Shown: positions 1 to 64,000 of the stretch, in pieces
Position numbering within the stretch: the first letter of the stretch is position 1
How the letters are laid out: every line of letters starts with the position of its first letter
Origin: Deltaproteobacteria bacterium
Lineage (GTDB): Bacteria; Desulfobacterota; Dissulfuribacteria; Dissulfuribacterales; QOAL01
Length of the DNA stretch: 64,000 nt
Assembly (NCBI GenBank): GCA_026986785.1
Contig: JALSNW010000025.1
Span: 27,014-91,013 of the forward strand
Direction: 5' to 3'
Notes under the pieces: model-generated
Database searches by the model: none
Seen by the model: only the letters and a program-made list of their open reading frames with translations
What the model was told of the DNA's origin: nothing
Made by a program: the position numbers and the translations under genes

Positions 1-39
1 GAACCCATCAGTTGGTGCCATCCCTTCTGGTTCCTGATC

Positions 40-411
40 ATGAGCCTCATCAGGACTCACACCTTTATAAAATATGCCCGTATAAACCTTCAGGACGCAG
101 AGATTGCCCTGGAGGAAGGCCAGCCAGAACGCTGTTTGGTCAAGATTTCCGATGTCTATACCGCGCTCATCAAGGCGGTTGCCGCTGCCTTACCCACTGT
201 CAACGCGGATTTTTTCAAGATGTCAGACAGGCAACTACTCGAGTACATCTCAGATCTATCAGACAAGGAGGAGACTGCCTCAGAGATAGTTTCGACCCTC
301 TCACAGCTAAGGGCCACGTCCCTGGCTGAACCCATCGACATCGATAGGGCCGGAGTGGCCTTGAGTGTTGCCGGTCAGGCCTTCAGTCTGGTACATGATC
401 TCTTTCTCTAA
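40..411 (+). CDS. hypothetical all-helical protein (weak HEPN-like flavour only)
   Basis: 123-aa track ORF with ATG start. No catalytic Rx4-6H motif seen. Function unknown. Confidence 0.4.
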   Translation: MSLIRTHTFIKYARINLQDAEIALEEGQPERCLVKISDVYTALIKAVAAALPTVNADFFKMSDRQLLEYISDLSDKEETASEIVSTLSQLRATSLAEPIDIDRAGVALSVAGQAFSLVHDLFL

Positions 412-598
412 TCTCTTCCCCAGCTACATGCCTTCCCTCCTGGCACAGTCTTTCTTTGGGCTGATTTTTGATCCACGGCTGACAGGTTCAGGGTTCTATT
501 CGCTGAGTTGCCCTCATCTGTCGTGGCGGATGGTGTTGCTGGCTGATCCGCTTTTCAGGCCGTCCTTGGCCCTTGAGAAAGAATAGGAGGGCAGATTG

Positions 599-612
599 TT
601 GATACGTATCAA
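599..612. promoter_or_regulatory. perfect 14-bp palindrome TTGATAC|GTATCAA, candidate operator upstream of the DsrE-like gene
   Basis: Read directly from the sequence. It ends 2 nt before the GAAGGAG Shine-Dalgarno (615-621) and 17 nt before ATG 630. Confidence 0.3.
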
Positions 613-629
613 TAGAAGGAGAAAATCTC

Positions 630-977
630 ATGAAAAAGTTAATGCTTGTTGCCTTTAATGGAGATCAGATGTGTTTTGTTCATGTCCTCTTGAATGCCTT
701 GGATATGGCGGAAAGATCTCATGAAGTAGGGGTAATCTTGGAGGGGGCGTCCACAGGACTCATCCCTGAACTCGAAAGGACTGGGCATTTCCTCCACGAT
801 TTTTGGCTAAATGCCAGGGACAAGGGTCTAATAGAGGGGGCTTGTAGGGCCTGTTCCAACAAGATGGGCACACTCAAGGCAGCCGAAGAGGCAGGTCTCG
901 CCCTCCTTGGTGACATGTCGGGGCATCCTTCCTTGGGGAATTACATCGAAAAGGGATTCCAGATCATAACCTTTTGA
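630..977 (+). CDS. DsrE/DsrF-like small protein with CxxC (GACRACS)
   Basis: 115-aa ORF with a good SD. The fold-family call comes from overall sequence pattern recalled from DsrE-like proteins and is not verified. Confidence 0.5.
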   Translation: MKKLMLVAFNGDQMCFVHVLLNALDMAERSHEVGVILEGASTGLIPELERTGHFLHDFWLNARDKGLIEGACRACSNKMGTLKAAEEAGLALLGDMSGHPSLGNYIEKGFQIITF

Positions 978-1020
978 ATATGAACAGGAGGCATTTTTCG
1001 AGGTCAGGTCTTCTATGTGA

Positions 1021-2577
1021 CTATTTGCTTGCCATGTATTCATGTAGGCGTGTGTTGTGGAGCCCATGTCCTTTTTGTATAGAGGCCTCATAGAGATACA
1101 TGTTTCCAAACTGACCAATGAGTGAGAAGTCAGGGACGATGCCAACGCTGGCCAAGGGGTATCGGCCAAGAATACGATCCTGGGAAGAGGTGTCTGAGAC
1201 AATGATATAACGGACAAAATGTTGGGGTGCTGCCAGGATCATCTCGAACTCGTATTCATAGGGCAGGATAAATTTTTTTGGCTCTTGAGTCATGAAGACC
1301 AGGGGGTAATTCGAGGTATCATCCATGAGGATGTGATCTTGGGATCGTATCCTGTCCAGTAGTCTCCTATATGGTGTGAGATTGCCATGTTTCCTCTCCC
1401 CTGTGAGAACCTGGCAGAAGAGCTGCTCTTCTGAGCCATTGTGGCTGCAAGGGAGCCAAAAGCTCATTACCAGGGAAATGGCCATTGTCAAGGTGAAGAT
1501 GCCCTTGAAAAGGGAATCCCCCATCTGTTCACGGCAATAGATGCGGATGGATACTGCTGTTGCCACAAAGAGGAGCAACAGGTCCTGGTTCATGGCAGTG
1601 GAAGTTGTCATGTAGTGGGCCAGGAGAAAGACCATGGGGGTCAGAAATACAGGTAGTGCCATGTCTTTTTTGGGTCTGTCCTGGGGTGCGAATATCCAGA
1701 TACCTGTCAGGACATAGGGCAGCAAGATGGGCATATTCTGTGTGAAAAAGTGTATTGTTGCCTTTATGCCTGCTTCAAGGTCTCGTGGCTGGAGGTCGAG
1801 GCTGGAGATCGAAGAGGTGGTATCCGTCAAGGCATTCCAGTGGGTGAGAAAGTAGAGCGGATCTCCGAGAAAGACCCAGTTTAGATAGCACCATGAAAGA
1901 GAGATGAAGATCACGGGAAACAGGCTGGTCAAGAGTACGGCAAGGCCTTTTAGGGGATGACGCCTTCCGTATTTTGCAGCAAGCACGATTCCAAACATGG
2001 GTACTACGGCAACTGCTTGGAATTTCGTCAGAAAAAGAAAGGCCGACAATAGGCCAAACAGAAAGAGATCGTAAGAGATCTCCTGCTCACTGTATTTGAA
2101 GAGGTGATAGTAGGACAAGAGCAAGAGTCCCATGAGGATGCCATCTGGGAGTTGCTGGGCAAAAAGAAATAGGGACAGCGGGGACAGAAGCAGGTAACAA
2201 AGGAGGACAGAGAAAAGGGGCATGGAGATATATCTCTTTGTCAGTCCTCTATATAGGCTGAGCATAGCAACTGTTATCATCATCCCGCCCACGAAGGCCG
2301 TGGCCACGAAGGGATTGTTGGCCAGCAGGACGAAGAAGTGGGGAAAAGGTGGTGAGCTAAACCCCATATTTTCAAGGCGGGGTGGTTTGCCATCATGCAC
2401 AAGGAGGGCCTTTTCGCCAAGATATAAAAGGCATCTCGAGGCAAAGTCGTGTTCATAGAGAAAGAGATTGAGCATAGTCAGCCCACAGCCCACGAGCAAC
2501 ACCATGAGGGAGAGCAGGGCATATCTTCTGAGTGCTTTGCTCGATATGGGGTTAGGTCTTGATCTTGCTGATCCCAT
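1021..2577 (-). CDS. polytopic membrane protein, GT-C/ArnT-PMT-like architecture with C-terminal soluble domain; last gene of the EPS operon
   Basis: 518 aa, with roughly a dozen hydrophobic segments followed by a ~140-aa non-hydrophobic tail. The start overlaps the synthase stop by 26 nt. Confidence 0.4.
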   Translation of the reverse strand: MGSARSRPNPISSKALRRYALLSLMVLLVGCGLTMLNLFLYEHDFASRCLLYLGEKALLVHDGKPPRLENMGFSSPPFPHFFVLLANNPFVATAFVGGMMITVAMLSLYRGLTKRYISMPLFSVLLCYLLLSPLSLFLFAQQLPDGILMGLLLLSYYHLFKYSEQEISYDLFLFGLLSAFLFLTKFQAVAVVPMFGIVLAAKYGRRHPLKGLAVLLTSLFPVIFISLSWCYLNWVFLGDPLYFLTHWNALTDTTSSISSLDLQPRDLEAGIKATIHFFTQNMPILLPYVLTGIWIFAPQDRPKKDMALPVFLTPMVFLLAHYMTTSTAMNQDLLLLFVATAVSIRIYCREQMGDSLFKGIFTLTMAISLVMSFWLPCSHNGSEEQLFCQVLTGERKHGNLTPYRRLLDRIRSQDHILMDDTSNYPLVFMTQEPKKFILPYEYEFEMILAAPQHFVRYIIVSDTSSQDRILGRYPLASVGIVPDFSLIGQFGNMYLYEASIQKGHGLHNTRLHEYMASK

Positions 2578-4441
2578 GTTCTGTCTTTTCCCAGTAGAAG
2601 GGCTTGCTGAATAGTTGCCAAAGTGCCTTGTAGGCAGATACCGAGTGCCCCAATAGCCAATAGAGTGGGTTTAGGAGTGCCGAAGGGAGTAATTGGAACA
2701 TGCCGCGGCGGTAAACAGCCAGCATGTTCAGATATATGCCCATAAAGTTGCCAATGAGGAGGTTGAACAGGCCTATGTAGAGCACGAGTGGGGGGAAAAA
2801 GGGGTCAAGGCTGGTTGAGTGTGTAAAGAGCCAGTAGATGAATATTGCCCATGCGATCGGGGTGACCAGGAAAAGAAGTGGTGCCCCCCCAATGAACAAT
2901 TGAAAGGACAGCCAGTTCACTATCCCTATGGTCCTTAGCATCTTTATGGGGTGGCGGTTATAGACCAAGAATGTCTGCATATAGCCTTTTATCCACCGAG
3001 AGCGCTGTCGTAGCCAATTGCCGTATCTGCTGTTGGCCTCCTCGAATGTGGTGGAATTTATGATGCCCACCTTGTAACCATTGGCACATGCCCTTATCCC
3101 CAGGTCCGCATCTTCTGTGACATTGTAAGGGTCCCAGGCCCCAAGATCCTTTAATATCTTTACGCGGAAGTGATTGCTGGTGCCCCCAAGGGGGATGGGG
3201 AGCTGAAAACGGTCGAGGCCAGGTAGTAGGTAATCGAACCAGTATGAATATTCGAGGGTGAATAGCTTTGTAATGATGTTTTCATTGGCATTGAAGTAGT
3301 TTAGTGCAGCCTGGAGACAAGCACAGGATTCGCCGTGCTTTTGAAAGCCCACAACTGCCTTTTTCAATTGATCTGTCTCTGGGATATCCTCGGCATCGTA
3401 GATTGTCAGTAGTTCCCCCCTGCTGAAGAAGACACCATAGTTGCATGCCTTTGGTTTTGTCTTTGGAAGGGCATCTGGTACGATGATGAATCTCCAGTTT
3501 CCTGGCGGTGATGCCTTCTTTGCAGCCTCGAGTGTCATGCGATCGTCTTCTTCGAGCAGCAGGATGATATCCAGTTTACCTTGCGGATAGTCCATTTTCT
3601 TGAGTGAATCCACCAGGACGTGGATAACCTCTGGCTCCTTGTATACAGGTACGAGAACCGTATAGACAGGGAGGGTCTTGTCATCCAGGGCCTCCACCTC
3701 GTCTTTGGTGACGATATGTCGTTGTTCATGTCTGGCCCCGGCAAGGCTCAGGACCAGCTTATAGGATACAGTGACAAAGAAGACCAACTGGCAAAAGGAG
3801 AAGACGGTTATGAGAAAGGATGTGGCATCATAGTAAAACCAGGCCAATGACAAATAGAAAAAGAAGGCCAAAAAGACCACTTGTCTCTTTGTGAATACGC
3901 TATATGCCGACTCCTGTGGATTACGATAAAAGAGACCGTTTATGGACTGGTCTATCAACTCCTGGCCATAGATCTTTTGGACCAGCTTCATGAGGTCGAG
4001 ATCTGTGACAAGGATGTATTCGATCTTCTTGGCGTGAAAACGCTGTCTGCAGAACTCGTCAGTGTCAGGGTGATTTGGATAATCGGTTGCAACCTTTAGT
4101 ACCCCATCTTTGAAAGAGATGGGAATGACATGATAAGTATTGATCTCCGAAATATTCAGCTTTGCCGTTAGCCTGGCATCTATCAAATTGACGAGTTCTG
4201 GAGAATAGAGGACGAAAGTCAGGGAAAAGTGCCTGGCCAAGGCGGCAAAGAGGTCCAGACGGGAGATATAGCCAAGGCTGAGTAGTAGCCAGCCAAGACG
4301 CCCCCCCTTCTCCTTCTGGATCTTCAAGGCATCTTCAAGCTGTTTCTTGGTTATCTTGCCCTGCTCCAGGAGGATGCTGCCGAGTTGCTGTCTGCCTTTT
4401 TGCTCAGAAGGAAAACCAGATACTGACATAGCCTCCTCCAC
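2552..4441 (-). CDS. processive family-2 glycosyltransferase (BcsA/PgaC/NfrB-like synthase) with N-terminal MshEN/T2SSE_N c-di-GMP-binding domain
   Basis: 629 aa. Residues 19-71 carry tandem MshEN motifs. GT2 motifs are present: VPVYKEP, IYDAEDIP, VTEDADLG and QRSRW (QxxRW). There are 2 TM helices before and about 4 after the GT domain. Confidence 0.85.
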   Translation of the reverse strand: MEEAMSVSGFPSEQKGRQQLGSILLEQGKITKKQLEDALKIQKEKGGRLGWLLLSLGYISRLDLFAALARHFSLTFVLYSPELVNLIDARLTAKLNISEINTYHVIPISFKDGVLKVATDYPNHPDTDEFCRQRFHAKKIEYILVTDLDLMKLVQKIYGQELIDQSINGLFYRNPQESAYSVFTKRQVVFLAFFFYLSLAWFYYDATSFLITVFSFCQLVFFVTVSYKLVLSLAGARHEQRHIVTKDEVEALDDKTLPVYTVLVPVYKEPEVIHVLVDSLKKMDYPQGKLDIILLLEEDDRMTLEAAKKASPPGNWRFIIVPDALPKTKPKACNYGVFFSRGELLTIYDAEDIPETDQLKKAVVGFQKHGESCACLQAALNYFNANENIITKLFTLEYSYWFDYLLPGLDRFQLPIPLGGTSNHFRVKILKDLGAWDPYNVTEDADLGIRACANGYKVGIINSTTFEEANSRYGNWLRQRSRWIKGYMQTFLVYNRHPIKMLRTIGIVNWLSFQLFIGGAPLLFLVTPIAWAIFIYWLFTHSTSLDPFFPPLVLYIGLFNLLIGNFMGIYLNMLAVYRRGMFQLLPSALLNPLYWLLGHSVSAYKALWQLFSKPFYWEKTEHGISKIKT

Positions 4442-5234
4442 CTCTGCCTGTATCTTCTCCCCAGGCGTGTGAATAGGCAGATGCCACGAGGGAATAGTGG
4501 CTACCCAGCCTATAGCGGGCAGACAGGGTAAGCTTTAAAAGCCGGTAATTGGGCTGTATGAGTACGTTTGGGCCAATCTTTTTTTCTGAGCCATTATCCA
4601 GTCCGTAGTGCATTTCCGCACTGGCCATCAACTGCCATCTTTGGGACAGGTCATAGCCAGCAGTGATCACAGGGTGGAGTTGGGTTGCAGGATAGCCAAA
4701 GTATTGACGCAATCCCATGCGAAGATCCATGAAACCATAGTGCTTGAATAGTTTGAACCAGCGGCCATAGAGGAAGGATGCCTCTGCGCCGAATCGTCCA
4801 TAACCCAGCCGGGGATCATCGTCTATGTCGTATCCGGTCGGTATTACCAACAGGCCTTGGATAGCAGCAACCCCCACATCGCCTTTGTAGAGCCTATGCT
4901 GTAGGCCGATTTCCATGTCTGCAAGCCCTACAGTGGTCTTTTGGGAACCAGAGGCATCATCGGTGAGGATATCGAAGAATATGTTGGCAATAAGGGTATC
5001 GCGGCTGGAAAGCCCATATTCCAGATATGGATTCAGTTCGTATTTGTTGAATCTTCCGCCTCTGTCATGGCTATTGCCGTGGCAATCGAAATATTGATCC
5101 GTTGTATAGAAGTAGGTCTGCATGGACAGGAAAAAGTGTCCTTTGTCCTGACCCCAGGCCCCGGCCTCGACTCTCCTGACACTGGCCAGGGCAATGGCAA
5201 TGGCTATGGCGAGTATGAGACTTGTACGGCGCAT
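4404..5234 (-). CDS. small outer-membrane beta-barrel protein (candidate EPS porin)
   Basis: 276 aa. Signal peptide ends ...ALASVRRVEA|GA. Amphipathic beta-strand pattern is visible. The C-terminus ends SIWFSF (aromatic terminal residue). Confidence 0.6.
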   Translation of the reverse strand: MRRTSLILAIAIAIALASVRRVEAGAWGQDKGHFFLSMQTYFYTTDQYFDCHGNSHDRGGRFNKYELNPYLEYGLSSRDTLIANIFFDILTDDASGSQKTTVGLADMEIGLQHRLYKGDVGVAAIQGLLVIPTGYDIDDDPRLGYGRFGAEASFLYGRWFKLFKHYGFMDLRMGLRQYFGYPATQLHPVITAGYDLSQRWQLMASAEMHYGLDNGSEKKIGPNVLIQPNYRLLKLTLSARYRLGSHYSLVASAYSHAWGEDTGRGGGGYVSIWFSF

Positions 5235-5240
5235 AATGGG

Positions 5241-7346
5241 TTACTTTTCCTTGGCGAGCCTGTGATACAGGTAAAAGAAGAAGACCATGGCTGCTGCCCC
5301 AAAGACTATAAAAAGAATGATCCTGTAACGGGTCCAGTAGTATTCCAGGCCCCTCTTGTCAGGATAGACCACACGAAATTTTTTCCCTACCTCGAGGGCG
5401 TACCACTGTTTTTGGTGGATGATGCCCACATTTGCTCTGGGATGGCCAGAGATCATCCTGGTCAGGGCCTCGGACGGGAATACACTGCTGTTTCGTCTTC
5501 CGTATAAAAATACGGGTAGATCATTTTTCTCAAGGTAAAAGGTCTCTACTATAGAGGCAGGGTCTGGGGTGTCGATCCTGATTATCTCCTCGCCTGTCAA
5601 GGGATTTTTGATGATGAATCGTGGGCCAATCTCCACTGGTGCAGATATGTGGGGCCAGGTTTTTTCATCCAGTACCAACAGGGCATACTTGAATGCATCG
5701 CTGTCCAGGTCGGAGATGTTTGTCAGGGTGACATCAGGCACCTGTTTCTGGAGATGCCCCAATAGCTCTACCAATCTGGACGCAGGCAGGAAAAACTGGG
5801 GTTCCATTCTGCCAATGACCAATGCCCCTCTCCCTTGGAAGATGCCAGGAAAGGTGTCGAGGTTAAGGGGGGGCCTGGTATTATAGGCAGCCACTGAGAG
5901 AAACGAGTCCTTGAACAGGCTTACCTCGAAGTCTGGATAACTGCCCAGACAGTTCCCCGTGTTCAGGTAATGGGAAAAGGCGATTTCAAGATAATTCCTC
6001 TCATGCAGGTACCTGGCTGGGATCTCGAAGACCAAAGAGTGTTGTCCACCTGCCCCGTGTAGTTCATGAGATTCCAGCAGGACACCATTCAGCCGTATTC
6101 TGAGAAAACAACGCTCATGTTCTCCAATAGGGCTGTGGCTGAAGAATAGGGTACAAAGGAGCCTTCTTGGCCAGCCTCCAAGCTGTAAGGGTGAAAAGTC
6201 CACAAAAAATGACAGGTCTGTGTCTCCTCTGGCTGTCCGGTGCCCATAACCGAGATCTGCAAAACTGATATCTATCGCCTTGTCCCCATGAGGCTTACCT
6301 ATTTCCCCTCCGTTTAGTGTTGGAAAGACGAATGCGGGAAGCCAGCGGCTTGCAACAAGTCTTGCGCCCTTGGGCGTGAGAAAGAGATTGCTCCCAACAA
6401 CCTCTGCCTCATTATTGAAGTTGCCGATGAATATGTTCCTGCCTTGCAGGGAAAAGTTGTCAAATTGCATACGGGAATCATTGGAAACAGAGGTGCTGCC
6501 TATAAGTCCAGCCACCTTTATCAGGGCCTCGACAAAGGATCGGTCCTTTCCCTCCAGGACTATATTGAAGATTGGTACTGGCTCTGAAAAAAATTGGCGG
6601 ATGGAGCGTGGTGGGCCTTTCCTGAAGGTATGAAGGCTGCTGGTAGTGGCGGTCATTATCCAGAGATTCTTGCTCATAATGTCGACACACCTGTTATCCG
6701 TTGCCGAAAGGGAACCACTCAGCTCAATATCCAGGCTATCTCCTATGTCTATTCCACTTAAGGCATCGAGGGGTATCTTTATCTGTGGTTTTGCTCGTAG
6801 ATCTCCTACCGACATCGACCATAAAGGGACCCCTTCTGCTTTGATGGTCACGGAGGAGGTGGGTTTGAGGAATCTGGATATGTTCATGTCTATCTGTAAG
6901 AATGAGCCTTTCAACTCCATATTGGTATCCCAGGGGAAGCTGAAGGCCTGATATGCGTCAACTCCTGCAAGGAGTAGTGGCCTGTCGTAACCTATATCTC
7001 TTAGACGAACTATATATTCTTGCCTGAGCCATTGGTTGGATCGGGGCATCTGTGTCTCAACGATTTCAGCCTGGACATCCAGGGCTTCGAGGTGGTCGAG
7101 GAGTAGTTTGGCATATCTTCGGGAGGGAAAGATGCCAGCCAAGAGGTGAATTTTTCCTTGGTTTTTCTCTATCCAGAGATCGTTCAACCCCTCTAAGTCA
7201 GAGGCTGCCTTTGCCATCTGGGCCCTGGAGTCAAAGCTGCCTATGTGTAGGCTATAGAGCTTTGCAGCCCATGCTGGCGAGCCAGCCAAAGATATCAATA
7301 AGATTGTAAAAACCAACAAGGTTCTTCCCATATCCATTAGCTCCAT
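5241..7346 (-). CDS. BcsB-like periplasmic synthase subunit with N-terminal SPOR-like domain and C-terminal TM anchor
   Basis: 701 aa. Signal peptide, then a SPOR-like segment at about aa 28-98. Two repeated beta-rich modules follow. A single C-terminal TM (IILFIVFGAAAMVFFFYLY) matches the BcsB arrangement. Confidence 0.5.
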   Translation of the reverse strand: MELMDMGRTLLVFTILLISLAGSPAWAAKLYSLHIGSFDSRAQMAKAASDLEGLNDLWIEKNQGKIHLLAGIFPSRRYAKLLLDHLEALDVQAEIVETQMPRSNQWLRQEYIVRLRDIGYDRPLLLAGVDAYQAFSFPWDTNMELKGSFLQIDMNISRFLKPTSSVTIKAEGVPLWSMSVGDLRAKPQIKIPLDALSGIDIGDSLDIELSGSLSATDNRCVDIMSKNLWIMTATTSSLHTFRKGPPRSIRQFFSEPVPIFNIVLEGKDRSFVEALIKVAGLIGSTSVSNDSRMQFDNFSLQGRNIFIGNFNNEAEVVGSNLFLTPKGARLVASRWLPAFVFPTLNGGEIGKPHGDKAIDISFADLGYGHRTARGDTDLSFFVDFSPLQLGGWPRRLLCTLFFSHSPIGEHERCFLRIRLNGVLLESHELHGAGGQHSLVFEIPARYLHERNYLEIAFSHYLNTGNCLGSYPDFEVSLFKDSFLSVAAYNTRPPLNLDTFPGIFQGRGALVIGRMEPQFFLPASRLVELLGHLQKQVPDVTLTNISDLDSDAFKYALLVLDEKTWPHISAPVEIGPRFIIKNPLTGEEIIRIDTPDPASIVETFYLEKNDLPVFLYGRRNSSVFPSEALTRMISGHPRANVGIIHQKQWYALEVGKKFRVVYPDKRGLEYYWTRYRIILFIVFGAAAMVFFFYLYHRLAKEK

Positions 7347-7386
7347 CTAATCAGTAGAATCAGGCCGAAATCCTGTGAAAAAGGTT

Positions 7387-8811
7387 TCAGGTTGTTCTTT
7401 GTGCCAGGACAATCTGAAGCTCTTTGGGCCCCATGCCATAGAAATGGTCCCTGTGCTCCAGACCGTTCAGCATCCAGACGAAGACCCCCTTGGCGTTGTT
7501 TTGTCTTGCAAGTTCAATCCAATGTCGATAAAGGCGGTGGCGCTGTCTCAATATGGCCTTGCGTCCCGGGCCATAGGCAATTTTTTCCTGTCCAGGCCAA
7601 CACCAGCCCATTTCACCTATATACCAGGGCCGGTCTTTGAGCCTCTTGGCCCGGCTCATGATCCATTCGTCTGTGAGCCTTTCAAAAAAGGGTTTATCAT
7701 GGGCCCTGCCGCCCCTGGCCAGATGGGGCCAACCCCTGCGATCTACAAACGGACTGCCGCATACGCTTTTCCGGGTGATGCTCACGGCTGGGTGCAGATA
7801 CACATGTATTGATGCAATTGTGATTCCATTAATTGGTGAGGAGATGTTTTTTATGAGGTCGATGCCCTCAAAATATTGGCCACTCGCATTCAGGGCCTGG
7901 AATATATCCCCTGTTACCGGTTTTTCGATCCAGCCCTCTTCTCCTGATGAGACACCTGGAGGGTCTTTTCGTTTTTTGAAAAGCTTTCTTATCCAGAGCC
8001 CTTGTTCGTTGAGCCAATCAGCCACTATGTCTGACGACATTTTATCGTCAATGGGCTTGTTTTGGAGGCTCAAGGGATTCTTGCCCCTTGGTTCGTTCAT
8101 GATCTCTACTATCTTTACCGAGTGTTTATCTATCAGCAGGGAGATGACATGGCGTACATGTTGCCTGAATATCTGCCTTACTCGTCTTGAGGTATAGAAG
8201 CTCATGGTGTTTTGCAGGTAGAGGCGCTCCTCTTCTTTCTGGTTACACAGGGCAGCCAGATATTCATTCTCATCAAGCTCACCTGCCCATACCAGGTATT
8301 GGAGGATTCCACCATAACTGGGCCAATAGTTTGCCAAGACAGGTACCTGCATGAAGTCGAGTTCATCCAGTACCTGGATTATCATGGCCAGGACCTCGAA
8401 TGCCTCTGGATCTATATGATCTTTGTCTTTCCAGAGTCTGGCGTCGTCCGTACCTGGGATAGCGAGCCCTTCAAGATTTGGATAATCATTGAATGCCCAA
8501 TACCTGATGCTATCTACACCGCATCTGTCCCTGAGGGCAGGTAGGCACAACTTGTCTACGAGATATTCATAGACCAATGCCCGCCTGTTTTTGCCCTTGT
8601 TCCTGTGCACATGACGATAGGCCTCTACAAGCAGGTAATAGGCATTGATTCCATACATGAACCTGGAAGCTGGAGTGGCGAATACCTGTGTGGCCATGGT
8701 GGCAAAGGGGGATAACAGAATGGACTGAATGCCAAGCTGTTTTATGAATCTTCTGCGGGTTAGGCACAATTTGCCTCGGCAGTTTGGGGTCTTGGAGATA
8801 CATTTAGTCAT
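7387..8811 (-). CDS. Tat-exported glycoside hydrolase, GH5-like
   Basis: 474 aa. Twin-arginine motif TRRRFIK lies at 8740-8760. The acid/base motif IMNEP and the nucleophile motif YIGEMGW are both present. Confidence 0.7.
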   Translation of the reverse strand: MTKCISKTPNCRGKLCLTRRRFIKQLGIQSILLSPFATMATQVFATPASRFMYGINAYYLLVEAYRHVHRNKGKNRRALVYEYLVDKLCLPALRDRCGVDSIRYWAFNDYPNLEGLAIPGTDDARLWKDKDHIDPEAFEVLAMIIQVLDELDFMQVPVLANYWPSYGGILQYLVWAGELDENEYLAALCNQKEEERLYLQNTMSFYTSRRVRQIFRQHVRHVISLLIDKHSVKIVEIMNEPRGKNPLSLQNKPIDDKMSSDIVADWLNEQGLWIRKLFKKRKDPPGVSSGEEGWIEKPVTGDIFQALNASGQYFEGIDLIKNISSPINGITIASIHVYLHPAVSITRKSVCGSPFVDRRGWPHLARGGRAHDKPFFERLTDEWIMSRAKRLKDRPWYIGEMGWCWPGQEKIAYGPGRKAILRQRHRLYRHWIELARQNNAKGVFVWMLNGLEHRDHFYGMGPKELQIVLAQRTT

Positions 8812-8842
8812 AATTTTGACAAGTCATAACCCTTATCGAGGA

Positions 8843-19303: not shown

Positions 19304-19319
19304 GGGCATGTCCTTTGCT
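19304..19319 (+). promoter_or_regulatory. sigma-54 (-24/-12) promoter candidate GGGCATgtcctTTGCT upstream of flgF
   Basis: GG and GC elements have the canonical spacing. Consensus is TGGCAC-N5-TTGCW. The site lies 27 nt upstream of ATG 19346. Confidence 0.5.
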
Positions 19320-19345
19320 ATCCAAATGGCAGGAGGACATGTTTG

Positions 19346-20101
19346 ATGAACCAGACAGTGGCGATTCATCCCTATACGAGGCTTGGCCATATGGAGGCCT
19401 TGGAAGGTGCCATCATCCTGGAACGCAAGTTACAGGTATGTTCCAGCAATATGGCCAACCTCGAGACAAATGGTTTCAAGGCCCAGGGCACCACCTTTGA
19501 AGAGTACCTGTTGAAAGAACAGGATGGTACGAGGCGCACTGCAAAAGGTGAGGTGACGTGGGCAGATTTTTCCCAGGGTCCGGTACATTTTACAGGAAAC
19601 CCCTATGATTTTGCCATTGATGGTGAGGGTTTCTTTGTTGTTCAGACTCCGTCTGGACGTATGTATACGAGGGAAGGCAATTTTCATCTCGATAGCCAGT
19701 ACAGGCTCGTGACCCAAGAGGGATATCCTGTCCTGGGAGATGGTGTCCCGATTACCTTGGAAGATACCACGGGTTCAGGGGTATGGCTGAGTGAGGACAG
19801 GAATTTTTTCGTGGATGAGACCATGACCTCAAAGCTCGATGTGGTGCGGTTCAATGATCAGCAGAAACTGAAGAGATTGGGGCAAAACCTGTTTCAGGAG
19901 ACGAAGGGATCAGGACCTGCTGCGCCAGCCGAGACGCCAGTGAAGCAAGGTTACATAGAAAAGTCCAATGTGAATGCCATGAGGGAGATGGTCCATCTTA
20001 TCGATCTGTACAGGGGGTACGAGATGGAACAGAAGGCCTTGCAGGCAGAGGACCAGTTGGACAACAAGGCTGCAAACGACCTGGGAAAGACAGGCGGATA
20101 A
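19346..20101 (+). CDS. flgF: flagellar basal-body rod protein FlgF
   Basis: NMANLETNGFKA N-terminal rod motif, conserved C-terminal rod segment, and position before flgG. Start set at the ATG preceded by AGGAGGA. Confidence 0.8.
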   Translation: MNQTVAIHPYTRLGHMEALEGAIILERKLQVCSSNMANLETNGFKAQGTTFEEYLLKEQDGTRRTAKGEVTWADFSQGPVHFTGNPYDFAIDGEGFFVVQTPSGRMYTREGNFHLDSQYRLVTQEGYPVLGDGVPITLEDTTGSGVWLSEDRNFFVDETMTSKLDVVRFNDQQKLKRLGQNLFQETKGSGPAAPAETPVKQGYIEKSNVNAMREMVHLIDLYRGYEMEQKALQAEDQLDNKAANDLGKTGG

Positions 20102-20120
20102 ATCAAGGAGGAGTTGAGAT

Positions 20121-20900
20121 ATGAGAGCACTTTGGACAGGCGCATCTGGTATGAACAGTATGCAGTTCAACCTGGATGTGATCTCGAATAACTTGGCAAA
20201 CAGCAAAACCACGGCCTTCAAGAGGAGCCGGGCCGATTTTGAGGATCTCATATATCAGACCCTCAGGATGCCAGGTGCGGAAAATGGAGATGGTACAGAG
20301 GTGCCTACTGGTATGCAAATCGGTCTGGGTTCCAGGCCATCTTCTGTCCAGAAGATCTTTACCCAGGGAGATTATCAAACAACGGGTAATGAACTGGACT
20401 GGGCCATAGAGGGCAGGGGTTTTTTCAAGATATTGAGTAATGGGGAGGATTATTACACCAGGGACGGCTCCTTCAAGCTGGACCGTGACGGTTACATTGT
20501 AAATTCCAATGGAGACAGGCTGCAACCTGAATTCGCCGTACCCCAGGGGACAGTAAAGATCACCATTGATTCGTATGGCATGGTCACTGCCTCGGATCAG
20601 GCTGGCAATCCCCTGGCGACTCAGCAGTTGACCATAACTGATTTCCCCAATCCTGCTGGGCTCATAAGCATTGGCAGAAACCTGTTTCGTCAGAGTGAGG
20701 CCTCTGGGGATCCCATAGAGGGAAATCCTGGTACAGACAGTTTTGGCACCATTGCCCAGGGCTTCTTGGAGCAATCCAACGTGGACGTGGTGTTGGAGAT
20801 GGTGGATATGATCGTTACCCAGAGGGCCTATGAGCTCAACTCAAAGGCGGTACAGACGGCGGATGAGATGATGGGTATCGCCAACAACCTCAAACGATAA
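20121..20900 (+). CDS. flgG: flagellar distal rod protein FlgG
   Basis: N-terminus MRALWTGASGMNSMQFNLDVISNNLANSKTTAFK. C-terminus GFLEQSNVDVVLEMVDMIVTQRAYE. Confidence 0.95.
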   Translation: MRALWTGASGMNSMQFNLDVISNNLANSKTTAFKRSRADFEDLIYQTLRMPGAENGDGTEVPTGMQIGLGSRPSSVQKIFTQGDYQTTGNELDWAIEGRGFFKILSNGEDYYTRDGSFKLDRDGYIVNSNGDRLQPEFAVPQGTVKITIDSYGMVTASDQAGNPLATQQLTITDFPNPAGLISIGRNLFRQSEASGDPIEGNPGTDSFGTIAQGFLEQSNVDVVLEMVDMIVTQRAYELNSKAVQTADEMMGIANNLKR

Positions 20901-20904
20901 CCTG

Positions 20905-21690
20905 ATGCATTACGAGGACAGGCAGATGAAGACGGGAATGAAGGATATGACCATTGATATGGCCGCTTTTTTGACTGCTATTTTATGGATTGGTCTTTTC
21001 TTGAATATCTTTTCGTATACAGATGCGTGGGGCCAAGAGGCAACCATGCAGCTCATGGATACAGAGGCCTTGGCTGCCAAGTACGTTGCATACCTGAAAT
21101 CTCATTCTTCCTGGAAACCTGACGAGATGGAGATCCAAAATGTCCGCATCAATCCTCGGACAATATGGCTTCCAAAGGGGAAGGTTTCTTATTCCATCCA
21201 GGAGTCTGCTGGCGGTGCTCTTCTCGGCAGGGTCTCTTCATTGGTTACTATCATGGTAGATGGAAAGCCTGTCCGGCGTGCCAGGGCCTGTGCCACAATT
21301 GAGGTGTACAAGTCGGTCTTGTGTGCTGCCCAGGGACTTAGGCGGGGTCAGATCATCTCTGAAAGAGACCTGACAAGGGCCACTATGCCCCTTAGCAAAC
21401 TGAAGACGGGTTTTTATCAAAGGCCGGGAGATGTTATCGGTATGGCTGCAAGACGTTCACTGAGGCCGGGCCAGGCGATAACTGCAGACAGCCTGATGAG
21501 ACCGGCAGTTGTGAAACGGGGCAGCAGGGTGATGATCGTGGCCCAGTCTCCGGCAATTATCGTGAAGGTCCCTGGCCAGGTCCAGGAGAAGGGGGCTGTG
21601 GGGGATTTCGTGAGGGTTATGAACCTTGGTAGCCACAGGGTAGTCATTGCCCGTGTAGAAGATAGAAATACCGTAAGGGTCAATTTTTAG
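20905..21690 (+). CDS. flgA: flagellar P-ring assembly chaperone FlgA
   Basis: SAF-like C-terminal region (PGQAITADSLMRPAVVKRGSRVMIV...GDFVRVMNLGSHRVV). The exact start is uncertain. Confidence 0.85.
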   Translation: MHYEDRQMKTGMKDMTIDMAAFLTAILWIGLFLNIFSYTDAWGQEATMQLMDTEALAAKYVAYLKSHSSWKPDEMEIQNVRINPRTIWLPKGKVSYSIQESAGGALLGRVSSLVTIMVDGKPVRRARACATIEVYKSVLCAAQGLRRGQIISERDLTRATMPLSKLKTGFYQRPGDVIGMAARRSLRPGQAITADSLMRPAVVKRGSRVMIVAQSPAIIVKVPGQVQEKGAVGDFVRVMNLGSHRVVIARVEDRNTVRVNF

Positions 21691-21702
21691 GCGGAGACAA
21701 AA

Positions 21703-22416
21703 ATGAAGATGAAAGCCTGCTTCCACCTCACATTCTTTGTTGCCATCATACTGTTGTCTGGTTGCGCTATAAATACCCCGCCACCGATAAACCAGAGCAA
21801 CGATGCATCTTTTGCCCCTCTCCCCGTTGTACCTGCAAGGCCCCATGAGGGCTCCCTTTTTGATCCGGACTCCGAGACAAGTCTGGTTGCAGACTTCAGG
21901 GCCAAAAGGGTGGGAGATGTACTAACTGTGAGGATAGAAGAGGACCTGAAGGGGTCAAAAGACGTGAAGACAAAGACGGACAGAAAATCAGAGGTCAATA
22001 TAGGCCTTACAGGGCTGCTTGGTTGGGAGTTCAACAAAAGGGTCTCTCCCCGGTATCCAAATGAAAAGGTCAGCGCAGCCAATGCAATAGGGGGTATGGG
22101 TACTAACAAGTTTGATGGCCAGGGCCAGACCTCGAGGGATACGAGCCTATCGGGTACGATTTCAGTAAGGGTAGTAAAACAACTGCCCGGCGGGAATCTT
22201 TTGATTCGTGGGAGCAGGGAGATAAGTATAAACAGTGAAACACAGTATGTGATTCTTACTGGCATCGTAAGACCTGCAGACATCGAGCCAGGCAATGTGG
22301 TCTCATCCACCAGGATCGCAGATGCCCGAATAAGTTATACTGGTGGTGGGACATTGAGCGAGGTGCAGCGACCAGGTTGGCTGGGGAGATTGATGGGTAT
22401 CATCGCACCTTTTTAG
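21703..22416 (+). CDS. flgH: flagellar L-ring lipoprotein FlgH
   Basis: Lipobox LLSGC, and the conserved DFRAKRVGDVLTV...ITGIVRP..I segment. Confidence 0.9.
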   Translation: MKMKACFHLTFFVAIILLSGCAINTPPPINQSNDASFAPLPVVPARPHEGSLFDPDSETSLVADFRAKRVGDVLTVRIEEDLKGSKDVKTKTDRKSEVNIGLTGLLGWEFNKRVSPRYPNEKVSAANAIGGMGTNKFDGQGQTSRDTSLSGTISVRVVKQLPGGNLLIRGSREISINSETQYVILTGIVRPADIEPGNVVSSTRIADARISYTGGGTLSEVQRPGWLGRLMGIIAPF

Positions 22417-22470
22417 ATCCCTTTTCTCTATTCGCCAGGGGGCTTGTCCTGGGAAAATCAATGTATTGGG

Positions 22471-22492
22471 CAGGCAAAATGCCATTTGCCTG
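22471..22492. repeat. 8-bp perfect inverted repeat CAGGCAAA-N6-TTTGCCTG between flgH and flgI
   Basis: Read from the sequence. It lies 48 nt upstream of the sigma-54 candidate. No U-tract follows, so it is not a typical terminator. Confidence 0.3.
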
Positions 22493-22539
22493 GAAAAGGC
22501 GTTCGACAGCGCCTCCATGGACTTTTTTGTTTCTGGTAC

Positions 22540-22555
22540 TGGCCCGGTCTTTGCA
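22540..22555 (+). promoter_or_regulatory. sigma-54 promoter candidate TGGCCCggtctTTGCA upstream of flgI
   Basis: One mismatch to TGGCAC-N5-TTGCA, with correct spacing. It lies 48 nt upstream of ATG 22603. Confidence 0.55.
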
Positions 22556-22602
22556 CATTTTAATTCTCAAAGGACAGGAGAAGATTAAAACTCTCTGATA
22601 TC

Positions 22603-23760
22603 ATGAAGAATATGAATGAGATAGGAGTTTCAAAGCAGGATTTGGCAGTGGGTAGAATAGTCCGCTACTCGGCTTTATTTGCCGTCTTGATCATGGTCCT
22701 GGAGGCGTCCTTTGCAAGTGCAGCCCGACTAAAGGATATTGCATACGTACAAGGGCTTCGGGAAAATCAGTTGGTGGGCTATGGCATAGTTGTGGGCCTG
22801 AATGGTACTGGAGATGGTACCCAGGCCAAGTTCACCATACAGTCCATAGCCAACCTCATGGAGAGAATGGGCATAATAAATGTAGACCCGAAGCAGGTGA
22901 AGGTGAAAAATGTTGCTGGGGTGATGGTGACGGCAAAGTTGCCGCCATTGGCAAAGATTGGTCAAAAAATTGACGTAGTGGTCTCTTCTATAGGAGACGC
23001 AAAGAGCCTCTTGGGGGGGACCCTGCTGTTGACACCTCTCAAGGGTATAAATGGGGAGATATATGCAGTGGCCCAAGGGCCACTTAGTGTTGGTGGATAT
23101 TCAGCAGGTGGAGCTGGAGGCAGTGTACAGAAAAACCATCCCACTGCCGGCAGGATACCAAATGGAGCCACTGTGGAAAGAGAGATACCAGTGAATCTCT
23201 TGGCCAAACGGGAGCTCAAGATAAACCTTTACCAGCCAGACTTCACCACGGTGTCACGTCTCGTAGATGCCATAAATGATACCCTTGGGGCAGAGTTTGC
23301 AAAACCAGTTGATGCAGAGACTGTCAAGCTCAAGATCCCCCCAGAATATGAAGGCTCTCCAGTTGCCCTCATGGCAGCCATAGAAAATGTGGAGATCTCT
23401 CCCGATACCACGGCAAAGGTCATACTGGATGAGCGTACTGGGACTGTGGTCATGGGTAACCAGGTGCGGATATCGACTGTGGCAGTGGCACATGGCAATC
23501 TCAGTATCCAGATCAAGGAGAACCCCCAGGTATCCCAACCTGCTCCTTTTGCACGGAGAGGCCAGACAGTTGTGACGCCTGGAACAGAGGTGAAGGTCAA
23601 CGAAGGGGGAGGAAAACTCGTTCTATTGGATCATGGGGCCACAATAGGGCAGTTGGTGGCAGCACTCAATGCAGTAGGTGTTACACCAAGGGATCTCATA
23701 GCAATAATGCAGTCAATCAAGGCATCCGGGGCGCTCCAGGCAGATCTCCAGGTGATATGA
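22603..23760 (+). CDS. flgI: flagellar P-ring protein FlgI
   Basis: RLKDIAYVQGLRENQLVGYGIVVGLNGTGD, with conservation along the full length. Confidence 0.95.
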   Translation: MKNMNEIGVSKQDLAVGRIVRYSALFAVLIMVLEASFASAARLKDIAYVQGLRENQLVGYGIVVGLNGTGDGTQAKFTIQSIANLMERMGIINVDPKQVKVKNVAGVMVTAKLPPLAKIGQKIDVVVSSIGDAKSLLGGTLLLTPLKGINGEIYAVAQGPLSVGGYSAGGAGGSVQKNHPTAGRIPNGATVEREIPVNLLAKRELKINLYQPDFTTVSRLVDAINDTLGAEFAKPVDAETVKLKIPPEYEGSPVALMAAIENVEISPDTTAKVILDERTGTVVMGNQVRISTVAVAHGNLSIQIKENPQVSQPAPFARRGQTVVTPGTEVKVNEGGGKLVLLDHGATIGQLVAALNAVGVTPRDLIAIMQSIKASGALQADLQVI

Positions 23761-24086
23761 CAGGTATGGGGTGGACAATGGACTTGAGAACCAATGAAAC
23801 AGGCATGAGGCTCAAATGGTTGGCAGAAGATGCCCTCGGGCAGAAGCAGGAAGTGAGGTCGGGAAAGCTGAGGGAGGCATGTGATGGCTTTGAGGAGATT
23901 TTCGTCAACATGATGCTAAAGGAGATGAGGAAGGGCATTCCCAAGGCAGGCCTTTTCCCCGACAGCATCCAAAAGGATATTTATACAGACCTTTTTGATC
24001 AACAGGTGGCCAAGGAGATAGCTACAGGAAAGGGCATAGGGATTTCAGATATGCTTTATGAAAGGCTGTCGGAAAGGCAGAAATGA
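23757..24086 (+). CDS. rod-binding protein (FlgJ N-terminal domain only, no muramidase domain)
   Basis: 109 aa. EACDGFEEIFVNMMLKEMRK...LFDQQVAKEIATGKGIGISDMLYERL. Confidence 0.8.
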   Translation: MTGMGWTMDLRTNETGMRLKWLAEDALGQKQEVRSGKLREACDGFEEIFVNMMLKEMRKGIPKAGLFPDSIQKDIYTDLFDQQVAKEIATGKGIGISDMLYERLSERQK

Positions 24087-24763
24087 GAAGCAGTTTACTT
24101 GAAAAGGATGAGAACATGAAACATAGCAGCCAACAAATATTGAAAAAGGATGCCTTCCATGTCCAAAGTACGTTATCCAAAGAGGCCGTAGATCTCATGG
24201 ATAGTATCCTGGCCTCCTGGAGACAACTCGATGAACTCGTACAGGTGGAATGGAAAGCTGTCCTGAAAGGGGAGTTCATAAAGCTCTATCGTTTTGCCAG
24301 GGCTAAAGAGATCCTTTCCGATCATATAGAGGCCTATGAAAAGAGGCTGAGGGACATTTTCTGTGACATGCTATGTGCCCTTTCTGGGAAAGCACCCAAG
24401 GGCAGTATTACTGCCGCAGTTCTCCAGGCATTGCCTTTTGAAGAGAGAAGGTACCTTATGGACTTCCATGCTGAAAGGGCGAATCTGAAGATACGGGTGG
24501 CTTTTACGAATAGGCGTACAATGATGTGGGTGCGGGAACGTATGGATTTTACCAATGAACTCGTGGACATCCTCACTGGCAAGAAACTCAGGAAATCGGC
24601 GACATACTGTCCACCAGGCAGGTCTTTCATCTATAGAAAGAGTCCTGGGTTCGAGATACTGAACAAGGGGACAGCAGATACAGGGAACAACACCAAAACC
24701 ATTGGTACTGGTCATGGTTCCAAGGCTGTCAGTGCCTATTCAGACATGCAGACGCGGCGATAA
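24083..24763 (+). CDS. hypothetical flagellar-cluster protein, FlgN-like chaperone candidate
   Basis: 226 aa, helical, in the position normally occupied by flgN before flgK. The similarity is pattern-level only. Confidence 0.35.
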   Translation: MRSSLLEKDENMKHSSQQILKKDAFHVQSTLSKEAVDLMDSILASWRQLDELVQVEWKAVLKGEFIKLYRFARAKEILSDHIEAYEKRLRDIFCDMLCALSGKAPKGSITAAVLQALPFEERRYLMDFHAERANLKIRVAFTNRRTMMWVRERMDFTNELVDILTGKKLRKSATYCPPGRSFIYRKSPGFEILNKGTADTGNNTKTIGTGHGSKAVSAYSDMQTRR

Positions 24764-24777
24764 ACGGAGGAGATGAC

Positions 24778-27573
24778 ATGGCAGGGCTGACCAATCTCTT
24801 GAATATCGGCAAGGTGGGGCTTCTGGCCCAGCAGACGAGTCTTCAGACCATTGGGCACAATATCTCCAATGTGAACACGCCCGGGTTTTCCAGGCAAAAC
24901 GTGGAACTTTCTGCCAATGACCCAACTCCCACTTTCATAGGTCCCATTGGTAATGGAGTGGAGGCAACGGATATAGTTAGGGCATACGACAGGTTTATTA
25001 CCCAGACCCTTTTCGGAAAGCAGTCCAACATGAGCGGACTCGAGACCAGGGTCTCGGGCATGCAGATTATTGAAGGGGCCCTGAACGAGGTGGAAGAAAA
25101 CGGTATAAATGGCCTGTTGGAAGACTTCTGGAACGGGTGGGACGACCTTTCAAACAACGCAGAGGGCATGGCAGAGCGGACCACCCTTCTTCAACGTGGA
25201 GCCGCCTTGGCTGATGCCTTGAAAGACAAATACAACACACTTTTGAAACTCTCCAAGGATATAGACCTCAATATAGAATCATCAATAAAGGACATTAACC
25301 AGCTCTCCGGGCAGATAGCAGAGCTCAATGTCCAGATAGTCTCGGCAGAGGCCGGACACCATTCGGCCAATGATCTCAGAGACCAGAGAGACGAACTGGT
25401 CAGCCGATTGTCAAAGCTTGCAAACATACACTATTTTGAGACAGAGAGAGGCTCTTACACTGTGCTCATTGGCCAGGGCAGTCCATTGGTAGAAGACAAT
25501 GAATCCTGGAGCCTTGAGATGAGTGGTGGCAAGGTCAACTGGCTGGGAAGCAATGGCCAGAAATTCGAACTCACCACAAGAGACATAAGTGATGGCGAAC
25601 TTGGTGGTTGGCTGGACATAAAAAAGAGGTTAGAGCCTGCCGACCCCACCAAACTCGTTGGTTCCAGAGTCAATACCACCGGAGGTAATCCCATCAGGGA
25701 GTCGACCAGGTGGGATGCCATCGATGGTGTTTCTGTGACCGGGGATTTTACCATAGAGTTTTCCGGCACAGATCAGGATGGTAATCCAGTTGGGCCTGTT
25801 ACATTTCAATATACAAGCCCTCCAAACGAATCAAATGCAACCGTAGGGGACTTCCTCTCGGCTATCGAGGGTGCATTTCCTGACGTGGACGCAACAATCA
25901 CAGATGATGGCCGTATCAAGATAGAAGATACCAACCCTGGCAATGAGCCCATCTCTTTCCAGATAGAAAGTATAAGTGGTGGAATAACAGGTCTCAATCT
26001 GGGAAAATTTGATGGTTCCTATCCCCTGAGCTACATCGAAAAGTTGAACAAGATAGGCAAGGAGCTCATAAAATACGTAAATGGTCAGCACAGTCAAGGT
26101 GCAGGCCTGGTTCCACTTCAGGAGACCACTGCAGCCAATCGGGTGATTTCAGATAGTACTGCCATAAGCAGTCGTGCCTCCGGGCTGGAGTTTTCCGATC
26201 AGGTCCAGACAGGTTATTTCGAGATATATCTATACGACGCAAGTGGCAACCCTATAGACGCTGATGGTTCCACCATAGTGAACGAGCCCTACAGGATAGA
26301 CGTGACAGAGGGTGATACTACGCTGGCAGACATCAGAGATGCAATAAATGCGGACATACCCGACTTGAATGCCAGGATAGTGGACAACAGGCTTGTGATA
26401 GGTCTCGATGGTCCACCGGCCAGTGCCACGGGTTTTGCCTTTGGCAGGGATACTTCGGGTGCCCTGACCGCATTGGGCATGAATGCATTTTTTACCGGGG
26501 ACGATGCCTCAACTATTGGCATCAATACCAGGCTCCTGGAAGATCCAAGGCTGGTGGCAGCGGCCCAGGTAGAAAATGCTGGTGCCTATTCTGCCTTGAG
26601 CCACAGGGCCGTAATGGACGAAAACCGGGCCCTCGATGCCATGATCTCCAATGGCACTATCCATGTAGAGGTGATGGACACTAATGGCACTGTGACAGAT
26701 CAGCTCGATATAACAGTTGATAGAGACAATACCTCCCTGGCTGATATCTTGGGAAAGATAAGCGATATGGACGGTGTGCGAGCGTGGGTGGAAAAAGGGC
26801 TCGTACATGTGGAGACAGAGCAAAAGGGTTATACTGTATCCATAGACGACAGCGCAGGTGGTACGGATACAGGGCTCTTGGAGTTTCTGGACATGTCAGG
26901 TGGACCTGCTGCACGTCTCGATGGAGGGCTCAAGGTAGACAGGAGTTTTGACGTATTGAGTAGTTATGATACAGGCATAACCACTGGAACCAGCTTTACC
27001 ATAGACATCTTGGACGCAGACGGGAACATAATAGGGGGGCCTCCAAGCATTACAGTAGACGTGGATGCCGGGGACAACCTTTCGGACATAGCGGCAGCCA
27101 TAGATGCCAATGACAATATCTCTGCCCAGGTCGTAAATGGCAAGCTCCGTATAAGTGTTGAAGGCGCTGGAGACAGGTTCTACGTGAGGGATGATTCCCC
27201 AGGGCTTTTTTCCTTCCTGGACATGTCTGTCCCGAAAGGTGGGCAGCTTTCACCGGCAAACAATCTCAATGCCTTGGCCTTGAGGGATCTCAACAGAAAA
27301 CCAGTGGCAGATCTGGATGATGCAACCTTGAGTCAGTCCTATCAAGGCTTGGTTGGTACTGTGGGTATCCATACCAGGACATTCAATCTCGATCTCGATT
27401 TTGCAAAGGGCGCAGTAAGTGATCTTCAGGCAAAGAGGGAGAATGTATCAGGGGTCTCCATAGATGAAGAGCTCTCCAATCTGCTCAAGTTTCAGCATGC
27501 CTATACAGCAGCGGCCAAGCTGATAAAGGCTGCTGACGAGATGTTTTTGTCACTTCTAAATGCCAAGCAGTAG
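24778..27573 (+). CDS. flgK: flagellar hook-associated protein 1 FlgK (unusually long, 931 aa)
   Basis: N-terminus GLLAQQTSLQTIGHNISNVNTPGFSRQ. C-terminus GVSIDEELSNLLKFQHAYTAAAKLI. Confidence 0.9.
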   Translation: MAGLTNLLNIGKVGLLAQQTSLQTIGHNISNVNTPGFSRQNVELSANDPTPTFIGPIGNGVEATDIVRAYDRFITQTLFGKQSNMSGLETRVSGMQIIEGALNEVEENGINGLLEDFWNGWDDLSNNAEGMAERTTLLQRGAALADALKDKYNTLLKLSKDIDLNIESSIKDINQLSGQIAELNVQIVSAEAGHHSANDLRDQRDELVSRLSKLANIHYFETERGSYTVLIGQGSPLVEDNESWSLEMSGGKVNWLGSNGQKFELTTRDISDGELGGWLDIKKRLEPADPTKLVGSRVNTTGGNPIRESTRWDAIDGVSVTGDFTIEFSGTDQDGNPVGPVTFQYTSPPNESNATVGDFLSAIEGAFPDVDATITDDGRIKIEDTNPGNEPISFQIESISGGITGLNLGKFDGSYPLSYIEKLNKIGKELIKYVNGQHSQGAGLVPLQETTAANRVISDSTAISSRASGLEFSDQVQTGYFEIYLYDASGNPIDADGSTIVNEPYRIDVTEGDTTLADIRDAINADIPDLNARIVDNRLVIGLDGPPASATGFAFGRDTSGALTALGMNAFFTGDDASTIGINTRLLEDPRLVAAAQVENAGAYSALSHRAVMDENRALDAMISNGTIHVEVMDTNGTVTDQLDITVDRDNTSLADILGKISDMDGVRAWVEKGLVHVETEQKGYTVSIDDSAGGTDTGLLEFLDMSGGPAARLDGGLKVDRSFDVLSSYDTGITTGTSFTIDILDADGNIIGGPPSITVDVDAGDNLSDIAAAIDANDNISAQVVNGKLRISVEGAGDRFYVRDDSPGLFSFLDMSVPKGGQLSPANNLNALALRDLNRKPVADLDDATLSQSYQGLVGTVGIHTRTFNLDLDFAKGAVSDLQAKRENVSGVSIDEELSNLLKFQHAYTAAAKLIKAADEMFLSLLNAKQ

Positions 27574-27615
27574 TTTTTAGGGGCTTGGAACAGATAGGAT
27601 ACAGGGGATAGTGAT

Positions 27616-28512
27616 ATGAGAGTGACCATGAACACCATGTATAGCCAGATAAATTTAGATCTTTCCAGGCTGACTGAACGGCTGGCCGGCTATACGGATA
27701 GCATTTCTTCAGGGAAGCATTATCAGGTTCCATCTGATGCCCCTGTCAAGCTGACCCATGCGCTGGGTTTAAGGGATTCCCTGGCAGAGACCGAACAGTA
27801 CAAGAGGAACATATCCTATGGCAAGGGCTGGGTGCTCGCCACGGAGAATGTCCTTACGCATGTGACCGACAGGCTGACCCGGGCCAAGGAACTTGCCGTG
27901 GAAGGTGCGAATGATTCACAAAATGCCAGCACCAGAAAGGCTATTGCCCAGGAGGTCAAATCCATATTGGAAGAGGTCGTGAGCCTGGGAAATACGAGGC
28001 TTGGAGACAGGTATTTGTTGGCAGGTAGCAAGACTACAGGATATGGCTACAACGATAGGCCATTTGTCATGGACAATGATCAGAATGTATACTATCACGG
28101 CAACCAGGAAGACATTACCCTGGATGTCTCTGGTGGGAAAAAACAAAAGATCAATATAGATGGCAGGACAGGTCTGTTTGACAGTGGATCGTTCCATGCC
28201 CTCAAGGACCTGTACGACAGCCTGATGGCAAATAGTCAGCCAGATATAGAAAGTGCCATGGGGAAGCTGGACGACAGCATAGTTTACGTCAGCAACAAGA
28301 CTGCGGAGTTGGGGGCCATGGCCAACTCCCTGGATACCAAGGATGAAATGGCTGATTCCATGCAGGTTGTCAACAAGCAGGTACTGTCGGATGTAGAAGA
28401 TACGGACATGATCGAGGCCATAAATTCACTCAATGCCACCCAGACGGCTTATCAGGCAGCCCTGGGGGCAGCATCGAAGGTCATGCAGGTCACATTGGCA
28501 GATTATCTCTAA
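27616..28512 (+). CDS. flgL: flagellar hook-associated protein 3 FlgL
   Basis: Flagellin-like N and C termini (RVTMNTMYSQ...; INSLNATQTAYQAALGAASKVMQVTLADYL). Confidence 0.85.
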   Translation: MRVTMNTMYSQINLDLSRLTERLAGYTDSISSGKHYQVPSDAPVKLTHALGLRDSLAETEQYKRNISYGKGWVLATENVLTHVTDRLTRAKELAVEGANDSQNASTRKAIAQEVKSILEEVVSLGNTRLGDRYLLAGSKTTGYGYNDRPFVMDNDQNVYYHGNQEDITLDVSGGKKQKINIDGRTGLFDSGSFHALKDLYDSLMANSQPDIESAMGKLDDSIVYVSNKTAELGAMANSLDTKDEMADSMQVVNKQVLSDVEDTDMIEAINSLNATQTAYQAALGAASKVMQVTLADYL

Positions 28513-28550
28513 GACAGGCAAACTGGGCCAACAATGCCAGGGAGGGCGTA

Positions 28551-28781
28551 TTGCTGATATTTTCCAGGAAGATAGGAGAGAAGATACGGGTAGGAGACGA
28601 TATCGAGATCGTGGTACTTGAGATGAAAAAGGGGCAGGTGAGGCTGGGAATCAATGCCCCGAGAAACCTTTCCGTACACAGGGAAGAAGTGTACCAGAGG
28701 ATACTCGAGGAAAACAGGTTGGCAGCCGCCAGCGCCCTCGATACTGATGAAATCTTTGAAAAGATCTATAGAAAAGATTGA
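28551..28781 (+). CDS. csrA: carbon storage regulator CsrA (TTG start)
   Basis: LIFSRKIGEKIRVGDDIEIVVLEMKKGQVRLGINAPRNLSVHREEVY. SD GGGAGGG lies upstream. Confidence 0.95.
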   Translation: MLIFSRKIGEKIRVGDDIEIVVLEMKKGQVRLGINAPRNLSVHREEVYQRILEENRLAAASALDTDEIFEKIYRKD

Positions 28782-28836
28782 CCTCATACAAGGGTGCAGT
28801 ACAAGGACTTGAAATACGAAGAAAGAGAATAGGTAG

Positions 28837-29268
28837 ATGAAGGTCGAGACCAGCAGATTTGGTTCCATAGAAATAGACGATGATAAGGTGCTTACCTTTC
28901 CCAAGGGCATACTTGGCTTCCCGGAAGACAGGCGCTATGCCTTGTTGCCCCATGATGAGAAGTCTCCATTTTTTTGGCTTCAGAGCCTGGACAGCCCAGA
29001 GCTGGCCTTTGTGGTAATCAATCCGGCCCTCATACTCGAGGACTACAGTTTCGAGATCCCAACCGACATGGAAAGGGATCTGGACCTGAGGGAGCCGGGC
29101 CAGGCAGAAGTCTTGGTGCTGGTAAGTTTCAGACAGGGCAGTGATGGAAAACCATCGAGCCTTACGGCAAATCTCCTGGGTCCTTTGGTGATAAATGTGG
29201 AGAACAGGAAGGCAATGCAGGCAGTCTTAGATCCCAAAAGATATCCAGTGCGCTACGAATTCTCATAA
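28837..29268 (+). CDS. fliW: flagellar assembly factor FliW
   Basis: SRFGSIEIDDDKVLTFPKGILGFPE...FFWLQSLDSPELAFVVINP. Confidence 0.95.
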   Translation: MKVETSRFGSIEIDDDKVLTFPKGILGFPEDRRYALLPHDEKSPFFWLQSLDSPELAFVVINPALILEDYSFEIPTDMERDLDLREPGQAEVLVLVSFRQGSDGKPSSLTANLLGPLVINVENRKAMQAVLDPKRYPVRYEFS

Positions 29269-29481
29269 GAGTCCATCTATTGCGCCATCGATCTTAGTCC
29301 ATCCACTTGGGGCAGACCTTTTTTGTTTCACCATCTATTGTCTGGGATAGTCCTCAAATGGATCCTTCCTGGCCATAACTACCTTAAATAAAAAGAAGTA
29401 TCTTCGTGGACAATTTTTGTGAATGATTTGGGTCAAAGTACGGTGTTGTAATTGGCCATGATTTAATGTTAATAAGAACCC

Positions 29482-29943
29482 ATGAGATGTCCTTTCTGTA
29501 ATCATGAAGGTTCCAAGGTGGTGGATTCCAGGCCTGCAAGAAATGGTAGGGCCATTAGGAGACGTAGGGAGTGTCTCAAGTGTGGGGAACGCTTTACCAC
29601 ATACGAGCAGTTGGAAGAGTTTCAGCCCATGGTGGTGAAAAAGGACGGGCGCCGGGAGGCCTTTGAGAGAAGAAAGGTGATAGAGGGAATACTCAAGGCC
29701 TGCGAAAAGAGGCCTATCAGTATAAATAAGGTCGAGGCCTTTGTTGATGACCTGGAAAGATATATCCAGGAAAAGGGGGTCGCCGAGATCGACAGCAGGG
29801 TTATCGGTGAGAAGGTGATGGCCCAGTTGAGGGATTGGGACGACGTCGCCTATGTCCGTTTTGCCTCTGTGTACAAACAGTTCAAGGATCTCAAAGAATT
29901 CATGGAGCAGCTTCAAGAGTTGCTGGCCAGGGACTCTTCATAA
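29482..29943 (+). CDS. nrdR: transcriptional repressor NrdR
   Basis: MRCPFCNHEGSKVVDSRP...RRRECLKCGERFTTYE zinc ribbon followed by an ATP-cone. Confidence 0.95.
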   Translation: MRCPFCNHEGSKVVDSRPARNGRAIRRRRECLKCGERFTTYEQLEEFQPMVVKKDGRREAFERRKVIEGILKACEKRPISINKVEAFVDDLERYIQEKGVAEIDSRVIGEKVMAQLRDWDDVAYVRFASVYKQFKDLKEFMEQLQELLARDSS

Positions 29944-30213
29944 GATTGTTTTCACGTCTTTTTGCAACTTCTTTTCTTTCATCAGTAAATATCAAGACAA
30001 TTTTCTTGCAAATCCCATCGGCTTTTACTAAAAAATCAGACCGGAGAACAGATCCCTGGTCAGGATACAGGGAAAGGACCGGCCAATCGGTTTGTAGCCG
30101 GAAACATGGATTTCAGGTGGTTTGTCTATTAATTGCTCAGGACGTATCGTATAGGAGTTAAGTCGTATTTTTTGATAACCTGAAGTCCAAATTCAAACAG
30201 GAGTTTTTCTAAG

Positions 30214-32787
30214 ATGCCCAAGGCCTTAAGGTGGAAATTTGCCCTATTAGCGTTTCTCGTGGTGGCTTCAGTAGTCCTCGTAATACCCTCTTTCTATCCG
30301 AACACACCGCAATGGTTCAAGAAATATGTCTATCAGGAAGGGCTCAAGCTGGGTCTGGACCTCCAGGGAGGGATGCACCTCATATTGAAGGTGGATGTGG
30401 ATCAGGCAGTACGAAATGCTGCTGAACTCTATAGTCAAGACCTGAAGGATGCCCTGAAACGGCAGAATATCACGGTGGTGAGGAGAAAGAGCGAGAATCC
30501 TGATGAGATACTCTTGGCTGTTCCCAACAAGAGTGCCCTCGAGAAGATAAAAGAGGTGATCAAGGAGGATTTTCCCAATCTCCAGATAAAAAATATCAAT
30601 GAAGAGGCCCGTTTCCCCACCATCACCTTGACCCTTTCTCCAAAGGAGGAAAAATTCATAAGGGAACATGCTGTTGAGCAATCCCTTGAAATCATAAGAA
30701 ACAGGATAGACCAGTTTGGGGTTACCGAACCCGTTATCGTTCGCCAGGGTGAGGATGAGATCGTTGTCCAGCTGCCAGGGGTCAAAGACCCAGAAAGGGC
30801 CATCAAGCTCATAGGCCAGACAGCACAGCTTGAGTTCAAGTTGGTGGACGATGACACACCTGTAGATCTCAGGAGCTTGATCAGGCAGGCCATAGAAAGT
30901 GGGCGTTTGCCAGTCCACTATGATGTAAATCAGCTCAATGCAGTATTGAAGGGCCAGATACCAAGGGGGGACAAGATCTACTTCATGAGAGAGGTGGATA
31001 GCCGCACGGGGCGCGTGAGCAATGTGCCTATCCTGCTCAAGGACAAGACCCTGATGACAGGAGATGCGGTGAAGACTGCACATGTACGCATCGGGGGCAA
31101 TTACAACGAGCCCTATGTTGCCCTGGATCTCACTGACAGAGGGGCCAGGATCTTTGCCAAGATCACAGGGGAAAACGTGGGCAAACGTCTGGCAATCGTC
31201 CTCGATGGTGTCGTGCGCTCTGCTCCAGTAATAAGGGAGAAGATCGGAGGTGGTCATGCCCAGATTTCTGGTTCGTTCACCCATGAAGAGGCGGCTGATC
31301 TGGCAATTGTCTTGAGAGCCGGCGCCCTTCCTGCACCGGTCAAGATAATACAAAATGTCACAGTTGGCCCATCTCTCGGGCGAGATTCCATACAAAAGGG
31401 CCTGCTATCAGGTATTGCTGGTGCCTGTTTTGTCATACTGTTCATGGTGGTCTACTACAGGCTTTCTGGATTTATAGCCGATGTCGCCATACTCCTGAAC
31501 CTGGTGTTTCTCATGGCAGTATTGGCCCTTTTCCAGGCAACCCTGACTCTTCCAGGTATTGCTGGTATCATCTTGACCATTGGTATGGGTGTTGACTCGA
31601 ACGTGCTCATATTTGAACGAATGAGGGAGGAAAAGGCCCTTGGAAAGCCTCTCAAGGCGTTCATAGACGGTGGTTACGACAAGGCCTTCTGGACCATTGT
31701 GGATGCCCATGTCACCACCCTCATTACAGCACTTGCCCTTTTCTTGTTTGGTACAGGTCCTATAAAGGGGTTTGCTGTGACCTTGTCCGCAGGTATTATC
31801 ATCAATCTCTTCACGGCAATCTATGCCACGAGATGGGTCTATGACCTCCTTCTCTACAAGAAGGCCCTCAAGGATCTGTCTTTCCTCCAGATAGTGAAGA
31901 AGACCAATATCGATTTTATCGGAAAGAGAAATATTTCTCTGGCCATATCTGCAGTGCTGGTGACCCTGGGGCTTTTTGCATTTGTGCAGATCAATCGAGG
32001 GGCGGCCAATCTTGGTGTCGATTTCGCAGGTGGCACAATGGTTCAGTACAAGGCTGATAAGCCCTTTGGACTTGAAAAGGTGAGGGCTGCCTTGGAGAAG
32101 GCCAAACTCTCCGGATATGCCCTACAAGAAGTCCCCAAGGAAAATGTCCTCATAGTCAGGGTCAAAAAGTCCGTAGCAACAGTGGGTGATATAGAGGCAA
32201 ATATTACCAAGGCCCTCAAGGCAGGGTTGCCAGGATACAAGTTCACCATCGAGAGCAAGACAGAGATTGGTTCAACTGTCAGCAGAGAGCTCAGGAAAAA
32301 GGCCATAACCGCAATCCTTATATCCCTTGCAGGTATAATCGGTTATCTGGCCTTTAGATTCAATCTTAGTTTTGGTGTGGCAGCAGCCATAGCCACGTTT
32401 CACGATGTCTTGGCAGTGCTCGGTGTGTTCTACCTCTTGGACAAGGAGATAACCTTGCTTATTGTTACCGCACTTCTCACCCTGGCAGGTTACTCCTTGA
32501 CCGATACCGTAGTAGTCTTCGACAGGATAAGGGAGAACCTGAAAAAACACAGGAAGCTCCCCTTTGCGGAGATCATAAACAGGAGTGTTAACGAGATGCT
32601 GAGCAGGACGATTATCACCTCGCTCACTACGCTGATAGTGGTCCTGTCCCTCTATTTCTTCGGTGGGGTGGTCATACATGATTTTGCATTTGCCCTCATG
32701 CTTGGCATCATAGTAGGTACATATTCTTCCGTATTTGTGGCAAGCCCTATCGTGTATATATGGCACAAGGGAAAGGCCCCGAAATAG
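30214..32787 (+). CDS. secDF: fused protein-export membrane protein SecDF
   Basis: 857 aa. The SecD periplasmic and TM region is followed by a SecF-like half (GVDFAGGT...). Confidence 0.95.
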   Translation: MPKALRWKFALLAFLVVASVVLVIPSFYPNTPQWFKKYVYQEGLKLGLDLQGGMHLILKVDVDQAVRNAAELYSQDLKDALKRQNITVVRRKSENPDEILLAVPNKSALEKIKEVIKEDFPNLQIKNINEEARFPTITLTLSPKEEKFIREHAVEQSLEIIRNRIDQFGVTEPVIVRQGEDEIVVQLPGVKDPERAIKLIGQTAQLEFKLVDDDTPVDLRSLIRQAIESGRLPVHYDVNQLNAVLKGQIPRGDKIYFMREVDSRTGRVSNVPILLKDKTLMTGDAVKTAHVRIGGNYNEPYVALDLTDRGARIFAKITGENVGKRLAIVLDGVVRSAPVIREKIGGGHAQISGSFTHEEAADLAIVLRAGALPAPVKIIQNVTVGPSLGRDSIQKGLLSGIAGACFVILFMVVYYRLSGFIADVAILLNLVFLMAVLALFQATLTLPGIAGIILTIGMGVDSNVLIFERMREEKALGKPLKAFIDGGYDKAFWTIVDAHVTTLITALALFLFGTGPIKGFAVTLSAGIIINLFTAIYATRWVYDLLLYKKALKDLSFLQIVKKTNIDFIGKRNISLAISAVLVTLGLFAFVQINRGAANLGVDFAGGTMVQYKADKPFGLEKVRAALEKAKLSGYALQEVPKENVLIVRVKKSVATVGDIEANITKALKAGLPGYKFTIESKTEIGSTVSRELRKKAITAILISLAGIIGYLAFRFNLSFGVAAAIATFHDVLAVLGVFYLLDKEITLLIVTALLTLAGYSLTDTVVVFDRIRENLKKHRKLPFAEIINRSVNEMLSRTIITSLTTLIVVLSLYFFGGVVIHDFAFALMLGIIVGTYSSVFVASPIVYIWHKGKAPK

Positions 32788-32849
32788 AATGGGCCCTTTT
32801 GGACAAGGCTCACTTGTCGGCTCCGGCCTTGTTGACTTGATGGCGAGAA

Positions 32850-34109
32850 ATGGAACAACTTGAAATCAAGGGAGGTCATGCCCTCAAGGGCAGTGTCAGG
32901 ATCAGCGGTGCCAAGAACGCTGCTCTTCCCATGCTTGCTGCAACACTCTTGGCCCAAGGGATGTTTCGTCTTCGGGATGTGCCGTCCTTAGAAGACGTAA
33001 ATACCTTCATACGGCTCCTGGAAGAGCTTGGTTTTACCTTTGATGCAGGGGAAGACAATCAATTGGCCATAGACTCTTCAGGGCTGTCCAGCCATGAAGC
33101 CCCCTATGAGTTGGTGCGGATGATGAGGGCATCTGTCTTGGTGCTGGGGCCATTGGTGGCACGTCTTGGAAAGGCAAGGGTGGCCCTGCCAGGTGGATGT
33201 GCCATAGGTGCCAGACCCATAGATTTTCATCTCAAGGGCCTGGAACTCATGGGGGCGAAATTGACCCTCAAGGAAGGCTATGTAGATGCCAGGGCCAGGC
33301 GTCTTTCTGGTGCAAGGATCTATTTCGATATCCCCTCGGTCACTGCAACAGAAAATCTCATGATGGCGGCCTGTTTGGCAAATGGCAAGACCGTTCTGGA
33401 GAATGCCGCCAGGGAACCAGAGGTGGTTGCCCTGGGGCAGATGCTCCAGGAGATGGGGGCCAATATTAGAGGCCTTGGCACAGAGACTGTTGTCATCGAA
33501 GGGGTGAGGGAACTCAAGCCTGTGGATTGGAAGATCATCCCCGACAGGATAGAGGCAGGTACCTATCTCATGGCAGTTGGCGCAGCAGGTGGGCAACTGA
33601 TACTCGAAAACGTGGTGCCATCCCATCTCGAGGCCATAATAGGCAAACTCAGAGAGGCGGGATTGTCGATTGATGTATTGGATGAGACCACAGTCAAGGT
33701 CAGGAAACGGGGTAGGTTGAAGAGTGTGGATGTCAAGACCCTCCCCTATCCTGGCTTTCCAACGGATCTACAGGCACAGATCATGGTCCTCATGGCGAAT
33801 GCAGGGGGCCTGAGCGTGATAACAGAGACAATCTTTGAAAACCGTTTCATGCATGTGGCAGAGCTCAGGCGTCTTGGTGCCGATATAAGGGTAGAGGGCA
33901 GGAGTGCAATTGTCAGGGGGGTGCCTTCCTTGACTGGTGCACCTGTCATGGCAACGGATCTTCGGGCAAGTGCCTGTCTTGTCCTGGCAGGCCTGGCTGC
34001 AAAGGGTAAGACCACTGTTGCAGGCCTCAACCATCTGAATAGGGGCTATGAACGAATGGATGAGAAATTACGCGAAGCCGGTGCGAGAATAAGGTATGTC
34101 ACAGCCTAA
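32850..34109 (+). CDS. murA: UDP-N-acetylglucosamine 1-carboxyvinyltransferase MurA
   Basis: [14 protein letters not shown], and the active-site motif [13 protein letters not shown]. Confidence 0.95.
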
Positions 34110-35127
34110 CAAAGATGCCAACATAGGCGAGAAATACCCCAAGCTAATAGACAGCTTTGGAAGAAAGATCACCTACCTACGGCTTTCGGTTACAGATCGT
34201 TGTAATTTGCGCTGTTTCTATTGTATGCCCCAGGCGGATTTCAACTGGATGCCCTATGAAAACATTCTTCGTTTCGAGGAGATAATACAACTGGTTCGTG
34301 TGCTTGCATGCCAGGGAGTGAGGAAGATCCGGCTTACCGGAGGTGAGCCTTTGGTCAGGAAGGATGTGGTAAGATTGATGGGAGACATCTCTAATCTGGA
34401 GGGTGTAGAAGAGCTGTGTCTCACCACAAATGGAGTCGCCCTCGCTGAATTGGCAGAGGGGCTTTTTGCCATTGGCCTGAGGCATATCAATATCAGCCTT
34501 GATACCCTCAGGAGGGAGCGTTTTCAAGAGATTACGGGTAGGGATCTTTTTGACCGGGTGTGGTCAGGTATACAAAGGTGTATAGAATTGGGATTTTCTC
34601 CCATAAAGATCAATTTTGTAATGATCAAAGGGAAAAATGACGATGAGATAGCTGATTTCGCCCTTCTTGCAGCCAGATACCCAATAGAGGTCCGTTTTAT
34701 CGAATTTATGCCCATTGGACGAGGCTCAAATTGGGGCAGGGACTACTTTTTCTCATCTGACCAGGCCATAGAGCTGATAGAGAAGAGGGCAGGCAAATTG
34801 GTAGTCGAGCAGAGGAGACCTTTTTCAGGGCCTGCCGAGCTTTATTCTCTTAAGGGTGGAAAGGGTACCGTGGGTTTTATAAGTCCTCTCAGCCACAGAT
34901 TTTGTAGCGAATGCAATCGTCTAAGGATCACTGCCGATGGCAGGTTGCGTCTGTGCCTTTTTTCTGACAGAGAGATCCTCCTGAGACAGATGCTCAGAGA
35001 TGGCATAGGCCAAAAGGACTTGGCTCAATTTCTTGCAAAAGCAGTGATGAAAAAGCCAGCTCGGTACCTGGCCAAGGATTACGATGTCCCCCATTGTGAC
35101 AGGACGATGTCATCTATAGGGGGTTAA
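34096..35127 (+). CDS. moaA: GTP 3',8-cyclase MoaA (radical SAM)
   Basis: CNLRCFYCMP radical-SAM motif and C-terminal CSECNRLRITADGRLRLCLF. Overlaps murA by 14 nt. Confidence 0.9.
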   Translation: MSQPNKDANIGEKYPKLIDSFGRKITYLRLSVTDRCNLRCFYCMPQADFNWMPYENILRFEEIIQLVRVLACQGVRKIRLTGGEPLVRKDVVRLMGDISNLEGVEELCLTTNGVALAELAEGLFAIGLRHINISLDTLRRERFQEITGRDLFDRVWSGIQRCIELGFSPIKINFVMIKGKNDDEIADFALLAARYPIEVRFIEFMPIGRGSNWGRDYFFSSDQAIELIEKRAGKLVVEQRRPFSGPAELYSLKGGKGTVGFISPLSHRFCSECNRLRITADGRLRLCLFSDREILLRQMLRDGIGQKDLAQFLAKAVMKKPARYLAKDYDVPHCDRTMSSIGG

Positions 35128-35148
35128 ATAAAAAAGCCAGGAGGTATT

Positions 35149-35601
35149 ATGATCATCCTTGAAGATCTCCTTTATACAGAGGAGCATATTTGGGTAAAGC
35201 CTGACGATAGGCAGGAAAAGGCAGTGATAGGCATCACCGATTATGGTCAAGAGCGGGTAGGGGCGATAGCCTCTATAGACCTGCCAGAATCTGGAGACGA
35301 GTTTGTTGAGACCGATTGTTTTGCCACCTTGGAAAACTCTATAGGGGAGGTCACAGAGCTTTATTCTCCTGTCTCCGGTAGGGTGTTGACGGCAAATGAT
35401 CAACTCATAGACTCGCCCGAACTCATCAACGAGGACCCTTATGACGATGGCTGGCTAATGGTGATGGCCGTTGCCCAACCACAAGAGCTTGATGATCTCA
35501 TGAGTCCGGATGAATATGAAAAGTTCGTGGAAGAACTCAAGATAAAAGAGGAAGAGGAATTAGAAGATGAAGACGATGCCTTGGAGGTCATGGAAGAATG
35601 A
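35149..35601 (+). CDS. GcvH-like protein lacking the lipoyl-lysine, with polyacidic C-terminal tail
   Basis: YTEEHIWV...GITDYGQE...SPVSGRVLTANDQL...DPYDDGWL aligns to GcvH. The ESVK position reads ENSIG (35332-35346). Confidence 0.8.
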   Translation: MIILEDLLYTEEHIWVKPDDRQEKAVIGITDYGQERVGAIASIDLPESGDEFVETDCFATLENSIGEVTELYSPVSGRVLTANDQLIDSPELINEDPYDDGWLMVMAVAQPQELDDLMSPDEYEKFVEELKIKEEEELEDEDDALEVMEE

Positions 35602-36542
35602 GACCCAAGACCGCCTTCCTGTTCCCAGGCCAGGGCTCCCAATACGTTGGGATGGGTAAGGATGTACTCGAAAACCTTTCTGAAGGCAGGCAGTTGTTTC
35701 AGATAGCCGAGAAGGTGACGGGGGTCCCTGTGGCCGAGCTTTGTCTCGAAGGGCCACTGCCAGAGCTGACAAAGACAAGAAATCTCCAGCCCTGTCTCAC
35801 TGCTGTCGATATCCTCTCCTGTATGGCTGCAAGGCATGTTGGTCTCGATGCCCAGGCGGTGGCAGGACACAGCCTTGGAGAGTACCCGGCCCTGTGGGCA
35901 GCCGGAGTCGTCTCTACCGGGGACTGTTTTCGTCTGGTGAAAGAAAGAGGCAGGTTGATGGACGAGGCGGCAGTTGAAAACCCTGGGGCCATGGCCGCTA
36001 TCATTGGTATGGAGAGGGGTGACTTAGAGCAACTTGTCAAAGAGGTAGCTGCCCCAGGGGAGATACTTGCCCTCGCAAACCACAATTCCAGAAAACAGAT
36101 AGTTGTCACAGGTCACAAGGATGCAGTGCATAAGCTTTGTTCAATGGTCAAAAAAGCGGGAAAGAAGGCTATAGTCCTGAAGGTAGCAGGTGCATATCAT
36201 AGCCCCCTGATGCAGGAGGCATCCGATGTGTTTTCAAGAGTGCTCAAAGAAACAGGGTTCAAAAATGCCCAAATCCCTGTTTACAGCAATGTCACTGCAG
36301 AACCAGAGACAGACGCCGAAAGGTTCAAGGGGCTTATGAGTGAACAGATATGTTCACCCGTGAGGTGGTATGAGATTATAAACAACATGTACAGGGACGG
36401 AGTGCGTAATTTTATTGAATTGGGCCCCAAGAAGGTGTTGGCAAACCTTGCCAAGGCCTGCCTTGATGTGGATGATGCAATGTTTTTCAGTGCAGACTCC
36501 CTTGAAGACCTGAATAGTGTGAAAGAGGAGCTCCAGGGGTGA
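35598..36542 (+). CDS. fabD: malonyl-CoA:ACP transacylase FabD
   Basis: FLFPGQGSQYVGMG, and GHSLGEY with the active-site Ser. Confidence 0.95.
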   Translation: MRPKTAFLFPGQGSQYVGMGKDVLENLSEGRQLFQIAEKVTGVPVAELCLEGPLPELTKTRNLQPCLTAVDILSCMAARHVGLDAQAVAGHSLGEYPALWAAGVVSTGDCFRLVKERGRLMDEAAVENPGAMAAIIGMERGDLEQLVKEVAAPGEILALANHNSRKQIVVTGHKDAVHKLCSMVKKAGKKAIVLKVAGAYHSPLMQEASDVFSRVLKETGFKNAQIPVYSNVTAEPETDAERFKGLMSEQICSPVRWYEIINNMYRDGVRNFIELGPKKVLANLAKACLDVDDAMFFSADSLEDLNSVKEELQG

Positions 36543-36561
36543 ATATGAGGATGGAACAGTG

Positions 36562-36765
36562 ATGTATTTTTTGGGAAGACAGAAAGAGGCTACAGGGCTG
36601 AAATGCAAGCAATGTGGTCATGAGCTCGAACTTTGTAGGCGTTGAAGAAATATTGCCCTGCGGTGCCAGGGCTGTGGCAGTGTCTTTTCCATTAGGGAAT
36701 ACTCCAGCGAGTTGACGGATGAGTTGGCAGAACTTCTTGCCTTTTCGCGGGTGGACAGGATATAG
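36562..36765 (+). CDS. candidate small zinc-ribbon selenoprotein (67 codons, in-frame TGA at 36643-36645 read as Sec)
   Basis: Not in the ORF track. ATG is preceded by GAGGA. A single frame reads CKQC...CRR[TGA]...CQGC and then an acidic helix. A hairpin follows the TGA. Confidence 0.45.
36655..36672 (+). promoter_or_regulatory. SECIS-like hairpin GCCCTG-cggtgc-CAGGGC
   Basis: Perfect 6-bp stem starting 9 nt after the TGA. The loop contains GGU. Confidence 0.4.
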
Positions 36766-36806
36766 GGTGGCTGGAGAAATGGCTGCCCACGGTCAGTTTG
36801 TTTTTT

Positions 36807-38354
36807 TCAGGCAAAATTTAGCCTGGGTATCTTTATATCAGCCCTGTCGAGATCCCTGTTCAAGGAGACGAATTCCTTTATCCTGTCCCTTAATTCGTCT
36901 ATCCCCTGACCGCTTTTAGCCGATACCCGAACCGCCGAGATCTTGGATATCCTTTTTCGGGCCCTTTCGTCCAAAAGGTCCATCTTGTTAAGGACAGTTA
37001 TCCTGGGCACCTCTGAAAGGTCCAGTTCCCTCAATATCTCCTCTGTGGCGGCAATCTCTTCCCGAATGAAGGGGCTGGAGGCATCCAGTACATGGATGAA
37101 TGCAGCAGAGTCTTCCAACTCCTCGAGAGTGGCCTTGAAAGCCGTTTTTATATCAGGAGGCATATTGGTTATAAAACCGACTGTGTCAGAAAGGAGCACC
37201 TTTTGATCGTCGAGGTAGAGGGCCTTGGTGGATGGATCGAGGGTGGCGAAAAGTTCATCCCTTACCAGCACGTTGCTTTTCGTGAGTCTGTTCAGAAGGG
37301 TGGATTTCCCAGCATTGGTATATCCTATTATGGAAAATACTGGCATACGATCCCTCGTCCTTTTTTTTCTTATCTGGCTGCGCTGTTTCTCAAGGCCTTT
37401 CAATGCCTTTTCCAAGGAGGTGATACGTTGCTTTATCCTTCTTCTGTCCACCTCGAGTTTCGTCTCTCCAGGGCCTTTACCTCCTATGCCACCCATGAGT
37501 CTGGACATGGCAGTGCCTTTACCCACCAATCTCGGCAGGGTATATCTCAGTTGTGCCAGTTCCACCTGGATCTTTCCACCTCTCGTCTTTGCGTGCCGTG
37601 CAAAGATGTCCAGTATGAGTTGGGTACGGTCGATGACCTTAAGGTCCATCAGCTTGGCAATATTGTTGGCCTGTCTGGGGCTTAGGTTCTGGTCGAAGAC
37701 TATCATGGACACACCCAGGTAAAGACCGGATACCAGGATCTGTTTGAGTTTACCCTTGCCTATCAGGTGTGCAGGGTTGAATTTGGCTACCCTTTGATAG
37801 ATCTTGTCCACTACCTGTATATTGGCTGTCTCTGCCAGTCTCTGGAGCTCATCGAGGCATCTGTTGGCATATGTCTCCCCGTGAGGCCCCGCGTGGACGA
37901 GTATGGCCCGTTCTTCTGCCCCTTTGAGGGCCTTTAGGTGGCATACTCTCTCGATTTCTTGTTCAAGATCGCGTATGAATATGTCAAATCTTGGAGGCAG
38001 GTCCACAACCTGTCTGAAGGTCTCTATCTGCCATTTTTCACCATGGGACCCAGGTGGCAATAGATGGGCCAGGTGGAATCTCCTGGGGAGATGGTCTTTT
38101 ACCTCGATTACCATCATGGCATCCAACCTCAAAAGGGCAAGGTCTGTGAGGTCCTCACTTGTTATGCCTTTGTTTTCACCAAGGCTCGTTCGGATACATC
38201 TCAGGCCCTTCAGCCTGAATGCCCCTCTTCTGAAGTTCTCGAGGTCAGGGATGAAAATGCCATGCCTGTCCCCCACTATGACATGGGTGATGATGCCCTT
38301 TCTGTTTATGAGCAGGGCTGTCTGGCAAGATATGGTACTGGAGATCTCTGCCAT
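36807..38354 (-). CDS. hflX: GTPase HflX with ~140-aa N-terminal extension
   Basis: VIDRTQLILDIFARHAKTRGGKIQVELAQLRY. G1 motif GYTNAGKST. G3 motif DTVGF. G4 motif NKMD. Confidence 0.9.
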   Translation of the reverse strand: MAEISSTISCQTALLINRKGIITHVIVGDRHGIFIPDLENFRRGAFRLKGLRCIRTSLGENKGITSEDLTDLALLRLDAMMVIEVKDHLPRRFHLAHLLPPGSHGEKWQIETFRQVVDLPPRFDIFIRDLEQEIERVCHLKALKGAEERAILVHAGPHGETYANRCLDELQRLAETANIQVVDKIYQRVAKFNPAHLIGKGKLKQILVSGLYLGVSMIVFDQNLSPRQANNIAKLMDLKVIDRTQLILDIFARHAKTRGGKIQVELAQLRYTLPRLVGKGTAMSRLMGGIGGKGPGETKLEVDRRRIKQRITSLEKALKGLEKQRSQIRKKRTRDRMPVFSIIGYTNAGKSTLLNRLTKSNVLVRDELFATLDPSTKALYLDDQKVLLSDTVGFITNMPPDIKTAFKATLEELEDSAAFIHVLDASSPFIREEIAATEEILRELDLSEVPRITVLNKMDLLDERARKRISKISAVRVSAKSGQGIDELRDRIKEFVSLNRDLDRADIKIPRLNFA

Positions 38355-38607
38355 TGCCCTTGCTGCCTCATGGGTAATGATGTGTGAGGCAGGGATGCGC
38401 CTTCTGTAGAGTCTTTCAATGGCCTTTTTTTGGCTGGGAGAAAGTCCTTTTGTGTTTCCGTAAATTTTTGCTATAGTCTATTCACCTCGCTCCATTTAGT
38501 ATATGCAAGCAATTGCCTGCCTTTTTTTAGATGCAGGATTATAATGGGTATTCACATATAACTATTGTACCAGAAGGTTTTTTTTACAAGTTTTTTTCAG
38601 GGATGAG

Positions 38608-39399
38608 ATGGCAGACAGAGAAAACAAGAAGGCACGCTTCATAGCTGTAGCCAATCAAAAAGGGGGGGTTGGCAAGACCACAACGGCCGTCAATCTGGCG
38701 GCAGGGCTGGCCATGCTGAAGCAGAAGGTATTGTTGGTGGATTGTGATCCCCAGGCAAATGCTACAAGTGGTCTTGGCATCAGTGTGGGAGAAAGTGATT
38801 GGCACCTCTATCATGTGCTGATAGGAGATGCGTCCCTCGAGGATGCAATTGCATCTACTGTCCAACAGAATCTTCATGCAATTCCTGCCCATCAGGATCT
38901 TGTGGGGATAGATATAGAGCTTGCAGGCATGGACGAGAGAGAGATAGTGCTGAAGGCCCTTTTCAAGACCCTTGCCGGCTATGACTATGTGATAATGGAT
39001 TGTCCCCCCTCCCTTGGCCTGATGACCATAAATGCCTTGACGGCTGCGGATTCCGTGTTGATCCCCCTACAGTGTGAATATTATGCCCTGGAGGGCCTCA
39101 GCCAGCTTGTCCAAACAATCAGGCTGGTCAAAAACAGGCTCAATCCTAGGCTTCACATAGAAGGTCTGTTACTCACTATGTATGATCACAGGACAAGGCT
39201 TGGATATCAAGTGGCAAGGGAGGTCAGGGTACATTTCAGAGACCTTGTCTATAGGACGACGGTGCCCAGAAACATCAGGTTGAGCGAGAGCCCGAGCCAC
39301 GGTAAACCCATCTTTCTCTATGACCCGAGGTCAAAGGGGGCTGAGAGCTATCTCGCCCTATCCAGGGAATTTCTTACGAGAAACCGGAGGCAGTTATGA
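38608..39399 (+). CDS. parA: chromosome partitioning ATPase ParA/Soj
   Basis: Deviant Walker A motif [12 protein letters not shown]. Confidence 0.9.
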
Positions 39400-40250
39400 C
39401 CCCAAAATCCGGTCTTGGCAGGGGCCTCAAGTCCCTGCTTTCAAGCCAGGACATATTCGACGCAGAGGCTCCTGGTTTTTTCCTCTGCCCAATCGAAAAG
39501 TTGAGGCCCAATCCCATGCAGCCCAGGCAGAATATCGAGGATGGCTCCCTCGACGGGCTTGCAGCATCCATCAAATCCAAGGGTGTGATCCAACCGATTG
39601 TGGTGAGTGAACAGGATGGATTTTACCAGATAATTGCAGGGGAAAGGCGCTGGAGGGCTGCACAGAAGGCTGGGCTCAAGAAGGTGCCAGTGGTGTTGAG
39701 AGAGGCCGATACCAATGAGGCCCTGGAATTGGCACTCATAGAAAATATCCAGCGAGAGGACCTGAATCCTGTGGAAGAGGCCCTTGCATACAAGAGATTT
39801 TCTGAGGACCTGGGCTTGTCCCAGGCCGAGATTGCGGCAAAGGTGGGGAAGGATCGTTCCACTGTGGCCAACATGTTGAGGCTGTTGCACCTGCCTGAGG
39901 AGATCCTCAAGGATATTGCCCAGGGAGTGATTACTACTGGTCATGCCAAGGCAATCCTTATGTTGGATGGAAGGGATCTCAAACTCAGGCTAAGAGACGA
40001 GATCGTCAAGAGGTCTCTTTCGGTGAGACAGGCAGAGGAACTGGCTAGAAGGCTCAAGAACAAGGGCAGTTTCGAAAAAGGCAGGCAGAAGGATCCAGAC
40101 ATAGAATATCTTTGCAACGAACTCAGTAGGATAGTGGGGGCAAAGGTCAATATCGTTCATGGCAAGAGGGGTGGAAAACTCGAGATCAGGTGCCGTACCA
40201 GGGGAGAGCTCCATCGCTTGATAGAGCTCTTGAAGAGACTCGAAGAATGA
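39396..40250 (+). CDS. parB: chromosome partitioning protein ParB/Spo0J
   Basis: [23 protein letters not shown], and the HTH segment [22 protein letters not shown]. Confidence 0.9.
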
Positions 40251-40260
40251 GGATGGGTAT

Positions 40261-41718
40261 ATGGCGACAATAGTTGTCAGGGAAGAAGATATAAAGGAGC
40301 ATGTGGCCCTATTGGTTCAACGGGCCAATAGATTCCTTCCTCTGGACGTGTACCAGGCCTTGAAGGATGCACGGCAGAGGGAACGAAATCGGGGTGCCCG
40401 GCTAATATTCGACATCCTGCTTGAAAATGCCTGCTTGGCCCAGAGATCAGCTCTGCCCATATGTCAGGATACGGGGATTGACGTTGTTTTCGTGGAGATA
40501 GGTCAGGACTGTGTGTTGGAGGCAGACCTGGTGGCTGCAATAAATCAGGGCATTGCTTTGGGCACACGTGAGGGCTATCTTAGAAACTCGGTGTGCGATC
40601 CTGTGACCAGGGAAAACACAGGAGACAACACACCAGGCGTCATCCACGTTACCACCTCTCCACGTCCAGGTTTCAAGATAGGCATACTTCCAAAGGGATG
40701 TGGCAGTGAAAACATGAGTGCCCTGAGGATGCTTCCCCCTTCTGCTGGTATGGATGGGGTCTGCGATTTTGTCTTGGAACAGGTCAAGGCAGCAGGTCCC
40801 AATCCATGTCCACCAGGTATGGTGGGTGTTGGCATTGGCGGGACCATGGAGCAGGCAGCCATTCTTTCCAAGAAAGCGCTCCTAAGGCCTATAGGTAGCT
40901 ATAATGCCAGATCCGATCTGGCCGAATTGGAGAAAAGGTTCCTATCCGAGATAAATGGCCTTGGAATAGGCCCCCAGGGCCTTGGAGGGGATATTACCAC
41001 TCTGTTTGCAGCAGTTGAGGCATTTCCATGCCATATCGCCAGTCTTCCCGTGGCAGTAAATATCCAGTGTCATGCAGCCAGGCGTGCACAGGTCCACTTC
41101 ACAGGTGAAAAATGGGAGTTCATAGAGGCTGTTCACGAGGCAGGGGAGGTATCTGGCGCGCTTTCCTCTTTGTTGAGTCTTGCAAAGCCGTTGGAACTAC
41201 CCCTTTCGAGGCAGGCCATTTCTGAACTCAGGGCAGGGGACTGGGTCAAGCTTTCCGGCAAGATGTTTACAGGCAGGGATCAGACACATAGGCGTCTTTG
41301 TATGCTCCTGGATCAGGCTAAGCCCTTGCCTCTGGATCTTGCCAACCAGTTCATCTATTATGTGGGGCCATCACCAGCACCGCCTGGTAAGGTCATTGGT
41401 GCGGCAGGACCAACTACCAGTTACAGGATGGATGCCTATACGCCAAGGATTCTTTCCCAGGGCGTGCTCGGCCTCATGGGGAAGGGAAAGAGATCTGCCG
41501 AGGTGGTCGAGGCCATCAAGAGGCATGGCGCTGTCTATATGGCGACCATTGGAGGGGCGGGGGCGTTTCTCTCAGGCTGTATCAAGGCCTGCCGCCTGGT
41601 GGCCTTCGAAGATCTGGGGCCAGAGGCCCTCTTCGAACTCGAAGTCCAAGATTTTCCAGCCATTGTCATAAATGATCCTGAGGGAAACGACTATTACAAT
41701 ATGCTGCGCCCGGGATGA
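40261..41718 (+). CDS. class I (Fe-S) fumarate/tartrate hydratase, fused alpha-beta
   Basis: 485 aa. The N-terminal half has the PICQDTG motif. The C-terminal half resembles the beta subunit (GKMFTGRDQTHRR...GGAGA). Confidence 0.85.
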   Translation: MATIVVREEDIKEHVALLVQRANRFLPLDVYQALKDARQRERNRGARLIFDILLENACLAQRSALPICQDTGIDVVFVEIGQDCVLEADLVAAINQGIALGTREGYLRNSVCDPVTRENTGDNTPGVIHVTTSPRPGFKIGILPKGCGSENMSALRMLPPSAGMDGVCDFVLEQVKAAGPNPCPPGMVGVGIGGTMEQAAILSKKALLRPIGSYNARSDLAELEKRFLSEINGLGIGPQGLGGDITTLFAAVEAFPCHIASLPVAVNIQCHAARRAQVHFTGEKWEFIEAVHEAGEVSGALSSLLSLAKPLELPLSRQAISELRAGDWVKLSGKMFTGRDQTHRRLCMLLDQAKPLPLDLANQFIYYVGPSPAPPGKVIGAAGPTTSYRMDAYTPRILSQGVLGLMGKGKRSAEVVEAIKRHGAVYMATIGGAGAFLSGCIKACRLVAFEDLGPEALFELEVQDFPAIVINDPEGNDYYNMLRPG

Positions 41719-41745
41719 CAGGTCCTTGGCCCTTGATGCAAGGTG

Positions 41746-42129
41746 TTATTTTTCCCTCACCTTGATCTTCTCCACTACCTTTCGGTAGTAGACTTGGTTG
41801 ACCTCCAGGTTGATGGGGCGCGATCTCAACATATTTGCCTTTGTCACAAGGATGTTCAGCTTGGTGACCTGTCGATAGCGTTCCCTTTCGTCCTTCAGGT
41901 CTTCCAGGAGATCAAGGGCGTTTTTGATCTCTTTCTCTGTCTGGAGTTCGGGTGGGATGAAACCGGCATTTTTCAAGATCTTATAGGCCATGCGAAGATC
42001 TTGGGGGATCATTGAGTCGTCTTCAAATACCAAGGGCTTTCCCTTTCCAGGCAGATTGTCGAATTGTCCTTCTCTTATGGCCTCCTTGATCCTCTTTTCT
42101 GCAATGTGCTCAAAGAAAAATAGGCTCAT
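41746..42129 (-). CDS. DUF1992 / DnaJC28-like domain protein
   Basis: AEKRIKEAIREGQFDNLPGKGKPL...GFIPPELQ. Confidence 0.7.
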   Translation of the reverse strand: MSLFFFEHIAEKRIKEAIREGQFDNLPGKGKPLVFEDDSMIPQDLRMAYKILKNAGFIPPELQTEKEIKNALDLLEDLKDERERYRQVTKLNILVTKANMLRSRPINLEVNQVYYRKVVEKIKVREK

Positions 42130-42239
42130 TTTTAAAGCTATCTTGTTAAAATCATTGATGATTATGCATCCAGTGCATCTGTAACCATTTTTTTAATATC
42201 ATAGATTTCAAAAAAAATCCACAGGGCATGAGAGACCAT

Positions 42240-42926
42240 TTACTTTACCTTCTCCATCTTTTCCAGGTATTTTTCAATGGCACTTATCCCCTGGTTCCCT
42301 ATGACCATGAAGACCTTGTTGCCAGGAAAGAGCCTGTCACTTCCCCTGGGGACCACGATCCTTTCACTTCTTTCATCCATGACACCTGCAAACACGCAGT
42401 CTTTGGCAAAGGCCGGGTCCTTGACCATGTCCTGTACCTTTATCCCAGTACTGGGCAAGCTCTTTGGTAGTTCAAACATGATGAGCTGGGCTTCTCCATG
42501 TTCTATCTCGGTGATGACCTTTATCTTGGGACTTTCAAGTTCGGTCAAGACCTTGTTGGTGAACATGGAGTTCATGTCACATATACTGCTTGCCCCAGCC
42601 ATATGATATGCCTGCCTGTAGGCTGGATCTCGCATCTTGACAATGATCCTGGGTACATTCATGCTATGGGCCAAGAGGGCGAAGGTTAGGTTGTCTTCAT
42701 CCTTGTAGAGGGCAGCCAGGGCTGCATCTGCCCTTTCTATCCCTGCTTCCTTGAGTACTTCGATATTTTTTGCATCTCCGTGGACAGTGACAATGCCGGT
42801 ATGGGCATAGAGTTCTTCACATTTCTCCCTGTCCCAATCTATGACAACCACGTCGTGTTTGCGGTCGAGAAGATGCCTGGATATGGTGGTGCCGGCAATA
42901 CCCCCTCCTGCGACAATTATATACAT
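42240..42926 (-). CDS. trkA: potassium uptake protein TrkA/KtrA (NAD-binding)
   Basis: MYIIVAGGGIAGTTISRHL Rossmann motif. TGATG overlap with trkH. Confidence 0.85.
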   Translation of the reverse strand: MYIIVAGGGIAGTTISRHLLDRKHDVVVIDWDREKCEELYAHTGIVTVHGDAKNIEVLKEAGIERADAALAALYKDEDNLTFALLAHSMNVPRIIVKMRDPAYRQAYHMAGASSICDMNSMFTNKVLTELESPKIKVITEIEHGEAQLIMFELPKSLPSTGIKVQDMVKDPAFAKDCVFAGVMDERSERIVVPRGSDRLFPGNKVFMVIGNQGISAIEKYLEKMEKVK

Positions 42927-44461
42927 CAGATCCTCCTTCTATATATGGCAAACAGGACGGCCAGAGGCAGTATCTCGAGCCTGCCAGCCAGCATCCCAAA
43001 GATATATGTGAGTTTTATTATCCAGCAGAGGTTGGCCATCTTATGTACTGAAAAATAAAAAGGCCCCATGTTCCCCATTGCTGATGCCATGCCAGAAAAG
43101 GCCTGCCATGGGTCGAGATCTGAAAAGAATGCAGTGATGAGTGCACCTGCTCCTATTATGAGAAGCCATGCCCACAAAAGGGCCATGATCCTTCGAATCT
43201 CTGCCGCTGGTACAATCTTTCCCGATACGACAACTGGCATGACCGCCCGTCTTGGCCTACTGATCTTCTGGATCTCGACTGAGAGCGTCTGAAACAGTAT
43301 GCCTGTCCTTAGGATCTTTATGCCCCCGGCAGTAGAACCCACGCAGCCACCTATTACCATGAGTATCATCAGTACCTGTTCGCTCATGTCTGGAAAGAAA
43401 TGGCTATTGATATCTGTAGTAAGATATCCGGTGCTGGTTATGAGGGAACTGACCTGGAAAAGGGCAATCCTGAATATATTGATCAGATGTCCAACGCCCA
43501 TGGGCTCTTCGAGATTGAATGCGGCTATGTGATCTATCACTACCAGCAGAACTGCAGTTGCCAGGACACCCCAGTACCATCTTATCTCATAATCCCTGAT
43601 CAAGGCCCCTATGTTCCCTGTGAATACCTTGTAGTGGATCAGGAAATTGGCACCACCGGCAAGCATGAACAAAACCGTAGACAGTTCGATCAACCAGGCT
43701 GTCGAGACCCCTTGCCCTTGCCACCAGGCAAGACTTGCATCATGGGTAGAGAAGCCCCCAGTGGATATACATGTAAAGCAATGGTTGATGGCATCGAATC
43801 CACTCATCCCTGCTGCCCAGAAGATGAGGCATGATGCAATGGTAAAACCGGTATAGATGGTCCAGAGTATGACAAGGGTGTGGAATATCCCAGGAACTGG
43901 CCTTGATATATCTATCTTGTGGCCTTCTGCACTGAAAAGGACTGCTGCTGTACTCCCACTCCTGAAACTTACTGCCATGAAGAAGGAGAGTATGCCCAGC
44001 CCTCCGAGCCACTGGGTGAAAGAGCGCCAGAACAAGATGCTCTTTGGCATTTGATCCAGCCCTTCGAATACCGTAATCCCGGTGGTGGTAAAGCCACTGA
44101 CCGATTCGAAAAATGCGTCAATGAAGGATTTGTGTAGGCCAATCATGTATGGGAATCCACCTATGATACCAGCGAGGATCCAGCCCAGGGCCGTTATTAT
44201 CATGGCTCCGCGCACGGATGGGGCCCTAAAGGGGAAATTGAGTTGGAGGCATATACCTGAAACAATCGAAAGGGTTCCTGGTATTATAAATGTAAGCAGG
44301 GATACACTGTGGGTATCCATGTCGTACATGTATAGGGGAATTATGGGCAGGAACAGGAAAAGCCCTATCAAGGACAACAGTGCCCCAAGGTAATTGAAGA
44401 TATATAGGCGTTTCTTGATATTTAAGAGAAGTTTCATAAGATGGTTAGAGAATAATGTCAT
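42926..44461 (-). CDS. trkH: TrkH/KtrB-family potassium transporter
   Basis: Polytopic protein with the SGFTTTGITV selectivity-filter-type motif. ATG at 44461 is preferred over TTG at 44464. Confidence 0.9.
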   Translation of the reverse strand: MTLFSNHLMKLLLNIKKRLYIFNYLGALLSLIGLFLFLPIIPLYMYDMDTHSVSLLTFIIPGTLSIVSGICLQLNFPFRAPSVRGAMIITALGWILAGIIGGFPYMIGLHKSFIDAFFESVSGFTTTGITVFEGLDQMPKSILFWRSFTQWLGGLGILSFFMAVSFRSGSTAAVLFSAEGHKIDISRPVPGIFHTLVILWTIYTGFTIASCLIFWAAGMSGFDAINHCFTCISTGGFSTHDASLAWWQGQGVSTAWLIELSTVLFMLAGGANFLIHYKVFTGNIGALIRDYEIRWYWGVLATAVLLVVIDHIAAFNLEEPMGVGHLINIFRIALFQVSSLITSTGYLTTDINSHFFPDMSEQVLMILMVIGGCVGSTAGGIKILRTGILFQTLSVEIQKISRPRRAVMPVVVSGKIVPAAEIRRIMALLWAWLLIIGAGALITAFFSDLDPWQAFSGMASAMGNMGPFYFSVHKMANLCWIIKLTYIFGMLAGRLEILPLAVLFAIYRRRI

Positions 44462-44809
44462 CAAATATGGAATGGAAGAGGATTTTTGCCCCAGGGTCTT
44501 GAGGAATATCTTCGAGCAAACTGTTTACCCCCAAATTATGCAATTGGCGAGTTTGCTCAAGATTTGAGGCGCGAGGGGCAAAGACGTACTTAGGTACTTC
44601 GAGCCCCGAGCAACAAGGAAGATTGGGCAAGATCGCCAATCCCGAAGGGCTGCGAAAGAGGGCAAAAACAGCATGAATTTTGCGGCACCAAAAAAGTGAA
44701 TGTTCAGCAATAGGTTACAATGAGGTAATTACTTGATATAAAAAGAAGATCCATTTTTGCCCTCTTACGCAGTGCATAATTTGGGTTCACTGGTACAGGA
44801 GGTGGCAAT

Positions 44810-45664
44810 GTGAAAAAGGTACTGCTGGGTATTATCAGAGAGGATGGCTGTCTCCTCGTAGATTCGAAAAAGTTTTTGCTGACAAGGCTGACGAGAGATG
44901 AGGCCAAAAGGATAGGGCCAATGTCCTTGCCAGTGGAAAAACGGATGGTTGGCAGACTCCTGCTGGTCTCAGGCGATCTCTTCAAAAAGACCCTATATCA
45001 GACAGAGATCCTGGAAGAGGTCTCTTCCCTATCCGGGGCCTTGATAAAGGCCCTACTCAGAAAGGGGATAATCTCCCAGGATGATATCCTCGACAATCTG
45101 GCCAGATCCCAACATGTTGAGCCGCAAGGGGCCATGAGGCTTTGTGCCCTCGTCATAGGGCACAAGAAGATGTCTCCAGGGGCTGTCAATGAGGCAACCG
45201 GGCTTTCTGAATTCGATTTCAATGACCATTTGTCCATCATGATAGAGAAGAGGGTGAAAAGGGTATTGGTACAGAGGGTGTATAGAAGGACACTTGCAGA
45301 ATTGCCTGACGATATAAATTCCCTTGATCCCGACTTTGTGGTAAGCCTTCATTGTAATGCATTTGATACAAAGGCATCTGGTACAGAGGTACTCTATTAT
45401 CACAGATCCAAGGTGGGTGAAAAATTGGCTCAGATCCTGATTGAAAGGTTGGTTGCCCAGCTTCACTTGCCAAATCGTGGGATAAAGCCAAAGACTGCGG
45501 AAGACAGGGGGGGATATCTTCTCTGTTATACAAAGGCGCCTGTTGTGCTGGCAGAGCCCTTTTTTATTGACAATGACAGGGATCTTGAGATTGCACAATC
45601 CGATCTCGATGGTCTTGCCACTGCCTATGCCACGGCAATCCATGAGGTGGCAGGGCTGGTTTGA
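44810..45664 (+). CDS. N-acetylmuramoyl-L-alanine amidase (Amidase_3-like) with unknown ~110-aa N-terminal domain, no signal peptide seen
   Basis: VIGHKK..GAVNEATGLSEF, SLHCNAF...SGTEVLYY, PVVLAEPFFIDNDRD. GTG start after AGGAGG. Confidence 0.7.
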   Translation: MKKVLLGIIREDGCLLVDSKKFLLTRLTRDEAKRIGPMSLPVEKRMVGRLLLVSGDLFKKTLYQTEILEEVSSLSGALIKALLRKGIISQDDILDNLARSQHVEPQGAMRLCALVIGHKKMSPGAVNEATGLSEFDFNDHLSIMIEKRVKRVLVQRVYRRTLAELPDDINSLDPDFVVSLHCNAFDTKASGTEVLYYHRSKVGEKLAQILIERLVAQLHLPNRGIKPKTAEDRGGYLLCYTKAPVVLAEPFFIDNDRDLEIAQSDLDGLATAYATAIHEVAGLV

Positions 45665-45799
45665 ATCCCCGGTTCGAGGGGCCAGATTTAGTCGTGGCTG
45701 CCTCTATTGGGCAAAAGGACTATTCTTAGAGGTAGCCTTGGGATAGACGTCCATGGCGGATAATAGTTTTGGGCAAGTCTTTATCTTGAAGGAGAACAA

Positions 45800-47908
45800 A
45801 TGAGCAATATACAAGACAGGAAGGCAAGGAGTATATATGTCAGTGCTCTTGAGCCCAAGAGTGGAAAGCTCATGGTTAGCCTTGGCCTGATGGAGTTGAT
45901 AACGCGCCTGGTTAGCAAGGTGGGATTCTTCAGGCCGGTCATCAGGAGTGGGCCAAAGCCTGATAATGATCTGAGTCTCATCCTGGAAAGGTATGGCCTG
46001 GAAATAAGTTATGAGGAGGCCCACGTCTTTACTGTTGATGAAGTGCAGGCCCTTGGAGCACAGGGGAAGTTCAAGGATATAGTACAGGCCATTATCGAGA
46101 GATACAGTGAGATAAGGGACAGGTTTGAATTCATATTGTGCGAGGGCTTTGAGTCTTCTGGGATAAGTGCTGGCTTCGACGTGGATGCCAATATCAACAT
46201 AGCCAAGAATCTGGGCTCTCCCATCTTGGGTGTGCTGTCTGGGAAAAACAAACAGGAACACGAGATAACAGAGTCCTTGAAGATCATACTCGATTCCATA
46301 AGAAGTGAAGGCTGTTTCAATGTGGCTACCATAGTCAATCGAGTTGATCCTGACAGGGTTGCTTCGGTATGGAAACAGATCAATCAAGATATCGCAGGGG
46401 ATGTGCCCATCTATGTCATACCAGAGGTGGCTGAGCTTGCCTCCCCAACCATGGGAGAGATCATGGAGGGCCTGGGGTGCAGCTTCATCCACGGTGACCG
46501 TTCTGGGCTCAGCAGGGTCATCAGGCAATTCAAGATTGCGGCCATGACCCTTGACAATTATCTATCCTATCTTGAGGATGGTGATCTCATCATCACCCCT
46601 GGGGATAGGGAAGACATACTCGTAGGTACCTTGACCACACTTTTTTCCCATACTTTTCCCAACATATCAGGCATACTCCTTACAGGCGGGCTCAGGCCAG
46701 GGCCCAGGGTAACACGTCTCGTAGAGGGGATGAGAAAGGCCTCGATCCCTGTCATAGGGGCCAAGGAGGATACCTTCACCTCTGCCATGAAGGCAAGCCA
46801 AGTGCCAGCACTGATAAGTAGGGACAACCCGAAAAAGGTGGATATAGCCCTTGGTACATTTGAGTCTGCCGTAAACATCGATGAGATCAGGCAGCGCCTG
46901 GCCGTGTCCAGATCTGAGATAGTGACCCCTCTCATGTTCCAATACAGTCTGTTTGAAAGGGCCAGGCAGACGCTTAGGCATATAGTGTTGCCAGAGGGTG
47001 ATGAGGAGAGGATCCTAAAGGCAACCGAGGTCTTGAGGGCCAGGAATGTGGTGGATATAACCCTCATTGGCCACGATGACCGGGTGAGGGAAAAGGCAGC
47101 CATCCTCGGGGTGGAGCTCAATGGTGTGGAGATTATCGATCATGTCAATTCCCCACTCCTTGATGGGTTCATAGAAGAATTCTACGAACTGAGAAAATAC
47201 AAGGGCATTACCCTGGATGCTGCCAGGGATGCCATGTTGGATGAGAACTATTTTGGGGTTATGATGGTCTATAAAGGCATGGTAGATGGAATGGTCTCAG
47301 GGGCTGTTCATACGACCGCAGATGTGTTGAGACCAGCCTTTCAGATAATAAAGACCAGGCCTGGGGTCAAGATAGCTTCCAGTGTCTTTTTCATGTGTAT
47401 GCCCACAAAGGTATTGGTGTTTGGTGATTGTGCCGTGAACCCCGATCCAAATGCAGAAGAACTTGCAGCCATAGCCATCTCCTCTGCTGATACTGCGGCT
47501 ACCTTTGACATCGAACCAAGGGTGGCAATGCTCTCCTATTCCACAGGTACATCTGGCAAGGGAAAGGACGTGGAGAAAGTAAGACAGGCAGTGGAGATTG
47601 CCCATAAGTTACGTCCCGACCTCTTGATCGAGGGCCCTTTACAATATGATGCAGCAATAGACCCAGAGGTGGCCAAAAAGAAATTGCCAGGCAGCAAGGT
47701 GGCTGGTCGTGCTACAGTTTTCATCTTTCCCGATCTGAATACGGGAAACAATACCTATAAGGCCGTACAGAGGTCTTCTGGGGCCATTGCCATAGGTCCT
47801 GTAATCCAGGGGTTGAAGAAGCCCGTTAATGACCTCAGCCGTGGTTGTCTGGTGGAAGATGTTATAAACACTGTTGCCATAACCGCAGTGCAGGCAGGGC
47901 AGAAATAA
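45800..47908 (+). CDS. pta: phosphate acetyltransferase Pta (long form with N-terminal BioD-like/DRTGG region)
   Basis: 702 aa. The C-terminal PTA_PTB region is conserved (SGAVHTTADVLRPAFQIIKT...FPDLNTGNNTYKAVQR). Confidence 0.95.
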   Translation: MSNIQDRKARSIYVSALEPKSGKLMVSLGLMELITRLVSKVGFFRPVIRSGPKPDNDLSLILERYGLEISYEEAHVFTVDEVQALGAQGKFKDIVQAIIERYSEIRDRFEFILCEGFESSGISAGFDVDANINIAKNLGSPILGVLSGKNKQEHEITESLKIILDSIRSEGCFNVATIVNRVDPDRVASVWKQINQDIAGDVPIYVIPEVAELASPTMGEIMEGLGCSFIHGDRSGLSRVIRQFKIAAMTLDNYLSYLEDGDLIITPGDREDILVGTLTTLFSHTFPNISGILLTGGLRPGPRVTRLVEGMRKASIPVIGAKEDTFTSAMKASQVPALISRDNPKKVDIALGTFESAVNIDEIRQRLAVSRSEIVTPLMFQYSLFERARQTLRHIVLPEGDEERILKATEVLRARNVVDITLIGHDDRVREKAAILGVELNGVEIIDHVNSPLLDGFIEEFYELRKYKGITLDAARDAMLDENYFGVMMVYKGMVDGMVSGAVHTTADVLRPAFQIIKTRPGVKIASSVFFMCMPTKVLVFGDCAVNPDPNAEELAAIAISSADTAATFDIEPRVAMLSYSTGTSGKGKDVEKVRQAVEIAHKLRPDLLIEGPLQYDAAIDPEVAKKKLPGSKVAGRATVFIFPDLNTGNNTYKAVQRSSGAIAIGPVIQGLKKPVNDLSRGCLVEDVINTVAITAVQAGQK

Positions 47909-47978
47909 TCTCAACCAGTCAGGGAATATCCATGGAATATATTGATTGATGTTGATTAGGTAAGCATAAGGGGAAGAT

Positions 47979-49613
47979 ATGGACAACTATTTCAAGACTG
48001 CTGCAATGAAGATCTATGAAAGTGCCAAGAATGAAGGGCGTCTTACCGAAGGGCTCACCTTGGACGGATACAAGGCCCTGGCCTTGGCCCAGGATGGGGT
48101 CGTCCAGACACACATGGGATCTGTAGCCTCGGATTCAGAGCCCATGTCTCGTTCAGCCCCTCATACCAGCAATAATATAGATTCTTCATTTGGGGAAGAG
48201 GAGGAGCGTTTGGCCATCCAGGCCGTGAAATACCTTGGGAAGCAAAGGGTTGTCTGTGTGGACACCATCGTGGGAGATGGAAGAGACGGCATCACTGCCA
48301 GATTCATAATGCCAGAGATATATGCCCAACTCGCCTATGGTCTCAAGTTGCTCTTCGATCAGCCTGCCCCAAGGGTTGTGGAAGAGCCGACCTATACCAT
48401 CATCTTCTTTACAGATCATGCCTTCCATCTGAATAAGCATAAGAAGCTGGTGGACAAGGATATAACCATAAGGCTCTGGATGGGCGAGAAAAGGGGAGAT
48501 CAGGTCAAGATCTGTAGGAATTCCATCTACCTTGGAGAAGGGAAGAAAGGGGTCTTCCAGTTTGAAGACTGGCGAGTGAAGTCCATAGATAAGACAGGCC
48601 TGTTCCTCCATGCAGGCGCCAGGAGGGACTGGCTCTGGATATATGATCTCGAGACGGAACGTCCAGAGTTGAAAGAGGTGGTCATGGGTGTGTCAGGTCT
48701 TACTGCCACGGGAAAGACCACCACGTTGTGCAGGAAGTTTGCCAAGCTTCCAAGGGAGCATTCTGAAATGATAGGTGATGACGGGGGAAGCCTTGCCTAT
48801 GATGGCAGTTATTCTGCCTTTGAATATGGCGGGCTCTATGTAAAGACCGAGGGGCTCGATGCCAGCCAGCCTGAAATCTTGAGGGCAGCCGAGTCCAGAG
48901 AGGCCTTCTTGGAAAATGTCGCAATCTCGAAGTATCCATATATCCCTGATTTTCTGGATACCTCCAAGACGGCAAACGGCAGGGCCGTGATAAGCAGGGA
49001 CAATCTCGAGATAGCAAGTCCATCTCTCAATGCCAATCGGCTGGATTATATCATAATCCTCACCAGGAATCCCCTGGTCAATGCCATCAACAAGCTGACA
49101 GCCGAACAGGCCACGATGCAGTTTATCTATGGAGAATCCATCGAAAGCTCTGGGGGGAATCCAGAAGAGGCAGGTAAGTTCAAGAGGGTCTTCTTTCTCG
49201 ATCCCTTCATGTGTGGAAACAAGCTGGAACACGCAATGATATTCTACGAAATCCTGAAAAAGAGCCAGATCAAGTGTTACCTGGCAAACACAGGGACGAT
49301 TGGGCAGGATGATACAAACGTGAGTCTTAGGCAGTCCTTGGCCATCTATAACGACCTGGCCAGGATACAGCTCAAATTCAGTTTCGATCCCGATTACTTG
49401 GGTTATCACTACCCCATAAAGTCAGACAGGGCCAACATGGATCTCATGAGGGCAGAGGGGCTCTTTACCGACAGGCAGGTGTTGGTGAAGAAGGCAAGGC
49501 ACTTCCTGAGGGGTAGAAGGCAGTATTTAGAGGAATTCGAGGAGCAAAATGGCCAGATCCCAGAACACATAAAGGAGTCTTTACCATATATGCCCGATCA
49601 GATAACGGAATAG
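47979..49613 (+). CDS. pckA: phosphoenolpyruvate carboxykinase (ATP)-like
   Basis: Kinase-1a-like GLTATGKTTT and IGDDGG motifs. Length is typical (544 aa). The sequence is divergent. Confidence 0.75.
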   Translation: MDNYFKTAAMKIYESAKNEGRLTEGLTLDGYKALALAQDGVVQTHMGSVASDSEPMSRSAPHTSNNIDSSFGEEEERLAIQAVKYLGKQRVVCVDTIVGDGRDGITARFIMPEIYAQLAYGLKLLFDQPAPRVVEEPTYTIIFFTDHAFHLNKHKKLVDKDITIRLWMGEKRGDQVKICRNSIYLGEGKKGVFQFEDWRVKSIDKTGLFLHAGARRDWLWIYDLETERPELKEVVMGVSGLTATGKTTTLCRKFAKLPREHSEMIGDDGGSLAYDGSYSAFEYGGLYVKTEGLDASQPEILRAAESREAFLENVAISKYPYIPDFLDTSKTANGRAVISRDNLEIASPSLNANRLDYIIILTRNPLVNAINKLTAEQATMQFIYGESIESSGGNPEEAGKFKRVFFLDPFMCGNKLEHAMIFYEILKKSQIKCYLANTGTIGQDDTNVSLRQSLAIYNDLARIQLKFSFDPDYLGYHYPIKSDRANMDLMRAEGLFTDRQVLVKKARHFLRGRRQYLEEFEEQNGQIPEHIKESLPYMPDQITE

Positions 49614-49809
49614 AAGGCGATCAAGTGCTTTTTGTATCAACTAAATGCGGAGTTCTGTGAATTGATGCATGGTGAGCATGTATCTGATCCCATTGAGTCT
49701 TCAGCCAAATGCCTCTGCCCTGTTTTGTTGTGGTACATTTGAAGTCCCAAGGTGCATCTAACGTGGTCTGTCTTACATCTTTGCAAGCTTGTTGGCTGTA
49801 TAATCCGGG

Positions 49810-50310
49810 TTAAAGGGGGCGTAGATCTTGGAGATCCAGTTTCCCTTTTTCTTCAAAGGGTAGGGCAAAAGCATGCCCGCTCTGGGACGAGCCTACAATG
49901 GTCCCTTTCATGACAAAGGAGATCTTCCTGGCATTGGGCATGGATGCCAGAAATCTCAGGGTACTGAACAGTGATCCAGAAAGACGAAGGGGAAGTTTGA
50001 CCTCTTCATGAGGCCCTACGGTCTGATCCACTTGGCTTTCGCCATTTACCATGTTTATTCCGTTCAGAGAAAGGGCATATTGCACATCAGTGATCTCCAA
50101 GGGCTCCAGATTGGGATTGTAGACCCTGACAGTGGCCCTGTAGTTGATATGGGAGAGAGATACATCCCTGACATCTAGGCCAAGGAGTTCCACCTGGGGC
50201 GAGACGAATTGCCTTTTCGGTGCACAGCCTCCGGCAATTAGTAAGAATATTATCAAGACAGGGATGATAGCCCCTGTGTAGAATGGATGGATTTTGGTTA
50301 AGGTATCCAA
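49810..50310 (-). CDS. LEA_2/NDR1-HIN1-like lipoprotein
   Basis: Signal peptide plus AGGC lipobox-like site. Beta-sandwich pattern VRVYNPNLEPLEITDVQYALSLNG. Confidence 0.6.
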   Translation of the reverse strand: MDTLTKIHPFYTGAIIPVLIIFLLIAGGCAPKRQFVSPQVELLGLDVRDVSLSHINYRATVRVYNPNLEPLEITDVQYALSLNGINMVNGESQVDQTVGPHEEVKLPLRLSGSLFSTLRFLASMPNARKISFVMKGTIVGSSQSGHAFALPFEEKGKLDLQDLRPL

Positions 50311-50369
50311 AAGGTCAGCCTTGTACCTCTCGCCAAGCCCTTTTTAGAGGTAGTAAAACACTGAAAATA

Positions 50370-50654
50370 TCAGGAAGCAGCAGTCTTTTTAAGCAGGGCA
50401 TTTACCTTTCTGGTTAGTCGAGACACCTTTCTGGATGCGGTTTTCCTATGCAGGGTGCCCCTTTTGTGTCCTATTTTTTCAATGTATTTCTGTGCCCTAT
50501 GAAGGCATTCTTTAGCTTTTTCATGTGCATTTTCAGCAATTGCCACCTCAACCGCCTTGGTTAGGTTCTTTATCCTGGTCTTTCTCATCTTGTTTCTGAG
50601 TCTGCGTTTCTGGTTTTGGCGTACCCTCTTTAAGGCCGATTTGTGATTTGCCAA
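50370..50654 (-). CDS. rpsT: 30S ribosomal protein S20
   Basis: MANHKSALKRVRQNQKRRLRNK... Confidence 0.95.
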   Translation of the reverse strand: MANHKSALKRVRQNQKRRLRNKMRKTRIKNLTKAVEVAIAENAHEKAKECLHRAQKYIEKIGHKRGTLHRKTASRKVSRLTRKVNALLKKTAAS

Positions 50655-50733
50655 TTTGTTCCTCCTGGCTGATTTTTCCTTTCTATGCCATCTTTTCTTT
50701 GCCTTCAGGCAGCGAGTTTATATAATAGCTCTC

Positions 50734-51825
50734 ATGATCGATGTCAACAAAGAGATACACGAGTTTGCCGCGAAATGGCTCTATTTTATTGATCCCCAGT
50801 ACGTAGACTTGATCCTTGCTGGACTTGGCTATCTGATTTTGGCAATGGTAGCCGATATAATAATAGATAAACTTTTCAAGAGGTTGGCAGAGCTTACCAA
50901 CATAAGTTGCGATGATAAGTTCATCCAGTTCGTCCATAGGCCCATAGTGCTGACAATAATTTTTCTGGGCGTTCTCCATGTCACTATTGCTGCAGGTGTA
51001 AAGCCTCCCTGGGATTTTATAGTTCCCCATATCATAAAGACCATGATTTTTCTCACATGGTGGTTTCCCTTCCTGAGATTGGTCGCTGGGACAGATCTGA
51101 AGGACGGATCTTTTTTGGCCAGAAAGACCAACATGGCCAGGGAGTTGTTGTATCTCTTTAGAAATCTTTTCAGGGTCGCAGTGCTGGCAGTAGGCGTAAT
51201 GGCCGTGCTTCTCATCTGGCAGGTGAATCTTACTCCCCTGTTTGCGTCTGCAGGGATAGTTGGCCTGGCGGTTGCGATTGCGGCAAAGGATACCCTGGCC
51301 AATCTTTTTGGCGGTATTAGTATATTCATGGATAGACCGTACAAGATAAATGACTATATCATCCTCGATAGCGGAGAAAGGGGTGAGGTCGTGGATATCG
51401 GTATTAGATCCACGAGGATAATGACCAGGGATGATGTGCTGATAACAATCCCAAACTCTGTCATGGCCAATGCCAAAATCATAAATGAAAGTGCTCCTCT
51501 TCCAAGATTTCGTATAAGGGTGCCGGTAGGTGTGGCCTATGGTTCAGACCTAAAATTCGTGGAGGATTTACTGGTCAAGATAGCATTGGACAATCCGGAT
51601 GTTACACCCCAACCTGAGCCACGTTCCAGGGTCCGGAGATTCGGTCCATCATCCATAGATTTTGAACTGCTGTGTTGGGTGAAAGATCCAAGATACAAGG
51701 GGAGGGTTGTCCATGACCTTCTCCAGGCAATCTACGTGGCCTTTGAGGAAAATGGGATAACAATTCCCTATCCTCAGCGTGATATACATATCGTGGGGCA
51801 GGCTCCAGGGCAGGAGCCTTCATAA
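50734..51825 (+). CDS. mechanosensitive ion channel, MscS family
   Basis: TLANLFGGISIFMDRPYKINDYI pore-helix/beta-domain junction. ATG 50734 is preferred over the TTG at 50656, which abuts the rpsT start. Confidence 0.85.
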   Translation: MIDVNKEIHEFAAKWLYFIDPQYVDLILAGLGYLILAMVADIIIDKLFKRLAELTNISCDDKFIQFVHRPIVLTIIFLGVLHVTIAAGVKPPWDFIVPHIIKTMIFLTWWFPFLRLVAGTDLKDGSFLARKTNMARELLYLFRNLFRVAVLAVGVMAVLLIWQVNLTPLFASAGIVGLAVAIAAKDTLANLFGGISIFMDRPYKINDYIILDSGERGEVVDIGIRSTRIMTRDDVLITIPNSVMANAKIINESAPLPRFRIRVPVGVAYGSDLKFVEDLLVKIALDNPDVTPQPEPRSRVRRFGPSSIDFELLCWVKDPRYKGRVVHDLLQAIYVAFEENGITIPYPQRDIHIVGQAPGQEPS

Positions 51826-51833
51826 GAGGGTGA

Positions 51834-53177
51834 TCAGTTTGTATGCCTGGGTCTTTGGCAATTATCTTCTTTGGCCTTTTTGCCGATGTAATCTTCCGTA
51901 TACGGCCTTTCCCCAGTGCCATTTAGTCCAAAGATCCTACATACCATGGCCAGGGCCTCGTCTCTCTGTTTTTCTGAAGAGCCTTTCTTGATGAATATAA
52001 TCGGATCATGGAGGATCTTGTTTACCAGGGACATTGACAATTTTTCTATGGCCTTTTTCTCCTTGTCATTCAGGCCTTTGAGGTTTTTTAGGGTCTTTCT
52101 TAGCTCCTTCTGCCGGACTGATTCGGCCTTTTCTTGTAATTTTTTGATGATTGGGATGATATCCAGGGATTTCATCCACGATTTGAATTTTATGACCTCG
52201 GCCTCGACGATGCGTTCTGCCCTTATGGCCTCTTTTTTACGCTCAGCCTTGTTTTCTTCCACTACTTCTTTGAGTTCATCTATGTCAAAGAGGTAGACAT
52301 TGTCTATCTCGTTGATATCCGGATCGATATCCCTTGGAACGGCTATATCTATGAAGAAAAGCAATCGGTGGCGCCTGGGGCGCATGATACGTTTTACCTG
52401 TTCCTTCTTTATGACCAATCCAGGTGCCCCAGTCGAACTGATCACTATGTCCACGTCCACGAGCATATCTTCCAGTTCTTCGAGGGAGACAGCCTTGCCA
52501 CCCAGGGCCTTGGAGAGTTCGATTGCACGCTCCAATGTCCTGTTGGCAACTATCAGGTCGTCGATCCCATTTGTTTTGAGATGTTGGGCAGCGAGCTCAG
52601 CCATCTCCCCAGCACCAACGAGCAGGGCACTCTTACCCTTCAGGTCTCCAAATATCTTTTTGGCGAGTTCCACTGCCGCATAGCTGATGGATACGGCCTG
52701 GCTGGCTATCCTGGTCTCGGTCCTGATTCGTTTGGCAGTGGAGAATGCCTTGTGCATGAGTTTATTGAGGAGGTGCCCTGAACAATTGGCTTCCGAGGCA
52801 TCCCTGTATGCGTCTTTCAATTGTCCCAGGATTTGTGGCTCTCCAACTACCATTGAGTCGAGGCTGGAGGCTACTCTAAAGACGTGTCTGACAGCGTCGA
52901 CTCCAGAATATTCATATGTGCTTCGACTAAACACCTCAGGACTGACCCCGGAAGATTTTTGCCAAGTCTCTACCAATTGTCTCCTGGCTGCTTCGATGTC
53001 ATTGGTGCCTGCAATGATCTCTACGCGATTGCACGTGGATAGGAATACAATCTCCAGACAGGCAGGCAGATCGTGGAAGAGCCTGAGGGCAGAGGGCTCT
53101 GATTCCCTGAGGGCAAGTCGTTCCCTTACTTCCACAGGGGCCGTTTTGTGGTTAACCCCCAGGAGCAGAATGTCCAT
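51834..53177 (-). CDS. hemA: glutamyl-tRNA reductase HemA
   Basis: MDILLLGVNHKTAPVEVRERLA matches the canonical N-terminus. SLVGAGEMAEL is the NADPH site. The track ORF extends to 53210. Confidence 0.9.
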   Translation of the reverse strand: MDILLLGVNHKTAPVEVRERLALRESEPSALRLFHDLPACLEIVFLSTCNRVEIIAGTNDIEAARRQLVETWQKSSGVSPEVFSRSTYEYSGVDAVRHVFRVASSLDSMVVGEPQILGQLKDAYRDASEANCSGHLLNKLMHKAFSTAKRIRTETRIASQAVSISYAAVELAKKIFGDLKGKSALLVGAGEMAELAAQHLKTNGIDDLIVANRTLERAIELSKALGGKAVSLEELEDMLVDVDIVISSTGAPGLVIKKEQVKRIMRPRRHRLLFFIDIAVPRDIDPDINEIDNVYLFDIDELKEVVEENKAERKKEAIRAERIVEAEVIKFKSWMKSLDIIPIIKKLQEKAESVRQKELRKTLKNLKGLNDKEKKAIEKLSMSLVNKILHDPIIFIKKGSSEKQRDEALAMVCRIFGLNGTGERPYTEDYIGKKAKEDNCQRPRHTN

Positions 53178-53187
53178 TTTATTCAGA

Positions 53188-54015
53188 TCAGAGGGCATAG
53201 GAATGGGCACCTGGAAGGAGATACGTTACACCAATAAACGTGAACAACAGGGTCAAGTATCCAATTATTGTCATATATGCGCTTTTCCTGCCGCGCCATC
53301 CCACGGTGAGACGTTGATGCAAGAGTGCCGCATAGAGAAACCATGTTATGAGTGACCAGGTTTCTTTTGGATCCCAGCTCCAATATGAACCCCATGCGGT
53401 TTCTGCCCATATGGAGCCAGTGATTATCCCCAGTGTAAGCAGTGGAAATCCAATCTTTAGGCATCTTTCCGACATGGTATCCAGTGTCTCCAGAGAAGGC
53501 AACCGGCGGACGATCGCCCCCAGTCTCTTTTTCTTTATTTGGTGTTCCTGTACCAGATACATGATGGCGATGCAAAAGGCCAGGGTCAACAGGGCATATG
53601 AGACGAGGCATATTGTCGCGTGGACAGGCAGCCAATAACTCTTTAGAGCCGGGGGAAGAGGAATAACCTGTCGAGGATGCATCAGGCCCAGGGCCATCAT
53701 TATGGTTATTACAGGGCTGACAAAGGCACTTAGTGCCTTTACATTGTGACCTGCCTGAAATAACAGATAGGCAAGGGTGATTGCCCATGCCAGGAATGAA
53801 AATGTATCATGAAAGCTCACCAGTGGCGCATGGCCCTCCGAGATCCATCTCAGCACAATCCCTAAGGAGTGTAGGCAGAAACCAGAGGCAAGGATGTATG
53901 TGGCTATTTTTTCAACCCCTTTTCTGAGGCTGACAAGATGCATCACGAAGCCTGCCGTGGCTATCAGGTACAAGAAAAAGGTTAGTTGAAAAAAGAGTTC
54001 ATCCATTTTGTGCAA
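53188..54015 (-). CDS. cytochrome c assembly protein, CcsA/HemX-like
   Basis: Polytopic protein with the tryptophan-rich WAETAWGSYWSWDPKETWSLITW motif. Located upstream of hemA. Confidence 0.8.
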   Translation of the reverse strand: MHKMDELFFQLTFFLYLIATAGFVMHLVSLRKGVEKIATYILASGFCLHSLGIVLRWISEGHAPLVSFHDTFSFLAWAITLAYLLFQAGHNVKALSAFVSPVITIMMALGLMHPRQVIPLPPALKSYWLPVHATICLVSYALLTLAFCIAIMYLVQEHQIKKKRLGAIVRRLPSLETLDTMSERCLKIGFPLLTLGIITGSIWAETAWGSYWSWDPKETWSLITWFLYAALLHQRLTVGWRGRKSAYMTIIGYLTLLFTFIGVTYLLPGAHSYAL

Positions 54016-54685
54016 ATTCCTGGACGATTGGTCTTGCCTGTTCCCCGCATATGTCTGAGGCCCATTTTTCCACTCGTTGCCAGTCGTCCTGTTTGATCCA
54101 TCGGGTCACTGCAAGATCTGCAAGCCTCGAGCACTTATCAACAACAGCCTGGCCCTTGTAGTTTTTCAGTATCAGGCTCCTAAGCCTGCCAAGCAGGGAG
54201 ACGAATACCCCCCACTCTGGCCCAAAGTCTTTCTCAAGCTCCTTGCGAAGGGCCTTTGCAAGGGCTGGGCTCTTCCCACCTGTTGATATGGCAAGGCACA
54301 ATTCATCCCTCCTGATTGTGGATGGGACTATGAAGCTGCATACCCTTGGCTCGTCAACAACATTACAAAAGATGTGCCTGTCTTGTGCCTCCTTGTAAAC
54401 GGCATCCTGGACGGTTTTGTCGTCTGTTGCAGCAATGACGAGCCATGCCCCTTCGAGGTCCCCGGCCTGGAAGGTCCTTGCGACATGGCTGATATCACCC
54501 CTTTGGGCAAGCTCGGCCAGAGAAGATGTGAGCCTGGGGCTTATAATGGTGATCAATGCCCCGGCCTTCAAGAGGGCCTTTGTCTTTCTTTCAGCTACTC
54601 CTCCTCCACCAATCACCACTACATGTTTGGAATGGAGATCACAGAAGATGGGGATATATCCGTATCTTTCACTGCCATTTTTCAT
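53999..54685 (-). CDS. precorrin-2 dehydrogenase / sirohydrochlorin ferrochelatase (SirC/CysG N-terminal type)
   Basis: VVVIGGGGVAERKTKALLKAGALITIISP Rossmann motif. Start taken at the internal ATG (track ORF starts at 54733). Confidence 0.8.
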   Translation of the reverse strand: MKNGSERYGYIPIFCDLHSKHVVVIGGGGVAERKTKALLKAGALITIISPRLTSSLAELAQRGDISHVARTFQAGDLEGAWLVIAATDDKTVQDAVYKEAQDRHIFCNVVDEPRVCSFIVPSTIRRDELCLAISTGGKSPALAKALRKELEKDFGPEWGVFVSLLGRLRSLILKNYKGQAVVDKCSRLADLAVTRWIKQDDWQRVEKWASDICGEQARPIVQEFAQNG

Positions 54686-54752
54686 ATGCCCATGATAGCA
54701 GCCCTTATATTTGCAAGCAACACAAGTCGCCAATCAGGGACGTCCATATATC

Positions 54753-55427
54753 TCAATCAGGTTTTTTTTGTAGCTCTTTTTGTCTTCGCAGGGCCCTGAG
54801 AAATGGATTGACAGATGGATTGTTACGTTGGTTTGGGGGATATATCCTGGGCCTCAGTTTTGAATTCCTGGCCCTTTCAATGGCCTCTTTGAGCCTTTTT
54901 TGATCGACAGGTTTTATGACAGGCCTCTTGGAAACAGGTCTGGGGGTGGCAATACCCACCGGCCTGTCGATTTGTCTTTCTTTTTTGGGAGACCCGAATA
55001 CCCTTAGAAGTACTTGTTTCTTGCCAGAAGCAAGGACAATGCCTCTGCCCGTTATGTCTTTGACAGTCCAGCCATCTATCAGATCTCCAACAGTGATTTT
55101 TCTGAGTTCTGTTTCCTTGTCCCTTCGTCTATCGGATTTTAGAGGTTTTATGTATGCGGATTTGTTTTCCCCTGCCAGGATTACCCCGTAAACACTGTAT
55201 TTTTTTTCCAGCTCATTGGCCTCTGATGATATACCCCCTCCAGCCATGGGGTTTTGGTCTTGTCCCCGCTTTGGATCAAATGGGTTTCGTTCTATGATGG
55301 CCTTGTATTGGGGAGAGACTGCATATGCTGTAAAACAGAATGGTCCCATCAATGACAGCAACGAAGATGCCCATAGCAGTAGCTGAAACCAGAAATTTCG
55401 AGATTCAATAAAGGTCGTCATCGTCAT
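54753..55427 (-). CDS. GspC/PilP-like T2SS inner-membrane component with basic C-terminal tail
   Basis: Single N-terminal TM and an HR-like beta domain (YSVYGVILAG...ITVGDLIDGWTVKDITGRGIVL). The start is uncertain. Confidence 0.5.
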   Translation of the reverse strand: MTMTTFIESRNFWFQLLLWASSLLSLMGPFCFTAYAVSPQYKAIIERNPFDPKRGQDQNPMAGGGISSEANELEKKYSVYGVILAGENKSAYIKPLKSDRRRDKETELRKITVGDLIDGWTVKDITGRGIVLASGKKQVLLRVFGSPKKERQIDRPVGIATPRPVSKRPVIKPVDQKRLKEAIERARNSKLRPRIYPPNQRNNPSVNPFLRALRRQKELQKKPD

Positions 55428-57513
55428 CGTCGGGCTGGAGGTTTTGTGTATCTCTCTGGGGATGTTCATCCACAGGTATCCTGTCCTTTAGCTCCTCATG
55501 TTTGAGATATTTCTTTTTCTTCAGTATGTTGCTCTCCTCGAGCATGCTCCTTAGAGAGTGCACCTTCAGGGCGAATTCCTTGGTGAGCCTATCAGCTTCT
55601 CCCCGGGATTTGATGACGTGCGGTGTCAGGATAAAGATGAGCTCTTTTTTCTCGGTCTGGGTCCCTTTTGATCCAAAGAGATAGCCCAGGACCGGGATGT
55701 CTTTCAAGAGGGGAATGCCTTTTGTGGTCTGGGTGACCATTGTACTCATGAGGCCACCCATGAGTATGTGTTGTCCGTCTCTCGCAATTACATAGGTCGT
55801 AGCCTTCCTGTTGGTGATACGAGGAGAAGTGATCCCTGCCGTCTGTTGGTCATTTACCTTGCTGACCTCTTGGGTGACCTCCATCCTCACCAAGCCATTG
55901 TCGTTTATGGATGGTTTCACCTGGAGTATGATACCGGTCTTCCTGTATGATACCCCCTGGGTCTTCACGCCACCCGAGGAAATAGTGGACTCGGAAAGAA
56001 TGGGTACGTCTTCGCCTATCTCGATCCTGGCCTCCTGGTTGTCGGCAGCCAGGATATTGGGTGTGGATAGTATGTCCACGTCCGTGCTCGTGTCCAAGAG
56101 GTTGATAAGGGCCCTCAGGCTACCTTCGCCATCGTAAAGTGCATATGTGAAACCTGGTAGATTGTTTCCAAGCCCTATGTCTTGGGAAACGGCATGTCCT
56201 GCATCCAGCATCATGTTGGCATTGTAAGGGCTGCCGTTTATGTTTATCCCCTTGTTTTTTATGAACCATTCTACTCCATATTTTACATCGTTGTTTAACG
56301 TTACCTCGGCAACGAGTACCTCTATGAGCACTTGGCGGGGAAGGATATCGAGTTTATTTAGAAGGCCCTTTATTATCGCATAGTCTTTGGGTCTTGCTTT
56401 GAATATCAAGGAATTGTTCGTCTCATCGGCTATTATCTTTACCTCTCCGGTAAGTTCTCCCGATGCGGCAACAGTAGTCTCCTTTTTGGTCTTCTTCTCC
56501 CTCCTGACGAGGACCTTTTTCTTGGACTTGGATGAGGTGCCTTCTCCATAGAGCTGGTTTAATATGTCTGCCAAATCCTTTGCCTTGCCGTTTTGAACGA
56601 AATAGACATAGACCTTGCTCCCTTTGTCCTGTTGGGCCTGATCGAGTTCCTTGATCCATAGGGCAACCTGATCAAGGACCTTTTCCCAGCGGGTGACCAC
56701 CAGTATACCATTGAGTGTCTCGAGGGTGATGATCTGAAGGCCATTTTGATCAATACCTGGCCTCTTGTATAGCACACTTGCCTTGAATATGTTCTGGAGA
56801 TCCTTTGCCAGGTCTTCAACGTCCGTGTTTTCAAGGGTGAAGAGTCTCCAGTGTAGGTTCTTGAAGATACTCTCGTCGAGGATGCCAAGGATCTTGGCCA
56901 CCTTGGTGACATTCTCAGCAGTATCCGAGAGTATTATGCTGTTGGAGCTTATGACAGGGATGACCACAGCACCTGGCGATACCAGGTTTCTCATGTTGGA
57001 GACGGCCTGAGCAGCCGAAAGATATTGGAGCTGTATGACCTTTATGACATCTCCAGACCTCTTGGCATGATTCGTAGAGATTATTATGCCCATTTTGGGG
57101 CTATTGGCCTTCCTGACCACCTTATAGAGCCCATGGCCTCCTGCAGTAATGGCAAGGCCCTGCATCTGGAGTACTGAATTCACGATGTCGAGGAGTTCGG
57201 ATTTGGTATAGTTACCCCTGATGTGTACTGATATCGTGCCCTTTATACTGGGTTCTACGACAAAGTTGAGTCCAAGGGTGTTGCCAAGTACCTGTTCCAG
57301 GACTGGATAGATATCCATGTTGTCCAGGGATATGTCGATCTTTCTTTTCTCATTGGGGCCTGCCCCTTCATAGGGAGAGACGAAAGGGGCAGAGTCTATC
57401 TTGTGTCTTGGCGCTGGTTGGTCTTGGGTGCCTGCATATGCAACCAGGGAAGAAATGCCGAAAACATGAAGTATCACCAAAAATGCCAGAAATTTGGTAT
57501 CAGTCTTTATCAT
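55405..57513 (-). CDS. gspD: type II secretion system secretin GspD
   Basis: 702 aa. N-domains are followed by the secretin core (VPILSES...IPLLKDIPVLGYLFG). The C-terminus is DDDDDDLY. Confidence 0.9.
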   Translation of the reverse strand: MIKTDTKFLAFLVILHVFGISSLVAYAGTQDQPAPRHKIDSAPFVSPYEGAGPNEKRKIDISLDNMDIYPVLEQVLGNTLGLNFVVEPSIKGTISVHIRGNYTKSELLDIVNSVLQMQGLAITAGGHGLYKVVRKANSPKMGIIISTNHAKRSGDVIKVIQLQYLSAAQAVSNMRNLVSPGAVVIPVISSNSIILSDTAENVTKVAKILGILDESIFKNLHWRLFTLENTDVEDLAKDLQNIFKASVLYKRPGIDQNGLQIITLETLNGILVVTRWEKVLDQVALWIKELDQAQQDKGSKVYVYFVQNGKAKDLADILNQLYGEGTSSKSKKKVLVRREKKTKKETTVAASGELTGEVKIIADETNNSLIFKARPKDYAIIKGLLNKLDILPRQVLIEVLVAEVTLNNDVKYGVEWFIKNKGININGSPYNANMMLDAGHAVSQDIGLGNNLPGFTYALYDGEGSLRALINLLDTSTDVDILSTPNILAADNQEARIEIGEDVPILSESTISSGGVKTQGVSYRKTGIILQVKPSINDNGLVRMEVTQEVSKVNDQQTAGITSPRITNRKATTYVIARDGQHILMGGLMSTMVTQTTKGIPLLKDIPVLGYLFGSKGTQTEKKELIFILTPHVIKSRGEADRLTKEFALKVHSLRSMLEESNILKKKKYLKHEELKDRIPVDEHPQRDTQNLQPDDDDDDLY

Positions 57514-57515
57514 AG

Positions 57516-58085
57516 CTACGCCTTTTTCCCTATGAATAGGGCTTCAACTTCTAAGTTGACTCGAAGCTGTGATGCCTTGCCCCTGAGATTTGAAATATTT
57601 AGGTTGTTGAGTCTTAGAAGTTGTTTGCCCAGTTCGATCTTTTCCAGAAGTTCAACAAATTGCTTTGTGGTCCCCCTTATGTTGAAGACCGAGACGGCCA
57701 ATTGATACTCTCTCCATCTCCTCTTGGGGCCGCTTCTGTAAACCAGTACGTCCATGCCTGCATCCGATGCCTTTTTCAAGAAGGAATTTTGGATATTTGT
57801 AGAGACTTGCTGGGGGTTGTCCCCTGGGACGAGCCTCTTTTTCATCTGTTCCAGTCTTTTCTTTTCTGCTACAAGCCGTTTTTCTATACCTTTTAGTCTG
57901 CTGATCCTTTTTTTCAGATGGGCTATCTTTAGCTCCTGGGTCGCCAATGTACTTTGTTTTTCCTCCAGTTTGGCATTGATGGGGTCCCACATAAAGCTAT
58001 ACCAAAGTATTATTGCAATCATGACAGCCCCATATTTGACAAGAGCTGGCCTGTTTTTTTGGGTTAAAATCGTATCCTTGTTCAT
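57516..58085 (-). CDS. GspM/PilO-like T2SS protein
   Basis: Short cytoplasmic N-terminus, one TM, a coiled coil, then a C-terminal alpha/beta domain. Start set at MNKD; the track ORF extends to 58268 and overlaps gspL. Confidence 0.5.
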   Translation of the reverse strand: MNKDTILTQKNRPALVKYGAVMIAIILWYSFMWDPINAKLEEKQSTLATQELKIAHLKKRISRLKGIEKRLVAEKKRLEQMKKRLVPGDNPQQVSTNIQNSFLKKASDAGMDVLVYRSGPKRRWREYQLAVSVFNIRGTTKQFVELLEKIELGKQLLRLNNLNISNLRGKASQLRVNLEVEALFIGKKA

Positions 58086-58149
58086 GGAGCAAGCCTTTTT
58101 GTCTCCAGATCCCATGTTGACTGTATGCAAAAACATACGGCTATCTGGT

Positions 58150-59523
58150 TCAAGGTCTTCTCTGCCTGTGGCCTTCTTTTCTACTTTTTTGTATCCCCCT
58201 GCTGGCCAGTCTGATTTCCACCGTGTATCTCTCCTGCTGTTGCCGGTTTTTGGTGACTGGAGAGACAAGTTTTACCTCTGAAAAGAGAGGACTTTTTCTC
58301 CATTCTTCCATGGTCTCCACTGCGGAGCCTCCTTCTGCAGAGACTCTTACAACGCTGCCCCTGATAGTGCAACTTCTTATCCAAGAATTTAGAGGTGTCC
58401 GAATAGCGAGTTCTTTGAGGATCACAAGGACAGGGGGACGTTCGTGGAGAAAATCGTTCATATCCTGTTCTAATTTTTTTATCTTTTCTATCTTGTCGTT
58501 GATCTTTTTGAGGGGCAGGTATTGTTTTTCGAGCCTGGCCACCACCTCTTGGTTTTTGGAGGTAGTAGAGGTTATTCTCTCTAATCTCAATACGTTGAAT
58601 CCAGTCAAAAGAGAAATCACAATGGCCACAATTGCAGTGGACCACTGAAAGGTATTTATCCGCAAGAACAGGGGCCTTTTTCTTGGGCCTTCCTGGAAAG
58701 AGATCTGGGGATACGAGGAGGTACCTATGAAACAGGCAGCTTGTCCTTTGCTTATGCCGCCTTCAGAGCAAAATTCATCGATCCCCTTGAGAACAGAACA
58801 TGGATCAAGGGGTTCTATGCCAGCCGGTTTTCTTTCCATCGTGCCTATCTGGAAGATCTTTTCGGCCTCGCCGAGACCAGCCGGCAGTAGCTTGAGTGCC
58901 TTTTGGAGATCAAGGCTGCCACCTTCTTCCCGTAAGATGTGGGATCCCTGCCATTCTTTCTTGCCATGAAGATTCAGGACGAGCTCTCTTTCCTCCTGTT
59001 GGATGCTCAAGGTGGGAAAGCTCACCTGATTTGAACTTCGCAGGAACAGATCTGAGCCAAGGCCTGATGGGCTTATACAGTAAAGTGACTTGTGGTGTCC
59101 AGTCCGTTTGATGATATCGAGGATTGGATCGATATAGGTGCGTCTGGCATAGGCGAGAAGGATGGATGTGGCACCATTTCTCTCCAAGGGGCATACATCG
59201 AAATATATCTCTTCACTCGGGAGATGAGAATGCATGTTTACAGCGATCCTTGCACTGTTTTCTGCCTCCTGGGCAGTCAGGCCAGGGAAGCTTAGCTCAC
59301 GCAAGAAGTAGCGGCTCCTGGGGATGGAGATACAAAGTCGTCTGGTCTTTTTAGGCTTGAGATTGGCCAGTAACCCCTCCAACTTGTCCAGGCCTGTCCT
59401 TCCAGAAATATGGCCGAAGATGGGAAGTGTAGCCCTTGTCCAGCCCCTCAATTCCCTCATGAGGCCTGAGTATTCAAGGCCGTTTTCTCCAATATGGATG
59501 CCGATGATCTCTTTACAGTACAC
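58150..59523 (-). CDS. GspL-like T2SS protein (PilM-like cytoplasmic domain + TM + PilN-like periplasmic domain)
   Basis: 457 aa. The architecture was inferred from the hydrophobicity pattern and the gene's position. Confidence 0.55.
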   Translation of the reverse strand: MYCKEIIGIHIGENGLEYSGLMRELRGWTRATLPIFGHISGRTGLDKLEGLLANLKPKKTRRLCISIPRSRYFLRELSFPGLTAQEAENSARIAVNMHSHLPSEEIYFDVCPLERNGATSILLAYARRTYIDPILDIIKRTGHHKSLYCISPSGLGSDLFLRSSNQVSFPTLSIQQEERELVLNLHGKKEWQGSHILREEGGSLDLQKALKLLPAGLGEAEKIFQIGTMERKPAGIEPLDPCSVLKGIDEFCSEGGISKGQAACFIGTSSYPQISFQEGPRKRPLFLRINTFQWSTAIVAIVISLLTGFNVLRLERITSTTSKNQEVVARLEKQYLPLKKINDKIEKIKKLEQDMNDFLHERPPVLVILKELAIRTPLNSWIRSCTIRGSVVRVSAEGGSAVETMEEWRKSPLFSEVKLVSPVTKNRQQQERYTVEIRLASRGIQKSRKEGHRQRRP

Positions 59524-59537
59524 TAAGGAGGCCCTTT

Positions 59538-60449
59538 CTAATCAAATCTCGATATCTGCTGCCAATGAAGCAGCTTGAAAAAATGGTTCTGTTGTTTCTC
59601 TATTTCCCAGAATATCTGGTAACAGCCTTGGTACAGGCAGGTCCTGAGCCGCATTATGCCCTTGCCACCTGCATCCGAAAGGTCCTTTTCATCCAGGATC
59701 TCCAGTAGTGGAGCCGGGGCTGCTGCCTTGAGCACAATGCCTTTTTGATTGTATACAGTAAAAAGGTCTTGAATTCCACCTTTCCAGATAGGACCTTCTT
59801 TTTTACTGCCTGGGCCTTCCCAATCAAGGGGGCCCCAGAAGATCCTTGGGTCCATGCCCTTGACGAGGAGCAATTGCTCGAGCAGCAAAAATTTCGAATT
59901 GGATGGCTTGTAGGCCGGGCTGAGGCTTTGATAGTAGTCCTTTTCAGCACCTCCTGGGCGTCTATCATCGTCGTTGTCTCTCCAGTCCATTATTGCATCT
60001 GTAAGATGGGTAGCCGTATCCTTGCCCTGGTCCTGGAGAACTACATCCAGGATCTTTTCCAGGACCTCTTGTGATACCTTGTTGATATCCACCTTGCCCC
60101 TTTCGTCCTCAAGGCGGAATTCCACCTGCCTGCCATCTATATCGACCTTGTATCTCGATCCATCTGCCACCAGGAATTGGTCCTTGTCTTCGTTCTCCTT
60201 TTGGTCCACAGGTGCCACATAGAGGGAGGCCAAGTTGAGTATTGACTCGACCTCGATACGTGACCTCAGAAGGTTCCAGGCACTATAGCCCATGTTCCCC
60301 CTAAGTCTTGCTTCCATGGAGAAATAGCCTGCTATCATTGTGAGAAGGGCTATTACCCAGAGGACCATGATCAGGATACTGCCTCGTTGTCCCCGTATGT
60401 AAGCAAGATCTAGTCCTGTCATTTTATCCCAACTGGTATGACCTGCCAC
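59538..60449 (-). CDS. gspK: T2SS minor pseudopilin GspK
   Basis: RGSILIMVLWVIALLTMIAG N-terminal motif. Size is typical (~300 aa). Confidence 0.7.
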   Translation of the reverse strand: MAGHTSWDKMTGLDLAYIRGQRGSILIMVLWVIALLTMIAGYFSMEARLRGNMGYSAWNLLRSRIEVESILNLASLYVAPVDQKENEDKDQFLVADGSRYKVDIDGRQVEFRLEDERGKVDINKVSQEVLEKILDVVLQDQGKDTATHLTDAIMDWRDNDDDRRPGGAEKDYYQSLSPAYKPSNSKFLLLEQLLLVKGMDPRIFWGPLDWEGPGSKKEGPIWKGGIQDLFTVYNQKGIVLKAAAPAPLLEILDEKDLSDAGGKGIMRLRTCLYQGCYQIFWEIEKQQNHFFKLLHWQQISRFD

Positions 60450-61069
60450 TGGGCATCTTCATCCTTTTGTGCTTTGAACCGTATCTGGAAGGCTATCTCC
60501 AGGGGTTGGTGACTCCCCCTTTTGAAGGAATCATCCCAGTCCTTTGGTTCGCTGTTCGGATCTGCATTAGATGGTCTATATACGATGGAAAATGCCTGGA
60601 CATCTTTCATCTCATCTGTCAGCCAGCCCTGTTCCAATAGCTCCTTCTTATCGAGATCGGCAAGGAAGTCTGGGATCTTTCTGGTGATATCGGTTCTCGA
60701 CGTGATTATTTTCTGGCCATAGATCAAGCGATTGTTGTCCTTGTCGAACAGATATACCACCTGGAAGATGCCTCCTACTGATGTCCCTTGGGGTACATAG
60801 GTCGTAATGAAGCTCAGGGCATCTGTTCTGCCCCTCAATCTACTGTAGGAGGACAGTTTTGGATCGGATGGGCTTACCACGGCCTCCAACTGTCTCCATA
60901 AAAGCCCATAGAGGGATGTCTGGGGTAGATAGAAGCGGTTGTATTCCTTTGAACGGGTATATGCGTTTATGCCCGATCTCAATGCCATGGAGAGGATCAC
61001 CACCACTATGGCAACCAAGGTCATGGATATCAGTAGCTCGAGGAGTGTAAATCCCTTCTGGTCCACCAT
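60419..61069 (-). CDS. T2SS minor pseudopilin, GspJ-like
   Basis: Prepilin motif KG|FTLLELLISMTLVAIV. 216 aa. Confidence 0.6.
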   Translation of the reverse strand: MVDQKGFTLLELLISMTLVAIVVVILSMALRSGINAYTRSKEYNRFYLPQTSLYGLLWRQLEAVVSPSDPKLSSYSRLRGRTDALSFITTYVPQGTSVGGIFQVVYLFDKDNNRLIYGQKIITSRTDITRKIPDFLADLDKKELLEQGWLTDEMKDVQAFSIVYRPSNADPNSEPKDWDDSFKRGSHQPLEIAFQIRFKAQKDEDAQWQVIPVGIK

Positions 61070-61070
61070 A

Positions 61071-61475
61071 TCAGTACTCCACCATGGCCTTGGGGATCCA
61101 CATGTTCACTACGAATTTTCTTCCCTTCCCTGGTGGTGTGAGGGTCAGGCTGATCACTACGAGGTCTTCTGGGGATACCTCCCTGACCTCCCCCGCAGGG
61201 AGGGTAACTTTCGTGGTAAGGGGGCTTGTTTCCACAGCATATGACCAGCCATCAAAGCCATCCATCTCCCCTGTCTCAGAAGAGGGGAACTTGCCCTTCG
61301 ACTGCCAGTTGTCAATAAGCCTTGTGGCAAAGGCAGCAGCAGTGCGGGATAGATCCCCTCTATAGGCTTGCCTGTGGCCTTGGGCAAGAAGACCCATGAC
61401 AACCCCAAGGGCAATCCCGGTTATGGCAGTTGCCACCAGCACCTCCATCAGGGTGAAACCGTGCTTGTCTCTCAT
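61071..61475 (-). CDS. T2SS minor pseudopilin, GspI-like
   Basis: MRDKHG|FTLMEVLVATAI. Start chosen at M42 of the track ORF. Confidence 0.6.
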   Translation of the reverse strand: MRDKHGFTLMEVLVATAITGIALGVVMGLLAQGHRQAYRGDLSRTAAAFATRLIDNWQSKGKFPSSETGEMDGFDGWSYAVETSPLTTKVTLPAGEVREVSPEDLVVISLTLTPPGKGRKFVVNMWIPKAMVEY

Positions 61476-61581
61476 GGGTGAAGGTGTCTTGGGGGATGCC
61501 TGCTTCAGTGTCGGGGATCCATCCCAGGTTATACACTTCAAACGCCTGAAAAAGACAATTCCTTGTTCATGGCGTCCATCA

Positions 61582-62091
61582 CTAACCAGAATGTTCATGG
61601 GCGATACTACTCCAGATCCTTGCTATCTTTATGGTATCGGTTTGGCCGTCTGACCATTTTATCTCCAGCTCGCCGCCACTCGAGCTTCCATCAGGATAGA
61701 AGACTATAGCGAATACACCCTCTTCCAATTCCTCGATATCTGAGCCCTCGACCTGTATGTCAGAGGGGATCTCTTTAAGTCCCAAGGCCTTGAGTCCATA
61801 TCTCCTATTGTCTCCGTCAATGATGAATCTTACTGCACGGCCCTGGCTAATTGCCCTGGTCCTGGCAGTTCTGAGGCCGGCGAGAAACTGGTTGACGAAT
61901 TTGGTCTCTTTGGATTTGAAAAGTCCACTGGACACGGAGACAAAGACCATCGAGCTGAAAAGGCCTATGAGTACCAGTACCACCATGAGCTCCAAGAGGG
62001 TGAAGCCTCCTTTCTCATGGCTGGACTGGATCAGGCCACCTCTATGGAGGTCAAAATGGAGTGGCCTAAAAAGAGACATCATTAATGCCAA
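61582..62091 (-). CDS. T2SS minor pseudopilin, GspH/FimT-like, unusually long leader
   Basis: ...HEKGG|FTLLELMVVLVLIGL, followed by the GspH-type segment LRTARTRAISQGRAVRF. Confidence 0.6.
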   Translation of the reverse strand: MALMMSLFRPLHFDLHRGGLIQSSHEKGGFTLLELMVVLVLIGLFSSMVFVSVSSGLFKSKETKFVNQFLAGLRTARTRAISQGRAVRFIIDGDNRRYGLKALGLKEIPSDIQVEGSDIEELEEGVFAIVFYPDGSSSGGELEIKWSDGQTDTIKIARIWSSIAHEHSG

Positions 62092-63271
62092 ATATGGCCA
62101 GGAGCATGGACATGATTATCCCACCTATTACAATACCCATTATGACAATAGTTATGGGTTCCAGCATGTTCAGAAATATCTTCGTATCAGATTGGACCTG
62201 GTCATCGAAATCGTCTGCAATCTTCAAAAGCATCCTGGCAAGGCCTCCTGTTTCCTCTCCCACCGAGACGAGATGAATCATGAGAGATGGGAATACAGGT
62301 GACTTTTTCATGAGAAGGCTGAGGCTCTTGCCTTGTCTGACACCTGTGTAAAGCTCCTGAACCGCCTTTTTTATGATGGTATTGCCAACCACGTCGGCTG
62401 CCAGGCTTATGCCCTTCAAGATTGGTACACCGCTTTCGAGAAGGGTGCCAAGGGTCCTGGCAAACCTGCCAAGTTCCACCTGCCTTATGAATTTGCCAAC
62501 AATGGGAAGCCTCAGCTTGAAATCGTCCCACCATATCTTTCCTTCAGGTTTTCTCACCTGAAATCTGAAAAGTAGAATAGATGAAAAGATTACCAGGAAG
62601 ATCAACCACCACCATTCCTGCAAAAACACGCTTACATTTAGGATCAGTTTTGTCATGAATGGCATGGGTTGATTGAGATCTTGAAAGATCTGGCCGAACT
62701 TGGGAACCACGAAGGTAACCAGTATGAATACGGATACAATGCCTACGAATGCCAGGATGCACGGATATATGGAAGAAGAGATGATGAACTTTTTTATCTG
62801 TCTCGATCTCTCGATGAACTCTGCAAGCCTTTTCAGCACGCCTGGCAATGCCCCGCCAAGCTCCCCCACCTTGATCATATTTACATAGAGCCTGTCAAAT
62901 ACATCGGGGTACTTGGCCAGGGCCTCGGAAAGGGACTTGCCTCCGTGTATGGAGTCACGTATGGCCATTACCAGTTTTCTCACATCCACGTTTTCCGTGG
63001 CATCTGCCAAGATGGTAAGGGAACGCTCGAGGGGAACGCCAGCCTCTAATAGGTCGGCAAGTTCACTGGTGAAATAGAGGACATCGTCTTGATTGATCCG
63101 CTTCCTCTTGAATTCCAGAAATGCCTCGAAGGAGTGGAGTTTCTTGACATTGATGGGCTGGAGCCCCTTGGAGATCAAGGAGTCTATCACCTCATCCTGG
63201 CTCGAGGCATTGCTGGTGCCTGTTATCCTTTGGCCTTGATGGTCGATGGCCTCATAGGTGAATTCAGCCAT
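62066..63271 (-). CDS. gspF: T2SS inner-membrane platform protein GspF
   Basis: 401 aa with duplicated GspF domains (LADLLEAGVPLERSL / LGTLLESGVPILKGI). Confidence 0.9.
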   Translation of the reverse strand: MAEFTYEAIDHQGQRITGTSNASSQDEVIDSLISKGLQPINVKKLHSFEAFLEFKRKRINQDDVLYFTSELADLLEAGVPLERSLTILADATENVDVRKLVMAIRDSIHGGKSLSEALAKYPDVFDRLYVNMIKVGELGGALPGVLKRLAEFIERSRQIKKFIISSSIYPCILAFVGIVSVFILVTFVVPKFGQIFQDLNQPMPFMTKLILNVSVFLQEWWWLIFLVIFSSILLFRFQVRKPEGKIWWDDFKLRLPIVGKFIRQVELGRFARTLGTLLESGVPILKGISLAADVVGNTIIKKAVQELYTGVRQGKSLSLLMKKSPVFPSLMIHLVSVGEETGGLARMLLKIADDFDDQVQSDTKIFLNMLEPITIVIMGIVIGGIIMSMLLAIFGINDVSF

Positions 63272-64000
63272 TTAGTTGGTGACCCTCATAACCTCTTCTA
63301 TAGTAGTTATGCCTTGGAGGACCTTTGAAAGCCCATCTTGTCTGAGGGTGCGCATACCGAGCTCCTGGGCCCTGGAAGAGATTGCACTCGAGTTTTCGCC
63401 ATTCAAGATCAAGGATGAGATCCCTTCACTGATCTCTATGAGCTCATAGATGCCTGTCCGTCCAGAATATCCCGTGTTGGCGCACAATGGACAGCCAGCA
63501 CCCCTCCATGTAGTTCGGGGGACGTGTTCTTCAGGGACCCCGAGTACCGAGGCTGCCTCTGTTACAAATTCGGCAGGCAGGTCATATTCTTCCTTGCAAT
63601 GCGGACATATCTTCCTGACGAGTCTCTGGGCCATGATGGCGAGAAGACAAGAAGAAATGAGGTAGGATTCCACCCCCATCTCCTGGAGCCTCGTTATGGC
63701 GCTTGCTGCGTCATTGGTGTGGAGGGTGGAGAAGACGAGGTGGCCTGTCAGGGCCGATTGGACGGCTATCTCTGCGGTTTCCCTGTCACGGATCTCTCCG
63801 ATGAGAATGACGTCAGGGTCTTGCCGGAGGATTGTCCTGAGGGCAGAGGCAAAGGTGAGACCGATGCCAGACTTGACCTGAAGTTGATTTATGCCCTCCA
63901 ATTGATATTCAACCGGGTCTTCTACAGTGACGATCTTCTTGTCTGGAGAGTTTATCCTGTTCATGACACTGTAAAGCGTAGTGGTCTTGCCGCTTCCCGT
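63272..64000 (-). CDS. gspE: T2SS ATPase GspE, C-terminal part (gene continues past the window edge)
   Basis: The Walker A motif TGSGKTTT lies at the window edge. Also present: Asp box, Walker B ILIGEIRD, His box [12 protein letters not shown], and the CPHC...CPLC tetracysteine. Confidence 0.9.

What the first reader, a model, noticed from the sequence alone, without database searches (positions are those of the whole stretch)
36562..36765. Untracked small zinc-ribbon ORF with an in-frame TGA completing a CxxU motif and a SECIS-like hairpin: candidate selenoprotein
No meaningful track ORF explains the 264 bp between fabD and the hflX 3' end. Reading from ATG 36562 (GAGGA upstream) gives MYFLGRQKEATGLKCKQCGHELELCRR-TGA-RNIALRCQGCGSVFSIREYSSELTDELAELLAFSRVDRI-TAG in one frame. 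The part after the TGA has no ATG, GTG or TTG before codon 51. It nevertheless stays open and looks protein-like, with a second CxxC knuckle and an acidic helix. The TGA (36643-36645) falls in C-R-R-U, a CxxU redox motif, between CKQC and CQGC. Nine nt after the TGA lies a perfect hairpin, GCCCTG-CGGTGC-CAGGGC (36655-36672), with GGU in the loop. That spacing and loop signature are expected for bacterial SECIS elements. I recall that annotation resources list a family of small dual-CxxC (seleno)proteins, but I cannot verify membership here.
Basis: partly seen in the sequence, partly recalled or inferred. Interest (0 to 1): 0.7.

Follow-up and report, generated by a model that had tools for sequence, protein, structure and literature searches.

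The report
Unannotated small selenoprotein gene (known family)
The 204-base gap between fabD and hflX holds a real 67-residue gene whose internal TGA very probably encodes selenocysteine. It belongs to a small-protein family already catalogued since 2007, so it is a missed annotation and not a new kind of gene.

Summary
The ORF runs from ATG 36562 to TAG 36765. It has an in-frame TGA at 36643-36645 and a perfect 6-bp hairpin at 36655-36672.

The read-through peptide matches NCBIfam NF041197.2, "dual CXXC motif small (seleno)protein". The score is 58.5 bits against a cutoff of 40, over the full 53-position profile. This family is "OS_HP3" of Zhang and Gladyshev 2007 and is listed in selenoproteome reviews from 2022 and 2026.

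I collected nine further distinct homologues. In eight of them the gene follows fabD.
- All ten sequences have TGA at the same codon. None has Cys, and the 53-codon core has no indels.
- Both halves are under purifying selection (pN/pS 0.26 upstream, 0.35 downstream).
- The terminal stop codon varies while the internal TGA never does.
- The hairpin is the RNAalifold consensus, with a GGUG loop.
- One hairpin pair switches C-G to U-A, and synonymous sites in the hairpin arms are frozen.
- The hairpin meets the published bacterial SECIS model, with spacing at its lower edge.

Not tested: selA, selB, selC and selD in this genome (none seen in the roughly 73 kb available), selenium incorporation, and function. 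This is a new member of a known kind and of modest interest.

The parts
36547..36551 (+). Shine-Dalgarno-like GAGGA, 10 nt upstream of the start codon. It lies 5 nt after the fabD stop codon (36540-36542).
   Evidence: Read directly from the sequence. Homologues have GGAGG or AGGA-like motifs in the same place and start 11-50 nt after fabD.
36562..36765 (+). Complete selenoprotein gene: 67 codons plus TAG. The product is MYFLGRQKEATGLKCKQCGHELELCRRURNIALRCQGCGSVFSIREYSSELTDELAELLAFSRVDRI. It is a member of NF041197 / OS_HP3.
   Evidence: all 10 homologues hit NF041197.2. (pN/pS 0.26 upstream and 0.35 downstream of the TGA). The ATG-TAT-TTT start is conserved in relatives.
36604..36615 (+). First CxxC knuckle (C15-K-Q-C18).
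   Evidence: C15 and C18 are invariant in 10 of 10 homologues.
36634..36645 (+). C25-R-R-U28 motif, with the Sec codon TGA at 36643-36645.
   Evidence: C25, the TGA and the following R29 are invariant in 10 of 10. Positions 26 and 27 are R/T/V and R/K. The 2026 review lists the family motif as RxU.
36655..36672 (+). SECIS hairpin: a 6-bp stem GCCCUG/CAGGGC with loop CGGUGC, overlapping codons A32-G37. In 8 of the 10 sequences (all but the window and L102) an extra A-U pair closes a GGUG tetraloop.
   Evidence: RNAalifold consensus. Pair counts are 91.4% paired against 26-56% for slid registers, with CG to UA at pair 16:27. Synonymous sites are frozen: GCC x10, YTG x10, MGG x10, GGC x9. The hairpin alone is -9.5 kcal/mol.
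36664..36675 (+). Second CxxC knuckle (C35-Q-G-C38). Its first codons form the loop and 3' arm of the SECIS hairpin.
   Evidence: C35, C38 and G39 are invariant in 10 of 10.
36780..36806 (+). Terminator-like stem (TGGCTGCCCACGGTCA) followed by GTTTGTTTTTTT, 15 nt after the stop codon. It is a possible end of the gcvH-fabD-small gene transcript.
   Evidence: Consensus scan only. Not tested further.

Best explanation
Positions 36562-36765 encode a 67-residue selenoprotein of the 'dual CXXC motif small (seleno)protein' family (NCBIfam NF041197; OS_HP3 of Zhang and Gladyshev 2007).

The gene sits 20 nt downstream of fabD on the same strand and is probably co-transcribed with it. During translation, the UGA at 36643-36645 is not read as a stop. 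The hairpin 9 nt downstream (36655-36672, GGU in the apical loop) acts as a bacterial SECIS element. It recruits SelB-GTP-Sec-tRNA(Sec), so selenocysteine is inserted at residue 28 and translation continues to TAG 36763-36765.

The product has two invariant CxxC knuckles (C15/C18 and C35/C38), spaced like a zinc ribbon. Between them, six residues from each knuckle, lies an invariant C25-x-x-U28 pair. An acidic helix and a conserved R-V-D-R-I C-terminus follow.

Shown here:
- family membership
- conservation of the TGA
- coding constraint on both sides of the TGA
- a conserved hairpin with RNA-level constraint

Inferred:
- SelB-dependent Sec insertion
- metal binding by the four knuckle cysteines
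- a redox or metal-ligand role for the C-x-x-U pair

The cellular function of the family is unknown.
For: Family membership: NF041197.2 scores 58.5 bits (cutoff 40), E = 5.4e-16, with the full profile matched. The part after the TGA alone gives 36.8 bits. All 10 homologues match.

Literature: the family is already catalogued as a selenoprotein (PMC1976440; PMC9312934; PMC13188914).

Homologues: ten distinct sequences, 52-85% identical in DNA, all have TGA at codon 28 with no indel across 53 codons. The terminal stop varies (TAG x4, TGA x4, TAA x2).

Selection: pN/pS is 0.26 upstream and 0.35 downstream of the TGA.

Hairpin:
- It is the RNAalifold consensus.
- 91.4% of cells are paired, against 26-56% in slid controls.
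- There is one CG to UA covarying pair and one UA to UG pair.
- Synonymous pS is 0.40 in the hairpin codons against 0.76-0.92 elsewhere.
- Third-position entropy is 0 at A32, L33 and R34, while other invariant Arg, Gly and Leu codons vary freely.

bSECIS model (PMC13188914 Fig. 2 legend): loop of 4-6 nt, stem of 6-7 bp, G in the first two loop positions, and energy of -9.5 kcal/mol or lower in 9 of the 10 sequences (L102: -6.3 for a register-shifted hairpin).

Sequencing error excluded: the same sequence occurs in four independent assemblies.

Standard code: TGA is an ordinary stop in this organism, because fabD ends in TGA.
Against: - No selA, selB, selD or tRNA-Sec was found in the window or in the 9.3 kb fetched beyond its end. 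Their presence in the genome is therefore untested.
- No Cys-containing homologue was found.
- Covariation rests on essentially one evolutionary event in one clade.
- The loop GGUG and the 5' arm also encode invariant residues (A-L-R-C), so part of their conservation is protein-level.
- In the window itself, the minimum-free-energy fold of the 40-48 nt after the UGA is an alternative hairpin. It scores -12.5 kcal/mol against -10.9 with the conserved hairpin enforced.
- The spacing from UGA to the apical loop is 15-16 nt, at or just under the model's lower limit of 16.
- There is no experimental evidence of Se incorporation for any family member that I could find.
Confidence: 0.9

Rival explanations
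1. The UGA is recoded, but by SECIS-independent read-through with a standard amino acid (for example Trp, Cys or Arg from a near-cognate tRNA). The protein would then be full length but contain no selenium.
For: Coding constraint on both sides of the UGA shows only that translation continues, not which residue is inserted. Sec machinery was not seen in the available sequence.
Against: The UGA is invariant in 10 lineages, while the synonymous sites around it are near saturation. If any standard residue worked, a sense codon would be expected to replace the UGA in at least some lineages. A conserved hairpin with a GGU loop and frozen synonymous sites sits where a SECIS is expected. The family is curated as a selenoprotein.
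Confidence: 0.05
2. The UGA is a true stop. Only a 27-residue peptide is made. The conserved downstream sequence would serve another purpose, such as an RNA structure or terminator shared by the convergent fabD and hflX transcripts.
For: Gene callers treat the UGA as a stop and call nothing here. The minus-strand scan even flags the hairpin as terminator-like.
Against: The downstream 39 codons keep their frame without indels in 10 sequences and end at a shared stop position. Variation is concentrated at third codon positions (32 of 33 variable, against 18 of 33 at second positions), and pN/pS is 0.35. The downstream part alone scores 36.8 bits against the protein family model. In L132, L135, L136, L138 and L140 the downstream neighbour is not hflX, yet the sequence is retained.
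Confidence: 0.03
3. It is a chance ORF in an intergenic spacer, and not a gene at all.
For: A 67-codon frame with one stop is not statistically remarkable by itself. 1.3% of TGAs in the window have a comparable hairpin downstream, and the z-score of the fold is -1.03.
Against: It matches a curated family at E = 5.4e-16. It is conserved in lineages whose FabD is only 57-70% identical. Purifying selection is evident.
Confidence: 0.01

Closest known systems
NCBIfam NF041197 'dual CXXC motif small (seleno)protein' = hypothetical selenoprotein OS_HP3 (Zhang and Gladyshev 2007, Olavius algarvensis delta-proteobacterial symbionts; also reported in Desulfosarcina widdelii PP31)
   Same: The score is above the curated cutoff over the full profile. 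It shares the two CxxC motifs flanking a Sec in an R-x-U context, the small size, the predicted SECIS directly after the UGA and the Desulfobacterota-like host lineage. The 2007 paper also reported no Cys homologue in its data set.
   Different: Nothing essential differs. This copy is simply not annotated in any of the four assemblies that carry it. Two points were not found stated in the papers read: the conserved position directly after gcvH-fabD, and the invariant C25 that makes the motif C-x-[RK]-U-R.
Bacterial SECIS consensus (bSECISearch model; archetype E. coli fdhF/fdnG)
   Same: A hairpin lies immediately downstream of the UGA, inside the coding region. It has a small apical loop with G followed by G/U in its first positions, a 6-7 bp upper stem and an energy below -7.5 kcal/mol.
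   Different: The UGA-to-loop spacing is 15-16 nt, at the lower limit of the 16-37 nt range. Rfam returned no relevant match at this site. SelB binding was not tested.
HVO_2753 / DUF1610 zinc-finger micro-protein of Haloferax volcanii (PDB 6YDH)
   Same: It is a protein of about 60 residues with consecutive CxxC motifs. Three of them align with CxxC-CxxU-CxxC here with nearly the same spacing. It is a reminder that not every CxxC pair binds zinc (PMC11241148).
   Different: The similarity is not significant (E = 0.046-0.077; NF041909 scores 13 bits against a cutoff of 80). HVO_2753 is archaeal, has four motifs, has no Sec and lacks the acidic C-terminal helix. It is an analogy, not a shared family.
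Generic zinc-ribbon domains (Pfam Zn_ribbon_6, FmdB/TIGR02605, RNA polymerase subunit P/Rpb12, aIF2-beta)
   Same: Two CxxC knuckles lie about 16-20 residues apart.
   Different: All scores are below the family thresholds. None of these carries a Sec or a third Cys pair between the knuckles.

Membership tests
NCBIfam NF041197 dual CXXC motif small (seleno)protein (OS_HP3) | HMM score at or above the curated cutoff (40 bits) over the whole profile | tested here: met
   58.5 bits, E = 5.4e-16, residues 15-67 matched to profile 1-53 of 53, with U written as C. All nine homologues also match, best E = 2.1e-16.
NCBIfam NF041197 dual CXXC motif small (seleno)protein (OS_HP3) | Two CxxC motifs flanking the Sec position | tested here: met
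   C15xxC18 and C35xxC38 are invariant in 10 of 10.
NCBIfam NF041197 dual CXXC motif small (seleno)protein (OS_HP3) | In-frame UGA (Sec) in the R-x-U context listed for the family | tested here: met
   The window has C-R-R-U-R. TGA is invariant at codon 28 in 10 of 10. The RxU motif is listed in PMC13188914. The Sec column of the NCBIfam seed alignment could not be inspected directly.
NCBIfam NF041197 dual CXXC motif small (seleno)protein (OS_HP3) | Protein-coding conservation continuing beyond the UGA | tested here: met
   pN/pS is 0.35 downstream, with no indels and a shared stop position.
Bacterial selenoprotein gene in general | SECIS with apical loop of 3-9 nt and upper stem of 4-16 bp | tested here: met
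   The window has a 6-nt loop and a 6-bp stem. 8 of the 10 sequences have a 4-nt loop and a 7-bp stem. Criteria are from PMC13188914.
Bacterial selenoprotein gene in general | [quoted passage not shown] | tested here: met
   The loop is CGGUGC in the window and GGUG in 8 of the 10 sequences. GGU is invariant in 10 of 10.
Bacterial selenoprotein gene in general | 16-37 nt between the UGA and the apical loop | tested here: inconclusive
   15 nt lie between the UGA and the 6-nt loop in the window, and 16 nt in homologues with the 7-bp stem. This is at the lower boundary, and how the published model counts the spacing is not specified in the text I read.
Bacterial selenoprotein gene in general | Hairpin free energy of -7.5 kcal/mol or lower | tested here: met
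   -9.5 kcal/mol for the hairpin alone in the window and -9.7 to -12.1 in eight homologues. L102 uses a register-shifted variant, -6.3 alone and -19.9 with the lower stem.
Bacterial selenoprotein gene in general | Hairpin conserved with covariation or RNA-level constraint | tested here: met
   One CG to UA pair (3 sequences, one clade) and one UA to UG pair. 91.4% of cells are paired against at most 56% in slid controls. Third-position entropy is zero at A32, L33 and R34, and pS is 0.40 against 0.76-0.92 elsewhere. The covariation evidence alone is thin.
Bacterial selenoprotein gene in general | selA, selB, selC (tRNA-Sec) and selD present in the genome | not testable with these tools
   None were found in the 64-kb window or in the 9.3 kb fetched beyond its end.
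Bacterial selenoprotein gene in general | Cys-containing homologues aligned with the Sec | tested here: not met
   No Cys form was found among 10 homologues or in the protein searches. The three other genome hits are unrelated zinc-ribbon proteins. The searches had limited reach. This criterion is a discovery heuristic and not a requirement, and the 2007 paper also lists 0 Cys homologues.
Bacterial selenoprotein gene in general | Selenium actually incorporated | not testable with these tools
   This needs 75Se labelling or mass spectrometry.
HVO_2753 family zinc finger protein (NF041909 / DUF1610) | HMM score above the cutoff (80 bits) | tested here: not met
   13 bits, E = 0.074. PDB 6YDH gives E = 0.046-0.077.
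FmdB family zinc ribbon (TIGR02605) / Pfam Zn_ribbon_6 | HMM score above the cutoff | tested here: not met
   13.7 bits against 31.3, and 20.2 bits against 25.

The most novel reading that the evidence does not exclude
In this family the evenly spaced C-x2-C-x6-C-x2-U-x6-C-x2-C array may form a single metal centre in which selenocysteine is an obligate ligand, rather than a zinc ribbon plus a separate redox pair. That would explain why no Cys form was found. The family's conserved position directly after gcvH-fabD in at least nine lineages might then reflect a functional link to acyl or lipoyl carrier metabolism. Neither idea is in the literature I read.
Probability: 0.12. Interest if true: 0.5.

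Novelty: new member of a known kind. Interest (0 to 1): 0.25.

Why it matters
In practice, this is a genuine gene that automatic gene calling misses in every assembly examined, because the UGA splits it into pieces too short to call. One relative is recorded only as a 37-residue fragment. Recognising it corrects the annotation and adds ten sequences to a sparsely sampled selenoprotein family of unknown function.

The data give a clean example of a bacterial SECIS superimposed on a zinc-knuckle coding sequence, with measurable suppression of synonymous change. They also offer two leads on function: conserved synteny with gcvH-fabD, and an invariant C-x-[RK]-U-R motif. The finding does not change what is known about selenoprotein biology.

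Tried and rejected
- **Word-indexed protein search** with the read-through peptide found nothing. With a 3-sequence profile it found only the fragment P0001.
- **Exhaustive HMMER search:** The 39-residue post-UGA part found only P0001 and an unrelated 509-residue repeat protein.
- **Viral-contig scan** found no relative.
- **Genome-contig scan** used automatic patterns that were too narrow. It returned one true relative (identical to L002) and three unrelated larger zinc-ribbon proteins.
It yielded only one new member, L102.
- **Synteny walking** was the route that worked. I took FabD homologues, fetched their contigs and read the uncalled gap after fabD.
- **Rfam** gave nothing at gathering thresholds or at permissive E-values.
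- **Sec machinery:** the search of the window and of 9.3 kb beyond its end found nothing. One flank look-up found no record.
- **Other selenoprotein genes in the window:** a scan for same-frame TGA-split ORFs was too noisy to use.
- **Rejected readings:** chance ORF, true stop with a 27-residue product, and sequencing error.

Full report
**1. The observation**

Translating 36562-36768 gives MYFLGRQKEATGLKCKQCGHELELCRR*RNIALRCQGCGSVFSIREYSSELTDELAELLAFSRVDRI*.

- fabD (35598-36542, +) ends in TGA, and hflX (36807-38354, -) ends at 36807. The gap is 264 bp with no ORF of note.
- GAGGA lies at 36547-36551, 10 nt before ATG 36562.
- The in-frame TGA is at 36643-36645.
- Nine nucleotides later, GCCCTG/CGGTGC/CAGGGC (36655-36672) forms a perfect 6-bp hairpin with GGT in the loop.
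- The first in-frame ATG, GTG or TTG after the TGA is at codon 51.

These features alone are not statistically compelling. The fold of 36640-36700 has a z-score of -1.03. In this window, 1.3% of all TGA triplets are followed by a comparable hairpin. In the window's own sequence, the minimum-free-energy fold is a different, non-conserved hairpin.

The TGA is not an assembly error. The same 207 nt are identical in four independent assemblies of the same species: NCBI GCA_054023605.1, ENA ERZ27262668, and Logan SRR33214772 and SRR8439172. These differ from the window by 1-12 SNPs elsewhere. None of the four has a gene called between fabD and hflX.

**2. What it is**

With U written as C, the read-through peptide matches NCBIfam NF041197.2, "dual CXXC motif small (seleno)protein". 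The E-value is 5.4e-16 and the score is 58.5 bits against a curated cutoff of 40. Residues 15-67 cover all 53 profile positions. The part after the TGA alone gives 36.8 bits. Pfam offers only sub-threshold zinc-ribbon matches.

The family is the "hypothetical protein OS_HP3" discovered in the Olavius algarvensis symbiont metagenome by Zhang and Gladyshev in 2007. They reported two Sec-containing members, no Cys homologue and a predicted SECIS (PMC1976440). It is listed in selenoproteome reviews of 2022 (PMC9312934) and 2026 (PMC13188914, motif RxU, linked to NF041197). It was also noted as the one known selenoprotein that deep-Sep missed in Desulfosarcina widdelii (PMC12013277).

**3. Homologues**

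Protein databases hold almost nothing for this family, because the UGA truncates the gene calls. The single hit, P0001, is a 37-residue "protein" that a gene caller started at an internal GTG just after the UGA. Reading its contigs (L001, L002) shows a complete homologue with TGA at the same codon. A degenerate DNA pattern scan of metagenomes added L102.

The productive route was synteny. FabD homologues 57-70% identical to the window's sit in the same murA-moaA-gcvH-fabD order. In seven of the eight lineages examined, the uncalled gap after fabD holds the same small ORF. These loci are L130, L132, L134/L135, L136, L138, L140 and L141; L139 lacks it. L102 also has a fabD C-terminus upstream. 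In L001 a HepT/MNT toxin-antitoxin pair sits upstream instead, but the downstream genes match those of L138 and L140.

This gives ten distinct sequences, 52-85% identical at DNA level. All ten match NF041197.2.

**4. Evidence that translation continues through the UGA**

- All ten sequences have TGA at codon 28, and none has a Cys or any other sense codon there.
- The 53-codon core aligns without a single indel, and all end at the same position.
- The terminal stop varies (TAG x4, TGA x4, TAA x2), whereas the internal TGA never varies.
- Nei-Gojobori estimates give pN/pS of 0.26 for codons 15-27 and 0.35 for codons 29-67 outside the hairpin. Synonymous differences there are near saturation (pS 0.92 and 0.76).
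- Invariant residues are C15, C18, C25, U28, R29, A32, L33, R34, C35, C38, G39, Y47, L59, R63, D65 and R66.

The organism uses the standard code, because fabD itself ends in TGA.

**5. The hairpin**

In 8 of the 10 sequences it is extended by an A-U pair that closes a GGUG tetraloop, with a weaker lower stem.

Pair counting gives 91.4% of cells paired, against 26-56% when the 3' partners are slid by 1-3 columns. One pair switches C-G to U-A in three sequences. These form one clade, so this is probably a single event. Another pair goes from U-A to U-G through a Gln-to-Arg codon change. L102 replaces Q-G with R-L and uses a register-shifted stem with a GGU triloop.

The strongest RNA-level signal is at synonymous sites:
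- Ala32 is GCC in 10 of 10.
- Leu33 is YTG in 10 of 10.
- Arg34 is MGG in 10 of 10.
- Gly37 is GGC in 9 of 9.
- Other invariant Arg, Gly and Leu codons (R29, R27, G39, L59) use three to five different codons.
- pS in the hairpin codons is 0.40, against 0.76-0.92 elsewhere.

I compared the hairpin with the published bacterial SECIS model: loop 3-9 nt, stem 4-16 bp, G in the first two loop positions, 16-37 nt from UGA to the loop, and energy of -7.5 kcal/mol or lower (PMC13188914). It meets every criterion, but the spacing is 15-16 nt, at the lower boundary. Rfam has nothing matching.

**6. What could not be shown**

No selA, selB, selD or tRNA-Sec lies in the window or in the 9.3 kb fetched beyond its end. 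The rest of the genome was out of reach. No Cys homologue was found, and the three other genome-scan hits are unrelated zinc-ribbon proteins. No solved structure is significantly similar.

The best PDB match is the Haloferax micro-protein HVO_2753 (PDB 6YDH). Three of its consecutive CxxC motifs align with CxxC-CxxU-CxxC at E = 0.05-0.08. This is an analogy only. It is also a caution, because one of that protein's predicted zinc sites is metal-free (PMC11241148).

**7. Mechanism and function**

The most likely mechanism is SelB/tRNA-Sec-dependent decoding of UGA 36643-36645, directed by the SECIS hairpin at 36655-36672. This would give a 67-residue protein with a four-Cys knuckle pair and a C25-x-[RK]-U28-R29 motif midway between the knuckles. 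An acidic helix and an R-V-D-R-I tail follow.

Whether C25/U28 is a redox pair or contributes to a metal site is open. The tight linkage to fabD (11-50 nt downstream, same strand, nine lineages) suggests co-transcription. It does not by itself indicate a function.

**8. Verdict**

The gene is a previously uncalled member of a selenoprotein family that has been known since 2007 and has a curated NCBIfam model. It is a new member of a known kind, of modest interest.

Noticed in passing
window 32850-36765; L130, L132, L134-L136, L138, L140, L141 (about 1-3700 in each); L102: The gene order murA-moaA-gcvH-fabD-small selenoprotein is conserved across lineages whose FabD is only 57-70% identical. 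fabD here is detached from the usual fab cluster and overlaps the gcvH-like gene by 4 nt.
   Followed up: partly
L001 992-1105 (P0001); L130 3296-3598; window 36354-36608 (-): Gene callers mishandle this locus everywhere. One assembly records only a 37-residue post-UGA fragment started at an internal GTG. Another calls a 100-residue antisense ORF across the fabD end and the small gene. The window has a similar 84-codon antisense ORF.
   Followed up: yes
L001 174-816: A nucleotidyltransferase/HepT-like toxin-antitoxin pair sits immediately upstream of the small selenoprotein gene, where relatives (L138, L140) have fabD. This suggests an insertion or rearrangement at that point.
   Followed up: no
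L001 1188-1394 (-), L140 3725-3931 (-), L138 3744-3977 (-): A conserved 68-77-residue ORF with no Pfam hit lies on the opposite strand just downstream of the selenoprotein gene in one clade, followed by HisKA kinase-TatD-Maf genes.
   Followed up: no
window 36643-36690: In the window's own sequence, the minimum-free-energy fold after the UGA is an alternative, longer hairpin (AUAUUGCC...GGCAGUGU, -12.5 to -18.2 kcal/mol). It competes with the conserved SECIS hairpin (-10.9 when enforced). The alternative is not conserved in homologues.
   Followed up: partly
window 1021-14306 (-): This is a cluster related to c-di-GMP and exopolysaccharide. It holds a PMT_2-like glycosyltransferase, a GT2 synthase with an MshE-like c-di-GMP-binding N-terminus (2552-4441), a BcsB-like protein (5241-7346), a 1241-residue hybrid PAS histidine kinase with an Hpt domain (8843-12568), and a response-regulator GGDEF-EAL protein (12573-14306).
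   Followed up: no
window 19235-29268: This flagellar block includes flgF/flgG-like genes, FlgK, flagellin and a CsrA-FliW pair, followed by nrdR and secDF.
   Followed up: no
window 55405-64000 (-); L142: This is a type II secretion or type IV pilus-like cluster: secretin, PilN-like, T2SS-K, three pseudopilins, T2SS-F and T2SS-E. It continues beyond the window end.
   Followed up: no
L007-L125 (metagenome pattern scan): The CxxC-x6-CRx[U/C]-x6-CxxCG DNA pattern is swamped by low-complexity TGC/CGC-rich repeats in metagenome contigs.
   Followed up: yes
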